A stretch of 58,085 bases of DNA from a virus. Its lineage: Duplodnaviria > Caudoviricetes. This document shows, piece after piece, positions 1 to 58,085 of the stretch. The notes below the pieces were generated by a model. That model saw nothing but the letters and a program-made list of their open reading frames with translations. It was not told the DNA's origin and did no database searches. The position numbers were made by a program, and so were the translations under genes. How positions within the stretch are numbered: the stretch's first letter is position 1; the number at the start of each line of letters is the position of its first letter. The stretch spans positions 1 to 58,085 of the IMG/VR virus record IMGVR_UViG_3300047199_000067; one strand, given 5' to 3'.

Positions 1-8
1 ATACGACT

Positions 9-449
9 ATGATACCACAGCAGGACGAGAAAAGGCATAAAGGATACGTGGTATGTATCTGTACTGACAGGGGTTCAGAGCCGACTAATATAGGGTTGGT
101 ATCAAAGGACGGAGAGAATTGGGTGGGGAACGCTTTTACGAAAACGCAATATGCGGAACACTTTGTCAAGTCGCATTTAACGGTCGTGGCAATTCTGGAC
201 GCTTGTAAGCAGTTCGGGATATTGGCGAGCGTATCTGACGAAGGGGAATATTGGGAGACTCGTGATGTTAAAGTGCTCGGTGAAAACATTAATGAATCAA
301 CGGCGTTTATCAAACAGATGGGAGGTATGATAGCAGGGCTTGGATTTGATAAGGTAGATAGCTCTATAAAAGAGTCAGAGAATTATGTAAAGACGGAGGG
401 AGTCAATGGACGAACCAAAAAAGAACATATTAAGAACCGCAGGTTTTAA
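9..449 (+). CDS. Hypothetical phage protein (may be 5'-truncated by the window edge)
   Basis: 146-aa ORF in the co-oriented early gene run; no family recognised. Confidence 0.55.
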   Translation: MIPQQDEKRHKGYVVCICTDRGSEPTNIGLVSKDGENWVGNAFTKTQYAEHFVKSHLTVVAILDACKQFGILASVSDEGEYWETRDVKVLGENINESTAFIKQMGGMIAGLGFDKVDSSIKESENYVKTEGVNGRTKKEHIKNRRF

Positions 450-603
450 GGAACAGATAGATAGAATCGAACACGGGTTCTGCCCGCTCTGCGGCAAGCC
501 GATATGTATGGAGGACTTCAAAGACGAGTTGAGCAAGAAAGAGTTCACCATATCAGGCACTTGTCAAGAGTGTCAAAACGGAGTGTTTAAAGGAGGCGAG
601 TGA
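406..603 (+). CDS. Small Zn-finger protein
   Basis: CPLC...CQEC pairs; GGAG SD upstream. Confidence 0.6.
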   Translation: MDEPKKNILRTAGFKEQIDRIEHGFCPLCGKPICMEDFKDELSKKEFTISGTCQECQNGVFKGGE

Positions 604-604
604 T

Positions 605-817
605 ATGAACGATAAAATAAAGAAGTCGCAACGGTTGCGCCATACCCTTGAGATAGCGGAGAAGTGCGGGTTTGTTTATGAGGAGGGGAAATATATCTAT
701 GGAGGATTTTTCGACTCATACCAAACAGAAAGGATACTCCAAAGGCTCAAGGAATTGGAATTGAAAATCGCAGGGCTGACCGATAAACAGATAAAGAAGA
801 TAGGAGGCGGGGTATGA
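605..817 (+). CDS. Hypothetical protein
   Basis: AGGAGG SD; tightly packed with neighbours. Confidence 0.55.
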   Translation: MNDKIKKSQRLRHTLEIAEKCGFVYEEGKYIYGGFFDSYQTERILQRLKELELKIAGLTDKQIKKIGGGV

Positions 818-916
818 GTAGTTCAGATACCCGTTGGGAGAACGAAAGGTTACGTCGTAAATCTTTTGGGCTACCATTGGTCAGCAAAAAAGAATACGAA
901 AGGAAGGTGCGTAGAG

Positions 917-1156
917 ATGAACCTGGACAAACTGACAAAGGGAGAAAGGTTTATAGTTGATTGGCAGTATAAGCTGGCAGGAGATTTTAAGACAGCACTT
1001 AGCCACGCCATAATGACGGCTGACTCTATCAACATTGAAAAATTGAGGATGGGCTTCCCAGAAGAAGTAGAGGCGTATCTAAAATTCAGCAGAGAGGACG
1101 GCTGGTGGCAAAAGGTGCTAAAGAAAATGGGGGTAAAAGATGAGCAAGTATCCTGA
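917..1156 (+). CDS. Hypothetical phage protein
   Basis: Likely start ATG 917 after AAGGT; AD..N..KL..GFPE pattern typical of small phage proteins. Confidence 0.55.
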   Translation: MNLDKLTKGERFIVDWQYKLAGDFKTALSHAIMTADSINIEKLRMGFPEEVEAYLKFSREDGWWQKVLKKMGVKDEQVS

Positions 1157-1370
1157 ACACGAAAAGATGAAAAAGATAGCAGATGAATCGCAGGCGTGTG
1201 GAGATTTTATCCATTGGGCGACTCATAAAGGATATATAGACATCAAATCGCGGAAACGGACGGAAGAACTCCTTGCTGAATACTTTAAGATTGACCTGAA
1301 TAAAATCGAGCAAGAAAAGCGGGCTATGCTCGCGTTGATACGGAGGAAGATAAGGAGGGATAAGATATGA
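1140..1370 (+). CDS. Hypothetical protein
   Basis: Overlapping start/stop with neighbours. Confidence 0.55.
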   Translation: MSKYPEHEKMKKIADESQACGDFIHWATHKGYIDIKSRKRTEELLAEYFKIDLNKIEQEKRAMLALIRRKIRRDKI

Positions 1371-1642
1371 GTAAATATACACCAGGCCCTTGGGGAGTTG
1401 AAAGAGACAGTATGTTAGATTGGCATATTCTCTGTAAAAGTAATGTGCCTAATGTCCCTGGGGTAGTAGCAAGAGTAGGGTTTGAGCCTAATGCCCGCCT
1501 TATCGCTTCTGCCCCTGAATTATTAGAAGCGTGTAAGGAAGCAATAGGAAGAATAGCCGACCACGATAAAGATTGCCCTTTATGGCTATTAGAAAAGTGG
1601 CAACGAATTGTTTCTAAAGCGGAAGGAGGTAGCAACTGCTGA
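1367..1642 (+). CDS. Conserved small phage protein (TPGPW...NARLIAxAPELLEA type)
   Basis: Widespread phage early-gene motif. Confidence 0.7.
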   Translation: MSKYTPGPWGVERDSMLDWHILCKSNVPNVPGVVARVGFEPNARLIASAPELLEACKEAIGRIADHDKDCPLWLLEKWQRIVSKAEGGSNC

Positions 1643-2037
1643 TGATAACCACACAAAACGCATTAGAAACGATTAAAAACAATGGGTATTTTGAGGTAAA
1701 AACGCCATGAAAATCACTAAAGTTACGAAAACCTATTTTGAAACCGAAGGCGAAAGAGTCTACTTTTTCGAGCCTTTGGATGAGGAAATGACCCTCACCG
1801 AGTTGCAGGAAATGATGGATGAGAACGAGAAGTTTTTGCTTAATGAAATTCAGAAAATGAGGAAGGAGAAGATATGAAAATTTGTCCAATAATGAGCAAG
1901 GCTGTGCTTCTGACTTCTGAATATAGAAAACCAGAAGAAGATTTAATAAGGATAAAATGTCAACAGAAAGAATGCGCCTTTTGGATTATCGAACAAGGCG
2001 AAAGTAAAATACCGATAGAAAGGTGTGGGTTAATAAA

Positions 2038-2313
2038 ATGATATTAACAGTTCGCAAAAAACCAGTAGTTGTTGAGGCAATTTTTTGGGACGGGAAAGTA
2101 TCTACCATGCAAGAATTAGAATCTATGGGTATGAAATACGGTGCTTGTATGCAACAGGGCTCTAAAGTCCACTGTCTTACAATAACAACCCTTGAAGGTG
2201 AGATGAAAGCAGAAATTGGCGATTGGATAATAAAAGGCATAAAGGGAGAATTTTACCCATGTAAGCCAGATATATTTCATCAGAGTTACGAAGTAGTAAC
2301 CGATAGGAGATAA
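2038..2313 (+). CDS. Conserved phage protein (RKKPVVVEA...GDWIIKG..GEFYPCKPDIF family)
   Basis: Characteristic motifs of a common phage family of unknown function. Confidence 0.75.
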   Translation: MILTVRKKPVVVEAIFWDGKVSTMQELESMGMKYGACMQQGSKVHCLTITTLEGEMKAEIGDWIIKGIKGEFYPCKPDIFHQSYEVVTDRR

Positions 2314-3212
2314 ATATGCCATCAGAATACGACAGGATAAACGAGATACTTATTAAATTAACAAACGTATTTGGATATGACTCGGCTGATGTGAAACACG
2401 TTAAGGCATTTCTTAATGCACGTGGAGAGCTTGAAGATTTAATAGACGAAATAGACAATGCAGAGCGATGTTAAATGAAAACAAAAATTCATACCCACAA
2501 ATGGATAGAAAGCGTAAACGAACAATGTCCTTTCTGTGGTGCAGATATGAAACTATGTAAAAGTCCAGACTGTTATTTGTATATGTGTAAAAACATTTAT
2601 TGCAGACAGGTTATACAGATTAAAAAGGAGATGAAATAATGGACAATTTAAATACGGTAAAAAAAGAAGATTTATATGAGATATATAAAAATGAAACTTG
2701 TCCTGTATGTGGTTATTATTGCAATGGTAATGGCGGAATTGGGTGCATAGACAAGCCTGCGTTGTGTGGGTTAGACAGAGAAACCCTCGCCGACAAGTTA
2801 TATATATCTAAGCGTATTCAAGGAGAGAAGCGATGACCGAACTATTAGCAAAATCAGGAGATAAAATATTTATCCGAGTATTCAATCCTAAAAACAAAGA
2901 AGAATACAGCGTTTATCGGATAACGGTAGATAAGGACGCCTATAAAGGCGATGATGGATTAGGTGATGTTTTTCTATTTGAAACAACAGGGTATGAGCCA
3001 GAGCCAAAGAAGGCGATTTCTTACATGAAGTATTAAGGAGTATTAGTAAATGAAAAAGCAACCCACAAGAATAAACTTTAAATGGCAAATGTGCTGGATT
3101 GAAAACGGAGAAATAGCACATAGACCTATGAAATGGTTTGAATATGTAAGATATTTTCCAAGAATAATAATCCAAGAATGGGTAACGGGATATAAATTCC
3201 CGAAGATATAAG

Positions 3213-3815
3213 ATGATACTCAAAACAAAAGAAGCAAGTAAGTATATCGGCGTAAGCATAAATACGATTAAGACGCTCGCCAATAATGGAAAGATAAAAT
3301 CGTTCAAGACCAGTGGCGGTCACAGGCGTTTTATGCAAGAGGACTTGGATTGTTTCACTGGAAAAGTCACAGAAAAACAGGACAAAGTTACCGTTGTTTA
3401 TGCCAGATGTTCTACCGCAAAACAGAAAGAGAATCTTGAACGCCAGAAAGAACGCCTCATGCGTCACGCTGAATCACAGGGTTATAAATACATTGTGATT
3501 GATGAAATAGCCAGCGGGATAAACGAGAAAAGAAAAGGTCTGCATAAACTTCTTAATCTTGCGTTTCAAGGAAAAGTTGAAAGAGTTTTGATTGAGTATA
3601 AAGACCGCATAGCAAGATTTGGCTATGAATATCTTGATTCTATCTTTAGAAACTTGGGCGTTAAGGTAGAGATTATGGACACGAAAGAGCGTAAATATGA
3701 GGAAGAATTAGCAGAGGATATTATGAAGATTTTGACCTGTTATTCAGCCAGATATTACGGTGCAAGGGGCGGTAGAAAGAAGAAAATTGAGGTTGTCGAA
3801 TCTAATGCAATTTAA
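3213..3815 (+). mobile_element. tnpA: IS607-family serine recombinase/transposase TnpA, no TnpB partner
   Basis: N-terminal MerR-like HTH (KTSGGHRRF), resolvase catalytic motif YARCS, EIASG and DRIARFG motifs. Confidence 0.85.
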
Positions 3816-4010
3816 AAAGGAGGAAAGTGAGTATGAAGATACAGCGCAGAACTTTTGAGGCGAATAAATATCCTAAAGGAAGTCCTGAACGTAATCGGCT
3901 CAATGAAGACCCTTTGACGAGCGAGTATATGCCAAGCTATCGGTATATCGAATTTATAGGCCCAGAAAAACATAAGGTCTTGTTCAGGACAAAGAAGGAG
4001 GCGATTGATA

Positions 4011-4313
4011 ATGGAAGGCATAATTAGAGGAGAGCTATCTACCAGGACAGTATATCTGAACGGCATACCCATTGACCCTGAACCAAGCCAAAGGGCTTTT
4101 AACCATAGCCCCAATGGCTACAATTGGGGTTATTCTGGAAGCGGCCCCGCTCAATTGGCATTGGCTATCCTGATGAAGTTCACAGGAGTAGAGGTGGCTA
4201 TATCCTTGCACCAAGATTTTAAGTGGGATGTTATAGCGGGTCTGCACGGAGATTTTGAATTGCCCGTAAAGGCAGTCGAGGAGTGGCTTATTAAAAAGGG
4301 GGTGATGAAATAA
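4011..4313 (+). CDS. DUF6166-like phage protein
   Basis: NHSPNGYNWGYSGSGPAQLALAIL motif. Confidence 0.7.
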   Translation: MEGIIRGELSTRTVYLNGIPIDPEPSQRAFNHSPNGYNWGYSGSGPAQLALAILMKFTGVEVAISLHQDFKWDVIAGLHGDFELPVKAVEEWLIKKGVMK

Positions 4314-4711
4314 TGGACGAAGAATTGGACAAGATACCTAAACCGATAAGTAAGGAATATAGATTAAAGAGCATAGAACACGTTAACCATAAACCGCACC
4401 CGTATATGATAACTCCAAGCCACGTTGCGTTTGCGAGCGACCACTATTGCGGTAGGTTAGGACAGTTAGCAATAGAAGAAGCAGAGAAGACAGGTAGAGC
4501 GAAGTGCGGATGGCAAGGTTGTAATCTGGCTTGTAATGAACATACCAGCGACAAGGTATTGTTTATTAAAGCATTAGTGGATAAACCGATAAAGGAGTTA
4601 AAGGGCTTGAAGAAGTATCTATTGAGTATCAAACAGACGTTAATCGTTTTAAAGATTGACGGCGTAGCATTTATTGAACCCGATAAGAAAGGGGTGAGTA
4701 AAGATGAGTAA
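4313..4711 (+). CDS. Hypothetical protein with Cys/His cluster
   Basis: 132-aa ORF, translationally coupled. Confidence 0.55.
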   Translation: MDEELDKIPKPISKEYRLKSIEHVNHKPHPYMITPSHVAFASDHYCGRLGQLAIEEAEKTGRAKCGWQGCNLACNEHTSDKVLFIKALVDKPIKELKGLKKYLLSIKQTLIVLKIDGVAFIEPDKKGVSKDE

Positions 4712-4967
4712 GAAAGGCGACCTGGAAGTATGGCATATACCACAAGTCCCGATGAAGGCGTTCAGAGTCAAAGTCCAAGACGTAAAGGAGGCGATTAAAA
4801 TACTCAACGTGCTGGCTGACTATGATATTTTTCAGTTCGAGAATCATATCAAGCCAGATTATACCAATGCCGCAGGTCTGGAGGAATTTGATGGCAAGGA
4901 GTGGAGCGAGTATTACAACGAAGAAGGTATGGACATTGATGAGATTATGAAAGAGGAGGTGAATTGA
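4704..4967 (+). CDS. P22 gp17-like (exclusion-escape) protein
   Basis: VWHIPQVPMK...LADYD.FQ..N.IKPDY.N..GL closely matches the P22 gp17 family as recalled. Confidence 0.75.
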   Translation: MSKKGDLEVWHIPQVPMKAFRVKVQDVKEAIKILNVLADYDIFQFENHIKPDYTNAAGLEEFDGKEWSEYYNEEGMDIDEIMKEEVN

Positions 4968-4968
4968 T

Positions 4969-5826
4969 ATGTATAAATGGTTATCGCCCTTACATATCCC
5001 CGAAGGCAGGTCAGGCAAGTTCCAGGTTCAGCATAAGATAGAAAAGGCAGGGACAGAAATTCCTTTGGTCAATATGAGAACAGCTTTGTTTGGTAGAGAC
5101 GGGCAAAGGCATACCATTACTTATGACAGCGACGTTAGGTATCACTATTTGATGGAGAAGAATAAGGATGGTAGCGGCGGCTGTTGGATGTCCGATGTCC
5201 CACAAGAACAAGAGCAGGCAGACAGGCTTATCAAAGGTATGAGAGGAAAGATACTCATAGGCGGGCTTGGGCTTGGCTACATAGCCACACGGCTTGCCCG
5301 AAGACCTACGGTCGAGTCTATCACGGTAGTAGAAAAAGAAAAGGACGTGATAAAGCTCGTATGGGGGTATCTCAATTTAAGGAGTAAGGGTCAGGTTGTC
5401 AATGGAGATATATTCGATTACCTGGAACACGCAAAGAAGAAGTCGTTTGATTATATCTACCTTGATGTATGGACAAGCGACGGAGAGAGGACTTTGAGCG
5501 AATATATCCTACCATTAAGGAAGTTGGCACGCCCATTGGTCAGGTCAGACCAAAGGATTAAGTGCTGGAACGAAGACGTGATGAAAGGACAGATGTTGAT
5601 GGGGCTTATAACGTCTATACAGGTTAGGTATAAGGAATATCTGAACCCAAGCAAACAGATGGTAGAGATAATAGATAAATGGCACAAGCTCGAAGCACCG
5701 TTTTGGGCTTGGGTAATGGTAAACAAACCAGAGCCAGATATTGCCTTATCACGGGCGCAGGAATATGTAGCCCTGCTCGGCTCAACAGAGTGGCTAAGGA
5801 GGTGGAGAAGATATGAAAAAAGTTGA
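4969..5826 (+). CDS. Class I SAM-binding transferase (spermidine-synthase/methyltransferase-like)
   Basis: ILIGGLGLGY motif I, VVEKE acidic motif II, FDYIYLDVW. Confidence 0.7.
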   Translation: MYKWLSPLHIPEGRSGKFQVQHKIEKAGTEIPLVNMRTALFGRDGQRHTITYDSDVRYHYLMEKNKDGSGGCWMSDVPQEQEQADRLIKGMRGKILIGGLGLGYIATRLARRPTVESITVVEKEKDVIKLVWGYLNLRSKGQVVNGDIFDYLEHAKKKSFDYIYLDVWTSDGERTLSEYILPLRKLARPLVRSDQRIKCWNEDVMKGQMLMGLITSIQVRYKEYLNPSKQMVEIIDKWHKLEAPFWAWVMVNKPEPDIALSRAQEYVALLGSTEWLRRWRRYEKS

Positions 5827-6289
5827 TACGAGTATGTATCTCACAGACGCACAGTATCTTGACTTGATGAAAAGGATACGCGCAGACCTGGGTAAAGTCA
5901 AGAAGATTATAGCGATAGACTGTAACGAAATCGGCTGTAAACATACCTTGACAAACGTAGGGCTATGTGCTGGAGAAGAAACGGAAGGAGGCTGGTCAAA
6001 AGATAAATATACGACACGGGCAACAGCTATGTGGGTCAAGGAGTTCGACAGGATAGGCAAGAGTAGGTATGAGCACCCGCAGATGTTTACTATGAAATAC
6101 AGACAGGACAGGCATAGATGTCCATTGGACAAAAGGAGGACAGCAGACGGGTTAGGATACGGATGTAGTTGCTTCTATCATTGTCGGGCATTCAAGGATA
6201 AGAAACTGACCATAGCAGAGGTAAAGAAGCTCTATGACGAGCAGATTGCTCTGGTCGAGAAAGGAGATAAAGCCAATGAAAAAAGATAA
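5813..6289 (+). CDS. Hypothetical Cys-rich protein
   Basis: 158-aa ORF coupled to upstream gene; GGAGG SD. Confidence 0.55.
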   Translation: MKKVDTSMYLTDAQYLDLMKRIRADLGKVKKIIAIDCNEIGCKHTLTNVGLCAGEETEGGWSKDKYTTRATAMWVKEFDRIGKSRYEHPQMFTMKYRQDRHRCPLDKRRTADGLGYGCSCFYHCRAFKDKKLTIAEVKKLYDEQIALVEKGDKANEKR

Positions 6290-6554
6290 CAAGACAATAG
6301 GTGTTGTATTAAGGTTTTGGACGAATGATTTTACGGTCAAGCACGGGGACAGAACCGCTACGGCTTGTTGGGAGCAGGGTGTTATGAAGCTTGAGGCTAA
6401 TGCTACAAAAGGCATAAAGAACGTCAACCCTGAACCGTTCAATTGTTTAGAGGATATTGTACCATTGATAAAAGAGTTGTTCCGTAACCAAGGAATATTG
6501 ATGGTAAGTGCCAATAAACGCCCACGGATAATGAACCCTAAAAGAAGAAGTTAG
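6276..6554 (+). CDS. Hypothetical protein
   Basis: Likely start ATG 6276 after GGAG. Confidence 0.55.
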   Translation: MKKDNKTIGVVLRFWTNDFTVKHGDRTATACWEQGVMKLEANATKGIKNVNPEPFNCLEDIVPLIKELFRNQGILMVSANKRPRIMNPKRRS

Positions 6555-6649
6555 GACTTTCGCCCCTCGTATACCCTATAAAGCCCCCAGTAAAACCTTA
6601 CGAGTTTGGGTTCTGCTGGGCTATTCCAGCATACCCTATATAAAGACAC

Positions 6650-6685
6650 TCCCCAAGAGGCGGCTCTGCCTCTTGGGGATTTTTT
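6650..6685 (+). terminator. Intrinsic terminator ending the early gene block
   Basis: TCCCCAAGAGGC/GCCTCTTGGGGA perfect stem followed by T6. Confidence 0.85.
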
Positions 6686-6712
6686 GTGGCTGAAATGGTT
6701 GAAAAATTTTTC

Positions 6713-6741
6713 TTGACAAAGTCGGTAATATCTTATAATAT
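6713..6741 (+). promoter_or_regulatory. Sigma70-type promoter for the replication module
   Basis: TTGACA at 6713, then TAATAT at 17 bp (overlapping TATAAT at 15 bp); directly after terminator. Confidence 0.7.
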
Positions 6742-6770
6742 ATCATAACACAGTTTGAAAGGAGGCGATT

Positions 6771-6968
6771 ATGCAGAAGACAGTATACTTTCCTGACGAT
6801 ACCGTTACTAATGGCATTATGGAGCGGTCTGGTTTTCTGATGAAGGAGTACAGGGTTAGTTTTTCTGAAATTGTTTATCAAGCCCTGAAAGATTTTGTAT
6901 CCGTCAAAAGACCTAAACCTAAAAATGGAGATTTCCGTAATGCTAAATTTGCAAATCTGCGAGGATAA
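6771..6968 (+). CDS. Small ribbon-helix-helix-like DNA-binding protein
   Basis: N-terminal KTVYFPD strand, SFSEIVYQALKDF helix; AGGAGG SD. Confidence 0.5.
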   Translation: MQKTVYFPDDTVTNGIMERSGFLMKEYRVSFSEIVYQALKDFVSVKRPKPKNGDFRNAKFANLRG

Positions 6969-8619
6969 TCGTGGTCTGATACTTGCCGAAGTATTCGGAC
7001 AAGAATTTCGCTCTTACGTCAGCGTTTTAAAGAACCTGCCCACAAGCAAATATAATCCAACCTACCGTAATTGGTCGTTCAGTATTTATGACCTGTCTTT
7101 ATTATTCAAAGGATTAGAAAAACAAGGGCTGAACTCTGTCCATTACAGCGACGGTTGTGGTGAGCTGATTCAGTCATACAAAGAGTGGTGTGGGAAGACA
7201 CGGAAGCTATTGACAGAAACGGACGTGCAGGTCGAGGAGGTAGAAGAATTGCTCAAGTACCCGTTAATGCAACATCAAAGAGTAGCCGTCAAGGCATTCT
7301 TGGAATTGAAACGGTTATTGCTCGCTGACCAGATGGGCGTTGGGAAAACCCTGCCCGCATTAGCTACGGCACAGTATTTAAGGAAGACAGGAACAGTCAA
7401 CAGTTGCCTTGTGGTCTGTATAGCGTCGGTCAAAAGAAATTGGGTAAAGGAGATTGAGAAATTTTTAAAAGAACCTGATTACATCGTCATCGAAGGAGCG
7501 GCGTCTGAAAGAGAGGCGATGTACGGGGGTAAAGAATTTTTTAAGATAGTGAATTATGAAGTCCTGCGAAATGATGTGCAGGACTTTTTATTTGATAGTG
7601 CCTATGATATTATTATCGTGGATGAAATCCACAGGATAAGGACTCATAATACAAAGCAAACCAAGGCGGTCGTTAGATTAGGTAAGAAGGCACAGTATAG
7701 GTGGGGGCTGACAGGTACGCCGATACATAATAAGCTGGAAGACCTATATTCCATAATGAAATTTATTGATGAAGGTATTCTCGGCAATTGGTGGAAGTTT
7801 GACCAGAGGTATATTGAACACGGGTATTTCGGAGAGGTAGTCGGTTATACTAATACAGATGAGGTCAAGGAGAAGCTCGGATATTTTATGTTGAGGAGAA
7901 AGAAAGAGGATGTGTTAAAGGACCTGCCCCCGAAGATTTATAATGTAATCCACGTTGAGTTGTCAAAGGAGCAGAGGAAGTTTTATGAGAACTGCAAAAA
8001 ACAGATTGTCGAAATGGCGGATGAGGAAAAGGAGGAGAAGGTCAACCAAGCCAATGTATTAGCCAAGACAACCTATATCAGAGAAGTATGCGACTCGGCT
8101 GAACTCGTAGACCCTGAAAGGAAAGTATCTACGAAGATGAAAGAGCTACAAGAGGTCGTTACGGAGTTCGTATCAGAAGGCAGGAAGGTTGTTATTTTTA
8201 CTCAATTCGCTAAGATGGCTATGATAATCGGGAGAGATTTAAAGGAAAGGTCTATAATACTGCACGGTGGAATAAGTACAAGCGGTACTGCAAGACAGGA
8301 TTTGATAGACAGGTTTGAGAAGGATGAGGCAATCCCCGTATTTATTACTACGACTGCTGGAGGTGAAGGTATTAATTTACAGTTCGCTAATGTGGTTATA
8401 TTTTTTGATTTGCCTTTTAACCCGCAAGTGGTTGCTCAAATGGAAGATAGACTGCACAGAGCAGGTCAGACTAACTCGGTCAATGTAATAAAGCTCGTTG
8501 CTAAGGATACTATCGAAGAAAGGGTTTGTGAGATATTGGAAAGGAAGATAGAGCTTTTCGAGAGGGTCGTAGAGGGAGTGAGAGGGCTATCAACCAGAGA
8601 GCTTTTAAAGCTTTTGTAG
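6940..8619 (+). CDS. SNF2-family (SF2) helicase
   Basis: LADQMGVGKT Walker A, DEIH, LTGTP, GGEGINLQ, DRLHRAGQ. Confidence 0.92.
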   Translation: MLNLQICEDNRGLILAEVFGQEFRSYVSVLKNLPTSKYNPTYRNWSFSIYDLSLLFKGLEKQGLNSVHYSDGCGELIQSYKEWCGKTRKLLTETDVQVEEVEELLKYPLMQHQRVAVKAFLELKRLLLADQMGVGKTLPALATAQYLRKTGTVNSCLVVCIASVKRNWVKEIEKFLKEPDYIVIEGAASEREAMYGGKEFFKIVNYEVLRNDVQDFLFDSAYDIIIVDEIHRIRTHNTKQTKAVVRLGKKAQYRWGLTGTPIHNKLEDLYSIMKFIDEGILGNWWKFDQRYIEHGYFGEVVGYTNTDEVKEKLGYFMLRRKKEDVLKDLPPKIYNVIHVELSKEQRKFYENCKKQIVEMADEEKEEKVNQANVLAKTTYIREVCDSAELVDPERKVSTKMKELQEVVTEFVSEGRKVVIFTQFAKMAMIIGRDLKERSIILHGGISTSGTARQDLIDRFEKDEAIPVFITTTAGGEGINLQFANVVIFFDLPFNPQVVAQMEDRLHRAGQTNSVNVIKLVAKDTIEERVCEILERKIELFERVVEGVRGLSTRELLKLL

Positions 8620-8786
8620 CTTCGACAATATAGATATAACGTATACCCGTAGGGTATAAAGTTATATCTTATTTATTAACTCTATTATAAGATATAAGTA
8701 AAATTATTCAGTATTAAGTAATAAGTAAACTATACTCAGTACTAAAACATAAAGACTTAATAACAGTATCAATAATACTAATAGCG
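8620..8786. other. Putative replication origin
   Basis: Non-coding, very AT-rich; inverted repeat AGATATAAC-TATACCC/GGGTATA-GTTATATCT at 8632-8669; directly upstream of loader, helicase and primase genes. Confidence 0.5.
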
Positions 8787-9242
8787 ATGGCACAGTATAA
8801 AGTCATACCAGAGGAACATAAAGCAAAACCAGTCGAGGAGTGGGGGACGGCGGAGCTTATCGAGTATTTTAGGGAGAAGCATAAAGAGGTAATGAGGGTA
8901 AAATCCCATAAGCCAGAAGGCTTATTGAAAATACATATCAACAGTAAGAACGTAAGGTTTTTATATGAACAGGGTAAAGAGGACTTCGGCAATATCCCAG
9001 CCAGTCAGTTGTATAAGGAGTATATGGATTGGCTGTTTGAATATAAGAGAGGGAAGGACGGCCTGATAAGATTGTGGAGTTTCAGCAATAAGGATATGAT
9101 GACGGATTTCCTGGACTATAAGAGTATGGCGGTTCAGGAGAAGGCGTTGGGAAGCCTTGACGACTTCAAGAAGGAAGAAGAAGAAAGAAAGCAGCGGGCT
9201 AAGGCGTATTTTGAAAGAGACAGAGGAGGAGAGGTCAAATGA
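8787..9242 (+). CDS. Hypothetical protein (possible replication initiator by position)
   Basis: Lies between AT-rich region and DnaC-like gene; no motif recognised. Confidence 0.45.
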   Translation: MAQYKVIPEEHKAKPVEEWGTAELIEYFREKHKEVMRVKSHKPEGLLKIHINSKNVRFLYEQGKEDFGNIPASQLYKEYMDWLFEYKRGKDGLIRLWSFSNKDMMTDFLDYKSMAVQEKALGSLDDFKKEEEERKQRAKAYFERDRGGEVK

Positions 9243-9435
9243 AAAGGAAGGTCAGTCATACGTTTCCAATTATGATTTATTACAATAAGGTCAGTAAGCA
9301 GTTAATCGGTCCATTAAACAGTAAGGATTATGTGGTTATCGCGGACAGGGGACAGAAACTACCGCCTCCCATAAATGGATTGCCAGAGGGGGTGGAGGTA
9401 AGAGAGGCAGACATCGTCGTTTACGAAAAGGAGAA

Positions 9436-9645
9436 ATGACAATGGCAGGGATAATCGAAAAGGAAGTCATTATTAATTGTACTGATTGTAACAAAGATTT
9501 TACCTTGTCCGTAAAAGACCAGGAGTTTTATAAAAGGATAGGGTATGTCTTACCCAAAAGATGTTTGGAGTGCAGGAAAAAGAGAAGGTTGAAAAGGGAG
9601 GACAAAAGAGGAGAGAAGAAGTCGGAGAGCGGGAACAGGAGATAA
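9436..9645 (+). CDS. Zinc-ribbon domain protein
   Basis: CTDC...F....Q.FY...G...PKRC..CR pattern. Confidence 0.7.
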   Translation: MTMAGIIEKEVIINCTDCNKDFTLSVKDQEFYKRIGYVLPKRCLECRKKRRLKREDKRGEKKSESGNRR

Positions 9646-9723
9646 AGCAGGACGGGGCGTAGGTTTGGGCAAATGCAGGTATCCCTAAAGACGCTCAAGT
9701 TTGCGCCCCATATTTAAGCAGGA

Positions 9724-10473
9724 GTGAAAATGGAAAAGGATTATTCGAAAGAGTTGAGAGGCGTAGTTGAAATGACTCCGTGGCAGGTCGCAGAGATTAG
9801 AGAGTTGAAGAAACGTATTATGGCGCAGGAAGGAGGGGCGGGAGAGAAGGAGAAAGAGTTTCAATGGCAGGTCAGGTTATTGGCGTCTAATATGCCTCAT
9901 ATATATTGGGGGTTAGAATTAAAGGATTTCGGGGGAGATATAAAGTCGGCTACCATAGTACAAAAATATATCGGTATAATGAAAGAAGCATACGAGGCAG
10001 GACAGGGGATATTATTTTTAGGGCGGCACGGGACGGGTAAGACAATGCTCGCCTGTATCATAGGCAAAGAGGCGATGAGGAAGGGATATACGGTATATTA
10101 TATCGGCATACCAAGTTTGATTGACGGCATTATGTCGGGGTTTAGGAATGAGGAGGCTAAGGAGAGGTTGAGTACTATCGTAACAAGGACCGAGTTTCTT
10201 ATCATAGACGACCTCGGCAAGGAGTATAGGGGCATAGGTCAGAAGCTCGACCCTTTAGTAATGTTAGAGATGGATAGGATATTAAGAGAGAGGATTAACA
10301 GAGGCAAGGTTACTATCGCAACGACTAATTATGATATGAAAGCGGTTACAAAGGCATACGGGGATAGTGTACTTTCGGTATTAAGAGGATACGTCCAATT
10401 CATAGAGGTAAGCGGAGAGGACTTTCGAGGATATTTAGGGGACAAGTTTAAGGAGAGGCTCGAAAAGAAATGA
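9724..10473 (+). CDS. DnaC/IstB-like AAA+ helicase loader
   Basis: GRHGTGKT Walker A, LIIDDLGKE Walker B, TIATTN, G.DFR. Confidence 0.85.
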   Translation: MKMEKDYSKELRGVVEMTPWQVAEIRELKKRIMAQEGGAGEKEKEFQWQVRLLASNMPHIYWGLELKDFGGDIKSATIVQKYIGIMKEAYEAGQGILFLGRHGTGKTMLACIIGKEAMRKGYTVYYIGIPSLIDGIMSGFRNEEAKERLSTIVTRTEFLIIDDLGKEYRGIGQKLDPLVMLEMDRILRERINRGKVTIATTNYDMKAVTKAYGDSVLSVLRGYVQFIEVSGEDFRGYLGDKFKERLEKK

Positions 10474-11804
10474 ATGACGCTGGAAATTTTGAAAGAGATA
10501 TTATAACGGGTATGCTCAAGGGGTATAGTCCGAAGAAGGTGCTTGTCCAATTCACGCAGGAATATTTTACCACGAAAGAGATGAGGGCGATATATATTAT
10601 CTCAAAGGAGTATTATGAGAAGTTCGGAGAAATGCCTGATTTGGATATCATAGTAAATGAAACCGCCAAGCGTACAACCGCTAACGCTGATGAACTTACT
10701 AAGATGAGGATGTTTATAGAAAAGGCGATGACGTCAAGTATGGATGAAGGCAAGTATGTATATGCGGTTGAGGAGATGCAGAAGTTTTATATTTCGAGAA
10801 GGCTCAAGGATACAATACGGGAAGCCCTTGTTTATGTGGAGAAGGGACAGCCAGCACAGGCACAGGATTATATGTTGAGTAATCTTATTGACTTGTCCAC
10901 GTCGGGCAGGGATGTGGTGATGATTGATTTCGTGGACGGGTTTGAGGAGAGGAAAAAGAGTCTTTTAAGGAGGGCGGAGAACCCCGATATATTAAAGGAG
11001 TTCTGTATACCGACAGGCATACCAGAGATTGATGAGGAGTTGGACGGAGGGTTAAGGAAGGGAGAGTTCGGGCTATGGCTTGCCGCCCCCGAAGGAGGAA
11101 AGAGCATATCCTTACAGAATATCGCCGTCAATGTCGCATTGGCGGGGTATAATGTCGCATTGATTACTATTGAAATGACACCAGAGCAGACCGCTTACAG
11201 GCTTGACTCGTCATTGACGGGCATAAAATATAAAGGGTTTAGGAGAGCGAAGATAACCGCAGACGAATTACAGCATTGGGCGGATAGTGTAAAAAGGTTG
11301 CCGAAGAACAGGCTTAAAATCATAGGCGTGCCAGAAGGATGTACCTGCCGTCTTATCGAAGCGGAGTTGCAAAAGATAAAAGGTATGTTTAATCCTGATA
11401 TAATTCTTGTTGATTATGCGGGGATAATGAGCCCCAACGAAGGGAAGTACCAAAGCAGTATGGATTGGAAATACGTTGGCGAGATAGTAAGGAATTTAAA
11501 GGGGCTGGCATTGAAACTCAATATCCCTATATGGAGTGCGTCGCAGTTATTGGTAGGCTCAAAAGAGAAGGAGAGTGTGTCTTTCGGAGATATAGGATTA
11601 GCAAGACAGCAGATTGCGGCTCACGCTGACGTATGTATCGCTATCGTAAGGACTCAACAGATGATTGAAATGGAGCAGGCGAGGTTGCAGTTTGTCAAGG
11701 CAAGAGAGGGAGTATTAAAGAGGATAGTGGACGTCATAACTGATTTCGATAAGATAAGGTTAAGCGTAACAGGCAAGAAAGAGGAGGAGGTCGTTCCGTT
11801 TTGA
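10470..11804 (+). CDS. dnaB: DnaB-like replicative helicase
   Basis: IPTG..EID..L.GG, APEGGKS, TIEM, VDYA, SASQ. Confidence 0.9.
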   Translation: MNDAGNFERDIITGMLKGYSPKKVLVQFTQEYFTTKEMRAIYIISKEYYEKFGEMPDLDIIVNETAKRTTANADELTKMRMFIEKAMTSSMDEGKYVYAVEEMQKFYISRRLKDTIREALVYVEKGQPAQAQDYMLSNLIDLSTSGRDVVMIDFVDGFEERKKSLLRRAENPDILKEFCIPTGIPEIDEELDGGLRKGEFGLWLAAPEGGKSISLQNIAVNVALAGYNVALITIEMTPEQTAYRLDSSLTGIKYKGFRRAKITADELQHWADSVKRLPKNRLKIIGVPEGCTCRLIEAELQKIKGMFNPDIILVDYAGIMSPNEGKYQSSMDWKYVGEIVRNLKGLALKLNIPIWSASQLLVGSKEKESVSFGDIGLARQQIAAHADVCIAIVRTQQMIEMEQARLQFVKAREGVLKRIVDVITDFDKIRLSVTGKKEEEVVPF

Positions 11805-12751
11805 AGTATAAAGTAATATCGGATAATATAGATGTCTTGAAATTATTGGAAGTGCTCAAGATAGAAGGCAAGGTCATAGGGGATGATTTTATGGCAAGCT
11901 GTCCCGTCAATCCTGACCACGAAGATAAGAACCCGTCGTGGGGAATACGGATAGAGGGCGACGCCAAAGGAGTGTGGCATTGTTACGGGTGCGGGATGAA
12001 AGGCAATGCTATACATCTGGTTATGAGTATAAAAGGCGTGAGCAGGGAGGAGGCGGAAAAGCTCTTATGCGAGTGGTTCGATATACAGGATATTACGCCC
12101 GATATTAGTGTGCAGGAGATATTAAAGATGATGGATAGGAAAGAGGCGGTAGAGGAGGAGGAGATACTCATAATCCCTTTGCCAAGATTGTCGGACAGTA
12201 AGATAGAAGCAGTAAGATATTTAATGGCTAAAAGGAGATACACGGAATTAGAGGCGTGGGATATAATCAACGCTTATCAGATAGGGTTTTGTGAGAAGGG
12301 GTATTATAAGGGCAGGATTATAATACCTATTTATGACAGCGCAGGAGTCTATATTACTTATGAGGCGCAGGCGACCGACGGCAACGGGAAGAAGAAGCTC
12401 TACCCTAAAGGCTCTATGATAAGTCGGCTTGTGTTTAATGATTATAATATATCAGAGAAAAGGGCGGTCATAGTGGAAGGGATATGGGACGCATTGAGGC
12501 TAAGGTCATACGGCATACCAGCAATAAGTATATTCGGGAGCAGCCTATCTAAACACCAGGCGTGCAGGGTTATAAGGAAGTATGAAGAAGTAGTCCTGTT
12601 CTTTGACGGGGATAAGGCAGGTCAGGGAGCAGAGGAGAAGGCGGTACAAGCCCTGTTCCCGTATGTTAAGGTAAGGAGTATCTCTATTGAGGGGAAAGAC
12701 CCTGATGACCTCAATAGAGAGGAAGTAAGTAACTTGAAGATATTTGGATAA
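11801..12751 (+). CDS. dnaG: DNA primase (CHC2 Zn finger + TOPRIM)
   Basis: CP...H.D..PS...CYGC, IVEGIWDAL, FDGDKAG, KDPDD. Confidence 0.9.
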   Translation: MKYKVISDNIDVLKLLEVLKIEGKVIGDDFMASCPVNPDHEDKNPSWGIRIEGDAKGVWHCYGCGMKGNAIHLVMSIKGVSREEAEKLLCEWFDIQDITPDISVQEILKMMDRKEAVEEEEILIIPLPRLSDSKIEAVRYLMAKRRYTELEAWDIINAYQIGFCEKGYYKGRIIIPIYDSAGVYITYEAQATDGNGKKKLYPKGSMISRLVFNDYNISEKRAVIVEGIWDALRLRSYGIPAISIFGSSLSKHQACRVIRKYEEVVLFFDGDKAGQGAEEKAVQALFPYVKVRSISIEGKDPDDLNREEVSNLKIFG

Positions 12752-12757
12752 TTTTAC

Positions 12758-12786
12758 TTGACAGGAATTTTATATTATAATATACT
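12758..12786 (+). promoter_or_regulatory. Sigma70-type promoter upstream of the polymerase operon
   Basis: TTGACA-17bp-TATACT. Confidence 0.75.
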
Positions 12787-13006
12787 ATGAGATACCGAAA
12801 TGAATATAAAGTTTAAGGCGTCTTTCGGGTGGGAGATACAGATAGTTGACACGGTAGAAGAAGCAGAGGGAGGCTTCTATATTTTGTATAAATACCTACC
12901 ACAGTTAATTGACACGGTCAAAAGACAGTCAAACGGCAAGGTCGTTGACACAGCACAAGCCAAGAAGTTGATGGCTATAGGCTATATCAGCCTGAAATGA
13001 GGAGCC

Positions 13007-16000
13007 GTGGTCAGATTCAGAATAAAAGATAATCAGGTATTCAAGTTAGAAGATAATAAGCCACCAGTAGCGGTCGGGTCGTTACAGGGTGGTTTTTTTA
13101 TTGCCCAAAGAGATATGATGGAGCACCTGCATTTTGTACACGACGGCTGGGGAGTGGACTGCGGGTTAGTGGAGTGTTTCCTAACCAATAAAGGAACGGG
13201 TAACGTAGAATTATTGCAGGATATAAACGTACATTATGTAAAGATAAACAACAAGACGTTTGATGAGGATTATTACACAGACCTGGGAATCATCAGGCAG
13301 TTCGGCATACGGGAGGAATACGGAGAGCACGGGGAGCAATATATCTTACCAAGGATATATTGGAGTCTTGTCAATGATTATGAGCGAAGGTCGGAAGGGT
13401 TCGTTCACCTGCACGTGCATAGTGATTACTCTTTATTAGACGGTATGGGAAAGATTGAGGAGTATGTCTTCACGGCAAAACGTATGGGGATGAAAGCATT
13501 AGCCCTTACTGACCACGGCAACGTCATAGGTCTTAGCAAGTTCCATAAGGTATGCAAGCAGGCAGGCATTAAGCCCATACTCGGTAGCGAGTTTTATGTG
13601 GTAGGGGACATATCGGTTAAGGAAAGAAAAGACATAAGACATATAGTCTTATTGGCGAAGAATTATACGGGATATAGAAATCTTTTAAGACTATCTACGA
13701 AGTCGTTCCTGGAAGGGTTTTATTATAAACCAAGAATAAGCAAGGCGTCTATTGTTGAACTCGGTGAAGGTCTGATTGTCTTATCGGCGTGCGCAGGAGG
13801 GCAGGTCTGCCGTCTCATTGAGGAGGGGAAGGTTATTGAGGCGGAGCAGGAGATGATGTTCTGGAAGACCCACTTTGGAGAAGATTATTATTTGGAATTA
13901 CAGGCGGACAGCTTGGAGGTATATTGCAAATGTAATCCTACCATAGTTGAGTTAGCGAAGAAGTGCGGAGTCCCATTGGTAGCGAGCGTCGACGTTCATT
14001 ATACCTATCAGAAGGATAGGAGCTGCCACGATATATTATTAGGCATACAGAAAAGGAAAAGCATACACGACAAGCCAGGTTTTGAGGCGGGGACGTATTG
14101 GTTCACGAGTAAAGAAGAAACAGAAAAGATGTATGAACAATACCAAACGAGAGTCCCCTACCAGGCGGTCGATGATGCGATAAAGAATACGGAGGAGGTC
14201 GCAAGGAAGATTGGGGAGTATGAGATAACTACTACATTGAAACTGCCAAGTCCCGTGCGGTCAACATCATTGAGCAAGATATGCTTTGATAGGATGTTTG
14301 AGGCGGGGCTAAAGGGCGATGAATATGTAACCAGGTTGAGTAGGGAGCTTGATGTCATAGCGGAGATGGAGTTCGAAGATTACTTCCTTATGTTGCAAGA
14401 GGTTATTGAGTGGGCGAAAAGTAAAGGTATTAGGGTAGGGGCAGGGAGGGGGAGTGTCGCAGGGAGTCTTGTCGCTTATGTATTAGGCATTACGCAGGTC
14501 GACCCTTTAAGGTTCGGGTTGCTATTCGAGAGGTTTTTAAATATAGGGAGAAAGGTCGCCCCAGATATTGATATAGATTTTGACAGCTTACGGAGGGATG
14601 AGGTCATTGAGTTTATTAAAGGAAGATATAATACTGCGAGAATATCCACAGTTGTAAGGCTCAACGGGAGGGGTATTGTACGGGACGGAGCGAAGGTATG
14701 CGGCGTAGCCCCCTGGTCGGTAGAATTATTGGCAAAGAGTATCCCGTTCAACCACTCCATAGATAAGGCATACGTATATGAGAGTCAATTCCGTGGTATG
14801 TTTGATGACCATAAAGAGGATATGTTAAAGGTCAGGAGGCTCGAAGGAGTAATCAAAACGGTAGGGCTGCACCCTGCGGGAGTCATCATATCGGATGAGG
14901 ATATAGGAAGATACTTTGCTTTAAGATTATCGGACGGCAGTACGGGCGAGGCTGTTGTGCAGGGATGTATGGAGGATGTTGATTATGTGGGGCTCATCAA
15001 GGTAGATTTTTTAGGCTCAAAGACCCAAACCATATTGGATATGTGCTGTAAGGCGGTCGGGATAGAGCTTAATGACATATCGTTAGATAGGGAGGTCTGC
15101 CCAAGAGTTTATGAGGAGTTCAGCAAAGGTAATTGTGAGGATATATTCCAGTTCAATTCGGAGTTGGCAAGAGATACCTTGAAGAAGGTTAAGCCTGATA
15201 ATTTCGAGGACTTGACGGCGGTTACGGCGTTAATCCGCCCTGGGGCGGGAGACTTTATCGATGCTTTCGCTAAAAGGGATTATGACCCCTTGATAGACGA
15301 TATGAAGGGCATTGTCGGCAATACGAGGAATATTATCTTATATCAAGAACAAAGTATGCTCGTAGCTCAAAAGATAGCGGGGTTTAGTTTAGAGAAGGCA
15401 GATGACTTGAGGAAAGCCATAGGCAAGAAAATTCCTAAGTTGATGGCGTCATTAAGACAGGACTTTATCAATGGGGGCGCAGCTAAAGGATATGATAAAA
15501 AAATCGTCAGCGAGGTATTTGATATTATAGAGCGGTCGAGCTGGTATTCGTTCAACAAATCCCACGCAATAGCATATACTCTATCAAGTTATTGGTGTAT
15601 GTGGTTCAAGTGCTATCACCCGATAGCCTATGCGGTAGCAGAGATGACGGTTGAGGGGGAAGGGGATAGGGACAAGCTCAAGAGATATATCGAAACTACC
15701 AAGGCGCAAGGCGTTGTTATGTACCCGCCTGACATTAATAAGTCGGAGTGGGGCTTCACGGCAGAGAAGGACGGAGTAAGGTGCGGGCTGTCAATGGTCA
15801 AAAGGTTCTCGGAGAACGGGTACGACCTTATAAAAGAGAAAAGACCGTTTAAGGGGTTCACGGAGTTTATGGAGGCTATATCAGACAATAAAAGAATGGT
15901 CAATAAGGGTGCGGTAGAGTGCCTTATAAATGCGGGGGCGTTCGATACATTTGGCACAAGAAAAGCACTCGGCGAGGCTTTGGAGAATTGGCAGAAGCTC

Positions 16001-16441
16001 ATTAAACAGTTTAAGGGCAAAGAGATAGTCCTTGTTCTTGATGATAAGGAATTGAGTATAGCGGAGAAGGGGCAGAGAGAGTTTGAGGCATTAGGATTTT
16101 ATCTGACAGTCAATCCTATTGAGCCATATAAGAAGCAGTTCAAGGGCGTTACTCCGTGGGATGACTTCCAGGAATACCAAAGAGGTCAAGGAGTATTGGT
16201 CGCAGGAGTTATTGGCACTATCAAGCCATATAAGTCAAAGAATGGCGAGATGGCTTTTATAGAGATAGGATGTTTTGACCACGAATACTCGCTCAATGTA
16301 TGGGCGGAGGCGTGGAAGACATATAAGAAGGATTTGAATGAAGGTGATATAGTTCTTGTCAAAGGTCAGAAATTAGATGAGGATAAGGTATCGGTAGGGG
16401 AGAAAGATACCATAAAGAGGTTAAATCAGGAGGCGGTATGA
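13007..16441 (+). CDS. dnaE: DNA polymerase III alpha subunit with ~125-aa N-terminal extension
   Basis: PHP HLHVHSDYSLLDG and TDHG; GRGSVAGSL; PDIDIDF; HPAGV; FNKSHA; C-terminal OB fold. Confidence 0.95.
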   Translation: MVRFRIKDNQVFKLEDNKPPVAVGSLQGGFFIAQRDMMEHLHFVHDGWGVDCGLVECFLTNKGTGNVELLQDINVHYVKINNKTFDEDYYTDLGIIRQFGIREEYGEHGEQYILPRIYWSLVNDYERRSEGFVHLHVHSDYSLLDGMGKIEEYVFTAKRMGMKALALTDHGNVIGLSKFHKVCKQAGIKPILGSEFYVVGDISVKERKDIRHIVLLAKNYTGYRNLLRLSTKSFLEGFYYKPRISKASIVELGEGLIVLSACAGGQVCRLIEEGKVIEAEQEMMFWKTHFGEDYYLELQADSLEVYCKCNPTIVELAKKCGVPLVASVDVHYTYQKDRSCHDILLGIQKRKSIHDKPGFEAGTYWFTSKEETEKMYEQYQTRVPYQAVDDAIKNTEEVARKIGEYEITTTLKLPSPVRSTSLSKICFDRMFEAGLKGDEYVTRLSRELDVIAEMEFEDYFLMLQEVIEWAKSKGIRVGAGRGSVAGSLVAYVLGITQVDPLRFGLLFERFLNIGRKVAPDIDIDFDSLRRDEVIEFIKGRYNTARISTVVRLNGRGIVRDGAKVCGVAPWSVELLAKSIPFNHSIDKAYVYESQFRGMFDDHKEDMLKVRRLEGVIKTVGLHPAGVIISDEDIGRYFALRLSDGSTGEAVVQGCMEDVDYVGLIKVDFLGSKTQTILDMCCKAVGIELNDISLDREVCPRVYEEFSKGNCEDIFQFNSELARDTLKKVKPDNFEDLTAVTALIRPGAGDFIDAFAKRDYDPLIDDMKGIVGNTRNIILYQEQSMLVAQKIAGFSLEKADDLRKAIGKKIPKLMASLRQDFINGGAAKGYDKKIVSEVFDIIERSSWYSFNKSHAIAYTLSSYWCMWFKCYHPIAYAVAEMTVEGEGDRDKLKRYIETTKAQGVVMYPPDINKSEWGFTAEKDGVRCGLSMVKRFSENGYDLIKEKRPFKGFTEFMEAISDNKRMVNKGAVECLINAGAFDTFGTRKALGEALENWQKLIKQFKGKEIVLVLDDKELSIAEKGQREFEALGFYLTVNPIEPYKKQFKGVTPWDDFQEYQRGQGVLVAGVIGTIKPYKSKNGEMAFIEIGCFDHEYSLNVWAEAWKTYKKDLNEGDIVLVKGQKLDEDKVSVGEKDTIKRLNQEAV

Positions 16442-16914
16442 GCATAATCAAGAACGCAAAGAAGGAATTGCAAGAGGCATATAAACAGAGCGGTGTCCTT
16501 ATCATCAATGAAGCACTTGAAATCATAGACAAGTATCAAACCACAGAGGAAGGGTCGTTGCCTGAATTTGGTATTAAGATGATGCAAGAGGACGCAATGG
16601 TTCTTACGGCTTTGAATTTTACTTTGCAATCATATTGGATACAGTATGAGGCGGAGGCAGATAAGGCAAAGGCAAAGATAAAGTTCGAGAAGGCAAGGCA
16701 GTTTAATCTATTGAAGAAGTCCGATACGAAGAAGTCAGACAAGGTGTGCGAGTATGAGGCGGATGAGGCTACCTATCAATTTATATTGGAGGAGATAGAC
16801 AAAAGGAAAGCCTCAAGGTATCTTGATGTTGCCTGGCAACGGACGGTAGACGTAGTCAATATGTTAAAGAAGATGGTAGAGAGGGCGATGTGGCAAGGTC
16901 CGCAACCAACATAA
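16438..16914 (+). CDS. Helical protein, possibly a UvsY-like recombination mediator
   Basis: Coiled-coil pattern and position next to polymerase; weak family assignment. Confidence 0.4.
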   Translation: MSIIKNAKKELQEAYKQSGVLIINEALEIIDKYQTTEEGSLPEFGIKMMQEDAMVLTALNFTLQSYWIQYEAEADKAKAKIKFEKARQFNLLKKSDTKKSDKVCEYEADEATYQFILEEIDKRKASRYLDVAWQRTVDVVNMLKKMVERAMWQGPQPT

Positions 16915-17122
16915 GTTCCCCGTATAAGCGTGCAAATGAACAGGCTGTCATAAGGAAGTACCTTACAGCCTGTTCGGGGTAATCCATATGAAGATAGGCA
17001 CAAAGACATCGTACAATATGTTAGTATATCTCGTTACCTGGGGTAATCCGAGAGAGAAGAAAGAAGCAAAGGTAGAATTGAGTAGCAGGGCAGGGGACAA
17101 TAACGAGAAAGGAGGTGAAGAT

Positions 17123-17335
17123 ATGGCGAAGAAGACCGTCGCAGAACCAAAGACCCAACCGACGAAGGCAGAAGCAAAGGCAGAACGGCGGCACGAGGTT
17201 TTTAAGGTTAGGAGTAAGGGCGACCTCGGAGTGCCATCGAGAGTGGCACAGGAGGCGGGTATAATAGCAGGGAGTAAGTTTACCTGCAAGGCAACAGGTA
17301 ACGCAGGCGAGATACTTGTGCAATTAGCGCAATAA
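17123..17335 (+). CDS. AbrB/SpoVT-like DNA-binding protein with Lys/Ala-rich N-tail
   Basis: KVRSKGDLGVPSRVAQEAGIIAG matches the AbrB swapped-hairpin pattern; strong AAGGAGGTG SD. Confidence 0.6.
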   Translation: MAKKTVAEPKTQPTKAEAKAERRHEVFKVRSKGDLGVPSRVAQEAGIIAGSKFTCKATGNAGEILVQLAQ

Positions 17336-17351
17336 AGGGGAGGAAGATAAA

Positions 17352-17585
17352 TTGAAAATACTTACAATATCAAAAACGTACGCTCGCAACGTGACAGGAC
17401 CTAAACAGTACCAGTCGAGACGGTTCGAAACCACGTTGACGACAGAAGTGCCGACTGAAGCACAGGCGGAGACCCCTGAAGGAAAGCAGAAATTTATTGA
17501 GCTATCCGACAGGATGAATAAGGCAGTTCAGGCTATCGTAGAAAGGGACGCTGCGCCAGCAGTACAGGAGGCAGAACAGCAATAA
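17352..17585 (+). CDS. Hypothetical protein
   Basis: GGAGG SD, TTG start. Confidence 0.5.
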   Translation: MKILTISKTYARNVTGPKQYQSRRFETTLTTEVPTEAQAETPEGKQKFIELSDRMNKAVQAIVERDAAPAVQEAEQQ

Positions 17586-17616
17586 GGGTAACCAAATTTG
17601 AAAGAAGGAGATACGG

Positions 17617-18141
17617 ATGGCAAAGTATAAGGTAAAGGAAAAAGATTTTGAGACGCCTCCTGAAAATGTTTATGCTATGGATTTGGTCGGCATAGACAGT
17701 ATGGAGGGCAGGAAAGGACCGTTCTTGAGATGGAGATTTGTAATAGCTGATATTTCAGAGCAGGATAAATACGCAGGGGTATTCGTAACAGCTATTACTC
17801 CTATGATGCCGACAATGAATAACAGGTTCGGTAAGTTCCTGCAAGTGCTATACCCTGCAACACAGATTGGGGCAGAGGGCGATACAGAGAAGATAATTGA
17901 TAGTAAGTTCAGGGTCAAGGGCTTTGTTGAGCATAACAAGACCATAGACAAGGGAGAGGAGATTATCTACTGTAACTGCTCGAAGTTCCTTGAAGGTTCT
18001 GCACAGGCAGGCGTAGGGTGCGGGCGTCAGGATTTGGACGCAGACGGGAAGATGAAAAGACCTCAAGAGCAACAACAGGCACAGCCAGCAGGGAAGCAAC
18101 CGCCAGCGGCGGCACCTACGGTTGACGCGATACCTTGGTAA
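17617..18141 (+). CDS. Single-stranded DNA-binding-like protein (DUF669-like)
   Basis: FE.PP...Y N-terminus, Q/P/A-rich linker, C-terminal DAIPW tail. Confidence 0.65.
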   Translation: MAKYKVKEKDFETPPENVYAMDLVGIDSMEGRKGPFLRWRFVIADISEQDKYAGVFVTAITPMMPTMNNRFGKFLQVLYPATQIGAEGDTEKIIDSKFRVKGFVEHNKTIDKGEEIIYCNCSKFLEGSAQAGVGCGRQDLDADGKMKRPQEQQQAQPAGKQPPAAAPTVDAIPW

Positions 18142-18145
18142 TAAG

Positions 18146-19255
18146 ATGTGGATACTGAAAGTAGACATAGAAAACTTTCAAAAGCATAGCAAGTTCGTGG
18201 CAGAGTTTACTCCGCACGTTAATTGTATCATAGGTGAAACCGATAAGGGTAAATCCTGCCTCGTTCGTGCTATTAAGTGGGTGCTATTCAACGAACCCAA
18301 AGGAGATATAGTCCGTAAATCGGGGACGAGAGAGACTCGTGTTACTCTCGTCCTTGATAACGGGTACACGGTTACAAGGATAAAGTCTTCAAAGGAGAAC
18401 GCTTATATAATCAATGAAACAAGATATGATAGCTTTGGGAAGGATATACCAGAGGAAGTAACGAGAGTGCTTTCGGCTATCCCTATGGTAGTTGAGAAAG
18501 ACGGAATTATACTTAACATATCAGACCAATTAGCCCCGCCGTTTTTATTAAGTGAAAGCGGAGGGCTACGGATGAAGGTCTTGAACAAGCTCATAGGGAG
18601 CGATATTTTAGACTTTGTAGCGGTAGATTTGAATAAAGATATATTGAGGATAGGGAGAGAGGAGAAGGTTGTAGCAGAGACTCTTGCGAAGAATAGGGTA
18701 GAGCTTAGCGGGACAGAAGCAGACCTCTATGCTAAGTCAAAGGTTTTAAGAGACGTACAAGCCCTTTATGAGAAATTATCTCAAAAAGTGAAGGTATATG
18801 AGCAGGTACAGGGGTTATATGTGGGGGCGAAAGCCAAATCCGAAGAAATAGGCAGGGCAGACAGTGAACTCAAAACTATTGCCCTGCCTGTCGGCATTGA
18901 GGAGCTGTCAACCATAGCCGTCAGGTTTACAAAAGTATTGGAAGTCTTTACAAGGGTTGTAGATACGAAAAAAGAGATAGAGGCAACGGCTATGAGGGCT
19001 GAAAGTATGGTCATACCAGAAGACCTTGAAATCTATATATCCCTGGCAACGGCATTTCAGAGTGCTAAAATCCTGCACCAGAAGGCGTCTGCTGGGCGAA
19101 CGGAGATAAGGGCGACCATAGAGACCCTTGGGGTATTGGGTACGGGAATAGGACAGTTAAAAGGGCGGTATAGCGAAATTTTAAAGCAGTACGGCAAATG
19201 CCCTGTGTGTCATACGGAGGTTACGCAAGAGGTCTTGGATAGGATAGAATTATGA
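18146..19255 (+). CDS. SbcC/Rad50-like ATPase, N-terminal half ending in Zn hook
   Basis: IENFQKH, GETDKGKS Walker A, Q-loop, coiled coil, terminal CPVC; no signature or Walker B. Confidence 0.85.
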   Translation: MWILKVDIENFQKHSKFVAEFTPHVNCIIGETDKGKSCLVRAIKWVLFNEPKGDIVRKSGTRETRVTLVLDNGYTVTRIKSSKENAYIINETRYDSFGKDIPEEVTRVLSAIPMVVEKDGIILNISDQLAPPFLLSESGGLRMKVLNKLIGSDILDFVAVDLNKDILRIGREEKVVAETLAKNRVELSGTEADLYAKSKVLRDVQALYEKLSQKVKVYEQVQGLYVGAKAKSEEIGRADSELKTIALPVGIEELSTIAVRFTKVLEVFTRVVDTKKEIEATAMRAESMVIPEDLEIYISLATAFQSAKILHQKASAGRTEIRATIETLGVLGTGIGQLKGRYSEILKQYGKCPVCHTEVTQEVLDRIEL

Positions 19256-20142
19256 GCGATGTCTTGGTGGAGCAATTAACATATAAGGGTCAGAAACTAA
19301 CGGAGTTATCACGTGAGGAGTTGATAAAGATAATAGCGGTTATGTTCAATATGTATCAAGAAGAAAGAAAGTGGTTCAAACTATTAGTTGCAAAAAGGGA
19401 CAAATGATAAAAGCCATAAAGAAGTATCTGAATCATAGGCGTCTTATGCGGACGTTGACATTGTTAAAGCAGTTGGATAATTTTTTAAAGAATACAGGCG
19501 TATCAAGGCAGGAGAGAAGATACTTCTGGCGGGCTATGGCTAAAGACGAGGATAGGGATAAGACGATAGAGCGGATAGCAAAAGAGGCGAAGGAGGTATT
19601 GGGCGATGGAGGCTAAACCAGTCAACGGCGTAGTAGTTATTAAGTGCGATTTTTGTGAGGCAGAGATAAATAAGTCTGTCGTCCAAGAACAACAGTTAAG
19701 CGGTTGGACGTGGGGGAGGAGAGGTATGGTGATGAGCCTTTCGGGGTGTTATTTAGATACAGGAGAGTGCAGGCACGCTTGTCCGAAAGAGTTATGCAAG
19801 GCGAGGTTATTAGTATGGGCAAGGAGTTAAGATGAAGCAGATGTTAAATGCAGAAGTCAACAGCGAGACATTTAAGACGGTTTTACATAAGGCGAGATTA
19901 TTATGCGTGATGGACGCTATGGAGAAGGGCTTATCGCCGACCGTTCATTTCAAAATGACCATAGACTCTATCGACTTTGCCGCACAAGCCATAGCGGGTG
20001 CTATCGCAATACTCCATAGGGATAAGCAGGAGGAGTGCAAGAAGATGTTATTAGCTGATGTGGAAAAGGCGGTTAATCAATATTTAAAGGTCGCAGAGCG
20101 TTGTGTTGAGGTGGCTAAAAAGATGCACGGGGATTTGGAGAT

Positions 20143-21096
20143 ATGAAGATACTTGTAACGGGCGCATTAGGTTTTATCGGGAGTGCTTTTGTAAAATATA
20201 GTCTTGAGAAGATGAACGATATTAGGGTGGTCGGGTTTGACAAGAACGAAGACCAAAGGGCGGTATCGAGGCTGGCAGAGGTCAATGGTAGCCGTAAGTT
20301 TCAGATGATATATGGAGATTTTTGCGAGGACATATCGGAGCTGATGGAGGACGTAGAGGTAGTGTTCCATTTCGGGGCAAAGACTTTTGTTGACCATAGT
20401 GTAAAATCTCCTGAAAGTTTTGTTCGGAATAACATATACGGCACGTTCAATATACTTGAGGAGGTAAGAAAGGCTCGGAAAAGACCCCTGCTCGTATATA
20501 TCAGCACAGATGAAGTGTATGGGCAGACAGAAGGAGAAGCCCCGTTCACGGAGAAATCGGTATTGAATCCTACCAACCCGTATAGTGCGTCAAAGGCGAG
20601 CGCAGAAATGATGGTAATGGCATACGGGAAGTCGTATAATATAGAATACATCATAACAAGGTGTGAGAACAATTACGGCGCATATCAGAACCCGCAGAAG
20701 GTATTGCCGACTTATGTAAAGTATGGTTTACTTAATAAACCGTTGCCTGTATACAGCCCTGGCACTCATAAAAGGAAGTGGCTTTATGTTGACGACCATT
20801 GTAGGGCTTTATGGGAATTGGTCGAGTCGGGGTTCAGAGGCATAGCTAATATCGCAGGAGGGCACGAGTTACAGAATATAGAATTGGCAAGATTAGTGTT
20901 AACAGAGTTAGGTAAGAAGCCCGATATGATAGAAATGACCGACACGGGCAGGATAAGGCCGTTCCACGACAAGCGGTATCATATAAGGTCAATTATATTG
21001 GACTGTCTCGGATGGCAACCAACGACCAATATACAGGAAGGTATGCACAAAACGATAGGGTGGTTCGTGGATAACCAATGGTGGTTAGGGATATGA
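20143..21096 (+). CDS. rmlB: dTDP-glucose 4,6-dehydratase
   Basis: ILVTGALGFIGS, STDEVYG, PYSASKA, NNYG. Confidence 0.88.
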   Translation: MKILVTGALGFIGSAFVKYSLEKMNDIRVVGFDKNEDQRAVSRLAEVNGSRKFQMIYGDFCEDISELMEDVEVVFHFGAKTFVDHSVKSPESFVRNNIYGTFNILEEVRKARKRPLLVYISTDEVYGQTEGEAPFTEKSVLNPTNPYSASKASAEMMVMAYGKSYNIEYIITRCENNYGAYQNPQKVLPTYVKYGLLNKPLPVYSPGTHKRKWLYVDDHCRALWELVESGFRGIANIAGGHELQNIELARLVLTELGKKPDMIEMTDTGRIRPFHDKRYHIRSIILDCLGWQPTTNIQEGMHKTIGWFVDNQWWLGI

Positions 21097-21105
21097 GGAG
21101 AGGCA

Positions 21106-21663
21106 TTGGATATAGCATTAAAGGGTAAGTTTATAAACCATAATTTATGGGAGGCGATTAAAGCTCAAGGTTATTCAAACATCAATGAGTTTTGTCGGGT
21201 CGCTGGTATGAGCGCGTCATTGATAGGGCGATATATTAACCTGAAAAGTATACCTGTACAGAAAAATGTTTGTAAAAAGCTCGAAGAAAAGTTACATTGT
21301 CCGATTGATTATTTATTCCTTGACGATTTGTGCGCTTTTGTGAAGAAGAAACCTATAACAGAGGTATACGCTCATAAACGGGTCGATTTATTATCATTGG
21401 AAAATATCAAAGGTATAAGCTATGTTCCTGATTTGGATTTTGATAAGGCAGGAGAAATAGATAAAGTGCTGGATACTCTTACGAAAAGGGAAAGAAAAGT
21501 AGTAGAGTTGAGATACGGTCTTGATACGAACCCTAAAACATATCAGGAAGTAGGAGAAGAAATGTCCGTAACCCCTGAAAGAGCACGGCAAATAGAATTG
21601 CGTGCGTTACGGAAATTACGTCATCCTATACGGTCGAGAGAATTGGAAGTATATGTTAATTAA
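21106..21663 (+). CDS. XRE-type HTH fused to primary sigma70 region 4
   Basis: N-terminal HTH; C-terminal [15 protein letters not shown]...T.QEVG....[17 protein letters not shown]. Confidence 0.8.
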
Positions 21664-22797
21664 GAGAGGAGGAAGGCAATGGCAAAGAGAAAGATATATG
21701 CGTTTGACATCACGGAGATAGGTAATATCTTGGTAAACTTAATACAGAATAAGAACGCAGTCAAGGCATTGATAAGGCATAATGACGATAGCCTTATTGA
21801 TGACGGGCTCAATGTTCAGAAGTTGGATATGGCTTTTGAAAAGAACCAGATACAGGTAACGGTTGAACACGATAGTTTTGAGGACGTAAGTGTATATCCG
21901 ATAGTTCCTATGAAATTGGCGGTAGAGACCTTGTCGGATAATTCAACAGGAGTGCAGGTAGAGTGAAGGTAAAGACAAATAAAGGTTTGGAACTGGAATT
22001 TACTCCCGAAGAACTCCGCCATTTTAAGTTAAATACCCCAGAAGACGTGAGGGGGTTTATAGACAAGATGGAGGAGAAGGGTGAGGTTAAGGTAGGGTTT
22101 GTGAGTCAACCGCAAGCCGAGGGGAGTAAATAGAAAGGGGGCTTTGATGGCAAGTCCAAAGGTCAATATATTATGGGCTAAGAAACAGATTAGGCTCATA
22201 ATGGGGAAGGCGTACCTATGCCTGACGTTTGAATTTATCAAGGATATAGTGGATAGGTTCAACCACTACCAATGTTGTATGAAGGATTTGGACAGGAACG
22301 GGATAACTCCTATCAATTGGGAACACGCTTATAGTTATGAGATTGCGCAGCGTATGGGGTATTTGCGGGAGTTCGGAGAAACCAGGAAGATGAAGAAGCT
22401 GGCGAAGATAGCCCGCAAGCGGGGGATGGTCGTCCATTATTTTAAGAGCGGCAGTATAATGGTAATGGATGAAGGAGACTATGAATCGTGGTTATCACAG
22501 AAGGAGGGTTGTAATGGTAAAGCGGTCAGTCAATAAGAAAGAAAAGGAGATAGCCGATAAGACGGGGCAGTTGTTCGATATTAAGGACACAGACCTCGGC
22601 AAGAGTGCGAAGAAATTTTTAGCACTTCGGGAACAGATAGACAAGGCGAAGGGCGAGCTTGAGAAGGAAGGTATAGCTCTCGTAGAGTTAATGAACAGCG
22701 ACAAGAAGGACAGGATTACCATAGACGGCGTAACCTTATCAATAAAGATTACAATGGCAAGGGTTACAATAGCCATAAAGAAAGCGAAGGATACAGA

Positions 22798-23535
22798 GTG
22801 AAGACAAAGGGAGTATTGCTCTGTGGAGGGGAAGGAACGAGGCTAAGACCGCTAACTAAAGCCGTCAATAAGCATATGATAAGGATAGGCAATAAACTGA
22901 TGTTGGACTATCCTATCAGTAAGTTTATAGACGCAGGGCTTAGAGATATTCACGTGGTAATCGGCGGCGAGCATTTTGATGCCATAGTAAAGTATCTTGG
23001 GAGTGGCTTTGACAGAGGAGTCAGGTTTACTTATTCAATGCAGGATAGGGCAGGAGGCATAGCAGAGGCGATAGGTCTTGCAGAGCAATTCGCAGACGGG
23101 CATAAGATAGTAGTAATTCTCGGCGATAATATTTTTGAGGCGAGTATATTCCCAGAGGTCGCTGATTTTATAGATTCTAAATGTAAGACAGAGGCAAGGT
23201 TGTTTTATACGCACTCGGATACCCCAGAAAAGTTTGGTTGTCTGGTTTATGGAGACGTGGGCGGTCCTGTTGATATAGTAGAAAAGCCAAAAGCTCCGCC
23301 AAGTAATGATATTGTTACAGGTATATATATGTATACTCCTGATGTATTCGAGGTCATTAAGACATTAAAACCGAGCAACAGAGGCGAGTTAGAGGTTACG
23401 GACTTGAGCCGTTATTATATGCTTAATGACACGTCAGAGTGTGTAATCCACGAATTGAAAGGTTGGTGGTCGGATTGCGGTTCGCTCGAAAGTATAGCGA
23501 AAGCGGAGGTATTAGTCAGGGCTTCAAACTTATAG
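22798..23535 (+). CDS. rmlA: Glucose-1-phosphate thymidylyltransferase
   Basis: GGEGTRLRPLT..VNK, LGDNIF, EKP, S.RGELEVTD, W.D.GS. Confidence 0.88.
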   Translation: MKTKGVLLCGGEGTRLRPLTKAVNKHMIRIGNKLMLDYPISKFIDAGLRDIHVVIGGEHFDAIVKYLGSGFDRGVRFTYSMQDRAGGIAEAIGLAEQFADGHKIVVILGDNIFEASIFPEVADFIDSKCKTEARLFYTHSDTPEKFGCLVYGDVGGPVDIVEKPKAPPSNDIVTGIYMYTPDVFEVIKTLKPSNRGELEVTDLSRYYMLNDTSECVIHELKGWWSDCGSLESIAKAEVLVRASNL

Positions 23536-23858
23536 CAAGCGCAGAGGTTGAGCCTGATGAGGTTTTGATTATATCACGCCCTACAGTTGAGCAGGTCAGG
23601 AAGGCAGGAGGTATTAATAATTGGTTGAGGAGGTATCCGCATAAATATACAAAGATTAGGGGGATAAGTGATGGCGACAGACAAAGAGATAAAGTTCTTA
23701 GCAAGAGAGATGGAAAGATACACGGACGCCGAAAAAAGAAAGTTATTTAGGAACGTTGATATTATCTGGGCGAGAATAAGGACAATGGCTTTGGACAGGC
23801 ATACTACCATAGAGAATTGTATTATACCTGCCTGTAATGAATACCTGGGGAAAGTCTA

Positions 23859-24224
23859 ATGGACGAGAGGCAGTTTGACGAGCTCTATCAACGTATGGTC
23901 GCAGAAGAAAATAAGATAGGGCAGACAAAGGCGAAGGAATATAGCCGTAGTGGTGATAGGCTGGATAATTTTAAACGGCTCGGTAAAGAGTTGGACTTAG
24001 ACCCGAAGAAGGTGCTATGGGTATATCTCAAAAAGCACCTGGATAGTATTGCTTCTTATATCAGGTCAGGGATGGTTCTATCAGAGCCGATTGAGGATAG
24101 GATAAAAGACGCAAGGGTATATCTGGCTTTGTTGAGAGGGTTGGTTGAGGAAGACAAGGGAGCGAAAAAGAAAGTGTCTTTATCCTTGAGTGATTTGAAG
24201 GGTTTAAAGACGGGGAGAATGTAA
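23859..24224 (+). CDS. Nucleotide-modification-associated alpha-helical (MazG/DUF1599-like) protein
   Basis: K..EY....D.L.NF, KH.DSI, D..VYL.LL pattern. Confidence 0.55.
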   Translation: MDERQFDELYQRMVAEENKIGQTKAKEYSRSGDRLDNFKRLGKELDLDPKKVLWVYLKKHLDSIASYIRSGMVLSEPIEDRIKDARVYLALLRGLVEEDKGAKKKVSLSLSDLKGLKTGRM

Positions 24225-24376
24225 AGTGGCTGTTGGAACAAAAACGAGCTCGTGGCATAAAATTAAGTGTATATTCCTGTGGTTGCTTTTCTGGTATCGA
24301 GATTTAGATTCGGAAAAGCGGCAGGGGTTTTGGTGTCAGAAATGTGGTAGACGATACCCGCAATAAGGAGGGCATT

Positions 24377-24604
24377 ATGGCTGTTACAGGGATAATAGAT
24401 AAGGTCTTACAGATATTGATGTGGATATTTAACCCAACAGCGATGAAGGAACGCAAGCTAAACGAGTTAAGGGCAAAGTTAGCGCAGGTAGAGGACGAAA
24501 GGGAGAAGGCAAGACAGGCTAATGACAATGCCTTGTATATGCAAAAGGAGCAGGAAAGAAATGAGATACTTAAAGAGATTGCTCGTATTAGCGGTAATAA
24601 GTAG
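24377..24604 (+). CDS. Membrane-anchored coiled-coil protein (i-spanin-like)
   Basis: Hydrophobic N-terminus, coiled coil, overlaps a lipoprotein gene. Confidence 0.4.
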   Translation: MAVTGIIDKVLQILMWIFNPTAMKERKLNELRAKLAQVEDEREKARQANDNALYMQKEQERNEILKEIARISGNK

Positions 24605-24818
24605 CGTATTACTCGGCTGTGCGTATAAAAGACAGTTTATTTTACTGCCCGTAGAGAAGTACCACTTTATAACCAAAGCGGGCGACGTACTCCAGCGTCA
24701 GACGCAAGACGACCAGGTGTCCTTACCTGTTGATGGGGTGTGGATAAGTATAGGTGAAAAAGAAAAGTATGAACACGCACAGGAGTATGCAGTAGAACAC
24801 GGATACGTACCGCAGTAA
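24561..24818 (+). CDS. Lipoprotein (o-spanin-like)
   Basis: Signal peptide MRYLKRLLVLAVISSVLLG-C with lipobox. Confidence 0.5.
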   Translation: MRYLKRLLVLAVISSVLLGCAYKRQFILLPVEKYHFITKAGDVLQRQTQDDQVSLPVDGVWISIGEKEKYEHAQEYAVEHGYVPQ

Positions 24819-24822
24819 ACAT

Positions 24823-24909
24823 CGGGAGGGGCGTTCGTCCGTTGACCACGGCTCGGGCATAGTATCCAAGGACGTCTTCAAGATATTGTGTCCTGCGGAC
24901 GCCCTCTCG
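24823..24909 (+). ncRNA. Candidate structured RNA (three-way junction)
   Basis: Outer ~15-bp stem enclosing two hairpins, many G-U pairs, intergenic. Confidence 0.4.
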
Positions 24910-25362
24910 GCATACAATGGAGGAAATGGAAATGGAAATGGAAAGCCAAGTATTAGGCAACGGTCAATCGAAAGTTTGGATACATTTATCAGAAGGGGCT
25001 TTGAAGAAACTCAAGCAGGACAGGCAGGCGAAGGTAATGTACAAAAGAACTATAATCTATCTTACACCGAAGGCAAAGCATAGTGTACTGTTTAAAGGGA
25101 AGGGCAGGAAGGTTACTAACGACCAGGCAAAACGGATAGAGAAAATATTAAACGAGGGTTGATATGGACACGCCATTTAATATCATATCAGTATGTAGGG
25201 AAGATGTTGCGACTGTCATAAAAGACAAAAAGACGGCAGAGGCGTTGACCGATGATGAGATGAGAAGGATAGCGAATAAGATGTCGGACGCATATCTCAA
25301 CAACGGGTATTGGCAAGATTTGAAAGAGATAACGGAGATGGTATTAAAGGGAAGGGTATGAA

Positions 25363-26295
25363 GTGAAGCTACTCTATTTTACAGACAGTCATATAAAGGG
25401 GAAAAATCCTATATCAAGGACAGGGGACTTTGTAGAGGATATGTCTATTAAGTTAGCCGAGATAGGCGGTATGGTCAAGGCGGAAGGGATAGATAAGGTT
25501 CTATTCGGGGGAGATTTATTTGATAGCCCCTCGGTTGCTCTTAACGTAGTGGATATGGTGGTAGACCAGATAGAGAGTTGGGGAGTGGACTTTTGGACTA
25601 TTCGCGGTAACCACGATGAGATAGGTCATAATCCAGGAGCGAGCGGGCAGAGTGTTCTTGACCATATATTCAGGCGGTCAAAGATAATCAAGCATTTGGG
25701 CGGTATGGCTTGTGAGGAGGCGTATATAGAAGGGGTAGATTACTACCACAGTATAGAAGAAGACATTAAAGCGAAAGGTCTTATGAGTGCAATGCCCCAT
25801 TTAGAAGGGAGGAAGATTGCGGTAGTCCACGCTTTTATATTAGATAAGCCCTTTTTAGCAGGAATAGCTCACGTATGCATTAAGGATATAAAGTCGGATT
25901 TTGATTTGGTATTGATAGGTCATACGCACCCAGATATAGGTATCCATAAAAAGGATAAGACTACCTATGTCGGCATAGGGGCATTGGCGAGGATAAGTAT
26001 AGTTGACGCAGACAGGAAACCGCAGGTATTGATTATAGATACAGCTACTCCTACTATGAAGGTCGTGCAGTTACAAAACGTAAGGGCGAGGGATGTAGCT
26101 TTTGATATGGAGAAGGCAAAAGAGGTATTGGCATTACAGGGGCGGTTGGATGAGTTCATAAGTAGTTTGGAGGGTGTAAAGTTCCAGGGCTTGAATTTGA
26201 AAAATATTATTGAGAGTATAGCAGAGAAAGAGAATATCGATAAAGAGGTAGTGCGTATTGTTCTTGAAAGGATAGAAAAGTATGATACGGCATAA
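25363..26295 (+). CDS. SbcD/Mre11-like metallophosphoesterase nuclease
   Basis: TDSH, GGDLFD, GNHD, GHTH motifs. Confidence 0.85.
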   Translation: MKLLYFTDSHIKGKNPISRTGDFVEDMSIKLAEIGGMVKAEGIDKVLFGGDLFDSPSVALNVVDMVVDQIESWGVDFWTIRGNHDEIGHNPGASGQSVLDHIFRRSKIIKHLGGMACEEAYIEGVDYYHSIEEDIKAKGLMSAMPHLEGRKIAVVHAFILDKPFLAGIAHVCIKDIKSDFDLVLIGHTHPDIGIHKKDKTTYVGIGALARISIVDADRKPQVLIIDTATPTMKVVQLQNVRARDVAFDMEKAKEVLALQGRLDEFISSLEGVKFQGLNLKNIIESIAEKENIDKEVVRIVLERIEKYDTA

Positions 26296-26789
26296 GCTAT
26301 TCCCTAAACAGATAATGGCATTGAAATCTGCGGTACAAAAAGCCCCGTTCAGTTGGGTAGATATAGATTTTAGTATTGGTAGGGGGAAAAGAGACGACGG
26401 TACGTGGTGTTTTTGGCTATTGGACGGTAAAAGAGTTGATGTCGAGTTCACCGAAAAAGAGTTAATCCTGCGGGTTACGACTATCGCAGACCTTGACAGA
26501 CCGATGGTTAAGATACAGGATTTTAATATTATAGAGCAAAGGATGTGGAGGAAACTGTTAACGGAGGGACGGGGATGACGTCAGAGCAAAAAGCCAAGAT
26601 AGATAGTATGACACAGAAAGAACTGTGTTCAAAATGGAGATTTGCGCCCGTCGGCGACCTATTGTTGCAAGGTGATACAGGAGATTATTTCGCAAAAAGG
26701 TTAAAGGAGATGGGTGGTTTTACTCCTGAAATATCAAAAGAGTTAGGGTGGTAAAAGATGTCTCAAGGTAACTGTGGAGGGGGAGAGAT

Positions 26790-27026
26790 ATGAATTACAT
26801 AGAAGAATTGAACCAGATACAGAAATCGGTAGAGGTAAAGAAACAGAAAAAGGTAGCATTGGAAGAACGTAAGCGTATGTTGGAAGAAGACCTTGGTAAG
26901 TCAATGGCTGAGCTCAAGGAGCTTGGTATCAATTCCCTTGAGGAAGCAGATGGTTACATTAAAAAGACAGAGGGCGAGTTAAATGAAGGGATTAGCAAAT
27001 GCCGTCAGATATTAGCAGGCAATTAG
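26790..27026 (+). CDS. Coiled-coil protein (probable SbcC middle segment)
   Basis: Pure heptad pattern; overlaps SbcC C-half. Confidence 0.5.
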   Translation: MNYIEELNQIQKSVEVKKQKKVALEERKRMLEEDLGKSMAELKELGINSLEEADGYIKKTEGELNEGISKCRQILAGN

Positions 27027-27616
27027 AGGGAGTGTTAAATAGTATAGGCGGTCTTAATAATTCTGTATCCTCATTAAAGGGTAAAGCGGATTTGCTTATT
27101 GAGCAGAATCAGGATTATGAGGATAGGCTCAAGCAATACACGGAAGGTAAAGAGCTTTATAGGAAGGCAATTGTACTCGTAGGGCAGGCGGGAGAGACAG
27201 CAAGGGTCGCTATCAAGAGCGGATTTGAGGGCATAGTTACCCACGCATTAAGGTCTATTGTCGGAGAGGATTATACTTTTGAGATAGTATTCGAAAAAAG
27301 AGGCAACGTCCAGGAGGCGAACTTTAATGTCAAGACAAAAGAGTTGGGAGAACCGTTTGACCCTATTGATAGTCGTGGTGGAGGTATTGTGGATATTGTT
27401 TCTATTGCGCTGCGCGTTTCGTTGCTTGAGTTATTTCAGCCCCGTATTGAAGGTCCAATAATTTTAGATGAGCCATTTAAGCATTTGTCAAAGGAATATA
27501 TCCAAAGCGCAGGCGAGTTTTTGGATGGCGTGGCAACGAAGATGGGCAGGCAGATAATTCTCGTTACGCATATCAGGGAATTGACAAATGAGGCGGATAA
27601 GGTGATAGAGTTATGA
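26999..27616 (+). CDS. SbcC/Rad50-like ATPase, C-terminal half
   Basis: SRGGG signature, IILDEPF Walker B/D-loop, LVTH H-loop; no Walker A. Confidence 0.85.
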   Translation: MPSDISRQLEGVLNSIGGLNNSVSSLKGKADLLIEQNQDYEDRLKQYTEGKELYRKAIVLVGQAGETARVAIKSGFEGIVTHALRSIVGEDYTFEIVFEKRGNVQEANFNVKTKELGEPFDPIDSRGGGIVDIVSIALRVSLLELFQPRIEGPIILDEPFKHLSKEYIQSAGEFLDGVATKMGRQIILVTHIRELTNEADKVIEL

Positions 27617-28004
27617 GGAATTGTCCATTAGGCGGGGACGCAGACCATTGTGATGAGTGTGCGTACTATCCTGATTATAACTATAACGAACACACAGGAG
27701 AGTGTGAAAGGAGAGATGAGATGGATAAGGAAAAGAAGCCGCAGGATTTAGGAATAAATGTAGGAGACGGAGGCAAGGTAGAGGAGCATACCGCAAGTAA
27801 GAAGACAGAGCCAGCAAAGACTCTGCCTGAATACGAGATAATAGCCGATAAGATGATGCACGGTAAGCTGTTCCAAAGACCTGATATAAAAAGAGAGCTT
27901 AATGTAGTGCATAGGTTGTGCGTTAATGTGGGAGACAGACTCGATGACCCGCAGGTTATCGCTATGATTTTATTCCATAGAGGAATTGAGCCCGACTATT
28001 CATC

Positions 28005-28295
28005 GTGAGTCGTGGTGAGTTTTCTTATAAGATTAGGTCGTTCTGGTTTAACCATTTCGTAAGATGTTTTATCCGTGGGTGTTTCAAGCATAGGGATTAT
28101 TGGGGACACCATATCATACGTCAGAGCGCAGGCGGTCCTTGGGAGGAGTGGAATAAGCTACCAATATGCAGGGAACATCATACAGAGTTACACGCCATAG
28201 GCGAGGAAGCATTTATGGAGAAGTACCCAGAGACAAGGGCGAAGATAGAAAAGGCTCACGAGATTTGGAGGAAGAAAAGTGCTGGAGAACTGTAA
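28005..28295 (+). CDS. DUF968-like HNH-fold protein
   Basis: C....C...HH....LP.CR.HH.ELH..G. Confidence 0.65.
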   Translation: MSRGEFSYKIRSFWFNHFVRCFIRGCFKHRDYWGHHIIRQSAGGPWEEWNKLPICREHHTELHAIGEEAFMEKYPETRAKIEKAHEIWRKKSAGEL

Positions 28296-28426
28296 CCATT
28301 GGGAGCGACGGGCTATATTCAAGCGTATCAAAGAGGCGAAAGAGCGTATATGGTATTGTAAGTGCAAAGAACCGATGAGGGATTGCGAATATACCTATAA
28401 TTGTAATAGGTGTGGCGGGATAATCA

Positions 28427-28837
28427 ATGATAGGGTATCACTACACAAGTTTTGATTGTTGGAAGCAGATACAGAAAGAGGGCTTACAGCCCTATATAAT
28501 AGACAGACCTTGTCTGCGTGAACATACGGGCGTAGAGTGGGTAAGAGCGGTTTGGATATGGACAGAGAAGATGGAAGGTATAGCCCACGTAGGGTCGGTC
28601 ATATACCAGATGTCTCATAAAGGGGCAACGGAGGCGGTTCTATTAGAAGTAGAGTATAAGGAACAGTATTGCTTGGGTTCGGTTGATGGTCATAAAATTT
28701 TATTGAATCATAATGGTACTTTGGAAAAATTAATATATCACGATGGGACACAGGAGGCGGTATTGGTCGGTAGGGCTATATCGTCTGATAAGATAAAGTT
28801 ATTAAGGCATTATAATTTATTGGAGTGTTTTAAGTAG
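28427..28837 (+). CDS. Putative ADP-ribosyltransferase-fold protein
   Basis: YHYTS......I..EGL.P N-terminus, central V-W strand, LLEV strand. Confidence 0.45.
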   Translation: MIGYHYTSFDCWKQIQKEGLQPYIIDRPCLREHTGVEWVRAVWIWTEKMEGIAHVGSVIYQMSHKGATEAVLLEVEYKEQYCLGSVDGHKILLNHNGTLEKLIYHDGTQEAVLVGRAISSDKIKLLRHYNLLECFK

Positions 28838-30420
28838 ATGGCTGATAAAAAATTTATAGCATATTACGATTTTGATTGCGAACATTGCGATAGCACGATT
28901 TCAAAGGATGATGAATTTCACTTTTTTAACGGCGATAAGATTTGCGAGGATTGTTGGCAGAAGTTAGTAGATTATTATGAAGACGAGATGTAAGGAGAAA
29001 ATGGAAATGGAAAAGCAGGTGTTTAAAAGCATTAAGGTTGATATGGACAGGTATCAGAAACTACTCAAGGTATCAAAGGGCGATGGGTTATTTATGAGCT
29101 GGCATATGAATCTGGCTATTGATATTTATGTAGCCCTCTATGGAGTAGTAAGGTTTTTCCCAAAAAGGTAGGTTGTTTATGATAATGGGACAAGAGAGAA
29201 AAACTTTTGTGGTATGTGTTTATCGTAAAGACGAGCATAGCGCAGACGCTAAAGAGGTAAAGTGCTCACAGTGCGGTGCGCCGTTGTGGTGCTCTCCTCA
29301 TAATCTTGGTTTAAGCCCTCTTTGTATTCAATGTTTCGAGAAAATCCCGCCAGCCGAAGCGGTTATAATGGTGAAGATGATAGATTTAATCAAGGCGAGT
29401 ATTGAGATAGTGAAAAGGAAAATGTCAGCGTGGATGAACTAAGGAGGGGTTGATGGATAAGATATTAAGTGTTTGTGAGTTTGCTACAATGGGATTTTGT
29501 TTGGCTCAAATAGTCATTATCAGCATACAGAAGAAGGTATCTTTGTTAACCGCAATAATGGGTTGGTTGATTGCTGCGATTTGGGTCGTCATAGCGAGGA
29601 GGGCAAGAAATGCAAGATAAAATTATTGAGGCTCATATTAAAAGGTTTTCTTTATGTGATGGTGAGTTTAGGATTATTGTAGAATTAGAAGACGGCGGAG
29701 GGGTGTCTGTTTTAACGGGTGGAGGCAAGGATGAGTTTCAGTTTAGAGGTTCTAAACCAGAATCCATAGCAAAGATAGCAAAGTTATTGGCGGCTATACC
29801 AGAAGTGGTTGTTGAGATTAAGGAGATGGAGAGGAAGATGGAGGGCATTAATGGCAGTTAACGAGAGGACAGAGGCATTAGCAAGAGAGTTATATTTTAC
29901 AGCGTTCAGGCGAGATAATTACGATGAGGATACGGAGGAGACCAAGCAATCATTTATAGCTATGGCTGAATATGTATTGAAGAATTTCGGCACGATAAGA
30001 GACTTCCAGCTAAACCCGCACGCTGTATTTGATGTTCTCAAAGGTAACCATAGGAAGGTAGCGAAGGCAATAGTTGGTGTGAGGGAAATGCCTCTTAACA
30101 TAGACCATATAGGGCAGAATATCAATGATTTGGTGATAGAGATGTTAATAGAGATAATGAATAAACGACCTGATATAGTTCAAAGGAAGCCAAGTGGATG
30201 AGTTCGGTAAGTGGATTAAGTTTGCTTTGGTAGAGAAAAAGGCAAAGACCAATGTTTGGAATATTGAGACAGATGAAGGCATAGTTTTAGGGCAGATAAA
30301 GTGGTTCGGTCGTTGGAGGACGTACGCTCTTTATCCGTCGCCTGATACAGTCTTTGAAGATGATTGTCTTTTGGATATGGCTAATTTTATTAAGAAGCAG
30401 ATGGACGAAAGGAAAAAGAA

Positions 30421-30972
30421 ATGAGGATGATAGGTATAGATATTGGTAAGCACGGGGCAATAGCTACTATTGACGGTGAGGGGTTCTATGCGACATTTGA
30501 TATGCCTATATATATCGAAATAGAGAAGCATAAGCGCAGTAAGGATAAAAGAATAACCAATTTAAACAAAAGGGCGTTGTTCGATTTACTAAAAGGCTTA
30601 AAGACAGAGGATTGCTACTGCTGCGTAGAGCGCAATAGACCATATCCACAAGAGGGGGTAGTCAGTTCGTTTTCTCTTGGAGAGCAGGTTGGGTTGGTCG
30701 AAGGTATGTTAATTGCTTTGCAAATTCCGTTTGAACTGGTAAGCCCCCAAGCGTGGTATAAAGAGTTGAGCATAGTCAGGCAGTATGGTAGTAAGAACGC
30801 TACCTATGAAAAGGCAGGGAATATGTTCCCACGGGCTATATTAAAAACACCACGGGGCAGGATATTAGATGGCAGGGCGGATGCGCTTTTAATATGTGAG
30901 TACGGTAGAAGGAGGATAGCCAATGGTGTCGAGGCAAGAGATAGAGCAGGACATAATCAGGATAGTCAGTAG
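30421..30972 (+). CDS. RuvC-like Holliday junction resolvase
   Basis: IGIDIG, VER, SFSLG, V.PQ.W, DGRADALLI. Confidence 0.85.
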   Translation: MRMIGIDIGKHGAIATIDGEGFYATFDMPIYIEIEKHKRSKDKRITNLNKRALFDLLKGLKTEDCYCCVERNRPYPQEGVVSSFSLGEQVGLVEGMLIALQIPFELVSPQAWYKELSIVRQYGSKNATYEKAGNMFPRAILKTPRGRILDGRADALLICEYGRRRIANGVEARDRAGHNQDSQ

Positions 30973-31168
30973 CTATGCGGTTATTGACGCAGGATTGATA
31001 ACAGATACAGCGAGCCTGGCAGGAGACTTGGAATTATCAGAAACAGAGATAGCAGATATTATTTATGAAATTGAAAATAAATATGAAGTGGCGTTGCCTG
31101 GTGATTTTGAGGACTACGAATACGTTACCGAGCTTATTGACGCAGTTTGCGTACAGAAAGGGGTGTAG
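30923..31168 (+). CDS. Acyl-carrier-protein-like protein lacking the canonical DSL serine
   Basis: Aligns by eye to ACP helices; DLELSETE in place of DLGADSLD. Confidence 0.65.
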   Translation: MVSRQEIEQDIIRIVSSYAVIDAGLITDTASLAGDLELSETEIADIIYEIENKYEVALPGDFEDYEYVTELIDAVCVQKGV

Positions 31169-31567
31169 TAATGGGTAAAGGTCAGAAGGAATATAAAGTA
31201 GATACTAATATATCGATGGAGGATTTGCAGATGCGTGAAGCACCCGTCGATATTACTCCTACGAAGTTGTTTTATAATTTTGTGTTTTCGATGTTCAAGA
31301 AGTATGACCTAAAGCATAGCGGGTTCAATGGTCATCAGCATAAGTTAATCCGAGACGTCAGATATAAGTTCGAGGAAGCGGTCAAGACAAGCGCAACAGT
31401 TATTGTATTCCTTGATAGAGAATTAAGATTTATCAATGACGTATTCTATGACGCAAGTTCAGGGATAGAGTCGAACGAGATAAGGGAGCGGATACACGAT
31501 AAGATATTAGCGGCGTTCGGCAAGGATAGTGTTGAAGAAGAAAAAGATGATGTGCCAGAAATAAAGA

Positions 31568-31596
31568 TTGACAAGTAATATAGTATAGTGTAATCT
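31568..31596 (+). promoter_or_regulatory. Sigma70-type promoter for the deazaguanine operon
   Basis: TTGACA-17bp-TAATCT. Confidence 0.6.
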
Positions 31597-31603
31597 ATTA
31601 GAC

Positions 31604-31657
31604 AGGGATATCTGCATTTGCTCTTAACAGAGGAAAGGCGGATATCCCTTTTTCTTT
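31604..31657 (+). terminator. Leader hairpin + T-tract between promoter and queD (attenuator-like)
   Basis: AGGGATATCTGC/GCGGATATCCCT stem with inner CTCT/AGAG hairpin, followed by a T-rich tract. Confidence 0.6.
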
Positions 31658-31697
31658 GTATCCTACCTGCAAGCCCCTCAATTATATAGGAGGTTGT

Positions 31698-32084
31698 ATG
31701 TATCTGATAAAGAGCGAAGGCTCGTTTGATTCGGCTCATAAGCTCAAGGGCTATAAAGGCAAGTGTAGTCGGCTTCACGGCCACCAATGGCGATTTGAAG
31801 CCACTTTTGCTTTTTATGGTAAGCTTGATAAAATAGGGATTAGCATAGACTTTAAAGAGGTTAAGAATTGGCTAAAAGAGGTTGAGGAGAGATACGACCA
31901 TAAGCTATTGGTCTTTAAGCCAAACTCGACGGCAGAGGTTATAGTAAAAAAGATTTATGAGTTGTTGTCAGCGCATAACAAGGAAGGCGTTATAAGAGTC
32001 GCTAAGGTAGCCTTGTGGGAGACTCCGAATAATTGTATAGAGTATTATGAGGGGGTAGAGTCAGGAGGGGTGTTGAAATGTTAA
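31698..32084 (+). CDS. queD: 6-carboxy-5,6,7,8-tetrahydropterin synthase
   Basis: FDSAH, CSRLHGH, DH, STAE, WETP. Confidence 0.92.
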   Translation: MYLIKSEGSFDSAHKLKGYKGKCSRLHGHQWRFEATFAFYGKLDKIGISIDFKEVKNWLKEVEERYDHKLLVFKPNSTAEVIVKKIYELLSAHNKEGVIRVAKVALWETPNNCIEYYEGVESGGVLKC

Positions 32085-32686
32085 TTAATGAAATGTTTTT
32101 ATCCTTACAGGGCGAAGGATATGAGTCGGGCGAGTTGACCTATTTTATAAGAACGGCTCGTTGTAATCTCCAATGCTCGTGGTGCGATACTAAGTTCCAA
32201 GACCCTGCAACAGAGATGAGGGTGTTAGAGGTTATAGGCAAGGTAAGCAGGTGCGGGATAAAGAATATCTGTATCACAGGCGGAGAGCCGTTGCTTGAGG
32301 AGGACTTCTATCAATTGGAGGAGTGGCTATTTAAGGCAGGGTACAATACAGTCGTAGAGACGAACGGGAGCATATCAATAGAGAATATAAAATCTCAAGT
32401 TGCTATGGATATTAAGCCGCCGAGTAGCGGTATGGCGGAGCAGTTTTTGAGAGAAAATCTTGACCGTTTAAAGCCTAATGACCAGGTCAAGTTTATCATA
32501 CAAGACATCAAGGATTATGATTATGCAAAAGAAATGTTAAAGGATATAAAGCAGGGTAAGGTTATTTTTATGCCTGTGTGGGATGAGAAGTTCAAAGCAG
32601 CAAAGGATTTGGCAAGATGGATAATGGCGGACAGGCTATCGGTTCGATTGAGCCTTCAAATGCACAAGATACTGCATTTAAAGTAA
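32078..32686 (+). CDS. queE: 7-carboxy-7-deazaguanine synthase
   Basis: SLQGEG, CNLQCSWCDT, TGGEP, ETNG, Q.HK. Confidence 0.93.
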   Translation: MLINEMFLSLQGEGYESGELTYFIRTARCNLQCSWCDTKFQDPATEMRVLEVIGKVSRCGIKNICITGGEPLLEEDFYQLEEWLFKAGYNTVVETNGSISIENIKSQVAMDIKPPSSGMAEQFLRENLDRLKPNDQVKFIIQDIKDYDYAKEMLKDIKQGKVIFMPVWDEKFKAAKDLARWIMADRLSVRLSLQMHKILHLK

Positions 32687-33093
32687 GCTGGCAGGATTTT
32701 GCAGAGATTATGGACCAGCTCGTGCGGAGAGTGCCGAGATATAATACCTATGTCGGGATAGCCCTCGGTGGGCTATTCCCTGCGGCGTTTCTGGCTAAGT
32801 TTTATGACGCCGAGTTTATGTTTATGCAGTTTAAGCATTATAAAGACAGACAGAAATTAGAGAACGTTCGGTGGGGAGGTAATTACGGCAGACCGTACGG
32901 TAGCGTATTGATAGTAGACGACGTATCTGATACGGGAGAGACGCTGATAATGGCTCAAAAGCAAATGCCGTGGGCGGATACGTTAACATTATTCGTTAAG
33001 CCGCAGACAAAGTTTAAACCGACGTATTTTTGGTCTGAAACTGATAGATGGATAGAGTATCCTTGGGAGAGAAGCATTGAAAAGAGACCATAA
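32617..33093 (+). CDS. Type I purine phosphoribosyltransferase (Gpt-like)
   Basis: VLIVDDVSDTGETL PRPP loop; WIEYPWE C-terminus; start uncertain. Confidence 0.85.
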   Translation: MDNGGQAIGSIEPSNAQDTAFKVSWQDFAEIMDQLVRRVPRYNTYVGIALGGLFPAAFLAKFYDAEFMFMQFKHYKDRQKLENVRWGGNYGRPYGSVLIVDDVSDTGETLIMAQKQMPWADTLTLFVKPQTKFKPTYFWSETDRWIEYPWERSIEKRP

Positions 33094-33610
33094 TTTAATA
33101 AGGAAAGCTATAAGAGATTTTTTGATTGGCTTGGGAGAAGACCCTGAAAGGGATGGTATTAAGGAAACGCCTGATAGGGTAGCCCGTATGTGGATGGGGT
33201 TTAATGGTGAAGAAAAGCCATATCTCAAGACCTTTAAGTGCGAATACAGTGAAATGGTAGTAGTAAAGGAGTTGCCTTTTTACAGTTTTTGTGAACATCA
33301 TCTTGTCCCGTTCTTTGGAGTGGCTAAGATAGGATATTTACCTAAAAAGAAGGTGTTGGGGTTAAGCAAGGTGGCAAGGATTTTAGACTTTTATGCTCTA
33401 CGTCCGCAGATACAAGAACAGTTGACAATGCAGGTTGCGAAAGACCTGATGTCATTATTAAAGCCGAGCGGGGTGGGGGTTATCATAGAAGCGGAGCACC
33501 TTTGTATGTCAATGAGGGGAGTCAAGAAACCAGGTCATAGAACCGTAACAAGTTGCTTATTGGGTAAGTTCCAAGACGCAAAGGTCAGGGAGGAGTTCTT
33601 GAAGCTATGA
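33077..33610 (+). CDS. folE: GTP cyclohydrolase I
   Basis: ETPDRVARM, CEHHL.PF, GLSK..R, QIQE, H.CM.MRG. Confidence 0.95.
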   Translation: MKRDHNLIRKAIRDFLIGLGEDPERDGIKETPDRVARMWMGFNGEEKPYLKTFKCEYSEMVVVKELPFYSFCEHHLVPFFGVAKIGYLPKKKVLGLSKVARILDFYALRPQIQEQLTMQVAKDLMSLLKPSGVGVIIEAEHLCMSMRGVKKPGHRTVTSCLLGKFQDAKVREEFLKL

Positions 33611-33954
33611 ATAGGATATGGGTTTGGTGTACTTTTGAGTTTGAGGGTTTTCATAGATGGGCGGGTGCGCCCGATAGCGTGGAGTATTTAAGAACCAAGC
33701 ACAGGCATTTATTCAAGTGCAAGGTGTGGGTAGAGGTCAGGCACGAGGATAGAGAGATTGAGTTCATAACATTGAAGCACGATTGTCAAAAGGCATTAGG
33801 GGTATTGGATATAGAAAGAGTGGGGTCGTGCGAGGTGGTTGCAGGAACGATATTGATGGAGCTCAAAAAGATATATCCTAAAAGGATGATGATGGCAGAG
33901 GTAAGTGAGGACGGAGAGTGCGGAGCGAGGGTTGAGTTAGATGATAGGGAATAG
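33607..33954 (+). CDS. QueD-like T-fold protein, DpdL-like CDG decarboxylase candidate
   Basis: FEGFH, LxxxHRHxF (LRTKHRHLF), REIEF, SCE, VSEDGE; motif matches DpdL as recalled. Confidence 0.65.
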   Translation: MNRIWVWCTFEFEGFHRWAGAPDSVEYLRTKHRHLFKCKVWVEVRHEDREIEFITLKHDCQKALGVLDIERVGSCEVVAGTILMELKKIYPKRMMMAEVSEDGECGARVELDDRE

Positions 33955-34924
33955 GATGATAGATTTAGAGAAAATCAAAGGCAATATACCAACCTGCATA
34001 CAGGTAGATTGGCAGAGAGAGGTGTATATACATAATCGTATGCTTGCAAACCCGCACGGGGTTGAGTATCCCAGGGTCTATCAGCTTGAGACGACGAGTG
34101 TATGTAACCTGAATTGTGTATTCTGCCCAAGAAAGAATCTCATAAGACCAAGACAAGATATGAGTCAAGATTTATTTAAGACTATTGCTGACAGAGATTT
34201 ACGATGGACAACAGCCATTGAGTTATTCGGGTTTGGAGAGCCATTATGCGACCAGAACTATCCTGCCAGAGTAGAGTATCTCAAGTCATTAGGTAAGTAT
34301 ATCGTGGTCGCTTCAAACTGTCTTTTGGCTGACCGTATGCCTGATAGTTTATGGAAGATGGTTGACTATCTCGTCATCGATGTTGACGCAGTAAATAAAG
34401 AGCATTATGAGGCGGTCAGGGTTGGCGGTAGCTGGGAGAAGATGAAAGAGAACGTACAAAAAGTCCTGGCTATCAGAAAAGCAGCTCAAAAGTACAGCGT
34501 AGTGCAGTATATAGATTATGAATCGGAGGAAGAAGACAAGCAGAAATTTATAGCAGAGTATACAGGTCTGGCTGATGAGATAAGAGTCAAGTTCCTGGAT
34601 ACTTTCGCTGGACAAGTCCTTGAGGGAGAGCCGCAGAAAGAGGTCTGTTGCCTTGAACCTTTATATGGCGTGTCTATATGGAGCAACGGTGATGTGGTGA
34701 TGTGTGATAGAGACTTCAACGCTATCAACAGGCTTGGCAATGTAGGTGAGCATAGCTTAATGGATATATGGGGAAGCGATAAGGTGCAGTTTACCCAGAA
34801 TAGACATAAGGAATACAGGGGAGAAAGTCTGACTCCCTGCGACCAATGTAAGGAGTGGGTGTTAACGAATTTAAGAAACGTGCCTGAACTGACGGTCAAT
34901 ATGTTCAGGGGAGGTTTTGTATGA
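33941..34924 (+). CDS. Radical SAM enzyme with SPASM/twitch domain
   Basis: CNLNCVFC, GFGEP, C-terminal C..P...G.V..C...C..C. Confidence 0.88.
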   Translation: MIGNRMIDLEKIKGNIPTCIQVDWQREVYIHNRMLANPHGVEYPRVYQLETTSVCNLNCVFCPRKNLIRPRQDMSQDLFKTIADRDLRWTTAIELFGFGEPLCDQNYPARVEYLKSLGKYIVVASNCLLADRMPDSLWKMVDYLVIDVDAVNKEHYEAVRVGGSWEKMKENVQKVLAIRKAAQKYSVVQYIDYESEEEDKQKFIAEYTGLADEIRVKFLDTFAGQVLEGEPQKEVCCLEPLYGVSIWSNGDVVMCDRDFNAINRLGNVGEHSLMDIWGSDKVQFTQNRHKEYRGESLTPCDQCKEWVLTNLRNVPELTVNMFRGGFV

Positions 34925-35982
34925 TTTGGTTTGTGCCTTTAGAACGGCTTGAGGAACGTTATACCAGTCAGATGTATAATTGGGTGATTGACGGCTTACA
35001 AAGAGCTAATGTCAGGTATAAGGTTATAGAAGGCAAGCCTCTAACAAGAGGAGTAGAAACGGGAGAGGTATTGGACGCAGAAGGCACTAACTATTATAAG
35101 GCGTCGCAGCTTATGGAGATATGCCAGCTATTCAAGTATAATGAGATAAAGAACGGGGACACGTTTTTTATAGCTGACTTGTGGTTTCCTGGGATAGAGA
35201 CGATAAGATATATCGAAGCCCAGAGGCGTATGCAGGTCAATATAGCTGGCGTCCATTATGCTGGAGTATTCGATAAGCACGATTTTGTTCATAAGATGAA
35301 GCATTGGGCTATGTATAATGAGCTTGGCTGGTTAAAGCTGGCGAATTGGATATTCGTAGGGAGCGAATATCATAAGTCTTTAATAGTGCAAGGGATGTAC
35401 GATAATGGCATACAGGACGCACAGTATAAGATATACGCAACGGGGCTGGTGTGGGACGCCGAGTATGTAAAGTCTGACGTGAAGCGTAAGGAGAGGCAGG
35501 TCATATTCCCGCACAGGACAGATATGGAGAAGAACCCGAAGGACTTCTTTACTCTGGCTGACATTATGAGGCAGACAGACGAGGGGGTTAAGTTCGTAAT
35601 CACCAGCTCAAGAAAGCACCTATCAAGCAATATACAGAATTTTGAAATCCCTTATTATATAACCTATAAGTGCGGGCTTACAAAGCAGGAGTATTATGAT
35701 GAGCTTGCAAGGTCAAAGGTCTTGTTCTCAAGCGCACACCAGGAGACGTTTGGTTATGCGTTGAATGAGGGTTTACAGTTAGGGTGTATCCCGATTTGTC
35801 CTAACCGATTGTCTTATCCAGAAGTTGTGGAACACGATGAACGATTATTGTATGACAGCATATCAGAGGCGGTAGTAAAGGTTAAAGCGGCGTTGGAAGC
35901 CGATTGGGACATACGGTATTATACGAACAAGTACTCAAAGAATATAGACAGGATGTTAGAGATAATGGAGGTAGATAAGTAA
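34921..35982 (+). CDS. GT-B (GT4-like) glycosyltransferase
   Basis: FPHR...EK.P, QETFG....E....G..P..P.RLSYPE. Confidence 0.85.
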   Translation: MIWFVPLERLEERYTSQMYNWVIDGLQRANVRYKVIEGKPLTRGVETGEVLDAEGTNYYKASQLMEICQLFKYNEIKNGDTFFIADLWFPGIETIRYIEAQRRMQVNIAGVHYAGVFDKHDFVHKMKHWAMYNELGWLKLANWIFVGSEYHKSLIVQGMYDNGIQDAQYKIYATGLVWDAEYVKSDVKRKERQVIFPHRTDMEKNPKDFFTLADIMRQTDEGVKFVITSSRKHLSSNIQNFEIPYYITYKCGLTKQEYYDELARSKVLFSSAHQETFGYALNEGLQLGCIPICPNRLSYPEVVEHDERLLYDSISEAVVKVKAALEADWDIRYYTNKYSKNIDRMLEIMEVDK

Positions 35983-37835
35983 TGCGCGTTTATCTTGCAG
36001 GAGCAGAGATGCACGGAAGACCTGAATTGCTTTTAGGGCAAAAGGTCAAGTATGTTCTCGGTTCTTATTATTATATGAGGGATAAAAGGGACGGCGGTAT
36101 TGAACGCCTTAAAGGATATAAGGAAGCAGGTTGTGAGATATTTGTAGATTCAGGAGCGCATACGTTCTTTAGTGAGCTTGGTATGGGACACGGGGTCGTG
36201 GTTACGAAGGAGACAAAGACACAGGAGAGTTATGAGGAGTATTTCGAGAAGTACCTTACCTGGCTATTGACAGTAAAGGATATAGTAAGCTGCTATGTAG
36301 AGCTTGACATACAGGAGATAGTAGGGCAGGTGCAGATATGGGAGTGGAGAAGAAGGATGCGAGAGGTAGGGTTAGACCCCATAGTAGTATTGCACCCTAA
36401 AGCAAGCGATAACGTGGACAAGGAGTGGGATAGGTTGACAAGCGAGTTCACTTACTGCGCCATAGAAGGAAGCCTCCCGACCAATAGGTATGTGGGCTGG
36501 CTGACGATGAGCGAGAAGAAGAAGGTCAGGGTACACGGCTTCGCAATGACTAAGGTAGACGAGATGAGGAGATGTAAGTTCTACTCTGTTGACTCTACTT
36601 CTTGGACATCGGGCGGACGCTTCGGAGGAACTTACTTTTACCGTGGTGGTGGGCGTATGGAGGCATTTGGAAAAGATGAGAAGCGAGGCAGGGTACGGTT
36701 CAAGCAATCATTAATAAAGGCAGGCATAGATTGGGAAGCCCTTGAGAGGGACGACAACACAGAGATAGATAGGATGAACTGTTTCGCCTGGAAGCAGTTT
36801 GCAGATTGGGCAGACCGCTACCTCTTAACTAATTATGAGAGGGAAGTAGAGGGCAAAGGTCAGCAACCAAGTCAACCAATCCAACCCATAGGAGAAGGAA
36901 GGATAGCGGAGGGTACGGGAGAGTTCCTAAAGGGAGAGATACCAGCAGAGGCATTGGAGGGAGCAGTAGAGTTACCAGAGAGGAAGGAAAGAGTAGAGGA
37001 AGGTAGTAGCCTTATCAAGGAAGGCAGTAACGGTAGCGTAGAGGGGGGTAATGTAGGAGGGAGTTCTGATTCTGGTTCTTATTCTGGAGTAGTTTCTAAA
37101 GAAGTTTATAAAGAGGATAAAGGAAGCGAGGGGGGCGGAGAGGGGAAACCGAAACTCTTAAATGGGGTAGCCGATACTTTTGTGGAGAACAAGGGCAATA
37201 TACAGCAAATCCTCAAGGAAAACCCTCTTGTTGAGGAGCAGAGGCGTAAAACTTTATCGGTAGTCAAAAAGGGGAATATTGATACGCTCAAGCACGGAAG
37301 GTATGCAAGCGACCCTGTTATTTATTGTAGAGAGAATTGTCCCAAGTTCGATAGTTGCCCTCATAAGATTGGCGTGGGTTCGATATGTTATTTTGATACA
37401 AGATGGCGTCCTATCGTCGAGAGAATACAAAGCACGCAACCAGAAGTAATCCTCGAAGCTCTGGTGATGTTCGTAAGGACACAGCTCCCAAGGTTAGCAA
37501 AGAACCAGGGGTTTGAAAGCATAGATGGAGGTTACATAGATAAGAACGTAACCATATTAGCTGATAGAATATTCCAATGGCTAAAGGACATACACGTACT
37601 AATGACTCCGAAGCAACCATTAGTCCAAGTGGGTGGCGACCTAACCATACAGAAGATTGAGAACATAGTGGATAGGCTACCTGCCGATAAAGCCAAGAAG
37701 ATAGGGGACGCTATATGCGAGGTAGAGTGTATAGATACAGAGGGGGATAAGTTCGGAGGAGAGGAAAGTATTGAGGCAGAGGTAGTAAAGGAAGTCACAG
37801 AGGATAAAGAGAAAGTAGAGGAAGGTAAGCAATAG
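35982..37835 (+). CDS. TGT/DpdA-like base-exchange domain fused to a Cys-rich terminase-small-subunit-like C-terminus
   Basis: N-domain FVDSGAHT, ELD, HGF, SVDSTSW; acidic Gly-rich linker; KGNIDTLKHGRYA + four-Cys cluster + helical region; upstream of TerL with no separate TerS seen. Confidence 0.7.
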   Translation: MRVYLAGAEMHGRPELLLGQKVKYVLGSYYYMRDKRDGGIERLKGYKEAGCEIFVDSGAHTFFSELGMGHGVVVTKETKTQESYEEYFEKYLTWLLTVKDIVSCYVELDIQEIVGQVQIWEWRRRMREVGLDPIVVLHPKASDNVDKEWDRLTSEFTYCAIEGSLPTNRYVGWLTMSEKKKVRVHGFAMTKVDEMRRCKFYSVDSTSWTSGGRFGGTYFYRGGGRMEAFGKDEKRGRVRFKQSLIKAGIDWEALERDDNTEIDRMNCFAWKQFADWADRYLLTNYEREVEGKGQQPSQPIQPIGEGRIAEGTGEFLKGEIPAEALEGAVELPERKERVEEGSSLIKEGSNGSVEGGNVGGSSDSGSYSGVVSKEVYKEDKGSEGGGEGKPKLLNGVADTFVENKGNIQQILKENPLVEEQRRKTLSVVKKGNIDTLKHGRYASDPVIYCRENCPKFDSCPHKIGVGSICYFDTRWRPIVERIQSTQPEVILEALVMFVRTQLPRLAKNQGFESIDGGYIDKNVTILADRIFQWLKDIHVLMTPKQPLVQVGGDLTIQKIENIVDRLPADKAKKIGDAICEVECIDTEGDKFGGEESIEAEVVKEVTEDKEKVEEGKQ

Positions 37836-37850
37836 AGAAGCAGAAATTAA

Positions 37851-37892
37851 CTATGACAAAGTATGACAATGACTATGACAAACTATGACAAA
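37851..37892. repeat. Four phased TATGACAA repeats
   Basis: Copies at 37852, 37862, 37874, 37884. Confidence 0.85.
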
Positions 37893-38124
37893 GAGAATAA
37901 GCACAGTATAAGCAGAGCCATCATATAGAGGCGAGTGTGCGAGCAAGTGTTAGATGTAAGTGGTTCTGATAAAAGAGGATATGATAAATGGGGCAAAGGA
38001 AATGTTAGAGAGGTTGAGGCAAAGTGAAATGAGAAGCGGAGAGAGGCAGGCGGAGGAGTCGGTGTTGGAAAAAATCTCCGTTTTTTGGGCGAAAATGGGC
38101 GGAGGAGGCCTCGTCAGAGTTGCC

Positions 38125-38215
38125 CCAGTTTTTTCAGTTTGGTGCTGTATTTATAAGAGTGTGAGCTGTATAATTCCCTTGCCCGTGCCGTGCCAGTTTT
38201 TTCAGTTTGGTGCTG
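38125..38215. repeat. 23-bp perfect direct repeat CCAGTTTTTTCAGTTTGGTGCTG
   Basis: Copies at 38125-38147 and 38193-38215. Confidence 0.9.
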
Positions 38216-38455
38216 GCTTTTTAAGCACAGTTTAGTGTGCATTTCGCCCCTTAACAGAGTAAAGTAAGGTCTGGTAAAGTATGGTAAACGGTCTTAAAGT
38301 GAAAGTAGGTATGGAAGAAGTGATGGAGAAGATGACCCTTGAGGTTGATGTCGTGAGGACAAGGATGTACAGGTTGAGGTTCTGGATAGGTACGCTTTTG
38401 CTGCGGCTGGGTGTTCGTGCCCTTGGCTGTGGCATAAGGTTTAAGGAGAATAAGG

Positions 38456-40060
38456 ATGCCAGATAAGGTAACGGCAATAGAGAAGCAGGATGTAGAGCTG
38501 TTGAATGCTGTACTCGGCAGTTCAAGAGTATACAGGCAGAGGCTTGCGGCACGGAACAAGAAGTCGCTGAACTTTGATGAGTACCCTGTGGACATAGTTA
38601 CTTTTATTGAACATCACGAATACCTCAATTTGAAGGGAATTGTATGGGAGAGCGTTAAAGAGGATTTGAAGGAGATATTCAGCATAGAGAAGATGTGCCT
38701 GGGGAATAAGTTTTCGCCGTTTCAGGAAGTGGTATTAGACGAAGCAATCGGGGCGGGAAAGTCGTTCTTTACCTCGTTGGCGATTTCGTATATTGTATAC
38801 AGGCTGCTATGCTTGAAGAACCCGCAGAAGTATTACGGGTTAGCGCCTGGGTCGTTACTTGCGGTTATGAATATGAGTCCTACGGCTACGCAGGCGAAGA
38901 ACGTTGTATTCGGAGAGATTAAGGCAAGGATTGATTGTAGCGAGTGGTTTAAGGAACACGGGGGGCTGGATGATAAGATTAAGAGCGTATTGAGGTTTGA
39001 TAAGGGGATTACGATACTGCCTGGAAATAGTTCAGAGGCATTTCCGTTAGGATATAACTTGATTGCGTGGGTGATGGATGAAGGGGCGTTTTATACGGAT
39101 ACGCCAGAACACGATGTGGCGCAGGAGATTTATTATGCCCTGATGAGGAGGTCGCAGTCAAGGTTCAGGGATAGGTGGTTAGGGGTTATGATAAGTTCTC
39201 CGAGATATGTTGATGATTTTATAGAGAGGAAGATGACGGAGTCAAGGATTTACCCAGAGGTAATATACAGCAAGAGGAGAGCCATTTGGGAAGCCAAGCC
39301 AGAAGACGTTGAGAGCGTCAAGAAGAAGGAGACGTTCGAGCTGGATGGGTCGGAGATACCTTTGGTTTATAAGAAGACCTTTGAAGATAATCCCGATAAG
39401 GCGTGGAGGGATTTAGGGGCAAGACCTTCTTTGGTATTAGAGCCGTACTTTAAGCAGTGGAGGTTGGTTGAGGAGGGGTTGGATAGCAGTATGGCGCACC
39501 CGATGGATGAGAACGGATTGTTCTTTGATTGGTTCAAAGGGAACGCAAGCTATCTATATTATGCCCATATAGACTTGGCGTTGAGGACGGATGCCTGCGG
39601 TGTGGCGGTAGCCCACAAAGAGGACGACACGGTGATAGTAGATTTTATGCTTCGTATCAAGTCGAGGGACGGGAAAGAGATTGATTTGGCGGAGGTAAGA
39701 GGCATTATATATAAAATGATGGAAAATGGGTTCAATTTCGGCAAAGTAACGTATGACCAATTTCAGAGTGCCGAGTCGATACAGGAGTTGAATAAGAAGG
39801 GGATTATATCGGAGCAGCTTTCGGTGGATAAAGATTTGAACGCATACGAGACGCTTAAAGAGATGATATATTCGGGACGGTGCAAATATTATAAGTATGA
39901 GCCGTTTATAATGGAGATGAAAAGGCTCGAATTGGTAAAGGGGAAGAAAGTTGACCACCCCGCGAAAGGCAGCAAAGATGTAACGGATGCAGTAGCAGGC
40001 GCGGTCTTTAACGCAGTAAGCGAAGAAGGCAGCAGGATGATATATTTTAATATCCTATAA
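38456..40060 (+). CDS. terL: Terminase large subunit
   Basis: GAGKS Walker A, VMDEG Walker B, HIDLA nuclease, YDQFQS, VDHP..GSKD..DAVAG. Confidence 0.93.
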   Translation: MPDKVTAIEKQDVELLNAVLGSSRVYRQRLAARNKKSLNFDEYPVDIVTFIEHHEYLNLKGIVWESVKEDLKEIFSIEKMCLGNKFSPFQEVVLDEAIGAGKSFFTSLAISYIVYRLLCLKNPQKYYGLAPGSLLAVMNMSPTATQAKNVVFGEIKARIDCSEWFKEHGGLDDKIKSVLRFDKGITILPGNSSEAFPLGYNLIAWVMDEGAFYTDTPEHDVAQEIYYALMRRSQSRFRDRWLGVMISSPRYVDDFIERKMTESRIYPEVIYSKRRAIWEAKPEDVESVKKKETFELDGSEIPLVYKKTFEDNPDKAWRDLGARPSLVLEPYFKQWRLVEEGLDSSMAHPMDENGLFFDWFKGNASYLYYAHIDLALRTDACGVAVAHKEDDTVIVDFMLRIKSRDGKEIDLAEVRGIIYKMMENGFNFGKVTYDQFQSAESIQELNKKGIISEQLSVDKDLNAYETLKEMIYSGRCKYYKYEPFIMEMKRLELVKGKKVDHPAKGSKDVTDAVAGAVFNAVSEEGSRMIYFNIL

Positions 40061-40073
40061 AGGAGGAGATACG

Positions 40074-41768
40074 ATGTCAGCCAAGAAAAGTTCAACCACG
40101 CTAAAGATGTTCATAACGGACGGGGGAGAGTTGTTTTCGGAGAAGGACTTAGCCCAGTACGCTATCCCGCAAAGCAAGCAGTTAGACCCAACGCCTCAAT
40201 GGGGTACGGATATCATAGCGCCGCCCTATGACCCCGTGAAACTGATGGCGTGGCTGGAGTCTAATGTCATACATAATAGCTGTGTGAGGCAGAAGGTTCA
40301 AGACAGCGTAGGGATAGGCTGGCATTTATCCGATGTCCAAAACGTCGAAAGCAAGAATGAGCATTATCAGATACTATATGGGTTTTTTAATAAGGTCAAT
40401 AATGGAGAGGATATTAATGCTGTATGCAAAAAGGTATTCCTGGACTATGAGGCGAACGGCAACGGGTGTATCGAGGTAGCAAGAGGAGTGGAGACAATAC
40501 CAGGAGTCGAGAAATACATAGCGGCGTTATATCACGTAAACTCGACCACAGTAAGGTGGCATAAAGATAAAGACAAGCTCGTGCAGATAGTCAACCAGAA
40601 GAAGGTCTATTTTAAGCCTTTCGGAGAAGCAAGGGTGCTGAATAAAGAGACGGGGGTATACGGCCCTGTGCCTTCGCCTGAAAAGGTTGCCAACGAGATG
40701 ATATACATTAGGCAGTACACGCATAAGTCGTACTGGTACGGTGCGCCTGAATGGCTGCCTGCCATATTCTCGATGTACGGGCAGATGAAAGAGCAGGAAT
40801 ATAACCTTGATTTTTTTGCCAATTACGGAGTGCCTGCGTATGCGGTTGTCATAACCAATATCGTAGTCAACAAAGACATTGAGAGTATGATAAAGAAGTA
40901 TTTTGAAACGGAAGTGAAGGGTAACCCGCATAAGACAATGGTATTCGGGCTTCCAAAGGGAGGAGAGGTCAAGTTCGAGAGGCTGTCCGTAGAGACTAAA
41001 GAGGCGTCGTTCAGGATATACAGGAGAGACAATAGGGATGACATCTTGACAGCTCATCACGTGCCGCCGTATAGGGTAGGTATTGTGCAACAGGGGCAGT
41101 TGGGCGGGAGCGTATCTGCTGATATGGACAGGATATATCTCGATTCCGTAATCAACCCGAGGCAGAAAGAGTTTGAATGGATAATCAACCAGCTTCTTGT
41201 CAAAGAAGGGTTCGGGATAGAAGGATGGCAGTTCAGGTTCGACGACATAGACATTGAAGATAGGAAGATGCAGGCGGACATAGACAATACGTATTTTAAT
41301 ATGGGGGTGCTGACGCCTAATGAAATGAGAAAGAGGCTTGGTAAGGCTACCTATGAGGGCGGAGACGATTACTATGTAACGGGGGCTATGATACCCGTAG
41401 GCAATGCGGTACAGCCAGAGGACAAAAGTATGCCCGATATAGAGGACTATATCAAGGATTTAGAGAAGGCGTACGAGCTGGGAGAGGAGATTAGCGACTA
41501 TAATCTATTCCTGGCGGAGCTTATTGAGAAGGGGGCTTATCATAGGGCGAGAGTGGTTGACCCTGGTAAGTTCCAGAGCGATTCATTAAGGACGATATGG
41601 ATAAGCCAGAATGAAGGGATAAAGGCTATTGTGGGCAGGCTCAAGAACGCGACAAAGACAACGATACAGGCGTACCTATTTGATAAGACGAAGTGGACAA
41701 CGGCTAAGGCTAAGCAATGGCTAAAAGACCACGACGTTAAAACGGTGGAGTTCGTGGAGGCGAGTTAA
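40074..41768 (+). CDS. Portal protein (PBSX-like) with C-terminal extra domain
   Basis: PPYDP, YG.PEW, FF.N.GVP, I..AH.VPP, G.LTPNE.R. Confidence 0.9.
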   Translation: MSAKKSSTTLKMFITDGGELFSEKDLAQYAIPQSKQLDPTPQWGTDIIAPPYDPVKLMAWLESNVIHNSCVRQKVQDSVGIGWHLSDVQNVESKNEHYQILYGFFNKVNNGEDINAVCKKVFLDYEANGNGCIEVARGVETIPGVEKYIAALYHVNSTTVRWHKDKDKLVQIVNQKKVYFKPFGEARVLNKETGVYGPVPSPEKVANEMIYIRQYTHKSYWYGAPEWLPAIFSMYGQMKEQEYNLDFFANYGVPAYAVVITNIVVNKDIESMIKKYFETEVKGNPHKTMVFGLPKGGEVKFERLSVETKEASFRIYRRDNRDDILTAHHVPPYRVGIVQQGQLGGSVSADMDRIYLDSVINPRQKEFEWIINQLLVKEGFGIEGWQFRFDDIDIEDRKMQADIDNTYFNMGVLTPNEMRKRLGKATYEGGDDYYVTGAMIPVGNAVQPEDKSMPDIEDYIKDLEKAYELGEEISDYNLFLAELIEKGAYHRARVVDPGKFQSDSLRTIWISQNEGIKAIVGRLKNATKTTIQAYLFDKTKWTTAKAKQWLKDHDVKTVEFVEAS

Positions 41769-42628
41769 TGCATTGGCTTGATAAGGGTAAGAGCGTAGCT
41801 GAACTGAAACTCATTAAGGGGTTTCAGAAAGATATGCATAAGGAATTTATGAGGCAATACAGGGCGACGATGAAGATGCTCGCAGGACAGGATGCCTTTA
41901 CTGAATTGTACCAATATGCGCAGGAGAAGCACCCTGATATCTATGAGAAGAAGGCGACCAGGAAAGACGTGAAAAAGGTTGACGCCTATTTTTATGATTG
42001 GGATAAGAAGGTAAAAGCGCAGGAGGGGACGGAGGAAGTTGTAAATAAATGGATACTGAAAGCGGGACAACTCGGCGGGCAGAGAGAGTTAAAGAAACTC
42101 GGAGTAGGGCTGTCTTTCAATTTGAAGAATAAAGAGGTTATAAAGGGATTGCTTGAAAGAGGGAAAAAGATTACGGGAGAGATAGCGGAACGGACTCTCG
42201 ATGATTTCAGGAGGACGATGGTCAATTCCTATATGGAAGTCGGGATGTCGCCTTATGAAGTCAGGGATAGGATTGGGGGTATGTTCGAGGAGACCTACAA
42301 GAACAGGGCGTTTACTATTGCCCGTACGGAGACGGCGGTAGCGCAGGGCGTAGCCGCGAGAGAGACGGACGAGAGGAACGGCATAACGAAGAAGAAGTGG
42401 ATGGCTCATATAGACGGCAGGACAAGATATTCTCATAGAAATTTGGACGGGACAGTTATCCCAATGGATAAAAAATTCAGGGCAGAGGATGAGAAGGGAA
42501 GGGTAGCGTATCTTGATTGGGCGCACGACCCCAGCGCTCCCGCACGGGAAGTCGTTAATTGCAGATGTGATGTGGAGGGGGTAGTAGACTTGAGAAAACC
42601 ATTTGAAGCAAAGTGGACAGGGCAATGA
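41768..42628 (+). CDS. MuF/SPP1 gp7-like minor head protein
   Basis: RA.TIARTET, K.W....D.RTR..H, NCRC. Confidence 0.88.
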   Translation: MHWLDKGKSVAELKLIKGFQKDMHKEFMRQYRATMKMLAGQDAFTELYQYAQEKHPDIYEKKATRKDVKKVDAYFYDWDKKVKAQEGTEEVVNKWILKAGQLGGQRELKKLGVGLSFNLKNKEVIKGLLERGKKITGEIAERTLDDFRRTMVNSYMEVGMSPYEVRDRIGGMFEETYKNRAFTIARTETAVAQGVAARETDERNGITKKKWMAHIDGRTRYSHRNLDGTVIPMDKKFRAEDEKGRVAYLDWAHDPSAPAREVVNCRCDVEGVVDLRKPFEAKWTGQ

Positions 42629-42658
42629 AGATAATTACTAATTTAGTATAGTGTATAT

Positions 42659-42994
42659 ATGGATAAAAGAAAAATGTCTAAAACACAAAAGCACAAGGCT
42701 AAAATAGCGACCGCTTTGTTGAATAATAAGAATGCTTTTAAGGGTGGCAGAAGGATTGGTTATAGTGGTTATGTTGAAATACGGGATAAGGATAGGGGTC
42801 GGAGCTATGTATATGAGCATCGTATTGTGATGTCGAAACATCTTGGTCGAGACTTAGAACCCTGGGAGTTTGTTCATCATAAAAATGGCGTTAGAACGGA
42901 TAATCGTATAGATAATTTAGAAATAGTATTTAGGAATAGACATTATGGGAGGGTAAGATGTCCGTATTGCCTACAAGAATTTTTAGTTCAATAG
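42659..42994 (+). CDS. HNH homing endonuclease
   Basis: YEHRIVM..HLGR.L...E.VHH.NG...DNR..NL. Confidence 0.88.
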
Positions 42995-42996
42995 TA

Positions 42997-43251
42997 ATGA
43001 TTAGTACTTTATTAGTAATTGTAGGGTGTAAGGACATTGGAACGGAGGAGAGAGACTTAATCGTTGAGCATATCTATAGTTTGGAAAATAAGATAGATGC
43101 ATTGGAGGGTAAGCTCGGTGTTCTTATAAATAAAGAGGTTTTACAGACGGAGAGTAATACGAAACTACACGAGGAGATAGCGAATCTGTGTATTGTTTTA
43201 AAAAGTGTATTGGTAATGGACCAATATAAAAAGGAAGCCATTGAAAAATAA
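42997..43251 (+). CDS. Small coiled-coil protein, possible lipoprotein
   Basis: Hydrophobic N-terminus with IVGC. Confidence 0.35.
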   Translation: MISTLLVIVGCKDIGTEERDLIVEHIYSLENKIDALEGKLGVLINKEVLQTESNTKLHEEIANLCIVLKSVLVMDQYKKEAIEK

Positions 43252-43254
43252 AGC

Positions 43255-43290
43255 TTTACAAAAAGAAAGTTGTGCTGTATATTCGTGGTG
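43255..43290 (+). promoter_or_regulatory. Putative late promoter (head operon)
   Basis: TTTACA-17bp-TATATT; 13-mer TATATTCGTGGTG shared with 50107-50119. Confidence 0.55.
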
Positions 43291-43322
43291 GAGCTTCCTT
43301 GTATCAAGAAAGGAGGAGGCAA

Positions 43323-44489
43323 ATGCCTGAAGAGACGGCTCGGACTATCCGAATACCAGTCGCAGGAGAAGAAGGGAAACACGAGGGACATCAGATACGG
43401 ACAATAATGGTGTCCAGAGGACAGGGCGTCAAAGCCCTGTATTGTATTGCCTGCAAGAAAATTATCACTTATCTTTTTGCCAAGAATAAAGATTGGACAA
43501 TGTCGACGGCAAAAGATTGGGTGAGCGAACATACCAAACGTCTTGTCGAGACAAAAGAAATCATTATAGACCAGGAGAAAGAATTTATCAAACTTGCCGT
43601 TACATATACCGACGGAGAGACCGCCGTATATGAACCCAACTCGCCTTCGTTCATACTCAAAGAATATAAGATATATAATGAGACCCTTGATGACAGTGAG
43701 CATATTGTCAGGGTTAAGAAAAAAGAGGACTTCATAGACGATGTCTTTAAGAGGAAAGAACTGTCTGATAATGTGTACGGCATATACGGTATGATTGATA
43801 AAGAGAAGTCGGACAGCGCGTTGATGGAGTACCGTCTTGACAGTAAGGCATTTACTGTCGAGGAAGTCAAGCAATGGGTCAAAGACAATAACGTGTCTTT
43901 TATACTTTTTGAGGAGGCAAAGGCGATGGAGGACGATAAAAGAAAAAAGAAAGATGAAAGTAAAATTACCTGCAAAGGCTGCAATAAAGAATTTGATTGG
44001 GGTAAAGAGCCAGAGGTTTCGCAGGGTCTTGTAAAGTGCCCGTCCTGCGGGGCGAAGGTAGACCAGGAAGGGACTGTCGCTAAAGAAAAAGAACAGCAGT
44101 ACGATGTCAGCCAGGATACTCTTGAGATAGTAAAGTTCGATAAGCAGAAGAAACTTGTGTACGGAGTATTCCTTGTACCAGAGAAGGCTGACCACGACGG
44201 AGACGTTATCTCGGCGGAAGATATTGAAAAGGTAGCCCATAGGTTTATGGCTGACTACCGCAATATCGATGAAATGCACAAGGATATTATAGAGGCGGAT
44301 ATTGTAGAGAGCGCAATAGCGTGGGCGGACGATATGGACTTTCACGGAAAGACATTGACCAAAGGAACGTGGTTCGGAGCAGTAAAAGTCCACGACCAAG
44401 CGGTTTGGGATAAGATTGTAAGTGGTGAGTATAAAGGTTTCTCTGTCCGTATATCGGGCGTGAGAGAGCCAATTAAGAAGGAGGACTAA
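43323..44489 (+). CDS. XkdF-like prohead serine protease with two N-terminal repeat domains
   Basis: LVYG...P...D.DGD....E.IEK.AH.F, MH, VES, G.Y.GFS. Confidence 0.82.
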   Translation: MPEETARTIRIPVAGEEGKHEGHQIRTIMVSRGQGVKALYCIACKKIITYLFAKNKDWTMSTAKDWVSEHTKRLVETKEIIIDQEKEFIKLAVTYTDGETAVYEPNSPSFILKEYKIYNETLDDSEHIVRVKKKEDFIDDVFKRKELSDNVYGIYGMIDKEKSDSALMEYRLDSKAFTVEEVKQWVKDNNVSFILFEEAKAMEDDKRKKKDESKITCKGCNKEFDWGKEPEVSQGLVKCPSCGAKVDQEGTVAKEKEQQYDVSQDTLEIVKFDKQKKLVYGVFLVPEKADHDGDVISAEDIEKVAHRFMADYRNIDEMHKDIIEADIVESAIAWADDMDFHGKTLTKGTWFGAVKVHDQAVWDKIVSGEYKGFSVRISGVREPIKKED

Positions 44490-44490
44490 G

Positions 44491-45681
44491 ATGAGTCTAC
44501 CAGCTAAGAATAGATTAAGAGCGGATAAGGTTGATAGGCTCGCCATAGTTGACAGACCTGCCGTTCCAGATGCACAGGTAGTTTTATTTAAGAGAAGGAG
44601 CGACGAGGAGAATAAAAAGAAAGATATGGAGTCTTCCGATAAGGCCATTAAAGTCGAAAAGGCTGTGATGGACTTTAATCGGGAGTTCATATATCGTGCC
44701 ACGGCGGCGGCGGTTGGAGTGCTTGAAGAAGGCTACTGGCGCACGGTTTATAGCGATATAGCCGTTGGCGAGAGGAAGAAAGAGTGGAAGACGCTCTTTG
44801 GCGAGTTCAAAAGTGTGATGAGTGATGTGATAGCGGAGATTAGCCCTTCGGAGACTGAAAAAATAGAGAAGGCGGATACTCCCGAAGAACCCACAGTAAA
44901 GGATATGGTAGATGGATTCAAGCGAGGCTTGACGATGTCGGCTATATCTGATTCGTTCGAGTATTTCAGAGGACAGATGGGCTATCTGATGTTATCATTA
45001 CACGCTATGCCGAAAGGCAAGGACTTGTTGAACAAGGTAATAGATATGTTCGAGGAGCACGTGAGTGCGCTCGGAGCTGGAGTATTTTTGAAAAGTAAAG
45101 ACCAAATGACTGTAGAGAAAATCGGAAGGGTTATCTCTTCGGCTCGTTTGGCAAAACTGAAAGCAGCGCTTCATACCTTGTCAGAAATAATTATCGAGGG
45201 AGAGGCGTTTATGCGAGCAGAAAAAGGAAAGGAGGAGGACCAGATGGATATTCAAGAAGTCTTAAAAGCACTTGGAGAGTCCGACCTCTTTAAAAGTATC
45301 CAGAAGCAGTTGGATGCTATTACAGGGGTTTTAAAAGAAAAAGGTCTTCTTCTCACCGATGAAGAAAAAGCTAAAATAGCCGAAGTAGAAAAAGCGAAAA
45401 AGGACGAAGCTGAAAAGGCGAAGGCTGAGATAGAGAAGAAGCAGAAAGAGGAACAGGAAAAAGCCAAGAAAGACGCCGAAGAAGCAGAGAAGAAGGCTAA
45501 GGAAGCTGAGGAGGAGAAGAAGAAAAAGGACGAGGCAGTGAACGCTCGTCTTGAGAAAATGGAAAAGGGCTTTGCGGAGTTCGCAAAGAGGATGGGCTTA
45601 AAGACCTCATTAGAGGTTGAAGGCGACGGAAAATCTAATAAGGGTGGAGAAGACCCTTTCGGTAAAGCAGTCAGAGGATAA
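44491..45681 (+). CDS. Capsid scaffolding-like protein
   Basis: N-terminal VDRPA motif, long E/K coiled coil, immediately before the capsid gene. Confidence 0.65.
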   Translation: MSLPAKNRLRADKVDRLAIVDRPAVPDAQVVLFKRRSDEENKKKDMESSDKAIKVEKAVMDFNREFIYRATAAAVGVLEEGYWRTVYSDIAVGERKKEWKTLFGEFKSVMSDVIAEISPSETEKIEKADTPEEPTVKDMVDGFKRGLTMSAISDSFEYFRGQMGYLMLSLHAMPKGKDLLNKVIDMFEEHVSALGAGVFLKSKDQMTVEKIGRVISSARLAKLKAALHTLSEIIIEGEAFMRAEKGKEEDQMDIQEVLKALGESDLFKSIQKQLDAITGVLKEKGLLLTDEEKAKIAEVEKAKKDEAEKAKAEIEKKQKEEQEKAKKDAEEAEKKAKEAEEEKKKKDEAVNARLEKMEKGFAEFAKRMGLKTSLEVEGDGKSNKGGEDPFGKAVRG

Positions 45682-45711
45682 CTAAGTAATTTTTAGGAAG
45701 GAGGAAGGGAA

Positions 45712-46647
45712 ATGAATATAGAGAAAATTCTTGAGAAAGCCTTCACCTCTGGCGACCTTGCATCAGGTGGTTTATTGAATCCTGAGCAGTCGACGAAATT
45801 CGTGCAGGGGATTATCGATAACTCGGTAATCATCAAGGAATGTCGTCGTGAGCCAATGAAGGCAACGAAAAAGCAAATAGACAAGATAACATATACAGCC
45901 GCAATTTTGCAGAAACCGCCAGCTGTCGGGTCAGCACCTTCGAGTACCAGCAAGCCTACTACCACCAAGGTAACACTTGATGCGCAGGAAGCCCTTGTTG
46001 CCATCGATATCGGGTATGATTCACTCGAAGATAGTATCGAGGGAGCGGGTTTGATGGACACCATAATGGGGTTGACAGCAAAGCGTTTAGCGTTTGATAT
46101 GGATAATCTCGTCCTGCGTGGAAGCACAACGGGCGGTACAGGCGATTATCTGGAAATTTTAGATGGTGTCCTTAAACAGATTACCACTAACAAGTTTGAT
46201 GCGACAGGCGTAACTTTAAGCAAGGACGTGTTATTCGCAACATTGAAGAAGATGCCCTCCAAGTATTATGACGTAGAGACAGATTTCAGATTCTACGTAT
46301 CGCACTTGGCAAGATTGGATTATATCCAGTCCTTGGCGGTGTTAGGAGTCAATGAAGCGTTCGTCAGATATTTACTTGAAGCCAACGAACCGACCTATCA
46401 GGGAACACCTGTAAGGAAAGTTCCTGCTCTCGCAACATACGATACAGGCGGCAGCGTACTCGGCTCTGACGGTTTACTCATAAACCCGAAGAACATTATA
46501 TTCGGTATCCATAGGGATATAATGTACGAGTTTGACAGACAACCCAGAAAGAGAATAATCGAAGTAACGATTACGACCAGGGTAGACGTCAAGCTTGAGG
46601 AAGAGCTTGCTTCTGTGAAAATCGAAAAGATTAAGCATACCACTTAA
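45712..46647 (+). CDS. Major capsid protein (HK97 fold, XkdG-like)
   Basis: GGLLNPEQ..F, LED.IEG, DG.LK, NP.N...G..R.I; position and size. Confidence 0.88.
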   Translation: MNIEKILEKAFTSGDLASGGLLNPEQSTKFVQGIIDNSVIIKECRREPMKATKKQIDKITYTAAILQKPPAVGSAPSSTSKPTTTKVTLDAQEALVAIDIGYDSLEDSIEGAGLMDTIMGLTAKRLAFDMDNLVLRGSTTGGTGDYLEILDGVLKQITTNKFDATGVTLSKDVLFATLKKMPSKYYDVETDFRFYVSHLARLDYIQSLAVLGVNEAFVRYLLEANEPTYQGTPVRKVPALATYDTGGSVLGSDGLLINPKNIIFGIHRDIMYEFDRQPRKRIIEVTITTRVDVKLEEELASVKIEKIKHTT

Positions 46648-46668
46648 TAAGTGTTCGTGCTTTAAATT

Positions 46669-46700
46669 AAAAAAGGGCGGGCTTAATTGCCCGCCTTTTT
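46669..46700 (+). terminator. Intrinsic terminator after the capsid gene
   Basis: GGCGGGC/GCCCGCC stem flanked by A-run and T-run. Confidence 0.85.
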
Positions 46701-46717
46701 AATAAAAGGGGACAAAG

Positions 46718-48289
46718 ATGTTCAGCGGGAATGAAAGCCAGATTAAGATAGCAATGTTGAGGATAGGGGGCATTGGTGATGCATTAAATTTATCAGCACA
46801 AGCAACAGCGGTCAAGAGAAAATATCCTGACGCTCATATAACGCTCTTTGTCAGAGATATGGATTGTAAAGAAGTGGTCGACGGACATCTTGCCGTAGAC
46901 CACGTTGTCGTTATAGGGAGGGTTAAGTGGGAGGACGGGTTAAGCATTATACGACAAAAGAATTTTGACATTGTTTATGATAACAGATACGTAACGAAAG
47001 TTTATTATAAGGACGAAGCTCAATTCGCAGAGGATAAAAGACAGACCGACGAGGCGTTTAAGCCTTATAAAGATTTATATGAAGGGTTTCCGTTAACCAA
47101 TAATCAGGCGGGGAAGACAGGTAAGAGTTCCATAGAGTTGATGTTAGAGACCGCAGTCCTGGTGGGGGGAGAAGGAGATTTAGCCATATCATTATCGTTC
47201 GCTGATTGCAATATGGCGAAATTATTATATCAGGAAAAATATATAACTATACATAACGGAGCAGATGTAGGGCGGCAGACAAAGTGCTGGAGTACAAAAA
47301 AATGGAATGAGTTTAGTAAATGGTTATGTGAAAAAGGATATAAGGTCATACAGCTCGGCAGGAGGCAGGAAGAACCCGTTGATTCTACGACAGATATGCG
47401 TGGTAGAACATCTATAAAAGAAGCGGCAGCCCTTATCGGTGGGGCAAGATTGCATATAGATACGGAAGGTGGATTAGTCCATATTGCCAGAGCGGTAAAG
47501 ACAAGGTCAATAGTCCTGTTCGGTCCTACGCCAGTAAAGTTCTTTGGATATAAATGCAATGTTAATCTGATGGGAGAGAGCGACTGTAAGGAGTGCTGGT
47601 GGGAGAGCGATATATGGTGGCGTGAGTGTCCAAAAGGGTATCCTGCACCAGCGAAATGTATGGAAAGCATAACTCCTTATACAGTAGCCAAAGCGGTAGA
47701 GCAGGCAGAGACGATGCCCCCGCTGGAAGGCGGGTTCAACCCTGTTGATTATAACGAAGAATTTGCTATGGAACTTGCTCTTGACGGCGACCATTACAGA
47801 GGCGAAGCTCATCAGTGGGACAGAATTTATACAATGATGGCGAAGGTCAGGGGTAAAAAAGTTTTAGAAGTAGGGGCAGGAGACGGTTATTGTGTCGAAG
47901 TCCTAAAGAAACAGGGCTATGAGGTTAGTGCGACAGAGGTATCACAGGTAAGACTTGATAGAATGAAAAGGAGGGGTATAGATGCGGTATATGGGGATGT
48001 TAATGGTCTGCCTTACCCTGATAATTATTTCGATTCTGTTATCTGTGGAGAGGTGCTTGAGCATATTGATTCTATGGCGAAAGGTCTAAGTGAATTAGAA
48101 AGGGTTTGTAAAAAAGACGGGATAATAATTATATCGTTGCCTGTATCGCCAGAGATGAGACAGATTAAAATGCACAAGTGGGGCATAGGACACCACGAGA
48201 TTTTACGGGAAGGTAAAATCAGTATGGTGGTTCTTACATTAGAAAGGATAAACCGAGATGAAACGGGTAGTGATAATCGGCAAGGGTAA
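46718..48289 (+). CDS. GT9 (heptosyltransferase-like) glycosyltransferase fused to class I methyltransferase
   Basis: GGIGD, TKCW, DTEGGLVH.A.A, LFGPT; C-terminal VLEVGAGDG, EVLEH. Confidence 0.85.
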   Translation: MFSGNESQIKIAMLRIGGIGDALNLSAQATAVKRKYPDAHITLFVRDMDCKEVVDGHLAVDHVVVIGRVKWEDGLSIIRQKNFDIVYDNRYVTKVYYKDEAQFAEDKRQTDEAFKPYKDLYEGFPLTNNQAGKTGKSSIELMLETAVLVGGEGDLAISLSFADCNMAKLLYQEKYITIHNGADVGRQTKCWSTKKWNEFSKWLCEKGYKVIQLGRRQEEPVDSTTDMRGRTSIKEAAALIGGARLHIDTEGGLVHIARAVKTRSIVLFGPTPVKFFGYKCNVNLMGESDCKECWWESDIWWRECPKGYPAPAKCMESITPYTVAKAVEQAETMPPLEGGFNPVDYNEEFAMELALDGDHYRGEAHQWDRIYTMMAKVRGKKVLEVGAGDGYCVEVLKKQGYEVSATEVSQVRLDRMKRRGIDAVYGDVNGLPYPDNYFDSVICGEVLEHIDSMAKGLSELERVCKKDGIIIISLPVSPEMRQIKMHKWGIGHHEILREGKISMVVLTLERINRDETGSDNRQG

Positions 48290-48824
48290 TAATTGGGAGA
48301 AGTCCCCGCCGTTATGTACTTCGATGGCTCTTGATGATAGGTATGAGTGCTGGGGAGTGAATAATGTGTGCCTATGGAGACCCGTGGATTTGGTATTCAA
48401 TATGCACGACCTTGAAAAGCATAAAGACCATAAATTATTTAACAAGGTCATAGCCCACGTTAACGAGTATAAAATTCCGATGATATGCCAAGACCATTAT
48501 GAGCATATACCGACGTCAATGCGTTTTCCGATAGAGACTTTAAAGATAAAGTATTTTACGAATAGTATTGATTATATGGTTGCTTATGCCATAGTTAAGC
48601 AGATGAGGATGATAGATATATACGGAGTCGTGATGGGAGCAGATACCGAATACGATAAGCAAAGGTCGAGCCTGCATTTTTGGATTGGGATAGCTATTGG
48701 TATGGGGCTTGGTGTCAGAGTTAATGAGCCGACCTATTTATTAAAAGATACAAAGGGCTTATACGGATATGATTGGGACGACGAGGGAGAGGGGTTTGTA
48801 AAGTCCAGGGAGGAAAATCAATGA
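48258..48824 (+). CDS. Putative nucleotide-sugar-utilising protein (DUF115/sialyltransferase-like fold)
   Basis: V.IIG.G, WGVN, NS..YM.A.A, I.IYG. Confidence 0.45.
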   Translation: MKRVVIIGKGNNWEKSPPLCTSMALDDRYECWGVNNVCLWRPVDLVFNMHDLEKHKDHKLFNKVIAHVNEYKIPMICQDHYEHIPTSMRFPIETLKIKYFTNSIDYMVAYAIVKQMRMIDIYGVVMGADTEYDKQRSSLHFWIGIAIGMGLGVRVNEPTYLLKDTKGLYGYDWDDEGEGFVKSREENQ

Positions 48825-49020
48825 TGGATAGAATCCCTGTAATAGTTATAAGAGCACCGATAGGCGTGGACATATTAAGTATCTGGCAGGCTAATGATAT
48901 GGACGGCTGGTCGATAGAGGTACTCTATACAGAACACGGCAATATGAAAATGAAAACTATCAAGGTCGACGAGTGCAAACCGTTCGGCGAGGGAGAAGAT
49001 GAATCGAGGTCAAGGTTCTG

Positions 49021-49728
49021 ATGGGTAATGACGGAGTGGACATAGTCGTATTGAATTGTAATAATAAGGGCTATATTGAAAACTGTATCAATTCGATATT
49101 AAGATATACTCAAGGATTGATTAATCTTATAGTCGTTGACCAGGGTTCGACCGACGGTTCAAGAGAGTGGTTAAAGCAGAAAAAGATTTCGCATTTGATA
49201 CTCAATACCAAGAACGCAGGGGTAGGCGAAGGTCGCAATCAAGGGATAAAGGTCGGCAGATATTCGTGGGTATCTTTTATAGACAGCGACATTGAAATTA
49301 AAGACAGCGAGTGGCTGGATAAGTTATGGAATTATACGACGGACAGCGTAGGTTTTATTGAGGGGGCTATGTTCGAGAACAATGAAAAGCGATACGGCAG
49401 TATGGCTTTTAATCTTGTCAGGCGGGAGGTATTTAGGGAGGTCGGCTTATTCGATAAGAAGTTTTTTGTAGGAGAGGATTTGGATTTTTATGTAAGGATG
49501 GAGTGGGCTGGCTGGCAGGTGCAATATTGCCCCGATACAAATGTTATTCATTATGGCGGAGGCACGCTAAGGAAAGTTCTCGGTGATGAATACCAGAAGT
49601 ATGAACAGGAAAGAGATAAGTTATTATCTTATAAGTATTCATACAGTATGCTCAAGGAAATGTTATCAAAGAATATGCAGAGAAGAATAGAAGCAGAAAA
49701 GGTATTAAAGGAGGTGGCGTATGGGTGA
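49021..49728 (+). CDS. GT2 family glycosyltransferase
   Basis: VVDQGSTDGS, N.G...GRN.G, DSD, GEDLDF. Confidence 0.88.
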   Translation: MGNDGVDIVVLNCNNKGYIENCINSILRYTQGLINLIVVDQGSTDGSREWLKQKKISHLILNTKNAGVGEGRNQGIKVGRYSWVSFIDSDIEIKDSEWLDKLWNYTTDSVGFIEGAMFENNEKRYGSMAFNLVRREVFREVGLFDKKFFVGEDLDFYVRMEWAGWQVQYCPDTNVIHYGGGTLRKVLGDEYQKYEQERDKLLSYKYSYSMLKEMLSKNMQRRIEAEKVLKEVAYG

Positions 49729-50071
49729 TATGCCCTACAAAGTAGAAGTAGATATTGACCCGATGGAAATTACGGCAGAGGATTACGGGTACGATATCAA
49801 TTTTACAGTGAAGAAAGCGGATAACACGGCATTGTCATTAACAGGAATAAGTAAGGTCAAGTTTCAAGTCGTATCTGCGGACGATAGCAGAAGTATCCTG
49901 GATGTCGATTGTGTTGTTGTAGAGGCGGGTACAGGAAAGGTTAAGTATACGGTACAGAACGGCAATTTTAATAAAGCAGACCAATTTTTGGGCGCTCTGG
50001 AACTCCAATATACTACGAAGCGTATAACAACGAAGAAATTTTTTATGACTGTCAAGAAAAAATCTGCATAA
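49721..50071 (+). CDS. BppU-N-like Ig-fold virion protein
   Basis: D.G.D..F.......L.LTG, G.V.Y, beta-rich. Confidence 0.5.
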   Translation: MGDMPYKVEVDIDPMEITAEDYGYDINFTVKKADNTALSLTGISKVKFQVVSADDSRSILDVDCVVVEAGTGKVKYTVQNGNFNKADQFLGALELQYTTKRITTKKFFMTVKKKSA

Positions 50072-50083
50072 CATAAATTTTTC

Positions 50084-50119
50084 TTGCCTTTTATAAGAGT
50101 GTATGTTATATTCGTGGTG
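50084..50119 (+). promoter_or_regulatory. Putative late promoter
   Basis: TTGCCT-17bp-TATATT with TG extension; 13-mer shared with 43278-43290. Confidence 0.55.
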
Positions 50120-50159
50120 TGGGTTCACGGAGTGTCCAGACAAGAAAGGAGAAAGAGCG

Positions 50160-50618
50160 ATGAAATACAGTGATATTAAAGTCAAAGGGTTTGCTCGCAT
50201 CCAGCTTGTAGACCCCACAAATGGAAAGATTACTGGCGATAGCGGTTGGAGGAAGAATACCGTAGTTAATCTTGGATTCCAAGATTATATCGTCGGTAGC
50301 ATTGGTGCTATAGGTGGCAGCAAGTCCGTAGCATATATGGCTATCGGAACAGGCGGCGCACCAGCGGCAGGCGATACCTCACTTTCGGGTGAGACAGGCG
50401 CAAGAGTTACCACAAGTAACAGTGCCGTTGCATCAAAGACCTTACAGTGTACGGCCCAATTTGCAGGAAGCTCAATGGGTTCAACCTGCACAATACAGAA
50501 CGTCGCATTGGTAAATGTATCAAGCGGCGGAACGATTCTGTGCGGTACGACCTATGCCACTTCACAGTGGGCAAGCAACCAGAATGTAAACGCCACTTAC
50601 CAACTTCGCTTCTCATAA
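50160..50618 (+). CDS. Small beta-rich virion/fibre-associated protein
   Basis: N.VVN.G, YMAIGTG..AP.AGDT.L.GE pattern common in phage structural genes. Confidence 0.6.
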   Translation: MKYSDIKVKGFARIQLVDPTNGKITGDSGWRKNTVVNLGFQDYIVGSIGAIGGSKSVAYMAIGTGGAPAAGDTSLSGETGARVTTSNSAVASKTLQCTAQFAGSSMGSTCTIQNVALVNVSSGGTILCGTTYATSQWASNQNVNATYQLRFS

Positions 50619-50677
50619 TCGATATTTTGATTAAGAAGGAGTAGATAAGAGGTAGTTCCTTTCGACTGGACGAACTT

Positions 50678-50716
50678 AATAAATAGGAGAGAAGAAATTC
50701 TCTCCTATTTATTTTT
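50678..50716 (+). terminator. Intrinsic terminator
   Basis: AATAAATAGGAGAG/CTCTCCTATTTATT stem with T-run. Confidence 0.8.
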
Positions 50717-50718
50717 AG

Positions 50719-50747
50719 TTGACATTGATGTTCTGATGATGTATAAT
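50719..50747 (+). promoter_or_regulatory. Consensus sigma70 promoter for HNH gene
   Basis: TTGACA-17bp-TATAAT; ATG 7 nt downstream. Confidence 0.85.
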
Positions 50748-50753
50748 GTCGAT

Positions 50754-51221
50754 ATGCCTAAGGGTTTTTATATTACAAAAGAGGGCTATATTAAGGTCAT
50801 TAAGCCGAAAGACCACCCGAATAAAGGACGTTATATCTTTTTGCATAGACTTGTTATGGAGAAAAAATTAGGAAGATATTTACGTTCAGAGGAAAGAATT
50901 TATCATAGAGACGGCAATAAGCAGAATAATGCAGAAGAGAATTTAGAGTTGTTTGCAAACCAAAGTGCGCACGCACAGAGAGGAGTTATAGAAGGCAGAA
51001 AATATAAATTGTTATGGGATAAAGAGTGGATGATAGAACAATATATAAATAGGCAAAAATCGTGTAGTGAAATCGCAAAACAAGTTGGATGTAGAGAAGG
51101 AACGGTTAGGAACGCTTTAATAATACAAGGATTTAAGCGGCGTAGATATACGTTGACAAAACTCGCACTTGATAGTAGACTAAAAGGGGTTATGGTTAAA
51201 AAATTAAGGTCGAGAAAATAG
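50754..51221 (+). CDS. HNH homing endonuclease with C-terminal HTH
   Basis: HRLVME..LGR.L...E..H.DG...NN..ENL; SEIAKQVGC...TV. Confidence 0.82.
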   Translation: MPKGFYITKEGYIKVIKPKDHPNKGRYIFLHRLVMEKKLGRYLRSEERIYHRDGNKQNNAEENLELFANQSAHAQRGVIEGRKYKLLWDKEWMIEQYINRQKSCSEIAKQVGCREGTVRNALIIQGFKRRRYTLTKLALDSRLKGVMVKKLRSRK

Positions 51222-51237
51222 AAAAAGGGGGACAAAG

Positions 51238-51798
51238 ATGAAAACACGTCAGAAAATTCCTGCCAGTATCAGTACAATTCTCAAAAAAAATAATTTAGGT
51301 ATCAAGCTCGATGTCGGTTGCGGCAGTAATAAGCAGCCTGGCTTTGTCGGTATGGATAAGAGGAAGGTCGAGGGAGTAGATATAGTCCACGACGCAGAAG
51401 TGTTCCCTTATCCATTACCAGATAATTGCTGTTCGCAAATATTGATGAGCCATTTAGTAGAGCATATCAAGCCCTGGTTGATGATAGATTTATTCAATGA
51501 ATTATGGAGGGTAATGCAACCAGAGGGGCAGTTATTAATATCTGCGCCCTACGGAGGGAGCTTCGGATTTTGGCAAGACCCGACCCATTGTAACGGATGT
51601 AACGAGGCAACGTGGACTTATTATGACCCCGATTATTTTTTATATAGGATATATCAGCCGAAGCCCTGGAGGATAGCAAGGAATGCCTGGTGGGAGACAG
51701 GCAATATGGAAGTCATAATGGAAAAAAGATTAACGGCAGTAATGTTAGAAAACCCGAAGGGCTTACCTACCAACGAGAATAAGGGGGTGGCAAAGTGA
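51238..51798 (+). CDS. Class I SAM methyltransferase (type 11-like)
   Basis: LDVGCG, H..EH, RV..P.G, DPTH. Confidence 0.85.
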   Translation: MKTRQKIPASISTILKKNNLGIKLDVGCGSNKQPGFVGMDKRKVEGVDIVHDAEVFPYPLPDNCCSQILMSHLVEHIKPWLMIDLFNELWRVMQPEGQLLISAPYGGSFGFWQDPTHCNGCNEATWTYYDPDYFLYRIYQPKPWRIARNAWWETGNMEVIMEKRLTAVMLENPKGLPTNENKGVAK

Positions 51799-52607
51799 AG
51801 AAGAAAACTATACAGTCAAATATGCAAGCCCCTAAGAGGGACGTATGGCAGGGATGGCAGAAGAAGGTTTGTATCGCAGTACCGACGACAGGGCAGGTTA
51901 GGGTGGAGTGGATGATGGCGAGGTTCAGCCAGGTCATACCAGTCAATTGGGCTAACGGAGATATATTCCAATATTTCGACCAATATTCGCCTATGGGATG
52001 GGCGGTAGCAGACGCAAGGAATTGTTGCGTACATTATTCCGTAACGGGCGGATTTGAGTGGACGCTGTTCATAGACCACGATGTGATATTACCGCCTGAT
52101 TGTTTCTTGAAGATGAACGAATATATGAGAAGCAAAAAGTACCCCGTGGTGTGCGGGCTTTATTATTGCAAAGGGTCGAACCCAGAGCCGTTGTTATTCA
52201 GAGGCAGAGGAACGTCGTATTACGATAAGTGGAAAAGGGGAGACAAGGTTTGGGTAGACGGAATCCCGATGGGGTGTACGTTGATACATAATAGCGTGAT
52301 GAAAGCCATATATGACGTATCAGAGCAATATACTTTAAAAACCCTGGGTGGTCCGCAGGTCAGCAGGAGAGTATTCGAGACTCCAAGAAAGGTATGGTAT
52401 GACCCCGAAGCAGGGACGTACAATACACAGATAGGGACAGAGGATTTATTCTGGTGCGACAGGGTGATGAAAGAAAAGATATTCGAGAAGTCGGGTTGGA
52501 AGAAGTTTCAAAAGATGCAGTATCCGTTTCTTTTAGATACTTCAATATTCTGCCAGCATATTGACGAGAGAGGTTTTATGTATCCTGCCAATGTAGGCAT
52601 ACGATAA
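51795..52607 (+). CDS. GT-A fold glycosyltransferase
   Basis: ARN, FIDHD (DxD), G.GC.LI, EDL.WC. Confidence 0.8.
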   Translation: MKKKTIQSNMQAPKRDVWQGWQKKVCIAVPTTGQVRVEWMMARFSQVIPVNWANGDIFQYFDQYSPMGWAVADARNCCVHYSVTGGFEWTLFIDHDVILPPDCFLKMNEYMRSKKYPVVCGLYYCKGSNPEPLLFRGRGTSYYDKWKRGDKVWVDGIPMGCTLIHNSVMKAIYDVSEQYTLKTLGGPQVSRRVFETPRKVWYDPEAGTYNTQIGTEDLFWCDRVMKEKIFEKSGWKKFQKMQYPFLLDTSIFCQHIDERGFMYPANVGIR

Positions 52608-52828
52608 GGAGGATAGGTATGGATGGAGATTTAGGCATAGACGTCAATGAGTCGGTAAGGGCTCAAGAAGCCTTCGGCGATTTAGCGCAGAAGCTCAAAG
52701 CAAAAGGCATAGGCGGTACTCTGCACCTGGTCAATGAGGAAGATAAAATAAAGGTCATAGACTCGGCTTGGCAGTTAAGCAAGACTATGGGTATGCCAGT
52801 AATAATTGTCGTGAGAGCAAGATAAGGG

Positions 52829-52857
52829 TTGACAAAAAATAGAAGATATGATATGTT
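52829..52857 (+). promoter_or_regulatory. Sigma70-type promoter preceding a structured non-coding region
   Basis: TTGACA-17bp-TATGTT with TG extension. Confidence 0.65.
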
Positions 52858-52861
52858 TATT

Positions 52862-53072
52862 ATGGAGTGAGGAAAGGCTAAGTCAGGCGAAGGGTGCAAA
52901 CCCGATGTAACCGAAGCCACGCCGCCCGCTCCATCGATAGGTCGTCTAATGACAGCAGAAAGGCGACGATTGTATCCTATATAAGGTGCAATTAAGAAGC
53001 CCTGGTTAGGATAATTGGCGACTAATTCGTCTGTATGGAGGGTATTATGACAGAACGAGTTAGTCTTTTTTT
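52862..53072 (+). ncRNA. Candidate structured ncRNA/leader ending in a terminator hairpin
   Basis: Multiple stems, GCAA tetraloop, terminator 53020-53072. Confidence 0.45.
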
Positions 53073-53171
53073 GTTTTGCGACGCCGTAAAAAAGAGTAGG
53101 TTGGGTGTCCCCTGTCCTGCTTTTCGCCCTTAAACAAGGCGACGGCGTTCTTTTTATTTGTAGGAGGGTGT

Positions 53172-53351
53172 ATGTATAGTGAGTACCCCGACGACATAAT
53201 CAGACCCGTAGCATTTGTGATAAGCCAAGAGAAAGACAGGCAAGGAATAAGACATACGCCAGACGGGGATTGGCAGGACGCCATAAAGAGATTAGAAACG
53301 CAAGAGAGCGAAAGAATGAATATAATTCACAGAGGGGAAGTTGGCTATTAA
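53172..53351 (+). CDS. 59-aa hypothetical protein (not in ORF track)
   Basis: AGGAGG SD; MYSEYPDDIIRP... Confidence 0.45.
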   Translation: MYSEYPDDIIRPVAFVISQEKDRQGIRHTPDGDWQDAIKRLETQESERMNIIHRGEVGY

Positions 53352-53364
53352 GGAGGCGATATAA

Positions 53365-55350
53365 ATGGCGAATATAGCCCATAAAAATTTAACAGGAACA
53401 GACCTACATAATCCTAAAGGTTTCAATGTATTGACAACGGATACTATATTCGACATTGACGCTTCGGGGAATACTGTTTTTAATAATGTCCAGAACGATA
53501 GGAATTTTACTTTTAAGACTTCTGCAAGCGTAGCTTCTTTATTTGTAGATGGTGGAAATGGATACGTTGGAGTTGGGACTGCTTCGCCTGAAAGACATCT
53601 TGATGTTTATGGGACTGTTCACCCGACGTCAGTAAGAGTAAGAAAAGTAGATGATACAGCAAACGGTGCGTATCTTTCCTTGTGGCACGAAAGAACTAAT
53701 CCTGCTAACGGAGATACGGTAGGGACAGTAGGTTGGAGCGGGACTAATAGCACACCAGCAGTAGTTGATTGCGGAAGAATAGAGGTGGAGTTATCAGCAG
53801 TTTTAGCTGGTGCTGAATATTCAAAGATGCACTTCCAAGTAAGGAGCAATGGTGTTACGGCGAGGGTATTGACCATTTATAACGGTTTAATTGGAATTGG
53901 TAGGGAGACTCCGACCGCTCATATTGACGTTTATGATAATACTACTGGAAGCAAGCAGATTAAGTTTCAGAATAGCTCAAGGACAACGTCATACGGAGTT
54001 GATGATACAGGAGGGTATGCAGAGGTAACAGGAAACTATCCGTTCAGAATATATACAAACAGTCAGCAAAGAGTATATATATCAGGGGCGGGTCAGGTTA
54101 ATATAGGCGGGGCAACGCCTTCGTATGATTTAGACGTTACTACGACAGCGACGACAGGAACAATATTGGGGGTTAGAGGGAGTAGCTTAACAACAGGTTC
54201 GTTAGGTTATTTTTACTCAAATAGTGCTGATGTTTCAGTAAGAAACTTGGTAGATATAATCAATGACAATAGTGCTTCCGTAGAAACAACCTGTTTGGCT
54301 ATAAGACAAGACGCAGGTAAAAGAGCTATATACGTAGAGTGCGTAGGGGACGCACCAGCTTTAAGGGTAACTGGAACAGGTATCGCTACAAGTTCAGCAC
54401 TTCAAATATATGCTGATTCTTTAACTACAGGAAGGGCTGCTTATTTTTATAGCAATAGTGCTGATGTGTCTACTCGTCATTTAGTAGAAATAATTAACAA
54501 CAACGGGGGAGCGACTGGGACTGATTGCTTGAGAATTGGTCAAGGCTCTCCTAATTGGGCGTTGAATATTGTCCCTGCCAATAATGGTGTGATAATTTAT
54601 AGCACGTCTGCTACGACAGGAAACTTGTTGCAGGTAAATGATGTAAGTACTCTTACATCTGGAAGGTTGGCATATTTTTATAGTAATTCCGCAGATGTTA
54701 CAGCAAGAAATCTTGTAGAAATAGTTAATGATAATAGTGCGGCGGTTGGGGCTACTTGCTTGAAAGTAATCCAAGTCGGCGGTGGAGCGAGTTCAGCAAT
54801 CATAGTGACTACCGCAGCTACCACAGGATGCGGAATCTCTATGGCAGGAGACTCTCTGACAACAGGTCAGTTGGCTTCGTTCTATTCTAATGGGACGGAT
54901 GCTAATGCTCGTAATCTCGTTCAGATAATCAATGATAACTCAGCCGCTTCGGGAGCAAAGTGTTTATATGTTCAGCAAGATGCAGACCAACTCGCTTTTT
55001 ATGTAATCGCAGCCGTAACAACTTATTATGGGATATATTCAAGGTGCGATAGCTTGACTACAGGACAGGCTGGGAGATTCGTTTCTAATTCATCGAACAC
55101 GGGAGCGTTTCAGGTCGTAGGCATATATAACGATAATTCTCTGGCAACAGGCGCAGTGTGTTTATACGCTCAACAGGATGCAGCGAACGTAGCTATTGAT
55201 GTGAATAGTACAGGAAACGGTGCTCATATAAGATTTAGAGGAGACCCAACCGTAGCGAGCCCTGTTGATGGTGATATGTGGTTCACAGGAACGGAGTTGA
55301 GATTAAGAATCGGAACGACCACTTATAAAGCTACATTAACCGCAGTTTAA
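53365..55350 (+). CDS. Tail-fibre/spike-like protein with internal repeats
   Basis: G.VG.GT.SP...LDV fibre motifs; five repeats of the LTTG..FYSNS...RNLV.I.NDNS type; Gly/Ser/Thr/Asn-rich. Confidence 0.75.
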   Translation: MANIAHKNLTGTDLHNPKGFNVLTTDTIFDIDASGNTVFNNVQNDRNFTFKTSASVASLFVDGGNGYVGVGTASPERHLDVYGTVHPTSVRVRKVDDTANGAYLSLWHERTNPANGDTVGTVGWSGTNSTPAVVDCGRIEVELSAVLAGAEYSKMHFQVRSNGVTARVLTIYNGLIGIGRETPTAHIDVYDNTTGSKQIKFQNSSRTTSYGVDDTGGYAEVTGNYPFRIYTNSQQRVYISGAGQVNIGGATPSYDLDVTTTATTGTILGVRGSSLTTGSLGYFYSNSADVSVRNLVDIINDNSASVETTCLAIRQDAGKRAIYVECVGDAPALRVTGTGIATSSALQIYADSLTTGRAAYFYSNSADVSTRHLVEIINNNGGATGTDCLRIGQGSPNWALNIVPANNGVIIYSTSATTGNLLQVNDVSTLTSGRLAYFYSNSADVTARNLVEIVNDNSAAVGATCLKVIQVGGGASSAIIVTTAATTGCGISMAGDSLTTGQLASFYSNGTDANARNLVQIINDNSAASGAKCLYVQQDADQLAFYVIAAVTTYYGIYSRCDSLTTGQAGRFVSNSSNTGAFQVVGIYNDNSLATGAVCLYAQQDAANVAIDVNSTGNGAHIRFRGDPTVASPVDGDMWFTGTELRLRIGTTTYKATLTAV

Positions 55351-55421
55351 GGAGGTGAGCGCAAGGAACGTGTATAGTAAAAAGGGGACATTGATATTAA
55401 CCATATAACAAAACAGGGGGC

Positions 55422-55781
55422 TTGAAGAAGATGAAGGCAAAGAAGATAGACTTAAAGAATTATTTTGTAAAGAATAACGACCCGTTAGGCACGACAGAGT
55501 CCAAAGAGGTCGAGTATAACGTCAAAGAGGCGATGGTCAATATTATAACCAGTCCTCAACAGAAGCATAAAGGGTTTAGGCAGTTATATTATGATGATAT
55601 AGCAAGAGAAATCCTTAATGCCAAAGAGGATTTTATTATCTTAGACCAATCGAAGTATGATGAGGTCTATAAGTGTTTTGACGATATTATAGGGTACTCA
55701 AGGAACGATGCCGAGCTTCTACGCAGGATTAAAGACGCAGAGACGGTAGAGCTTGAGGAGAAGAAAGAGGACAAGAAGTGA
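55422..55781 (+). CDS. Hypothetical protein (possible fibre chaperone)
   Basis: Follows the fibre gene; helical and charged. Confidence 0.45.
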   Translation: MKKMKAKKIDLKNYFVKNNDPLGTTESKEVEYNVKEAMVNIITSPQQKHKGFRQLYYDDIAREILNAKEDFIILDQSKYDEVYKCFDDIIGYSRNDAELLRRIKDAETVELEEKKEDKK

Positions 55782-56218
55782 TAAGTCTTGTAATCAGAGG
55801 GTTATTGCTCGTAGCCTGTGGATGGCTATGGCGGATGGGCGGTAAGGAAGGCTACACGAAACTATTTCGCAGAGCAGGATGTGTCGCCACAATGGCTATA
55901 AGAATAATTTGGATACAGAACTGGCTTGGTTTGCTTTCTTTACCGCTCCTATTTTTGGCTTTTACTAAAGGATACGGCGAGAGTAGTTGGTTGATGATGA
56001 AGCTAAAGAATAAATGGCTCGTAAGGTTAGCTTGCGGGCTGATGTATTCGGCGGCTTCGGTGTTTATCCTATGGGGTAATTGGTGGTTATTCGGCTTTCA
56101 CGTAGCCGTTGTATCATTAGGGGTAATGCTCGCTGGTAATCAGAAGTTTAAGTTTGATGACCAGGCAGAGGAGTTTTATATAGGGCTACTCGTAGGGTCG
56201 TCTCCAATTTTAGCGTAA
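55778..56218 (+). CDS. Multi-pass membrane protein
   Basis: 4-5 hydrophobic segments. Confidence 0.6.
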   Translation: MISLVIRGLLLVACGWLWRMGGKEGYTKLFRRAGCVATMAIRIIWIQNWLGLLSLPLLFLAFTKGYGESSWLMMKLKNKWLVRLACGLMYSAASVFILWGNWWLFGFHVAVVSLGVMLAGNQKFKFDDQAEEFYIGLLVGSSPILA

Positions 56219-56230
56219 GATAGGTGGGTA

Positions 56231-58085
56231 ATGGCGAAATATTGGGTCATAGATGATTTAGGCAACCAGGTCGTTGATGACCTGGGTAATTTGGTTTGGG
56301 CTGGAGACGGTCCGCCAGAGTGGGAGGTCATTACCTATGATGAATCATCTTTAACAGAGGTAGCCACCAATTATCTTGACGTCTTAAATGTAGACACCTA
56401 TGAGCCTGAATATATCGTAATGACCGAGCATACCGACGTCTTGGATTTGGTAGTAGAGGTCGGGGTGCTTGCTGAATATAATTATGTAGTAGAGGATGTC
56501 GTCCCATCGTTGGACGTTCTGTTCGTACCTGTACTCTATGATGAAATCATAGAACAGGAAACAGTTTCAATATACCTCGATGTTCTTGTACCTTACCTAT
56601 ATGAAGTCCTGTCTATTCAGGAAGATACCGTTCTTGATGTCCTGATAGAAATATCTCAATATGACGAAGTAACCATCGAGGAAAGTCTATCAATAGATAA
56701 TCTGATAGATATGAGCTTATATGAGGAGGTTTCTGTAAGCGAGTATCTTGAAAACTATCTTGATGTGCTTGTCCCAGAGGTCTATGAAGGGGTAAGTGTT
56801 CTTGAGGATATTCAGACCTATATAGATGAGCTGTTTACTGATGTTTATGATGTTATCGTAACGACAGAAAATCTGGCTCAATATATTGATGAGTTGTTCG
56901 ATTTGTCTTATGACGAAGTCATAGTCCAGGAAGATATAGCTCTTTATATAAATGAACTGTTTGCGGAGAGGTATGAGGAAATATCTACGCAGGAGGATGT
57001 TCAGACCTATATTGGTATAGATATTGACATCTATGATGAGGTGAGTATTCAAGAGGATATTTATGCTTCTATTGATGTCTTGAATATTGAACTCTATGAC
57101 GAAATCCTCATTACTGAATCTGTCAGTATCCTTGACATAGTAATCGAAGTAGGCATAGTCGAGGAGACGGTAAGTGTAACGGATTATCAAGAGATACTTA
57201 TTACAGAACTGTTTATAGAGTCCTATGATGAGGTATCTATCACAGAGGATAGTGTTAATTCCCTGGACGCTTTATACCAGACGGCTTATGACGAGGTTAT
57301 TGTTGTAGAGTATATCGAGGTCGTGGACTTAGTCATAGAGACAGAGGTCTATGACGGGGTAGCAGTATCAGAATCTCTTGTTGTTCTCTTGCCATTACTC
57401 AATATATCTATATATGATGACATATCCGTTGAAGAATACTCCGAGTGTTATCTGCCAGGTCTTCCTTTAGAGATTGACGAGGCTATATCCGTTCAAGAAA
57501 ATGCCCAGCAATATCTTGACGCTTTATATTCTGATATTTATGATGAAGTCTTAATCACAGAGCATATTGACGTTCTTGATGAAGTGGTAGAGGTTGGGAT
57601 AGTAGAGGACACGGTATCGGTATCAGAGCAGAATAGTCTTTACCTGAACGAGTTATACGCAGAGCTTTATGATGAGATACAAGCGGTTGAAGCGGTATCT
57701 TTATATCTAAACGTATTATATACAGAGGTATACGATGAAGTAACCATAGCTGAATATACGGAGTTGCTCATAGGCGTAGAGTTATCCGTATATGATGAGA
57801 GCATTGTTACAGAATATTCTGTTCAATACTTGACAGAACTTTTCGTTTCTATATTCAGCGAGGTATCTATTCTCGAACAGGCAGACATAGAAGCTCTGAT
57901 TGGCATAGACATTTATGACCAAGTAGGTATTGAGGAGGATATTGCTGTCTATCTCGGTGTCCTCAACGCTGATGTTTACGAGATAATCGCTGTTTCAGAG
58001 TCAGTTAGCGTGCTTGATATAGTGGTCGAGGTAGGTATAGTATTCGATTTAATCAACACCACAGACGCCGTAGAAGGCATTAGTC
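56231..58085 (+). CDS. Very acidic ~20-23-aa repeat protein, open to the window end (not in ORF track)
   Basis: Hand translation MAKYWVIDDLGNQ... stays open for 618 codons; recurring YDEV.I.E units. Confidence 0.85.
   Translation, partial: MAKYWVIDDLGNQVVDDLGNLVWAGDGPPEWEVITYDESSLTEVATNYLDVLNVDTYEPEYIVMTEHTDVLDLVVEVGVLAEYNYVVEDVVPSLDVLFVPVLYDEIIEQETVSIYLDVLVPYLYEVLSIQEDTVLDVLIEISQYDEVTIEESLSIDNLIDMSLYEEVSVSEYLENYLDVLVPEVYEGVSVLEDIQTYIDELFTDVYDVIVTTENLAQYIDELFDLSYDEVIVQEDIALYINELFAERYEEISTQEDVQTYIGIDIDIYDEVSIQEDIYASIDVLNIELYDEILITESVSILDIVIEVGIVEETVSVTDYQEILITELFIESYDEVSITEDSVNSLDALYQTAYDEVIVVEYIEVVDLVIETEVYDGVAVSESLVVLLPLLNISIYDDISVEEYSECYLPGLPLEIDEAISVQENAQQYLDALYSDIYDEVLITEHIDVLDEVVEVGIVEDTVSVSEQNSLYLNELYAELYDEIQAVEAVSLYLNVLYTEVYDEVTIAEYTELLIGVELSVYDESIVTEYSVQYLTELFVSIFSEVSILEQADIEALIGIDIYDQVGIEEDIAVYLGVLNADVYEIIAVSESVSVLDIVVEVGIVFDLINTTDAVEGIS

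What the first reader, a model, noticed from the sequence alone, without database searches (positions are those of the whole stretch)
35982..37835. TGT/DpdA-like enzyme fused to a probable terminase small subunit: modification coupled to packaging
Seen: about 290 aa of TGT-like barrel, a long acidic Gly/Glu linker, then KGNIDTLKHGRYA (resembling the GNxNAxKHG motif of many TerS proteins), a four-Cys cluster and helices. It sits just before a repeat-rich spacer and terL, and no other TerS is visible. Inference: an oligomeric TerS carrying tethered base-exchange domains could modify DNA during translocation, mark the pac site, or read the modification to package only self DNA.
Basis: partly seen in the sequence, partly recalled or inferred. 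Interest (0 to 1): 0.88.

Follow-up and report, generated by a model that had tools for sequence, protein, structure and literature searches.

The report
DpdA enzyme fused to putative small terminase
One phage gene joins a DNA base-swapping enzyme (DpdA) to a four-cysteine, helical module that in related phages sits where the small terminase subunit belongs, so DNA modification may be physically tied to DNA packaging.

Summary
ORF 35982-37835 (617 aa) has three parts. Residues 1-282 are a DpdA/TGT-fold barrel (phrog_887 E 2.4e-41; Foldseek to TGT E 3e-6). Residues 283-395 are an acidic Gly/Glu/Ser linker. The C-terminal module has the N-x4-KHG-x-YA motif, four Cys and a helical hairpin. A repeat-rich 620-nt spacer, terL and the portal gene follow.

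The fusion is not an artefact. It recurs in cultured phages BCD7 and BRock, in 12 of 27 usable distant homologues, and in four other contigs.

The module is homologous (hhalign 97.5%, E 8e-12) to the C-part of Gordonia/Tsukamurella phage proteins labelled 'terminase small subunit'. These lie directly before the same terL lineage. That label rests on gene position only (PMC4524720).

Phages of this terL lineage with an ordinary HTH-coil ORF before terL lack the module. None of 48 other window ORFs matches a TerS family. A TerL x module complex prediction gave only weak support (0.55 against a best control of 0.02). No curated or solved TerS matches.

Best reading, confidence about 0.55: this is a small terminase whose DNA-recognition domain is replaced by DpdA. 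Coupling of modification to packaging is inferred, not shown.

The parts
35982..37835 (+). Whole ORF, 617 aa: DpdA barrel, acidic linker, C-module, acidic tail
35982..36827 (+). DpdA / TGT-fold barrel, residues 1-282. Holds V-D-S-G-A-H (D56, invariant) and S-V-D-S-T-S-W (D204)
   Evidence: phrog_887; AF2 pLDDT 87.7; Foldseek to TGT E 3.3e-6; alignment A6; positions
36828..37166 (+). Acidic Gly/Glu/Ser linker, residues 283-395. Length varies among homologues
   Evidence: composition; alignments; no family match
37167..37736 (+). Conserved C-module, residues 396-585: leader helix KGNIQQIL, N-x4-KHG-x-YA motif, four-Cys knuckle, helical hairpin, then a less confident strand/helix part
   Evidence: phmmer, 30 hits; alignment A1; hhalign to Woes gp6 97.5%; own HMM; AF2 pLDDT 78
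37266..37307 (+). Motif KKGNIDTLKHGRYA, residues 429-442. Family consensus G-N-x4-K-H-G-x-Y-A
   Evidence: In relative P0027 the segment with this motif matches phrog_509 and phrog_1889 'terminase small subunit'. An intein-like insert sits inside it in P0031
37323..37394 (+). Four-Cys cluster C449, C453, C459, C469; a probable metal-binding knuckle
   Evidence: all four are at least 90% conserved; pLDDT 82-90. The metal is not determined
37440..37604 (+). Antiparallel helical hairpin, residues 487-541, with the F-E-x-x-D-G-G-x-x-D-K-x-V motif at the turn
   Evidence: AF2 block pLDDT 89-98; only generic hairpin matches, Z about 8
37737..37832 (+). Acidic C-terminal tail, residues 586-617 (10 E of 32). 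Candidate TerL-docking tail (inferred)
   Evidence: It was included in the partner chain
37836..38455 (.). Spacer: 4x ACTATGACAA (37850-37891), 2x GGCGGAGGAG, 2x 33-nt repeat (38125, 38193). About 100 nt (roughly 38045-38150) are shared with the spacer of relative L023
   Evidence: no Rfam family
38456..40060 (+). terL, 534 aa, of the Woes / TIN2 / Jay2Jay / DLP_3 lineage
40074..41768 (+). Portal protein
   Evidence: PF04860 E 2e-28; phrog_12 E 1.6e-56
31656..35982 (+). Upstream 7-deazaguanine gene block: QueD 31656-32084, QueE 32078-32686, PRTase 32617-33093, FolE 33077-33610, DpdL-like 33607-33954, radical-SAM/SPASM 33941-34924, GT1 glycosyltransferase 34921-35982
   Evidence: DpdL signature from a PMC10516641 passage; no QueC

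Best explanation
The ORF makes one protein with two folded parts on a flexible acidic tether.

Part 1 (residues 1-282) is a DpdA-type DNA guanine transglycosylase. The adjacent genes are FolE, QueD, QueE and a DpdL-like gene, and there is no QueC. With these, Part 1 most likely exchanges guanine in phage DNA for 7-deazaguanine or a derivative.

Part 2 (residues 396-617) is a conserved module: a leader helix, the N-x4-KHG-x-YA motif, a four-Cys knuckle, a helical hairpin and an acidic tail. It is the shared core of proteins that occupy the small-terminase position directly before this terL lineage.

I read the protein as the phage's small terminase subunit, with the usual N-terminal HTH DNA-recognition domain replaced by the DpdA barrel. 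On this reading the hairpins would build the TerS oligomer and the C-terminal part would dock on TerL. The knuckle/KHG segment and the DpdA domains would contact DNA. Base exchange would then be tethered to the complex that selects and threads the concatemer.

Shown here: domain identities, homology, recurrent synteny, and exclusivity with ordinary TerS-like ORFs.

Inferred: oligomerisation, TerL docking, DNA and pac recognition, and any coupling in time of modification and packaging.
For: (1) The DpdA identity is secure, and deazaguanine genes lie next door.

(2) The fusion is a family trait. BRock gp36 and BCD7 gp21 share both parts (N-part E 6e-24 and 1e-25; C-part E 2e-4 and 4e-4). One search gave 30 hits; I dropped P0008 as spurious and P0009 and P0011 as fragments. 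Of the remaining 27, 12 are DpdA fusions, 1 looks like a truncated fusion, 10 are free-standing (178-265 aa), 3 have other N-termini and 1 is a fragment.

(3) The C-module matches Woes gp6 at hhalign probability 97.5%, E 7.9e-12. My own HMM scores TIN2 Orf1 at 1e-21 and Woes gp6 at 9e-19. Free-standing relatives hit phrog_6902 'terminase small subunit' down to E 7e-13.

(4) In 8 of 8 Gordonia/Tsukamurella phages for which I have both positions, the module lies just upstream of terL: Woes and TIN2 by annotation; Luker, Amore2, Linetti, SteveFrench, Niagara and Demosthenes by coordinates. Their terL is of the window's lineage (E 1e-58 to 1e-68 to L011/L012).

(5) In L009, L011 and L012 the DpdA::module ORF abuts or overlaps terL, preceded by FolE, a DpdL-like gene and a GT. 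In L023, a 75% relative, it precedes terL across an 856-nt spacer.

(6) Jay2Jay, DLP_3, PG28 and RHph_Y1_11 share the terL lineage and have an HTH/coiled-coil ORF before terL. All 4 of 4 lack the module genome-wide at E<=0.01, while the positive control Woes scores 2.6e-19.

(7) None of 48 other window ORFs hits a TerS PHROG. No TerS is annotated in BRock or BCD7 in the regions I listed (BRock 1-11,731 was not listed).

(8) Complex prediction of TerL with residues 425-617 gave weak support. The score was 0.55 (runs 0.02, 0.59, 0.55) against a best of 3 controls of 0.02. The mark was reached by 58 of 80 solved complexes and 2 of 110 mismatched pairs. At 0.60 or under it was reached by only 7 of those 80 and by both mismatches. 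Runs agree in at least 56% of contacts and the partner's pLDDT is at least 57. My own alignments were used, so these counts hold only roughly.

(9) In relative P0027 the segment carrying the GNKNAIKHG motif matches phrog_509 (E 1.8e-6) and phrog_1889 (E 9.5e-4), both 'terminase small subunit'.
Against: No curated TerS family (Pfam) and no TerS PHROG matches the window protein directly.

No solved TerS was found by sequence, by Foldseek or by VIA-align, which returned only generic hairpins tied at Z about 8.

The 'terminase small subunit' name of phrog_6902 members rests on gene position (PMC4524720 passage).

In BRock the fusion lies about 71 kb from terL. In BCD7 it lies 31-59 kb away on the circular map. 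In BS162P1 the split pair lies about 49 kb away. In all three it sits among DNA-metabolism genes.

Nearly half of the homologues are DpdA fusions, which equally fits a DpdA accessory domain.

The window has a 620-nt spacer where terS-terL pairs usually abut. The record is 64% complete, and many small ORFs have no family.

The complex score is a weak pass, and one of its three runs scored 0.02.

Oligomerisation was not tested.
Confidence: 0.55

Rival explanations
1. The C-module is a DNA-binding or DNA-loading accessory of DpdA: a metal knuckle plus dimerising hairpin that lets the barrel work on duplex DNA. It would play a role like the partner protein of bacterial DpdA (DpdB is recalled, not tested). 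It would have no role in packaging, and the true TerS would be an unrecognised small ORF or lie in the missing 36% of the genome.
For: 12 of 27 usable homologues are DpdA fusions. In BS162P1 the module is a separate ORF right after dpdA. In BRock, BCD7 and BS162P1 the gene lies with replication and nucleotide genes, far from terL. There is no direct match to any curated or solved TerS. Three relatives give weak, sub-threshold hits of the Cys segment to the Cys-rich end of a transposase family (PF13751, E 0.008-0.015).
Against: The same module sits, without any detectable DpdA, in the ORF before terL in Gordonia/Tsukamurella phages. Their N-terminal 285 aa show no DpdA likeness (hhalign probability 0.2%). 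The module is absent from 4 of 4 sister phages that have an HTH-coil ORF before terL. The fusion abuts terL in L009, L011 and L012 with no room for another ORF. The TerL complex prediction gave a weak pass of 0.55 against a best control of 0.02; the benchmark counts are given in the main explanation.
Confidence: 0.28
2. The module is a terminase-associated adaptor that is not itself the pac-recognising TerS. It would recruit various DNA-acting enzymes (DpdA here, an unknown 270-aa domain in Woes/TIN2) to the packaging motor or portal, alongside a separate TerS.
For: The N-terminal partners on one conserved module vary: DpdA, the Woes-type domain, others, or none. Adjacency to terL is shown. 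The TerL complex prediction gave a weak pass.
Against: No second TerS candidate was found in the window (0 of 48 ORFs). No ORF fits between the fusion and terL in L009, L011 or L012.
Confidence: 0.12
3. The fusion is an assembly or gene-calling artefact that joins two separate genes.
For: BS162P1 carries the two parts as separate adjacent ORFs. The linker is low-complexity.
Against: The frame is uninterrupted for 617 codons. The same one-ORF architecture occurs in BRock, BCD7, P0005, P0006, L009, L011, L012 and 10 further cluster representatives from independent sources.
Confidence: 0.02

Closest known systems
Phage DpdA DNA guanine transglycosylases (subfamilies DpdA1-DpdA4; PMC6884629, PMC10516641)
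   Same: TGT-fold barrel and a phrog_887 match. tblastn hits genes annotated as DpdA or queuine tRNA-ribosyltransferase in 68 phage records. Linked FolE/QueD/QueE genes and a DpdL-like gene.
   Different: This protein carries a 330-residue extension. The main texts of both papers contain no 'terminase', and neither describes a C-terminal domain or a fusion of DpdA. I did not assign a subfamily.
BCD7 gp21 (757 aa) and BRock gp36 (500 aa), the long members of phrog_887
   Same: The same two-part build: DpdA barrel, variable linker, four-Cys and hairpin module.
   Different: They are annotated only as queuine tRNA-ribosyltransferase and lie far from terL. Their terL is of another lineage (no match to the window's terL in BRock; BCD7 and BRock terL are related at E 2.6e-92).
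Gordonia/Tsukamurella phage 'terminase small subunit' (phrog_6902, phrog_16015; Woes gp6, TIN2 Orf1)
   Same: A homologous four-Cys and hairpin module (97.5%). The gene lies directly before, and overlaps, a terL of the window's lineage.
   Different: Their N-terminal 270 or so residues are not DpdA-like. The TerS role was assigned from gene position (PMC4524720). The window protein does not itself reach these PHROGs.
Canonical small terminases: N-terminal HTH, helical-hairpin oligomerisation core, C-terminal TerL-binding part (Sf6 gp1, P22 gp3, SPP1 G1P; recalled, not fetched)
   Same: Position before terL, a predicted antiparallel hairpin, and an acidic tail. Sister phages of the same terL lineage have HTH-coil ORFs in this position.
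   Different: There is no HTH; a 282-residue enzyme takes its place. A four-Cys knuckle is present. There is no sequence or fold match to solved TerS. The protein is 617 aa long.

Membership tests
DpdA (phage DNA guanine transglycosylase) | TGT-like (beta/alpha)8 barrel fold | tested here: met
   AF2 pLDDT 87.7. The 50 Foldseek rows shown are all TGT, best E 3.3e-6, probability 1.00.
DpdA (phage DNA guanine transglycosylase) | Sequence membership in a DpdA family profile | tested here: met
   phrog_887 E 2.4e-41. tblastn to annotated DpdA genes of 68 phage records, best E 4e-14.
DpdA (phage DNA guanine transglycosylase) | Two acidic active-site residues (the D-S-G and D-x-x-x-W segments) | tested here: inconclusive
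   D56 is invariant in 14 of 14 fused homologues; D204 is kept in 12 of 14. That these equal the catalytic Asp of TGT is recalled, not aligned here.
DpdA (phage DNA guanine transglycosylase) | Co-encoded 7-deazaguanine synthesis genes | tested here: met
   FolE PF01227 E 3e-65; QueD phrog_2389; QueE phrog_2076; a DpdL-like ORF with LRTKHRHLF. QueC is absent.
DpdA (phage DNA guanine transglycosylase) | Base-exchange activity on DNA | not testable with these tools
   Needs LC-MS of phage DNA or an enzyme assay.
tRNA-guanine transglycosylase (Pfam PF01702) | Match to the curated Pfam model | tested here: not met
   No Pfam family at E<=10 for residues 1-300 or for the whole protein.
Small terminase subunit (TerS) | Gene directly upstream of terL on the same strand | tested here: met
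   The stop is at 37835 and terL starts at 38456. The genes overlap or abut in L009, L011 and L012.
Small terminase subunit (TerS) | Match to a curated TerS family | tested here: not met
   No Pfam match. No TerS PHROG for the window protein. The only link is through relatives.
Small terminase subunit (TerS) | N-terminal HTH DNA-binding domain | tested here: not met
   The N-terminus is a DpdA barrel.
Small terminase subunit (TerS) | Helical-hairpin core that forms a ring oligomer | tested here: inconclusive
   A hairpin is predicted with block pLDDT 89-98. Fold matches are generic. Oligomerisation was not tested.
Small terminase subunit (TerS) | Binds TerL | tested here: inconclusive
   Weak support: 0.55 against a best control of 0.02. 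The mark was reached by 58 of 80 solved complexes and 2 of 110 mismatched pairs. At 0.60 or under it was reached by only 7 of those 80 and by both mismatches.
phrog_6902 / phrog_16015 (Gordonia-type 'TerS') | Four-Cys and hairpin C-module | tested here: met
   hhalign 97.5%, E 7.9e-12. Own HMM: TIN2 1e-21, Woes 9e-19.
phrog_6902 / phrog_16015 (Gordonia-type 'TerS') | The family's N-terminal domain of about 270 aa | tested here: not met
   hhalign of Woes gp6 residues 1-285 against the DpdA alignment: probability 0.2%.

The most novel reading that the evidence does not exclude
There is a widespread class of chimeric small terminases in which a DNA-modifying enzyme (DpdA) replaces the DNA-recognition domain. 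A ring of tethered base-exchange domains would sit on the packaging motor. It would insert 7-deazaguanine into the concatemer as it is chosen and threaded. Alternatively, it would use base-flipping by DpdA to recognise the packaging site, so that only modified self DNA enters capsids.
Probability: 0.3. Interest if true: 0.88.

Novelty: new variant of a known kind. Interest (0 to 1): 0.72.

Why it matters
Phage 7-deazaguanine modification is described as post-replicative (PMC10516641 abstract and discussion passages). When and where DpdA meets the DNA is not addressed in the passages I read.

If the reading holds, a DpdA tied to the terminase would give a concrete, testable answer: modification at or near packaging.

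It would also define a new small-terminase family (four Cys plus hairpin) with swappable N-terminal heads. That would fill the missing TerS in the listed regions of BRock and BCD7 and in the Woes-type Gordonia phages.

It would also explain why the deazaguanine genes lie next to the terminase genes. Adjacency has been noted for rosebushviruses (PMC10484667 passage).

Two cultured phages, BRock and BCD7, carry the fusion, so the idea can be tested at the bench.

Tried and rejected
Pfam gave nothing for the whole protein, its three parts, or 20 relatives. Only sub-threshold hits appeared: PF13751, WhiB, and Sf6_terminase at 0.078 for P0021.

Sequence searches against PDB found nothing useful, either with the single protein or with the profile A6 (two chance hits at E 0.4-1).

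Foldseek of the C-module model against PDB gave 0 matches at E<=1e-3. BFVD returned mainly unnamed family members and the Gordonia phage Jumbo 'TerS' at E 0.077. VIA-align wide returned only helical hairpins tied at Z 7.4-8.2.

ESM Atlas scores were all under 0.9. The nearest named clusters were DUF5681 and T5_Terminase_small at 0.84, which are leads only.

tblastn of the window's C-part against phages found no match. Relatives were needed as stepping stones.

These related-loci scans found nothing: P0004, A7 in viral contigs, A7 in metagenome contigs, P0017 and P0020. The genomic context of the free-standing and HTH-like forms therefore stays unknown. Some 'free-standing' forms may be truncated calls.

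My reading that P0021 and P0025 have TerS-like HTH N-termini rests on weak evidence. P0025 hits phrog_645 'Rnase E' at E 1e-11.

I rejected the idea that the Woes gp6 N-domain is a hidden DpdA.

I looked for an internal start that would make a free module. I saw no convincing start or ribosome-binding site at 37050-37290 and make no claim.

L010 was a chance hit. P0008, with 26 matched stretches, is a Cys-repeat chitin-binding-type protein and is spurious.

Rfam and tRNA scans of the window were empty. No terminator-like site was found in the spacer.

Literature: seven searches and 'find' passages in four papers turned up no description of a DpdA-TerS fusion.


Full report
What is there. The window is a 58,085-bp IMG/VR virus record, linear, which CheckV rates 64% complete. 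Nearly all genes lie on the + strand. ORF 35982-37835 is open for 617 codons. Pfam gives nothing for it. PHROG 887, 'queuine tRNA-ribosyltransferase', matches at E 2.4e-41, and the match runs from residue 1 to 581 on profile positions 10-484 of 509. The family profile itself therefore includes a long C-terminal part. Split up, residues 1-300 score E 3.7e-36, the linker scores nothing, and residues 411-617 alone still hit positions 360-485 of the same profile at E 3.3e-4.

N-terminal domain. An AF2 model of residues 1-300, built on 14 fused homologues, has pLDDT 87.7 and pTM 0.87, with alternating strands and helices. Foldseek finds 274 PDB chains at E<=1e-3. The 50 rows shown are all tRNA-guanine transglycosylase, best E 3.3e-6 and probability 1.00. 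D56 in V-D-S-G-A-H is invariant in the 14 rows. D204 in S-V-D-S-T-S-W is kept in 12 of 14; P0019 has S and P0020 has G. That these are the two catalytic Asp of TGT is my recollection, not a result.

Upstream genes. Upstream lie QueD (31656), QueE (32078), a phosphoribosyltransferase (32617), FolE (33077), a 115-aa QueD-like ORF (33607), a radical-SAM/SPASM protein (33941) and a GT1 glycosyltransferase (34921). The 115-aa ORF carries LRTKHRHLF. This fits the LxxxHRHxF signature that PMC10516641 gives for DpdL, the proposed 7-carboxy-7-deazaguanine decarboxylase, found in phages with DpdA, FolE, QueD and QueE but no QueC (passage). QueC is absent from the record (PF06508: 0 hits; the control rang in 14 of 14 genomes). 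The predicted base is therefore 7-deazaguanine or a derivative. This is inference.

C-terminal module. phmmer with residues 425-585 against 1.84 billion cluster representatives gave 30 hits at E<=1e-3. I dropped three. P0008 is a 3349-aa Cys-repeat protein of chitin-binding type and is spurious. P0009 and P0011 are fragments of 114 and 81 aa. Of the remaining 27 (alignment A1):
- 12 are DpdA fusions.
- P0029 looks like a 5'-truncated fusion.
- P0007 is a fragment.
- 10 are free-standing proteins of 178-265 aa that start with Met.
- 3 have other N-termini.

The conserved features are a leader helix (K-I-x-x-I-L-K-x-N-P-x-x-E-x-K-R), G-N-x4-K-H-G-x-Y-A, four Cys, and R...F-E-x-x-D-G-G-x-x-D-K-x-V-x-x-L. 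One fusion, P0031, has an intein-like insert inside the KHG motif.

AF2 on this alignment gives pLDDT 78. It shows a Cys knuckle and then a confident antiparallel hairpin (helices 63-89 and 97-117 of the piece, which are residues 487-513 and 521-541). The strand-like part after it has low confidence. Fold searches give no specific relative.

Is the fusion real? BRock gp36 (500 aa) and BCD7 gp21 (757 aa) share both parts with the window protein. In Bacteroides phage BS162P1 the two parts are adjacent separate ORFs. The fusion is an old, recurrent architecture and not an assembly artefact.

Link to terminase. Free-standing relatives match both the C-part of phrog_887 and phrog_6902 or phrog_16015, 'terminase small subunit', down to E 7.1e-13. 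tblastn with P0017 hits 88 Gordonia, Tsukamurella, Rhodococcus and Bacillus phage records. In TIN2 and Woes the module is the C-part (roughly aa 270-390) of a 447- or 465-aa ORF that overlaps the start of terL, with the portal gene next. For six more phages the coordinates put the module 190-440 nt before the terL match, which makes 8 of 8. hhalign of Woes gp6 against A1 gives probability 97.5%, E 7.9e-12. My own HMM of the module finds the window, L009, L011, L012, BCD7, TIN2, Woes, BS162P1 and BRock, and nothing else in the loci held. The N-terminal 285 aa of Woes gp6 are not DpdA-like (probability 0.2%).

The small-terminase label in this phage group comes from gene position. PMC4524720 states that the small terminase was recognised as the gene upstream of, and co-directional with, the large one (passage).

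Synteny of the fusion. Three viral contigs reached through relatives carry FolE, a DpdL-like gene, a GT, the DpdA::module ORF and terL, with the last two ORFs overlapping as called: by 53, 44 and 95 nt from the first possible start. terL in L011 and L012 is of the window/Woes/TIN2 lineage (E 1e-108; 1e-58 to 1e-68). terL in L009 is of the BCD7 lineage (E 7e-10). L023, a metagenome contig whose module is 75% identical, has the fusion end, an 856-nt spacer and then terL. About 100 nt of that spacer align with window positions of roughly 38045-38150.

Exclusivity. Jay2Jay, DLP_3, PG28 and RHph_Y1_11 share the terL lineage. Before terL they have a 162-268-aa ORF with an HTH-like N-part and long helices. 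A whole-genome search with A1 finds the module in 0 of these 4 and in the control Woes at E 2.6e-19. Conversely, those four ORFs find nothing in the six frames of the window, L009, L011, L012 or L023 at E<=10.

Other TerS. None of 48 other window ORFs reaches a TerS PHROG at E<=0.01. Many small ORFs have no family at all, and a third of the genome is missing. BRock and BCD7 have no annotated TerS in the regions I listed (BRock 1-11,731 was not listed). The small ORFs before their related terL genes are not conserved between them.

Direct test. A complex prediction of TerL (39-row alignment) with residues 425-617 (28-row alignment) returned 'weak support'. The score was 0.55 (runs 0.02, 0.59, 0.55) against a best of 3 controls of 0.02. 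The mark was reached by 58 of 80 solved complexes and 2 of 110 mismatched pairs. At 0.60 or under it was reached by only 7 of those 80 and by both mismatches. Runs agree in at least 56% of contacts, and the partner's pLDDT is at least 57. The counts hold only roughly because my own alignments were used. Given the synteny prior I take this as mild support.

Against the TerS reading:
- No curated or solved TerS matches.
- In BRock the fusion is about 71 kb from terL, in BCD7 31-59 kb, and in BS162P1 about 49 kb, in each case among DNA-metabolism genes.
- The strong tie to DpdA fits an accessory DNA-binding domain equally well.
- The window shows a 620-nt spacer rather than an overlap.
- Oligomerisation is untested.

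Verdict. The best reading, at confidence 0.55, is a small terminase whose DNA-recognition head is a DpdA enzyme. The main rival, at 0.28, is a DpdA accessory domain unrelated to packaging. Coupling of modification to packaging is an attractive inference, not a result.

Literature. In seven searches and passages of four papers I found no description of this link.

Noticed in passing
window 33607-33954, with 31656-35982: A DpdL-like ORF (LRTKHRHLF) lies with QueD, QueE and FolE but no QueC, which predicts 7-deazaguanine rather than preQ0. A phosphoribosyltransferase, a radical-SAM/SPASM protein and a GT1 glycosyltransferase in the same block are unexplained and may further modify the base. A similar FolE, DpdL-like, GT, fusion, terL order recurs in L009 and L011; L012 matches FolE, GT, fusion and terL.
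   Followed up: partly
window 37836-38455; L023 703-1558: The spacer has 4 phased ACTATGACAA copies, 2 GGCGGAGGAG copies and two 33-nt repeats. A block of about 100 nt is shared with the 856-nt spacer of a 75% relative. It could be a pac site or a late promoter. No Rfam family and no terminator-like site were found.
   Followed up: partly
protein P0031 (689 aa): An intein-like insert of about 165 residues sits exactly inside the N-x-x-[KR] / [HS]-G-x-Y-A motif of a DpdA::module fusion. This hints that the motif is functionally critical.
   Followed up: no
proteins P0019 and P0020: Two fused homologues lack the Asp of the S-V-D-S-T-S-W segment (S and G instead). Their DpdA barrel may be catalytically dead but kept, perhaps as a DNA-binding head.
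   Followed up: no
window 42659-42994: An HNH endonuclease (phrog_20891, E 4.5e-18) lies right after the portal and head-morphogenesis genes. Jay2Jay, of the same terL lineage, has a 'terminase associated' HNH after terL.
   Followed up: no
window 3213-3815: A serine-recombinase or transposase-like ORF (phrog_6620, E 3.4e-53). It could be a mobile element or a sign of a temperate lifestyle.
   Followed up: no
L022 (Bacteroides phage BS162P1, record 7957-11466): A QueD-like ORF (CFNLHGH) lies directly before terL. The terL frame is 910 aa with a split match, which suggests an insert such as an intein.
   Followed up: no
L014-L016 (DLP_3, PG28, RHph_Y1_11): The order glycosyltransferase, ParB-like protein, HTH-coil ORF, terL is conserved in three phages of the same terL lineage. 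A DNA-acting gene block before the terminase genes seems to be a lineage habit.
   Followed up: no
window 38456-40060: The protein collection tags the terL homologues with PF27249, a family that the local Pfam copy did not report for this protein. Some homologues carry names from Omnitrophota and Gallionella MAG records.
   Followed up: no
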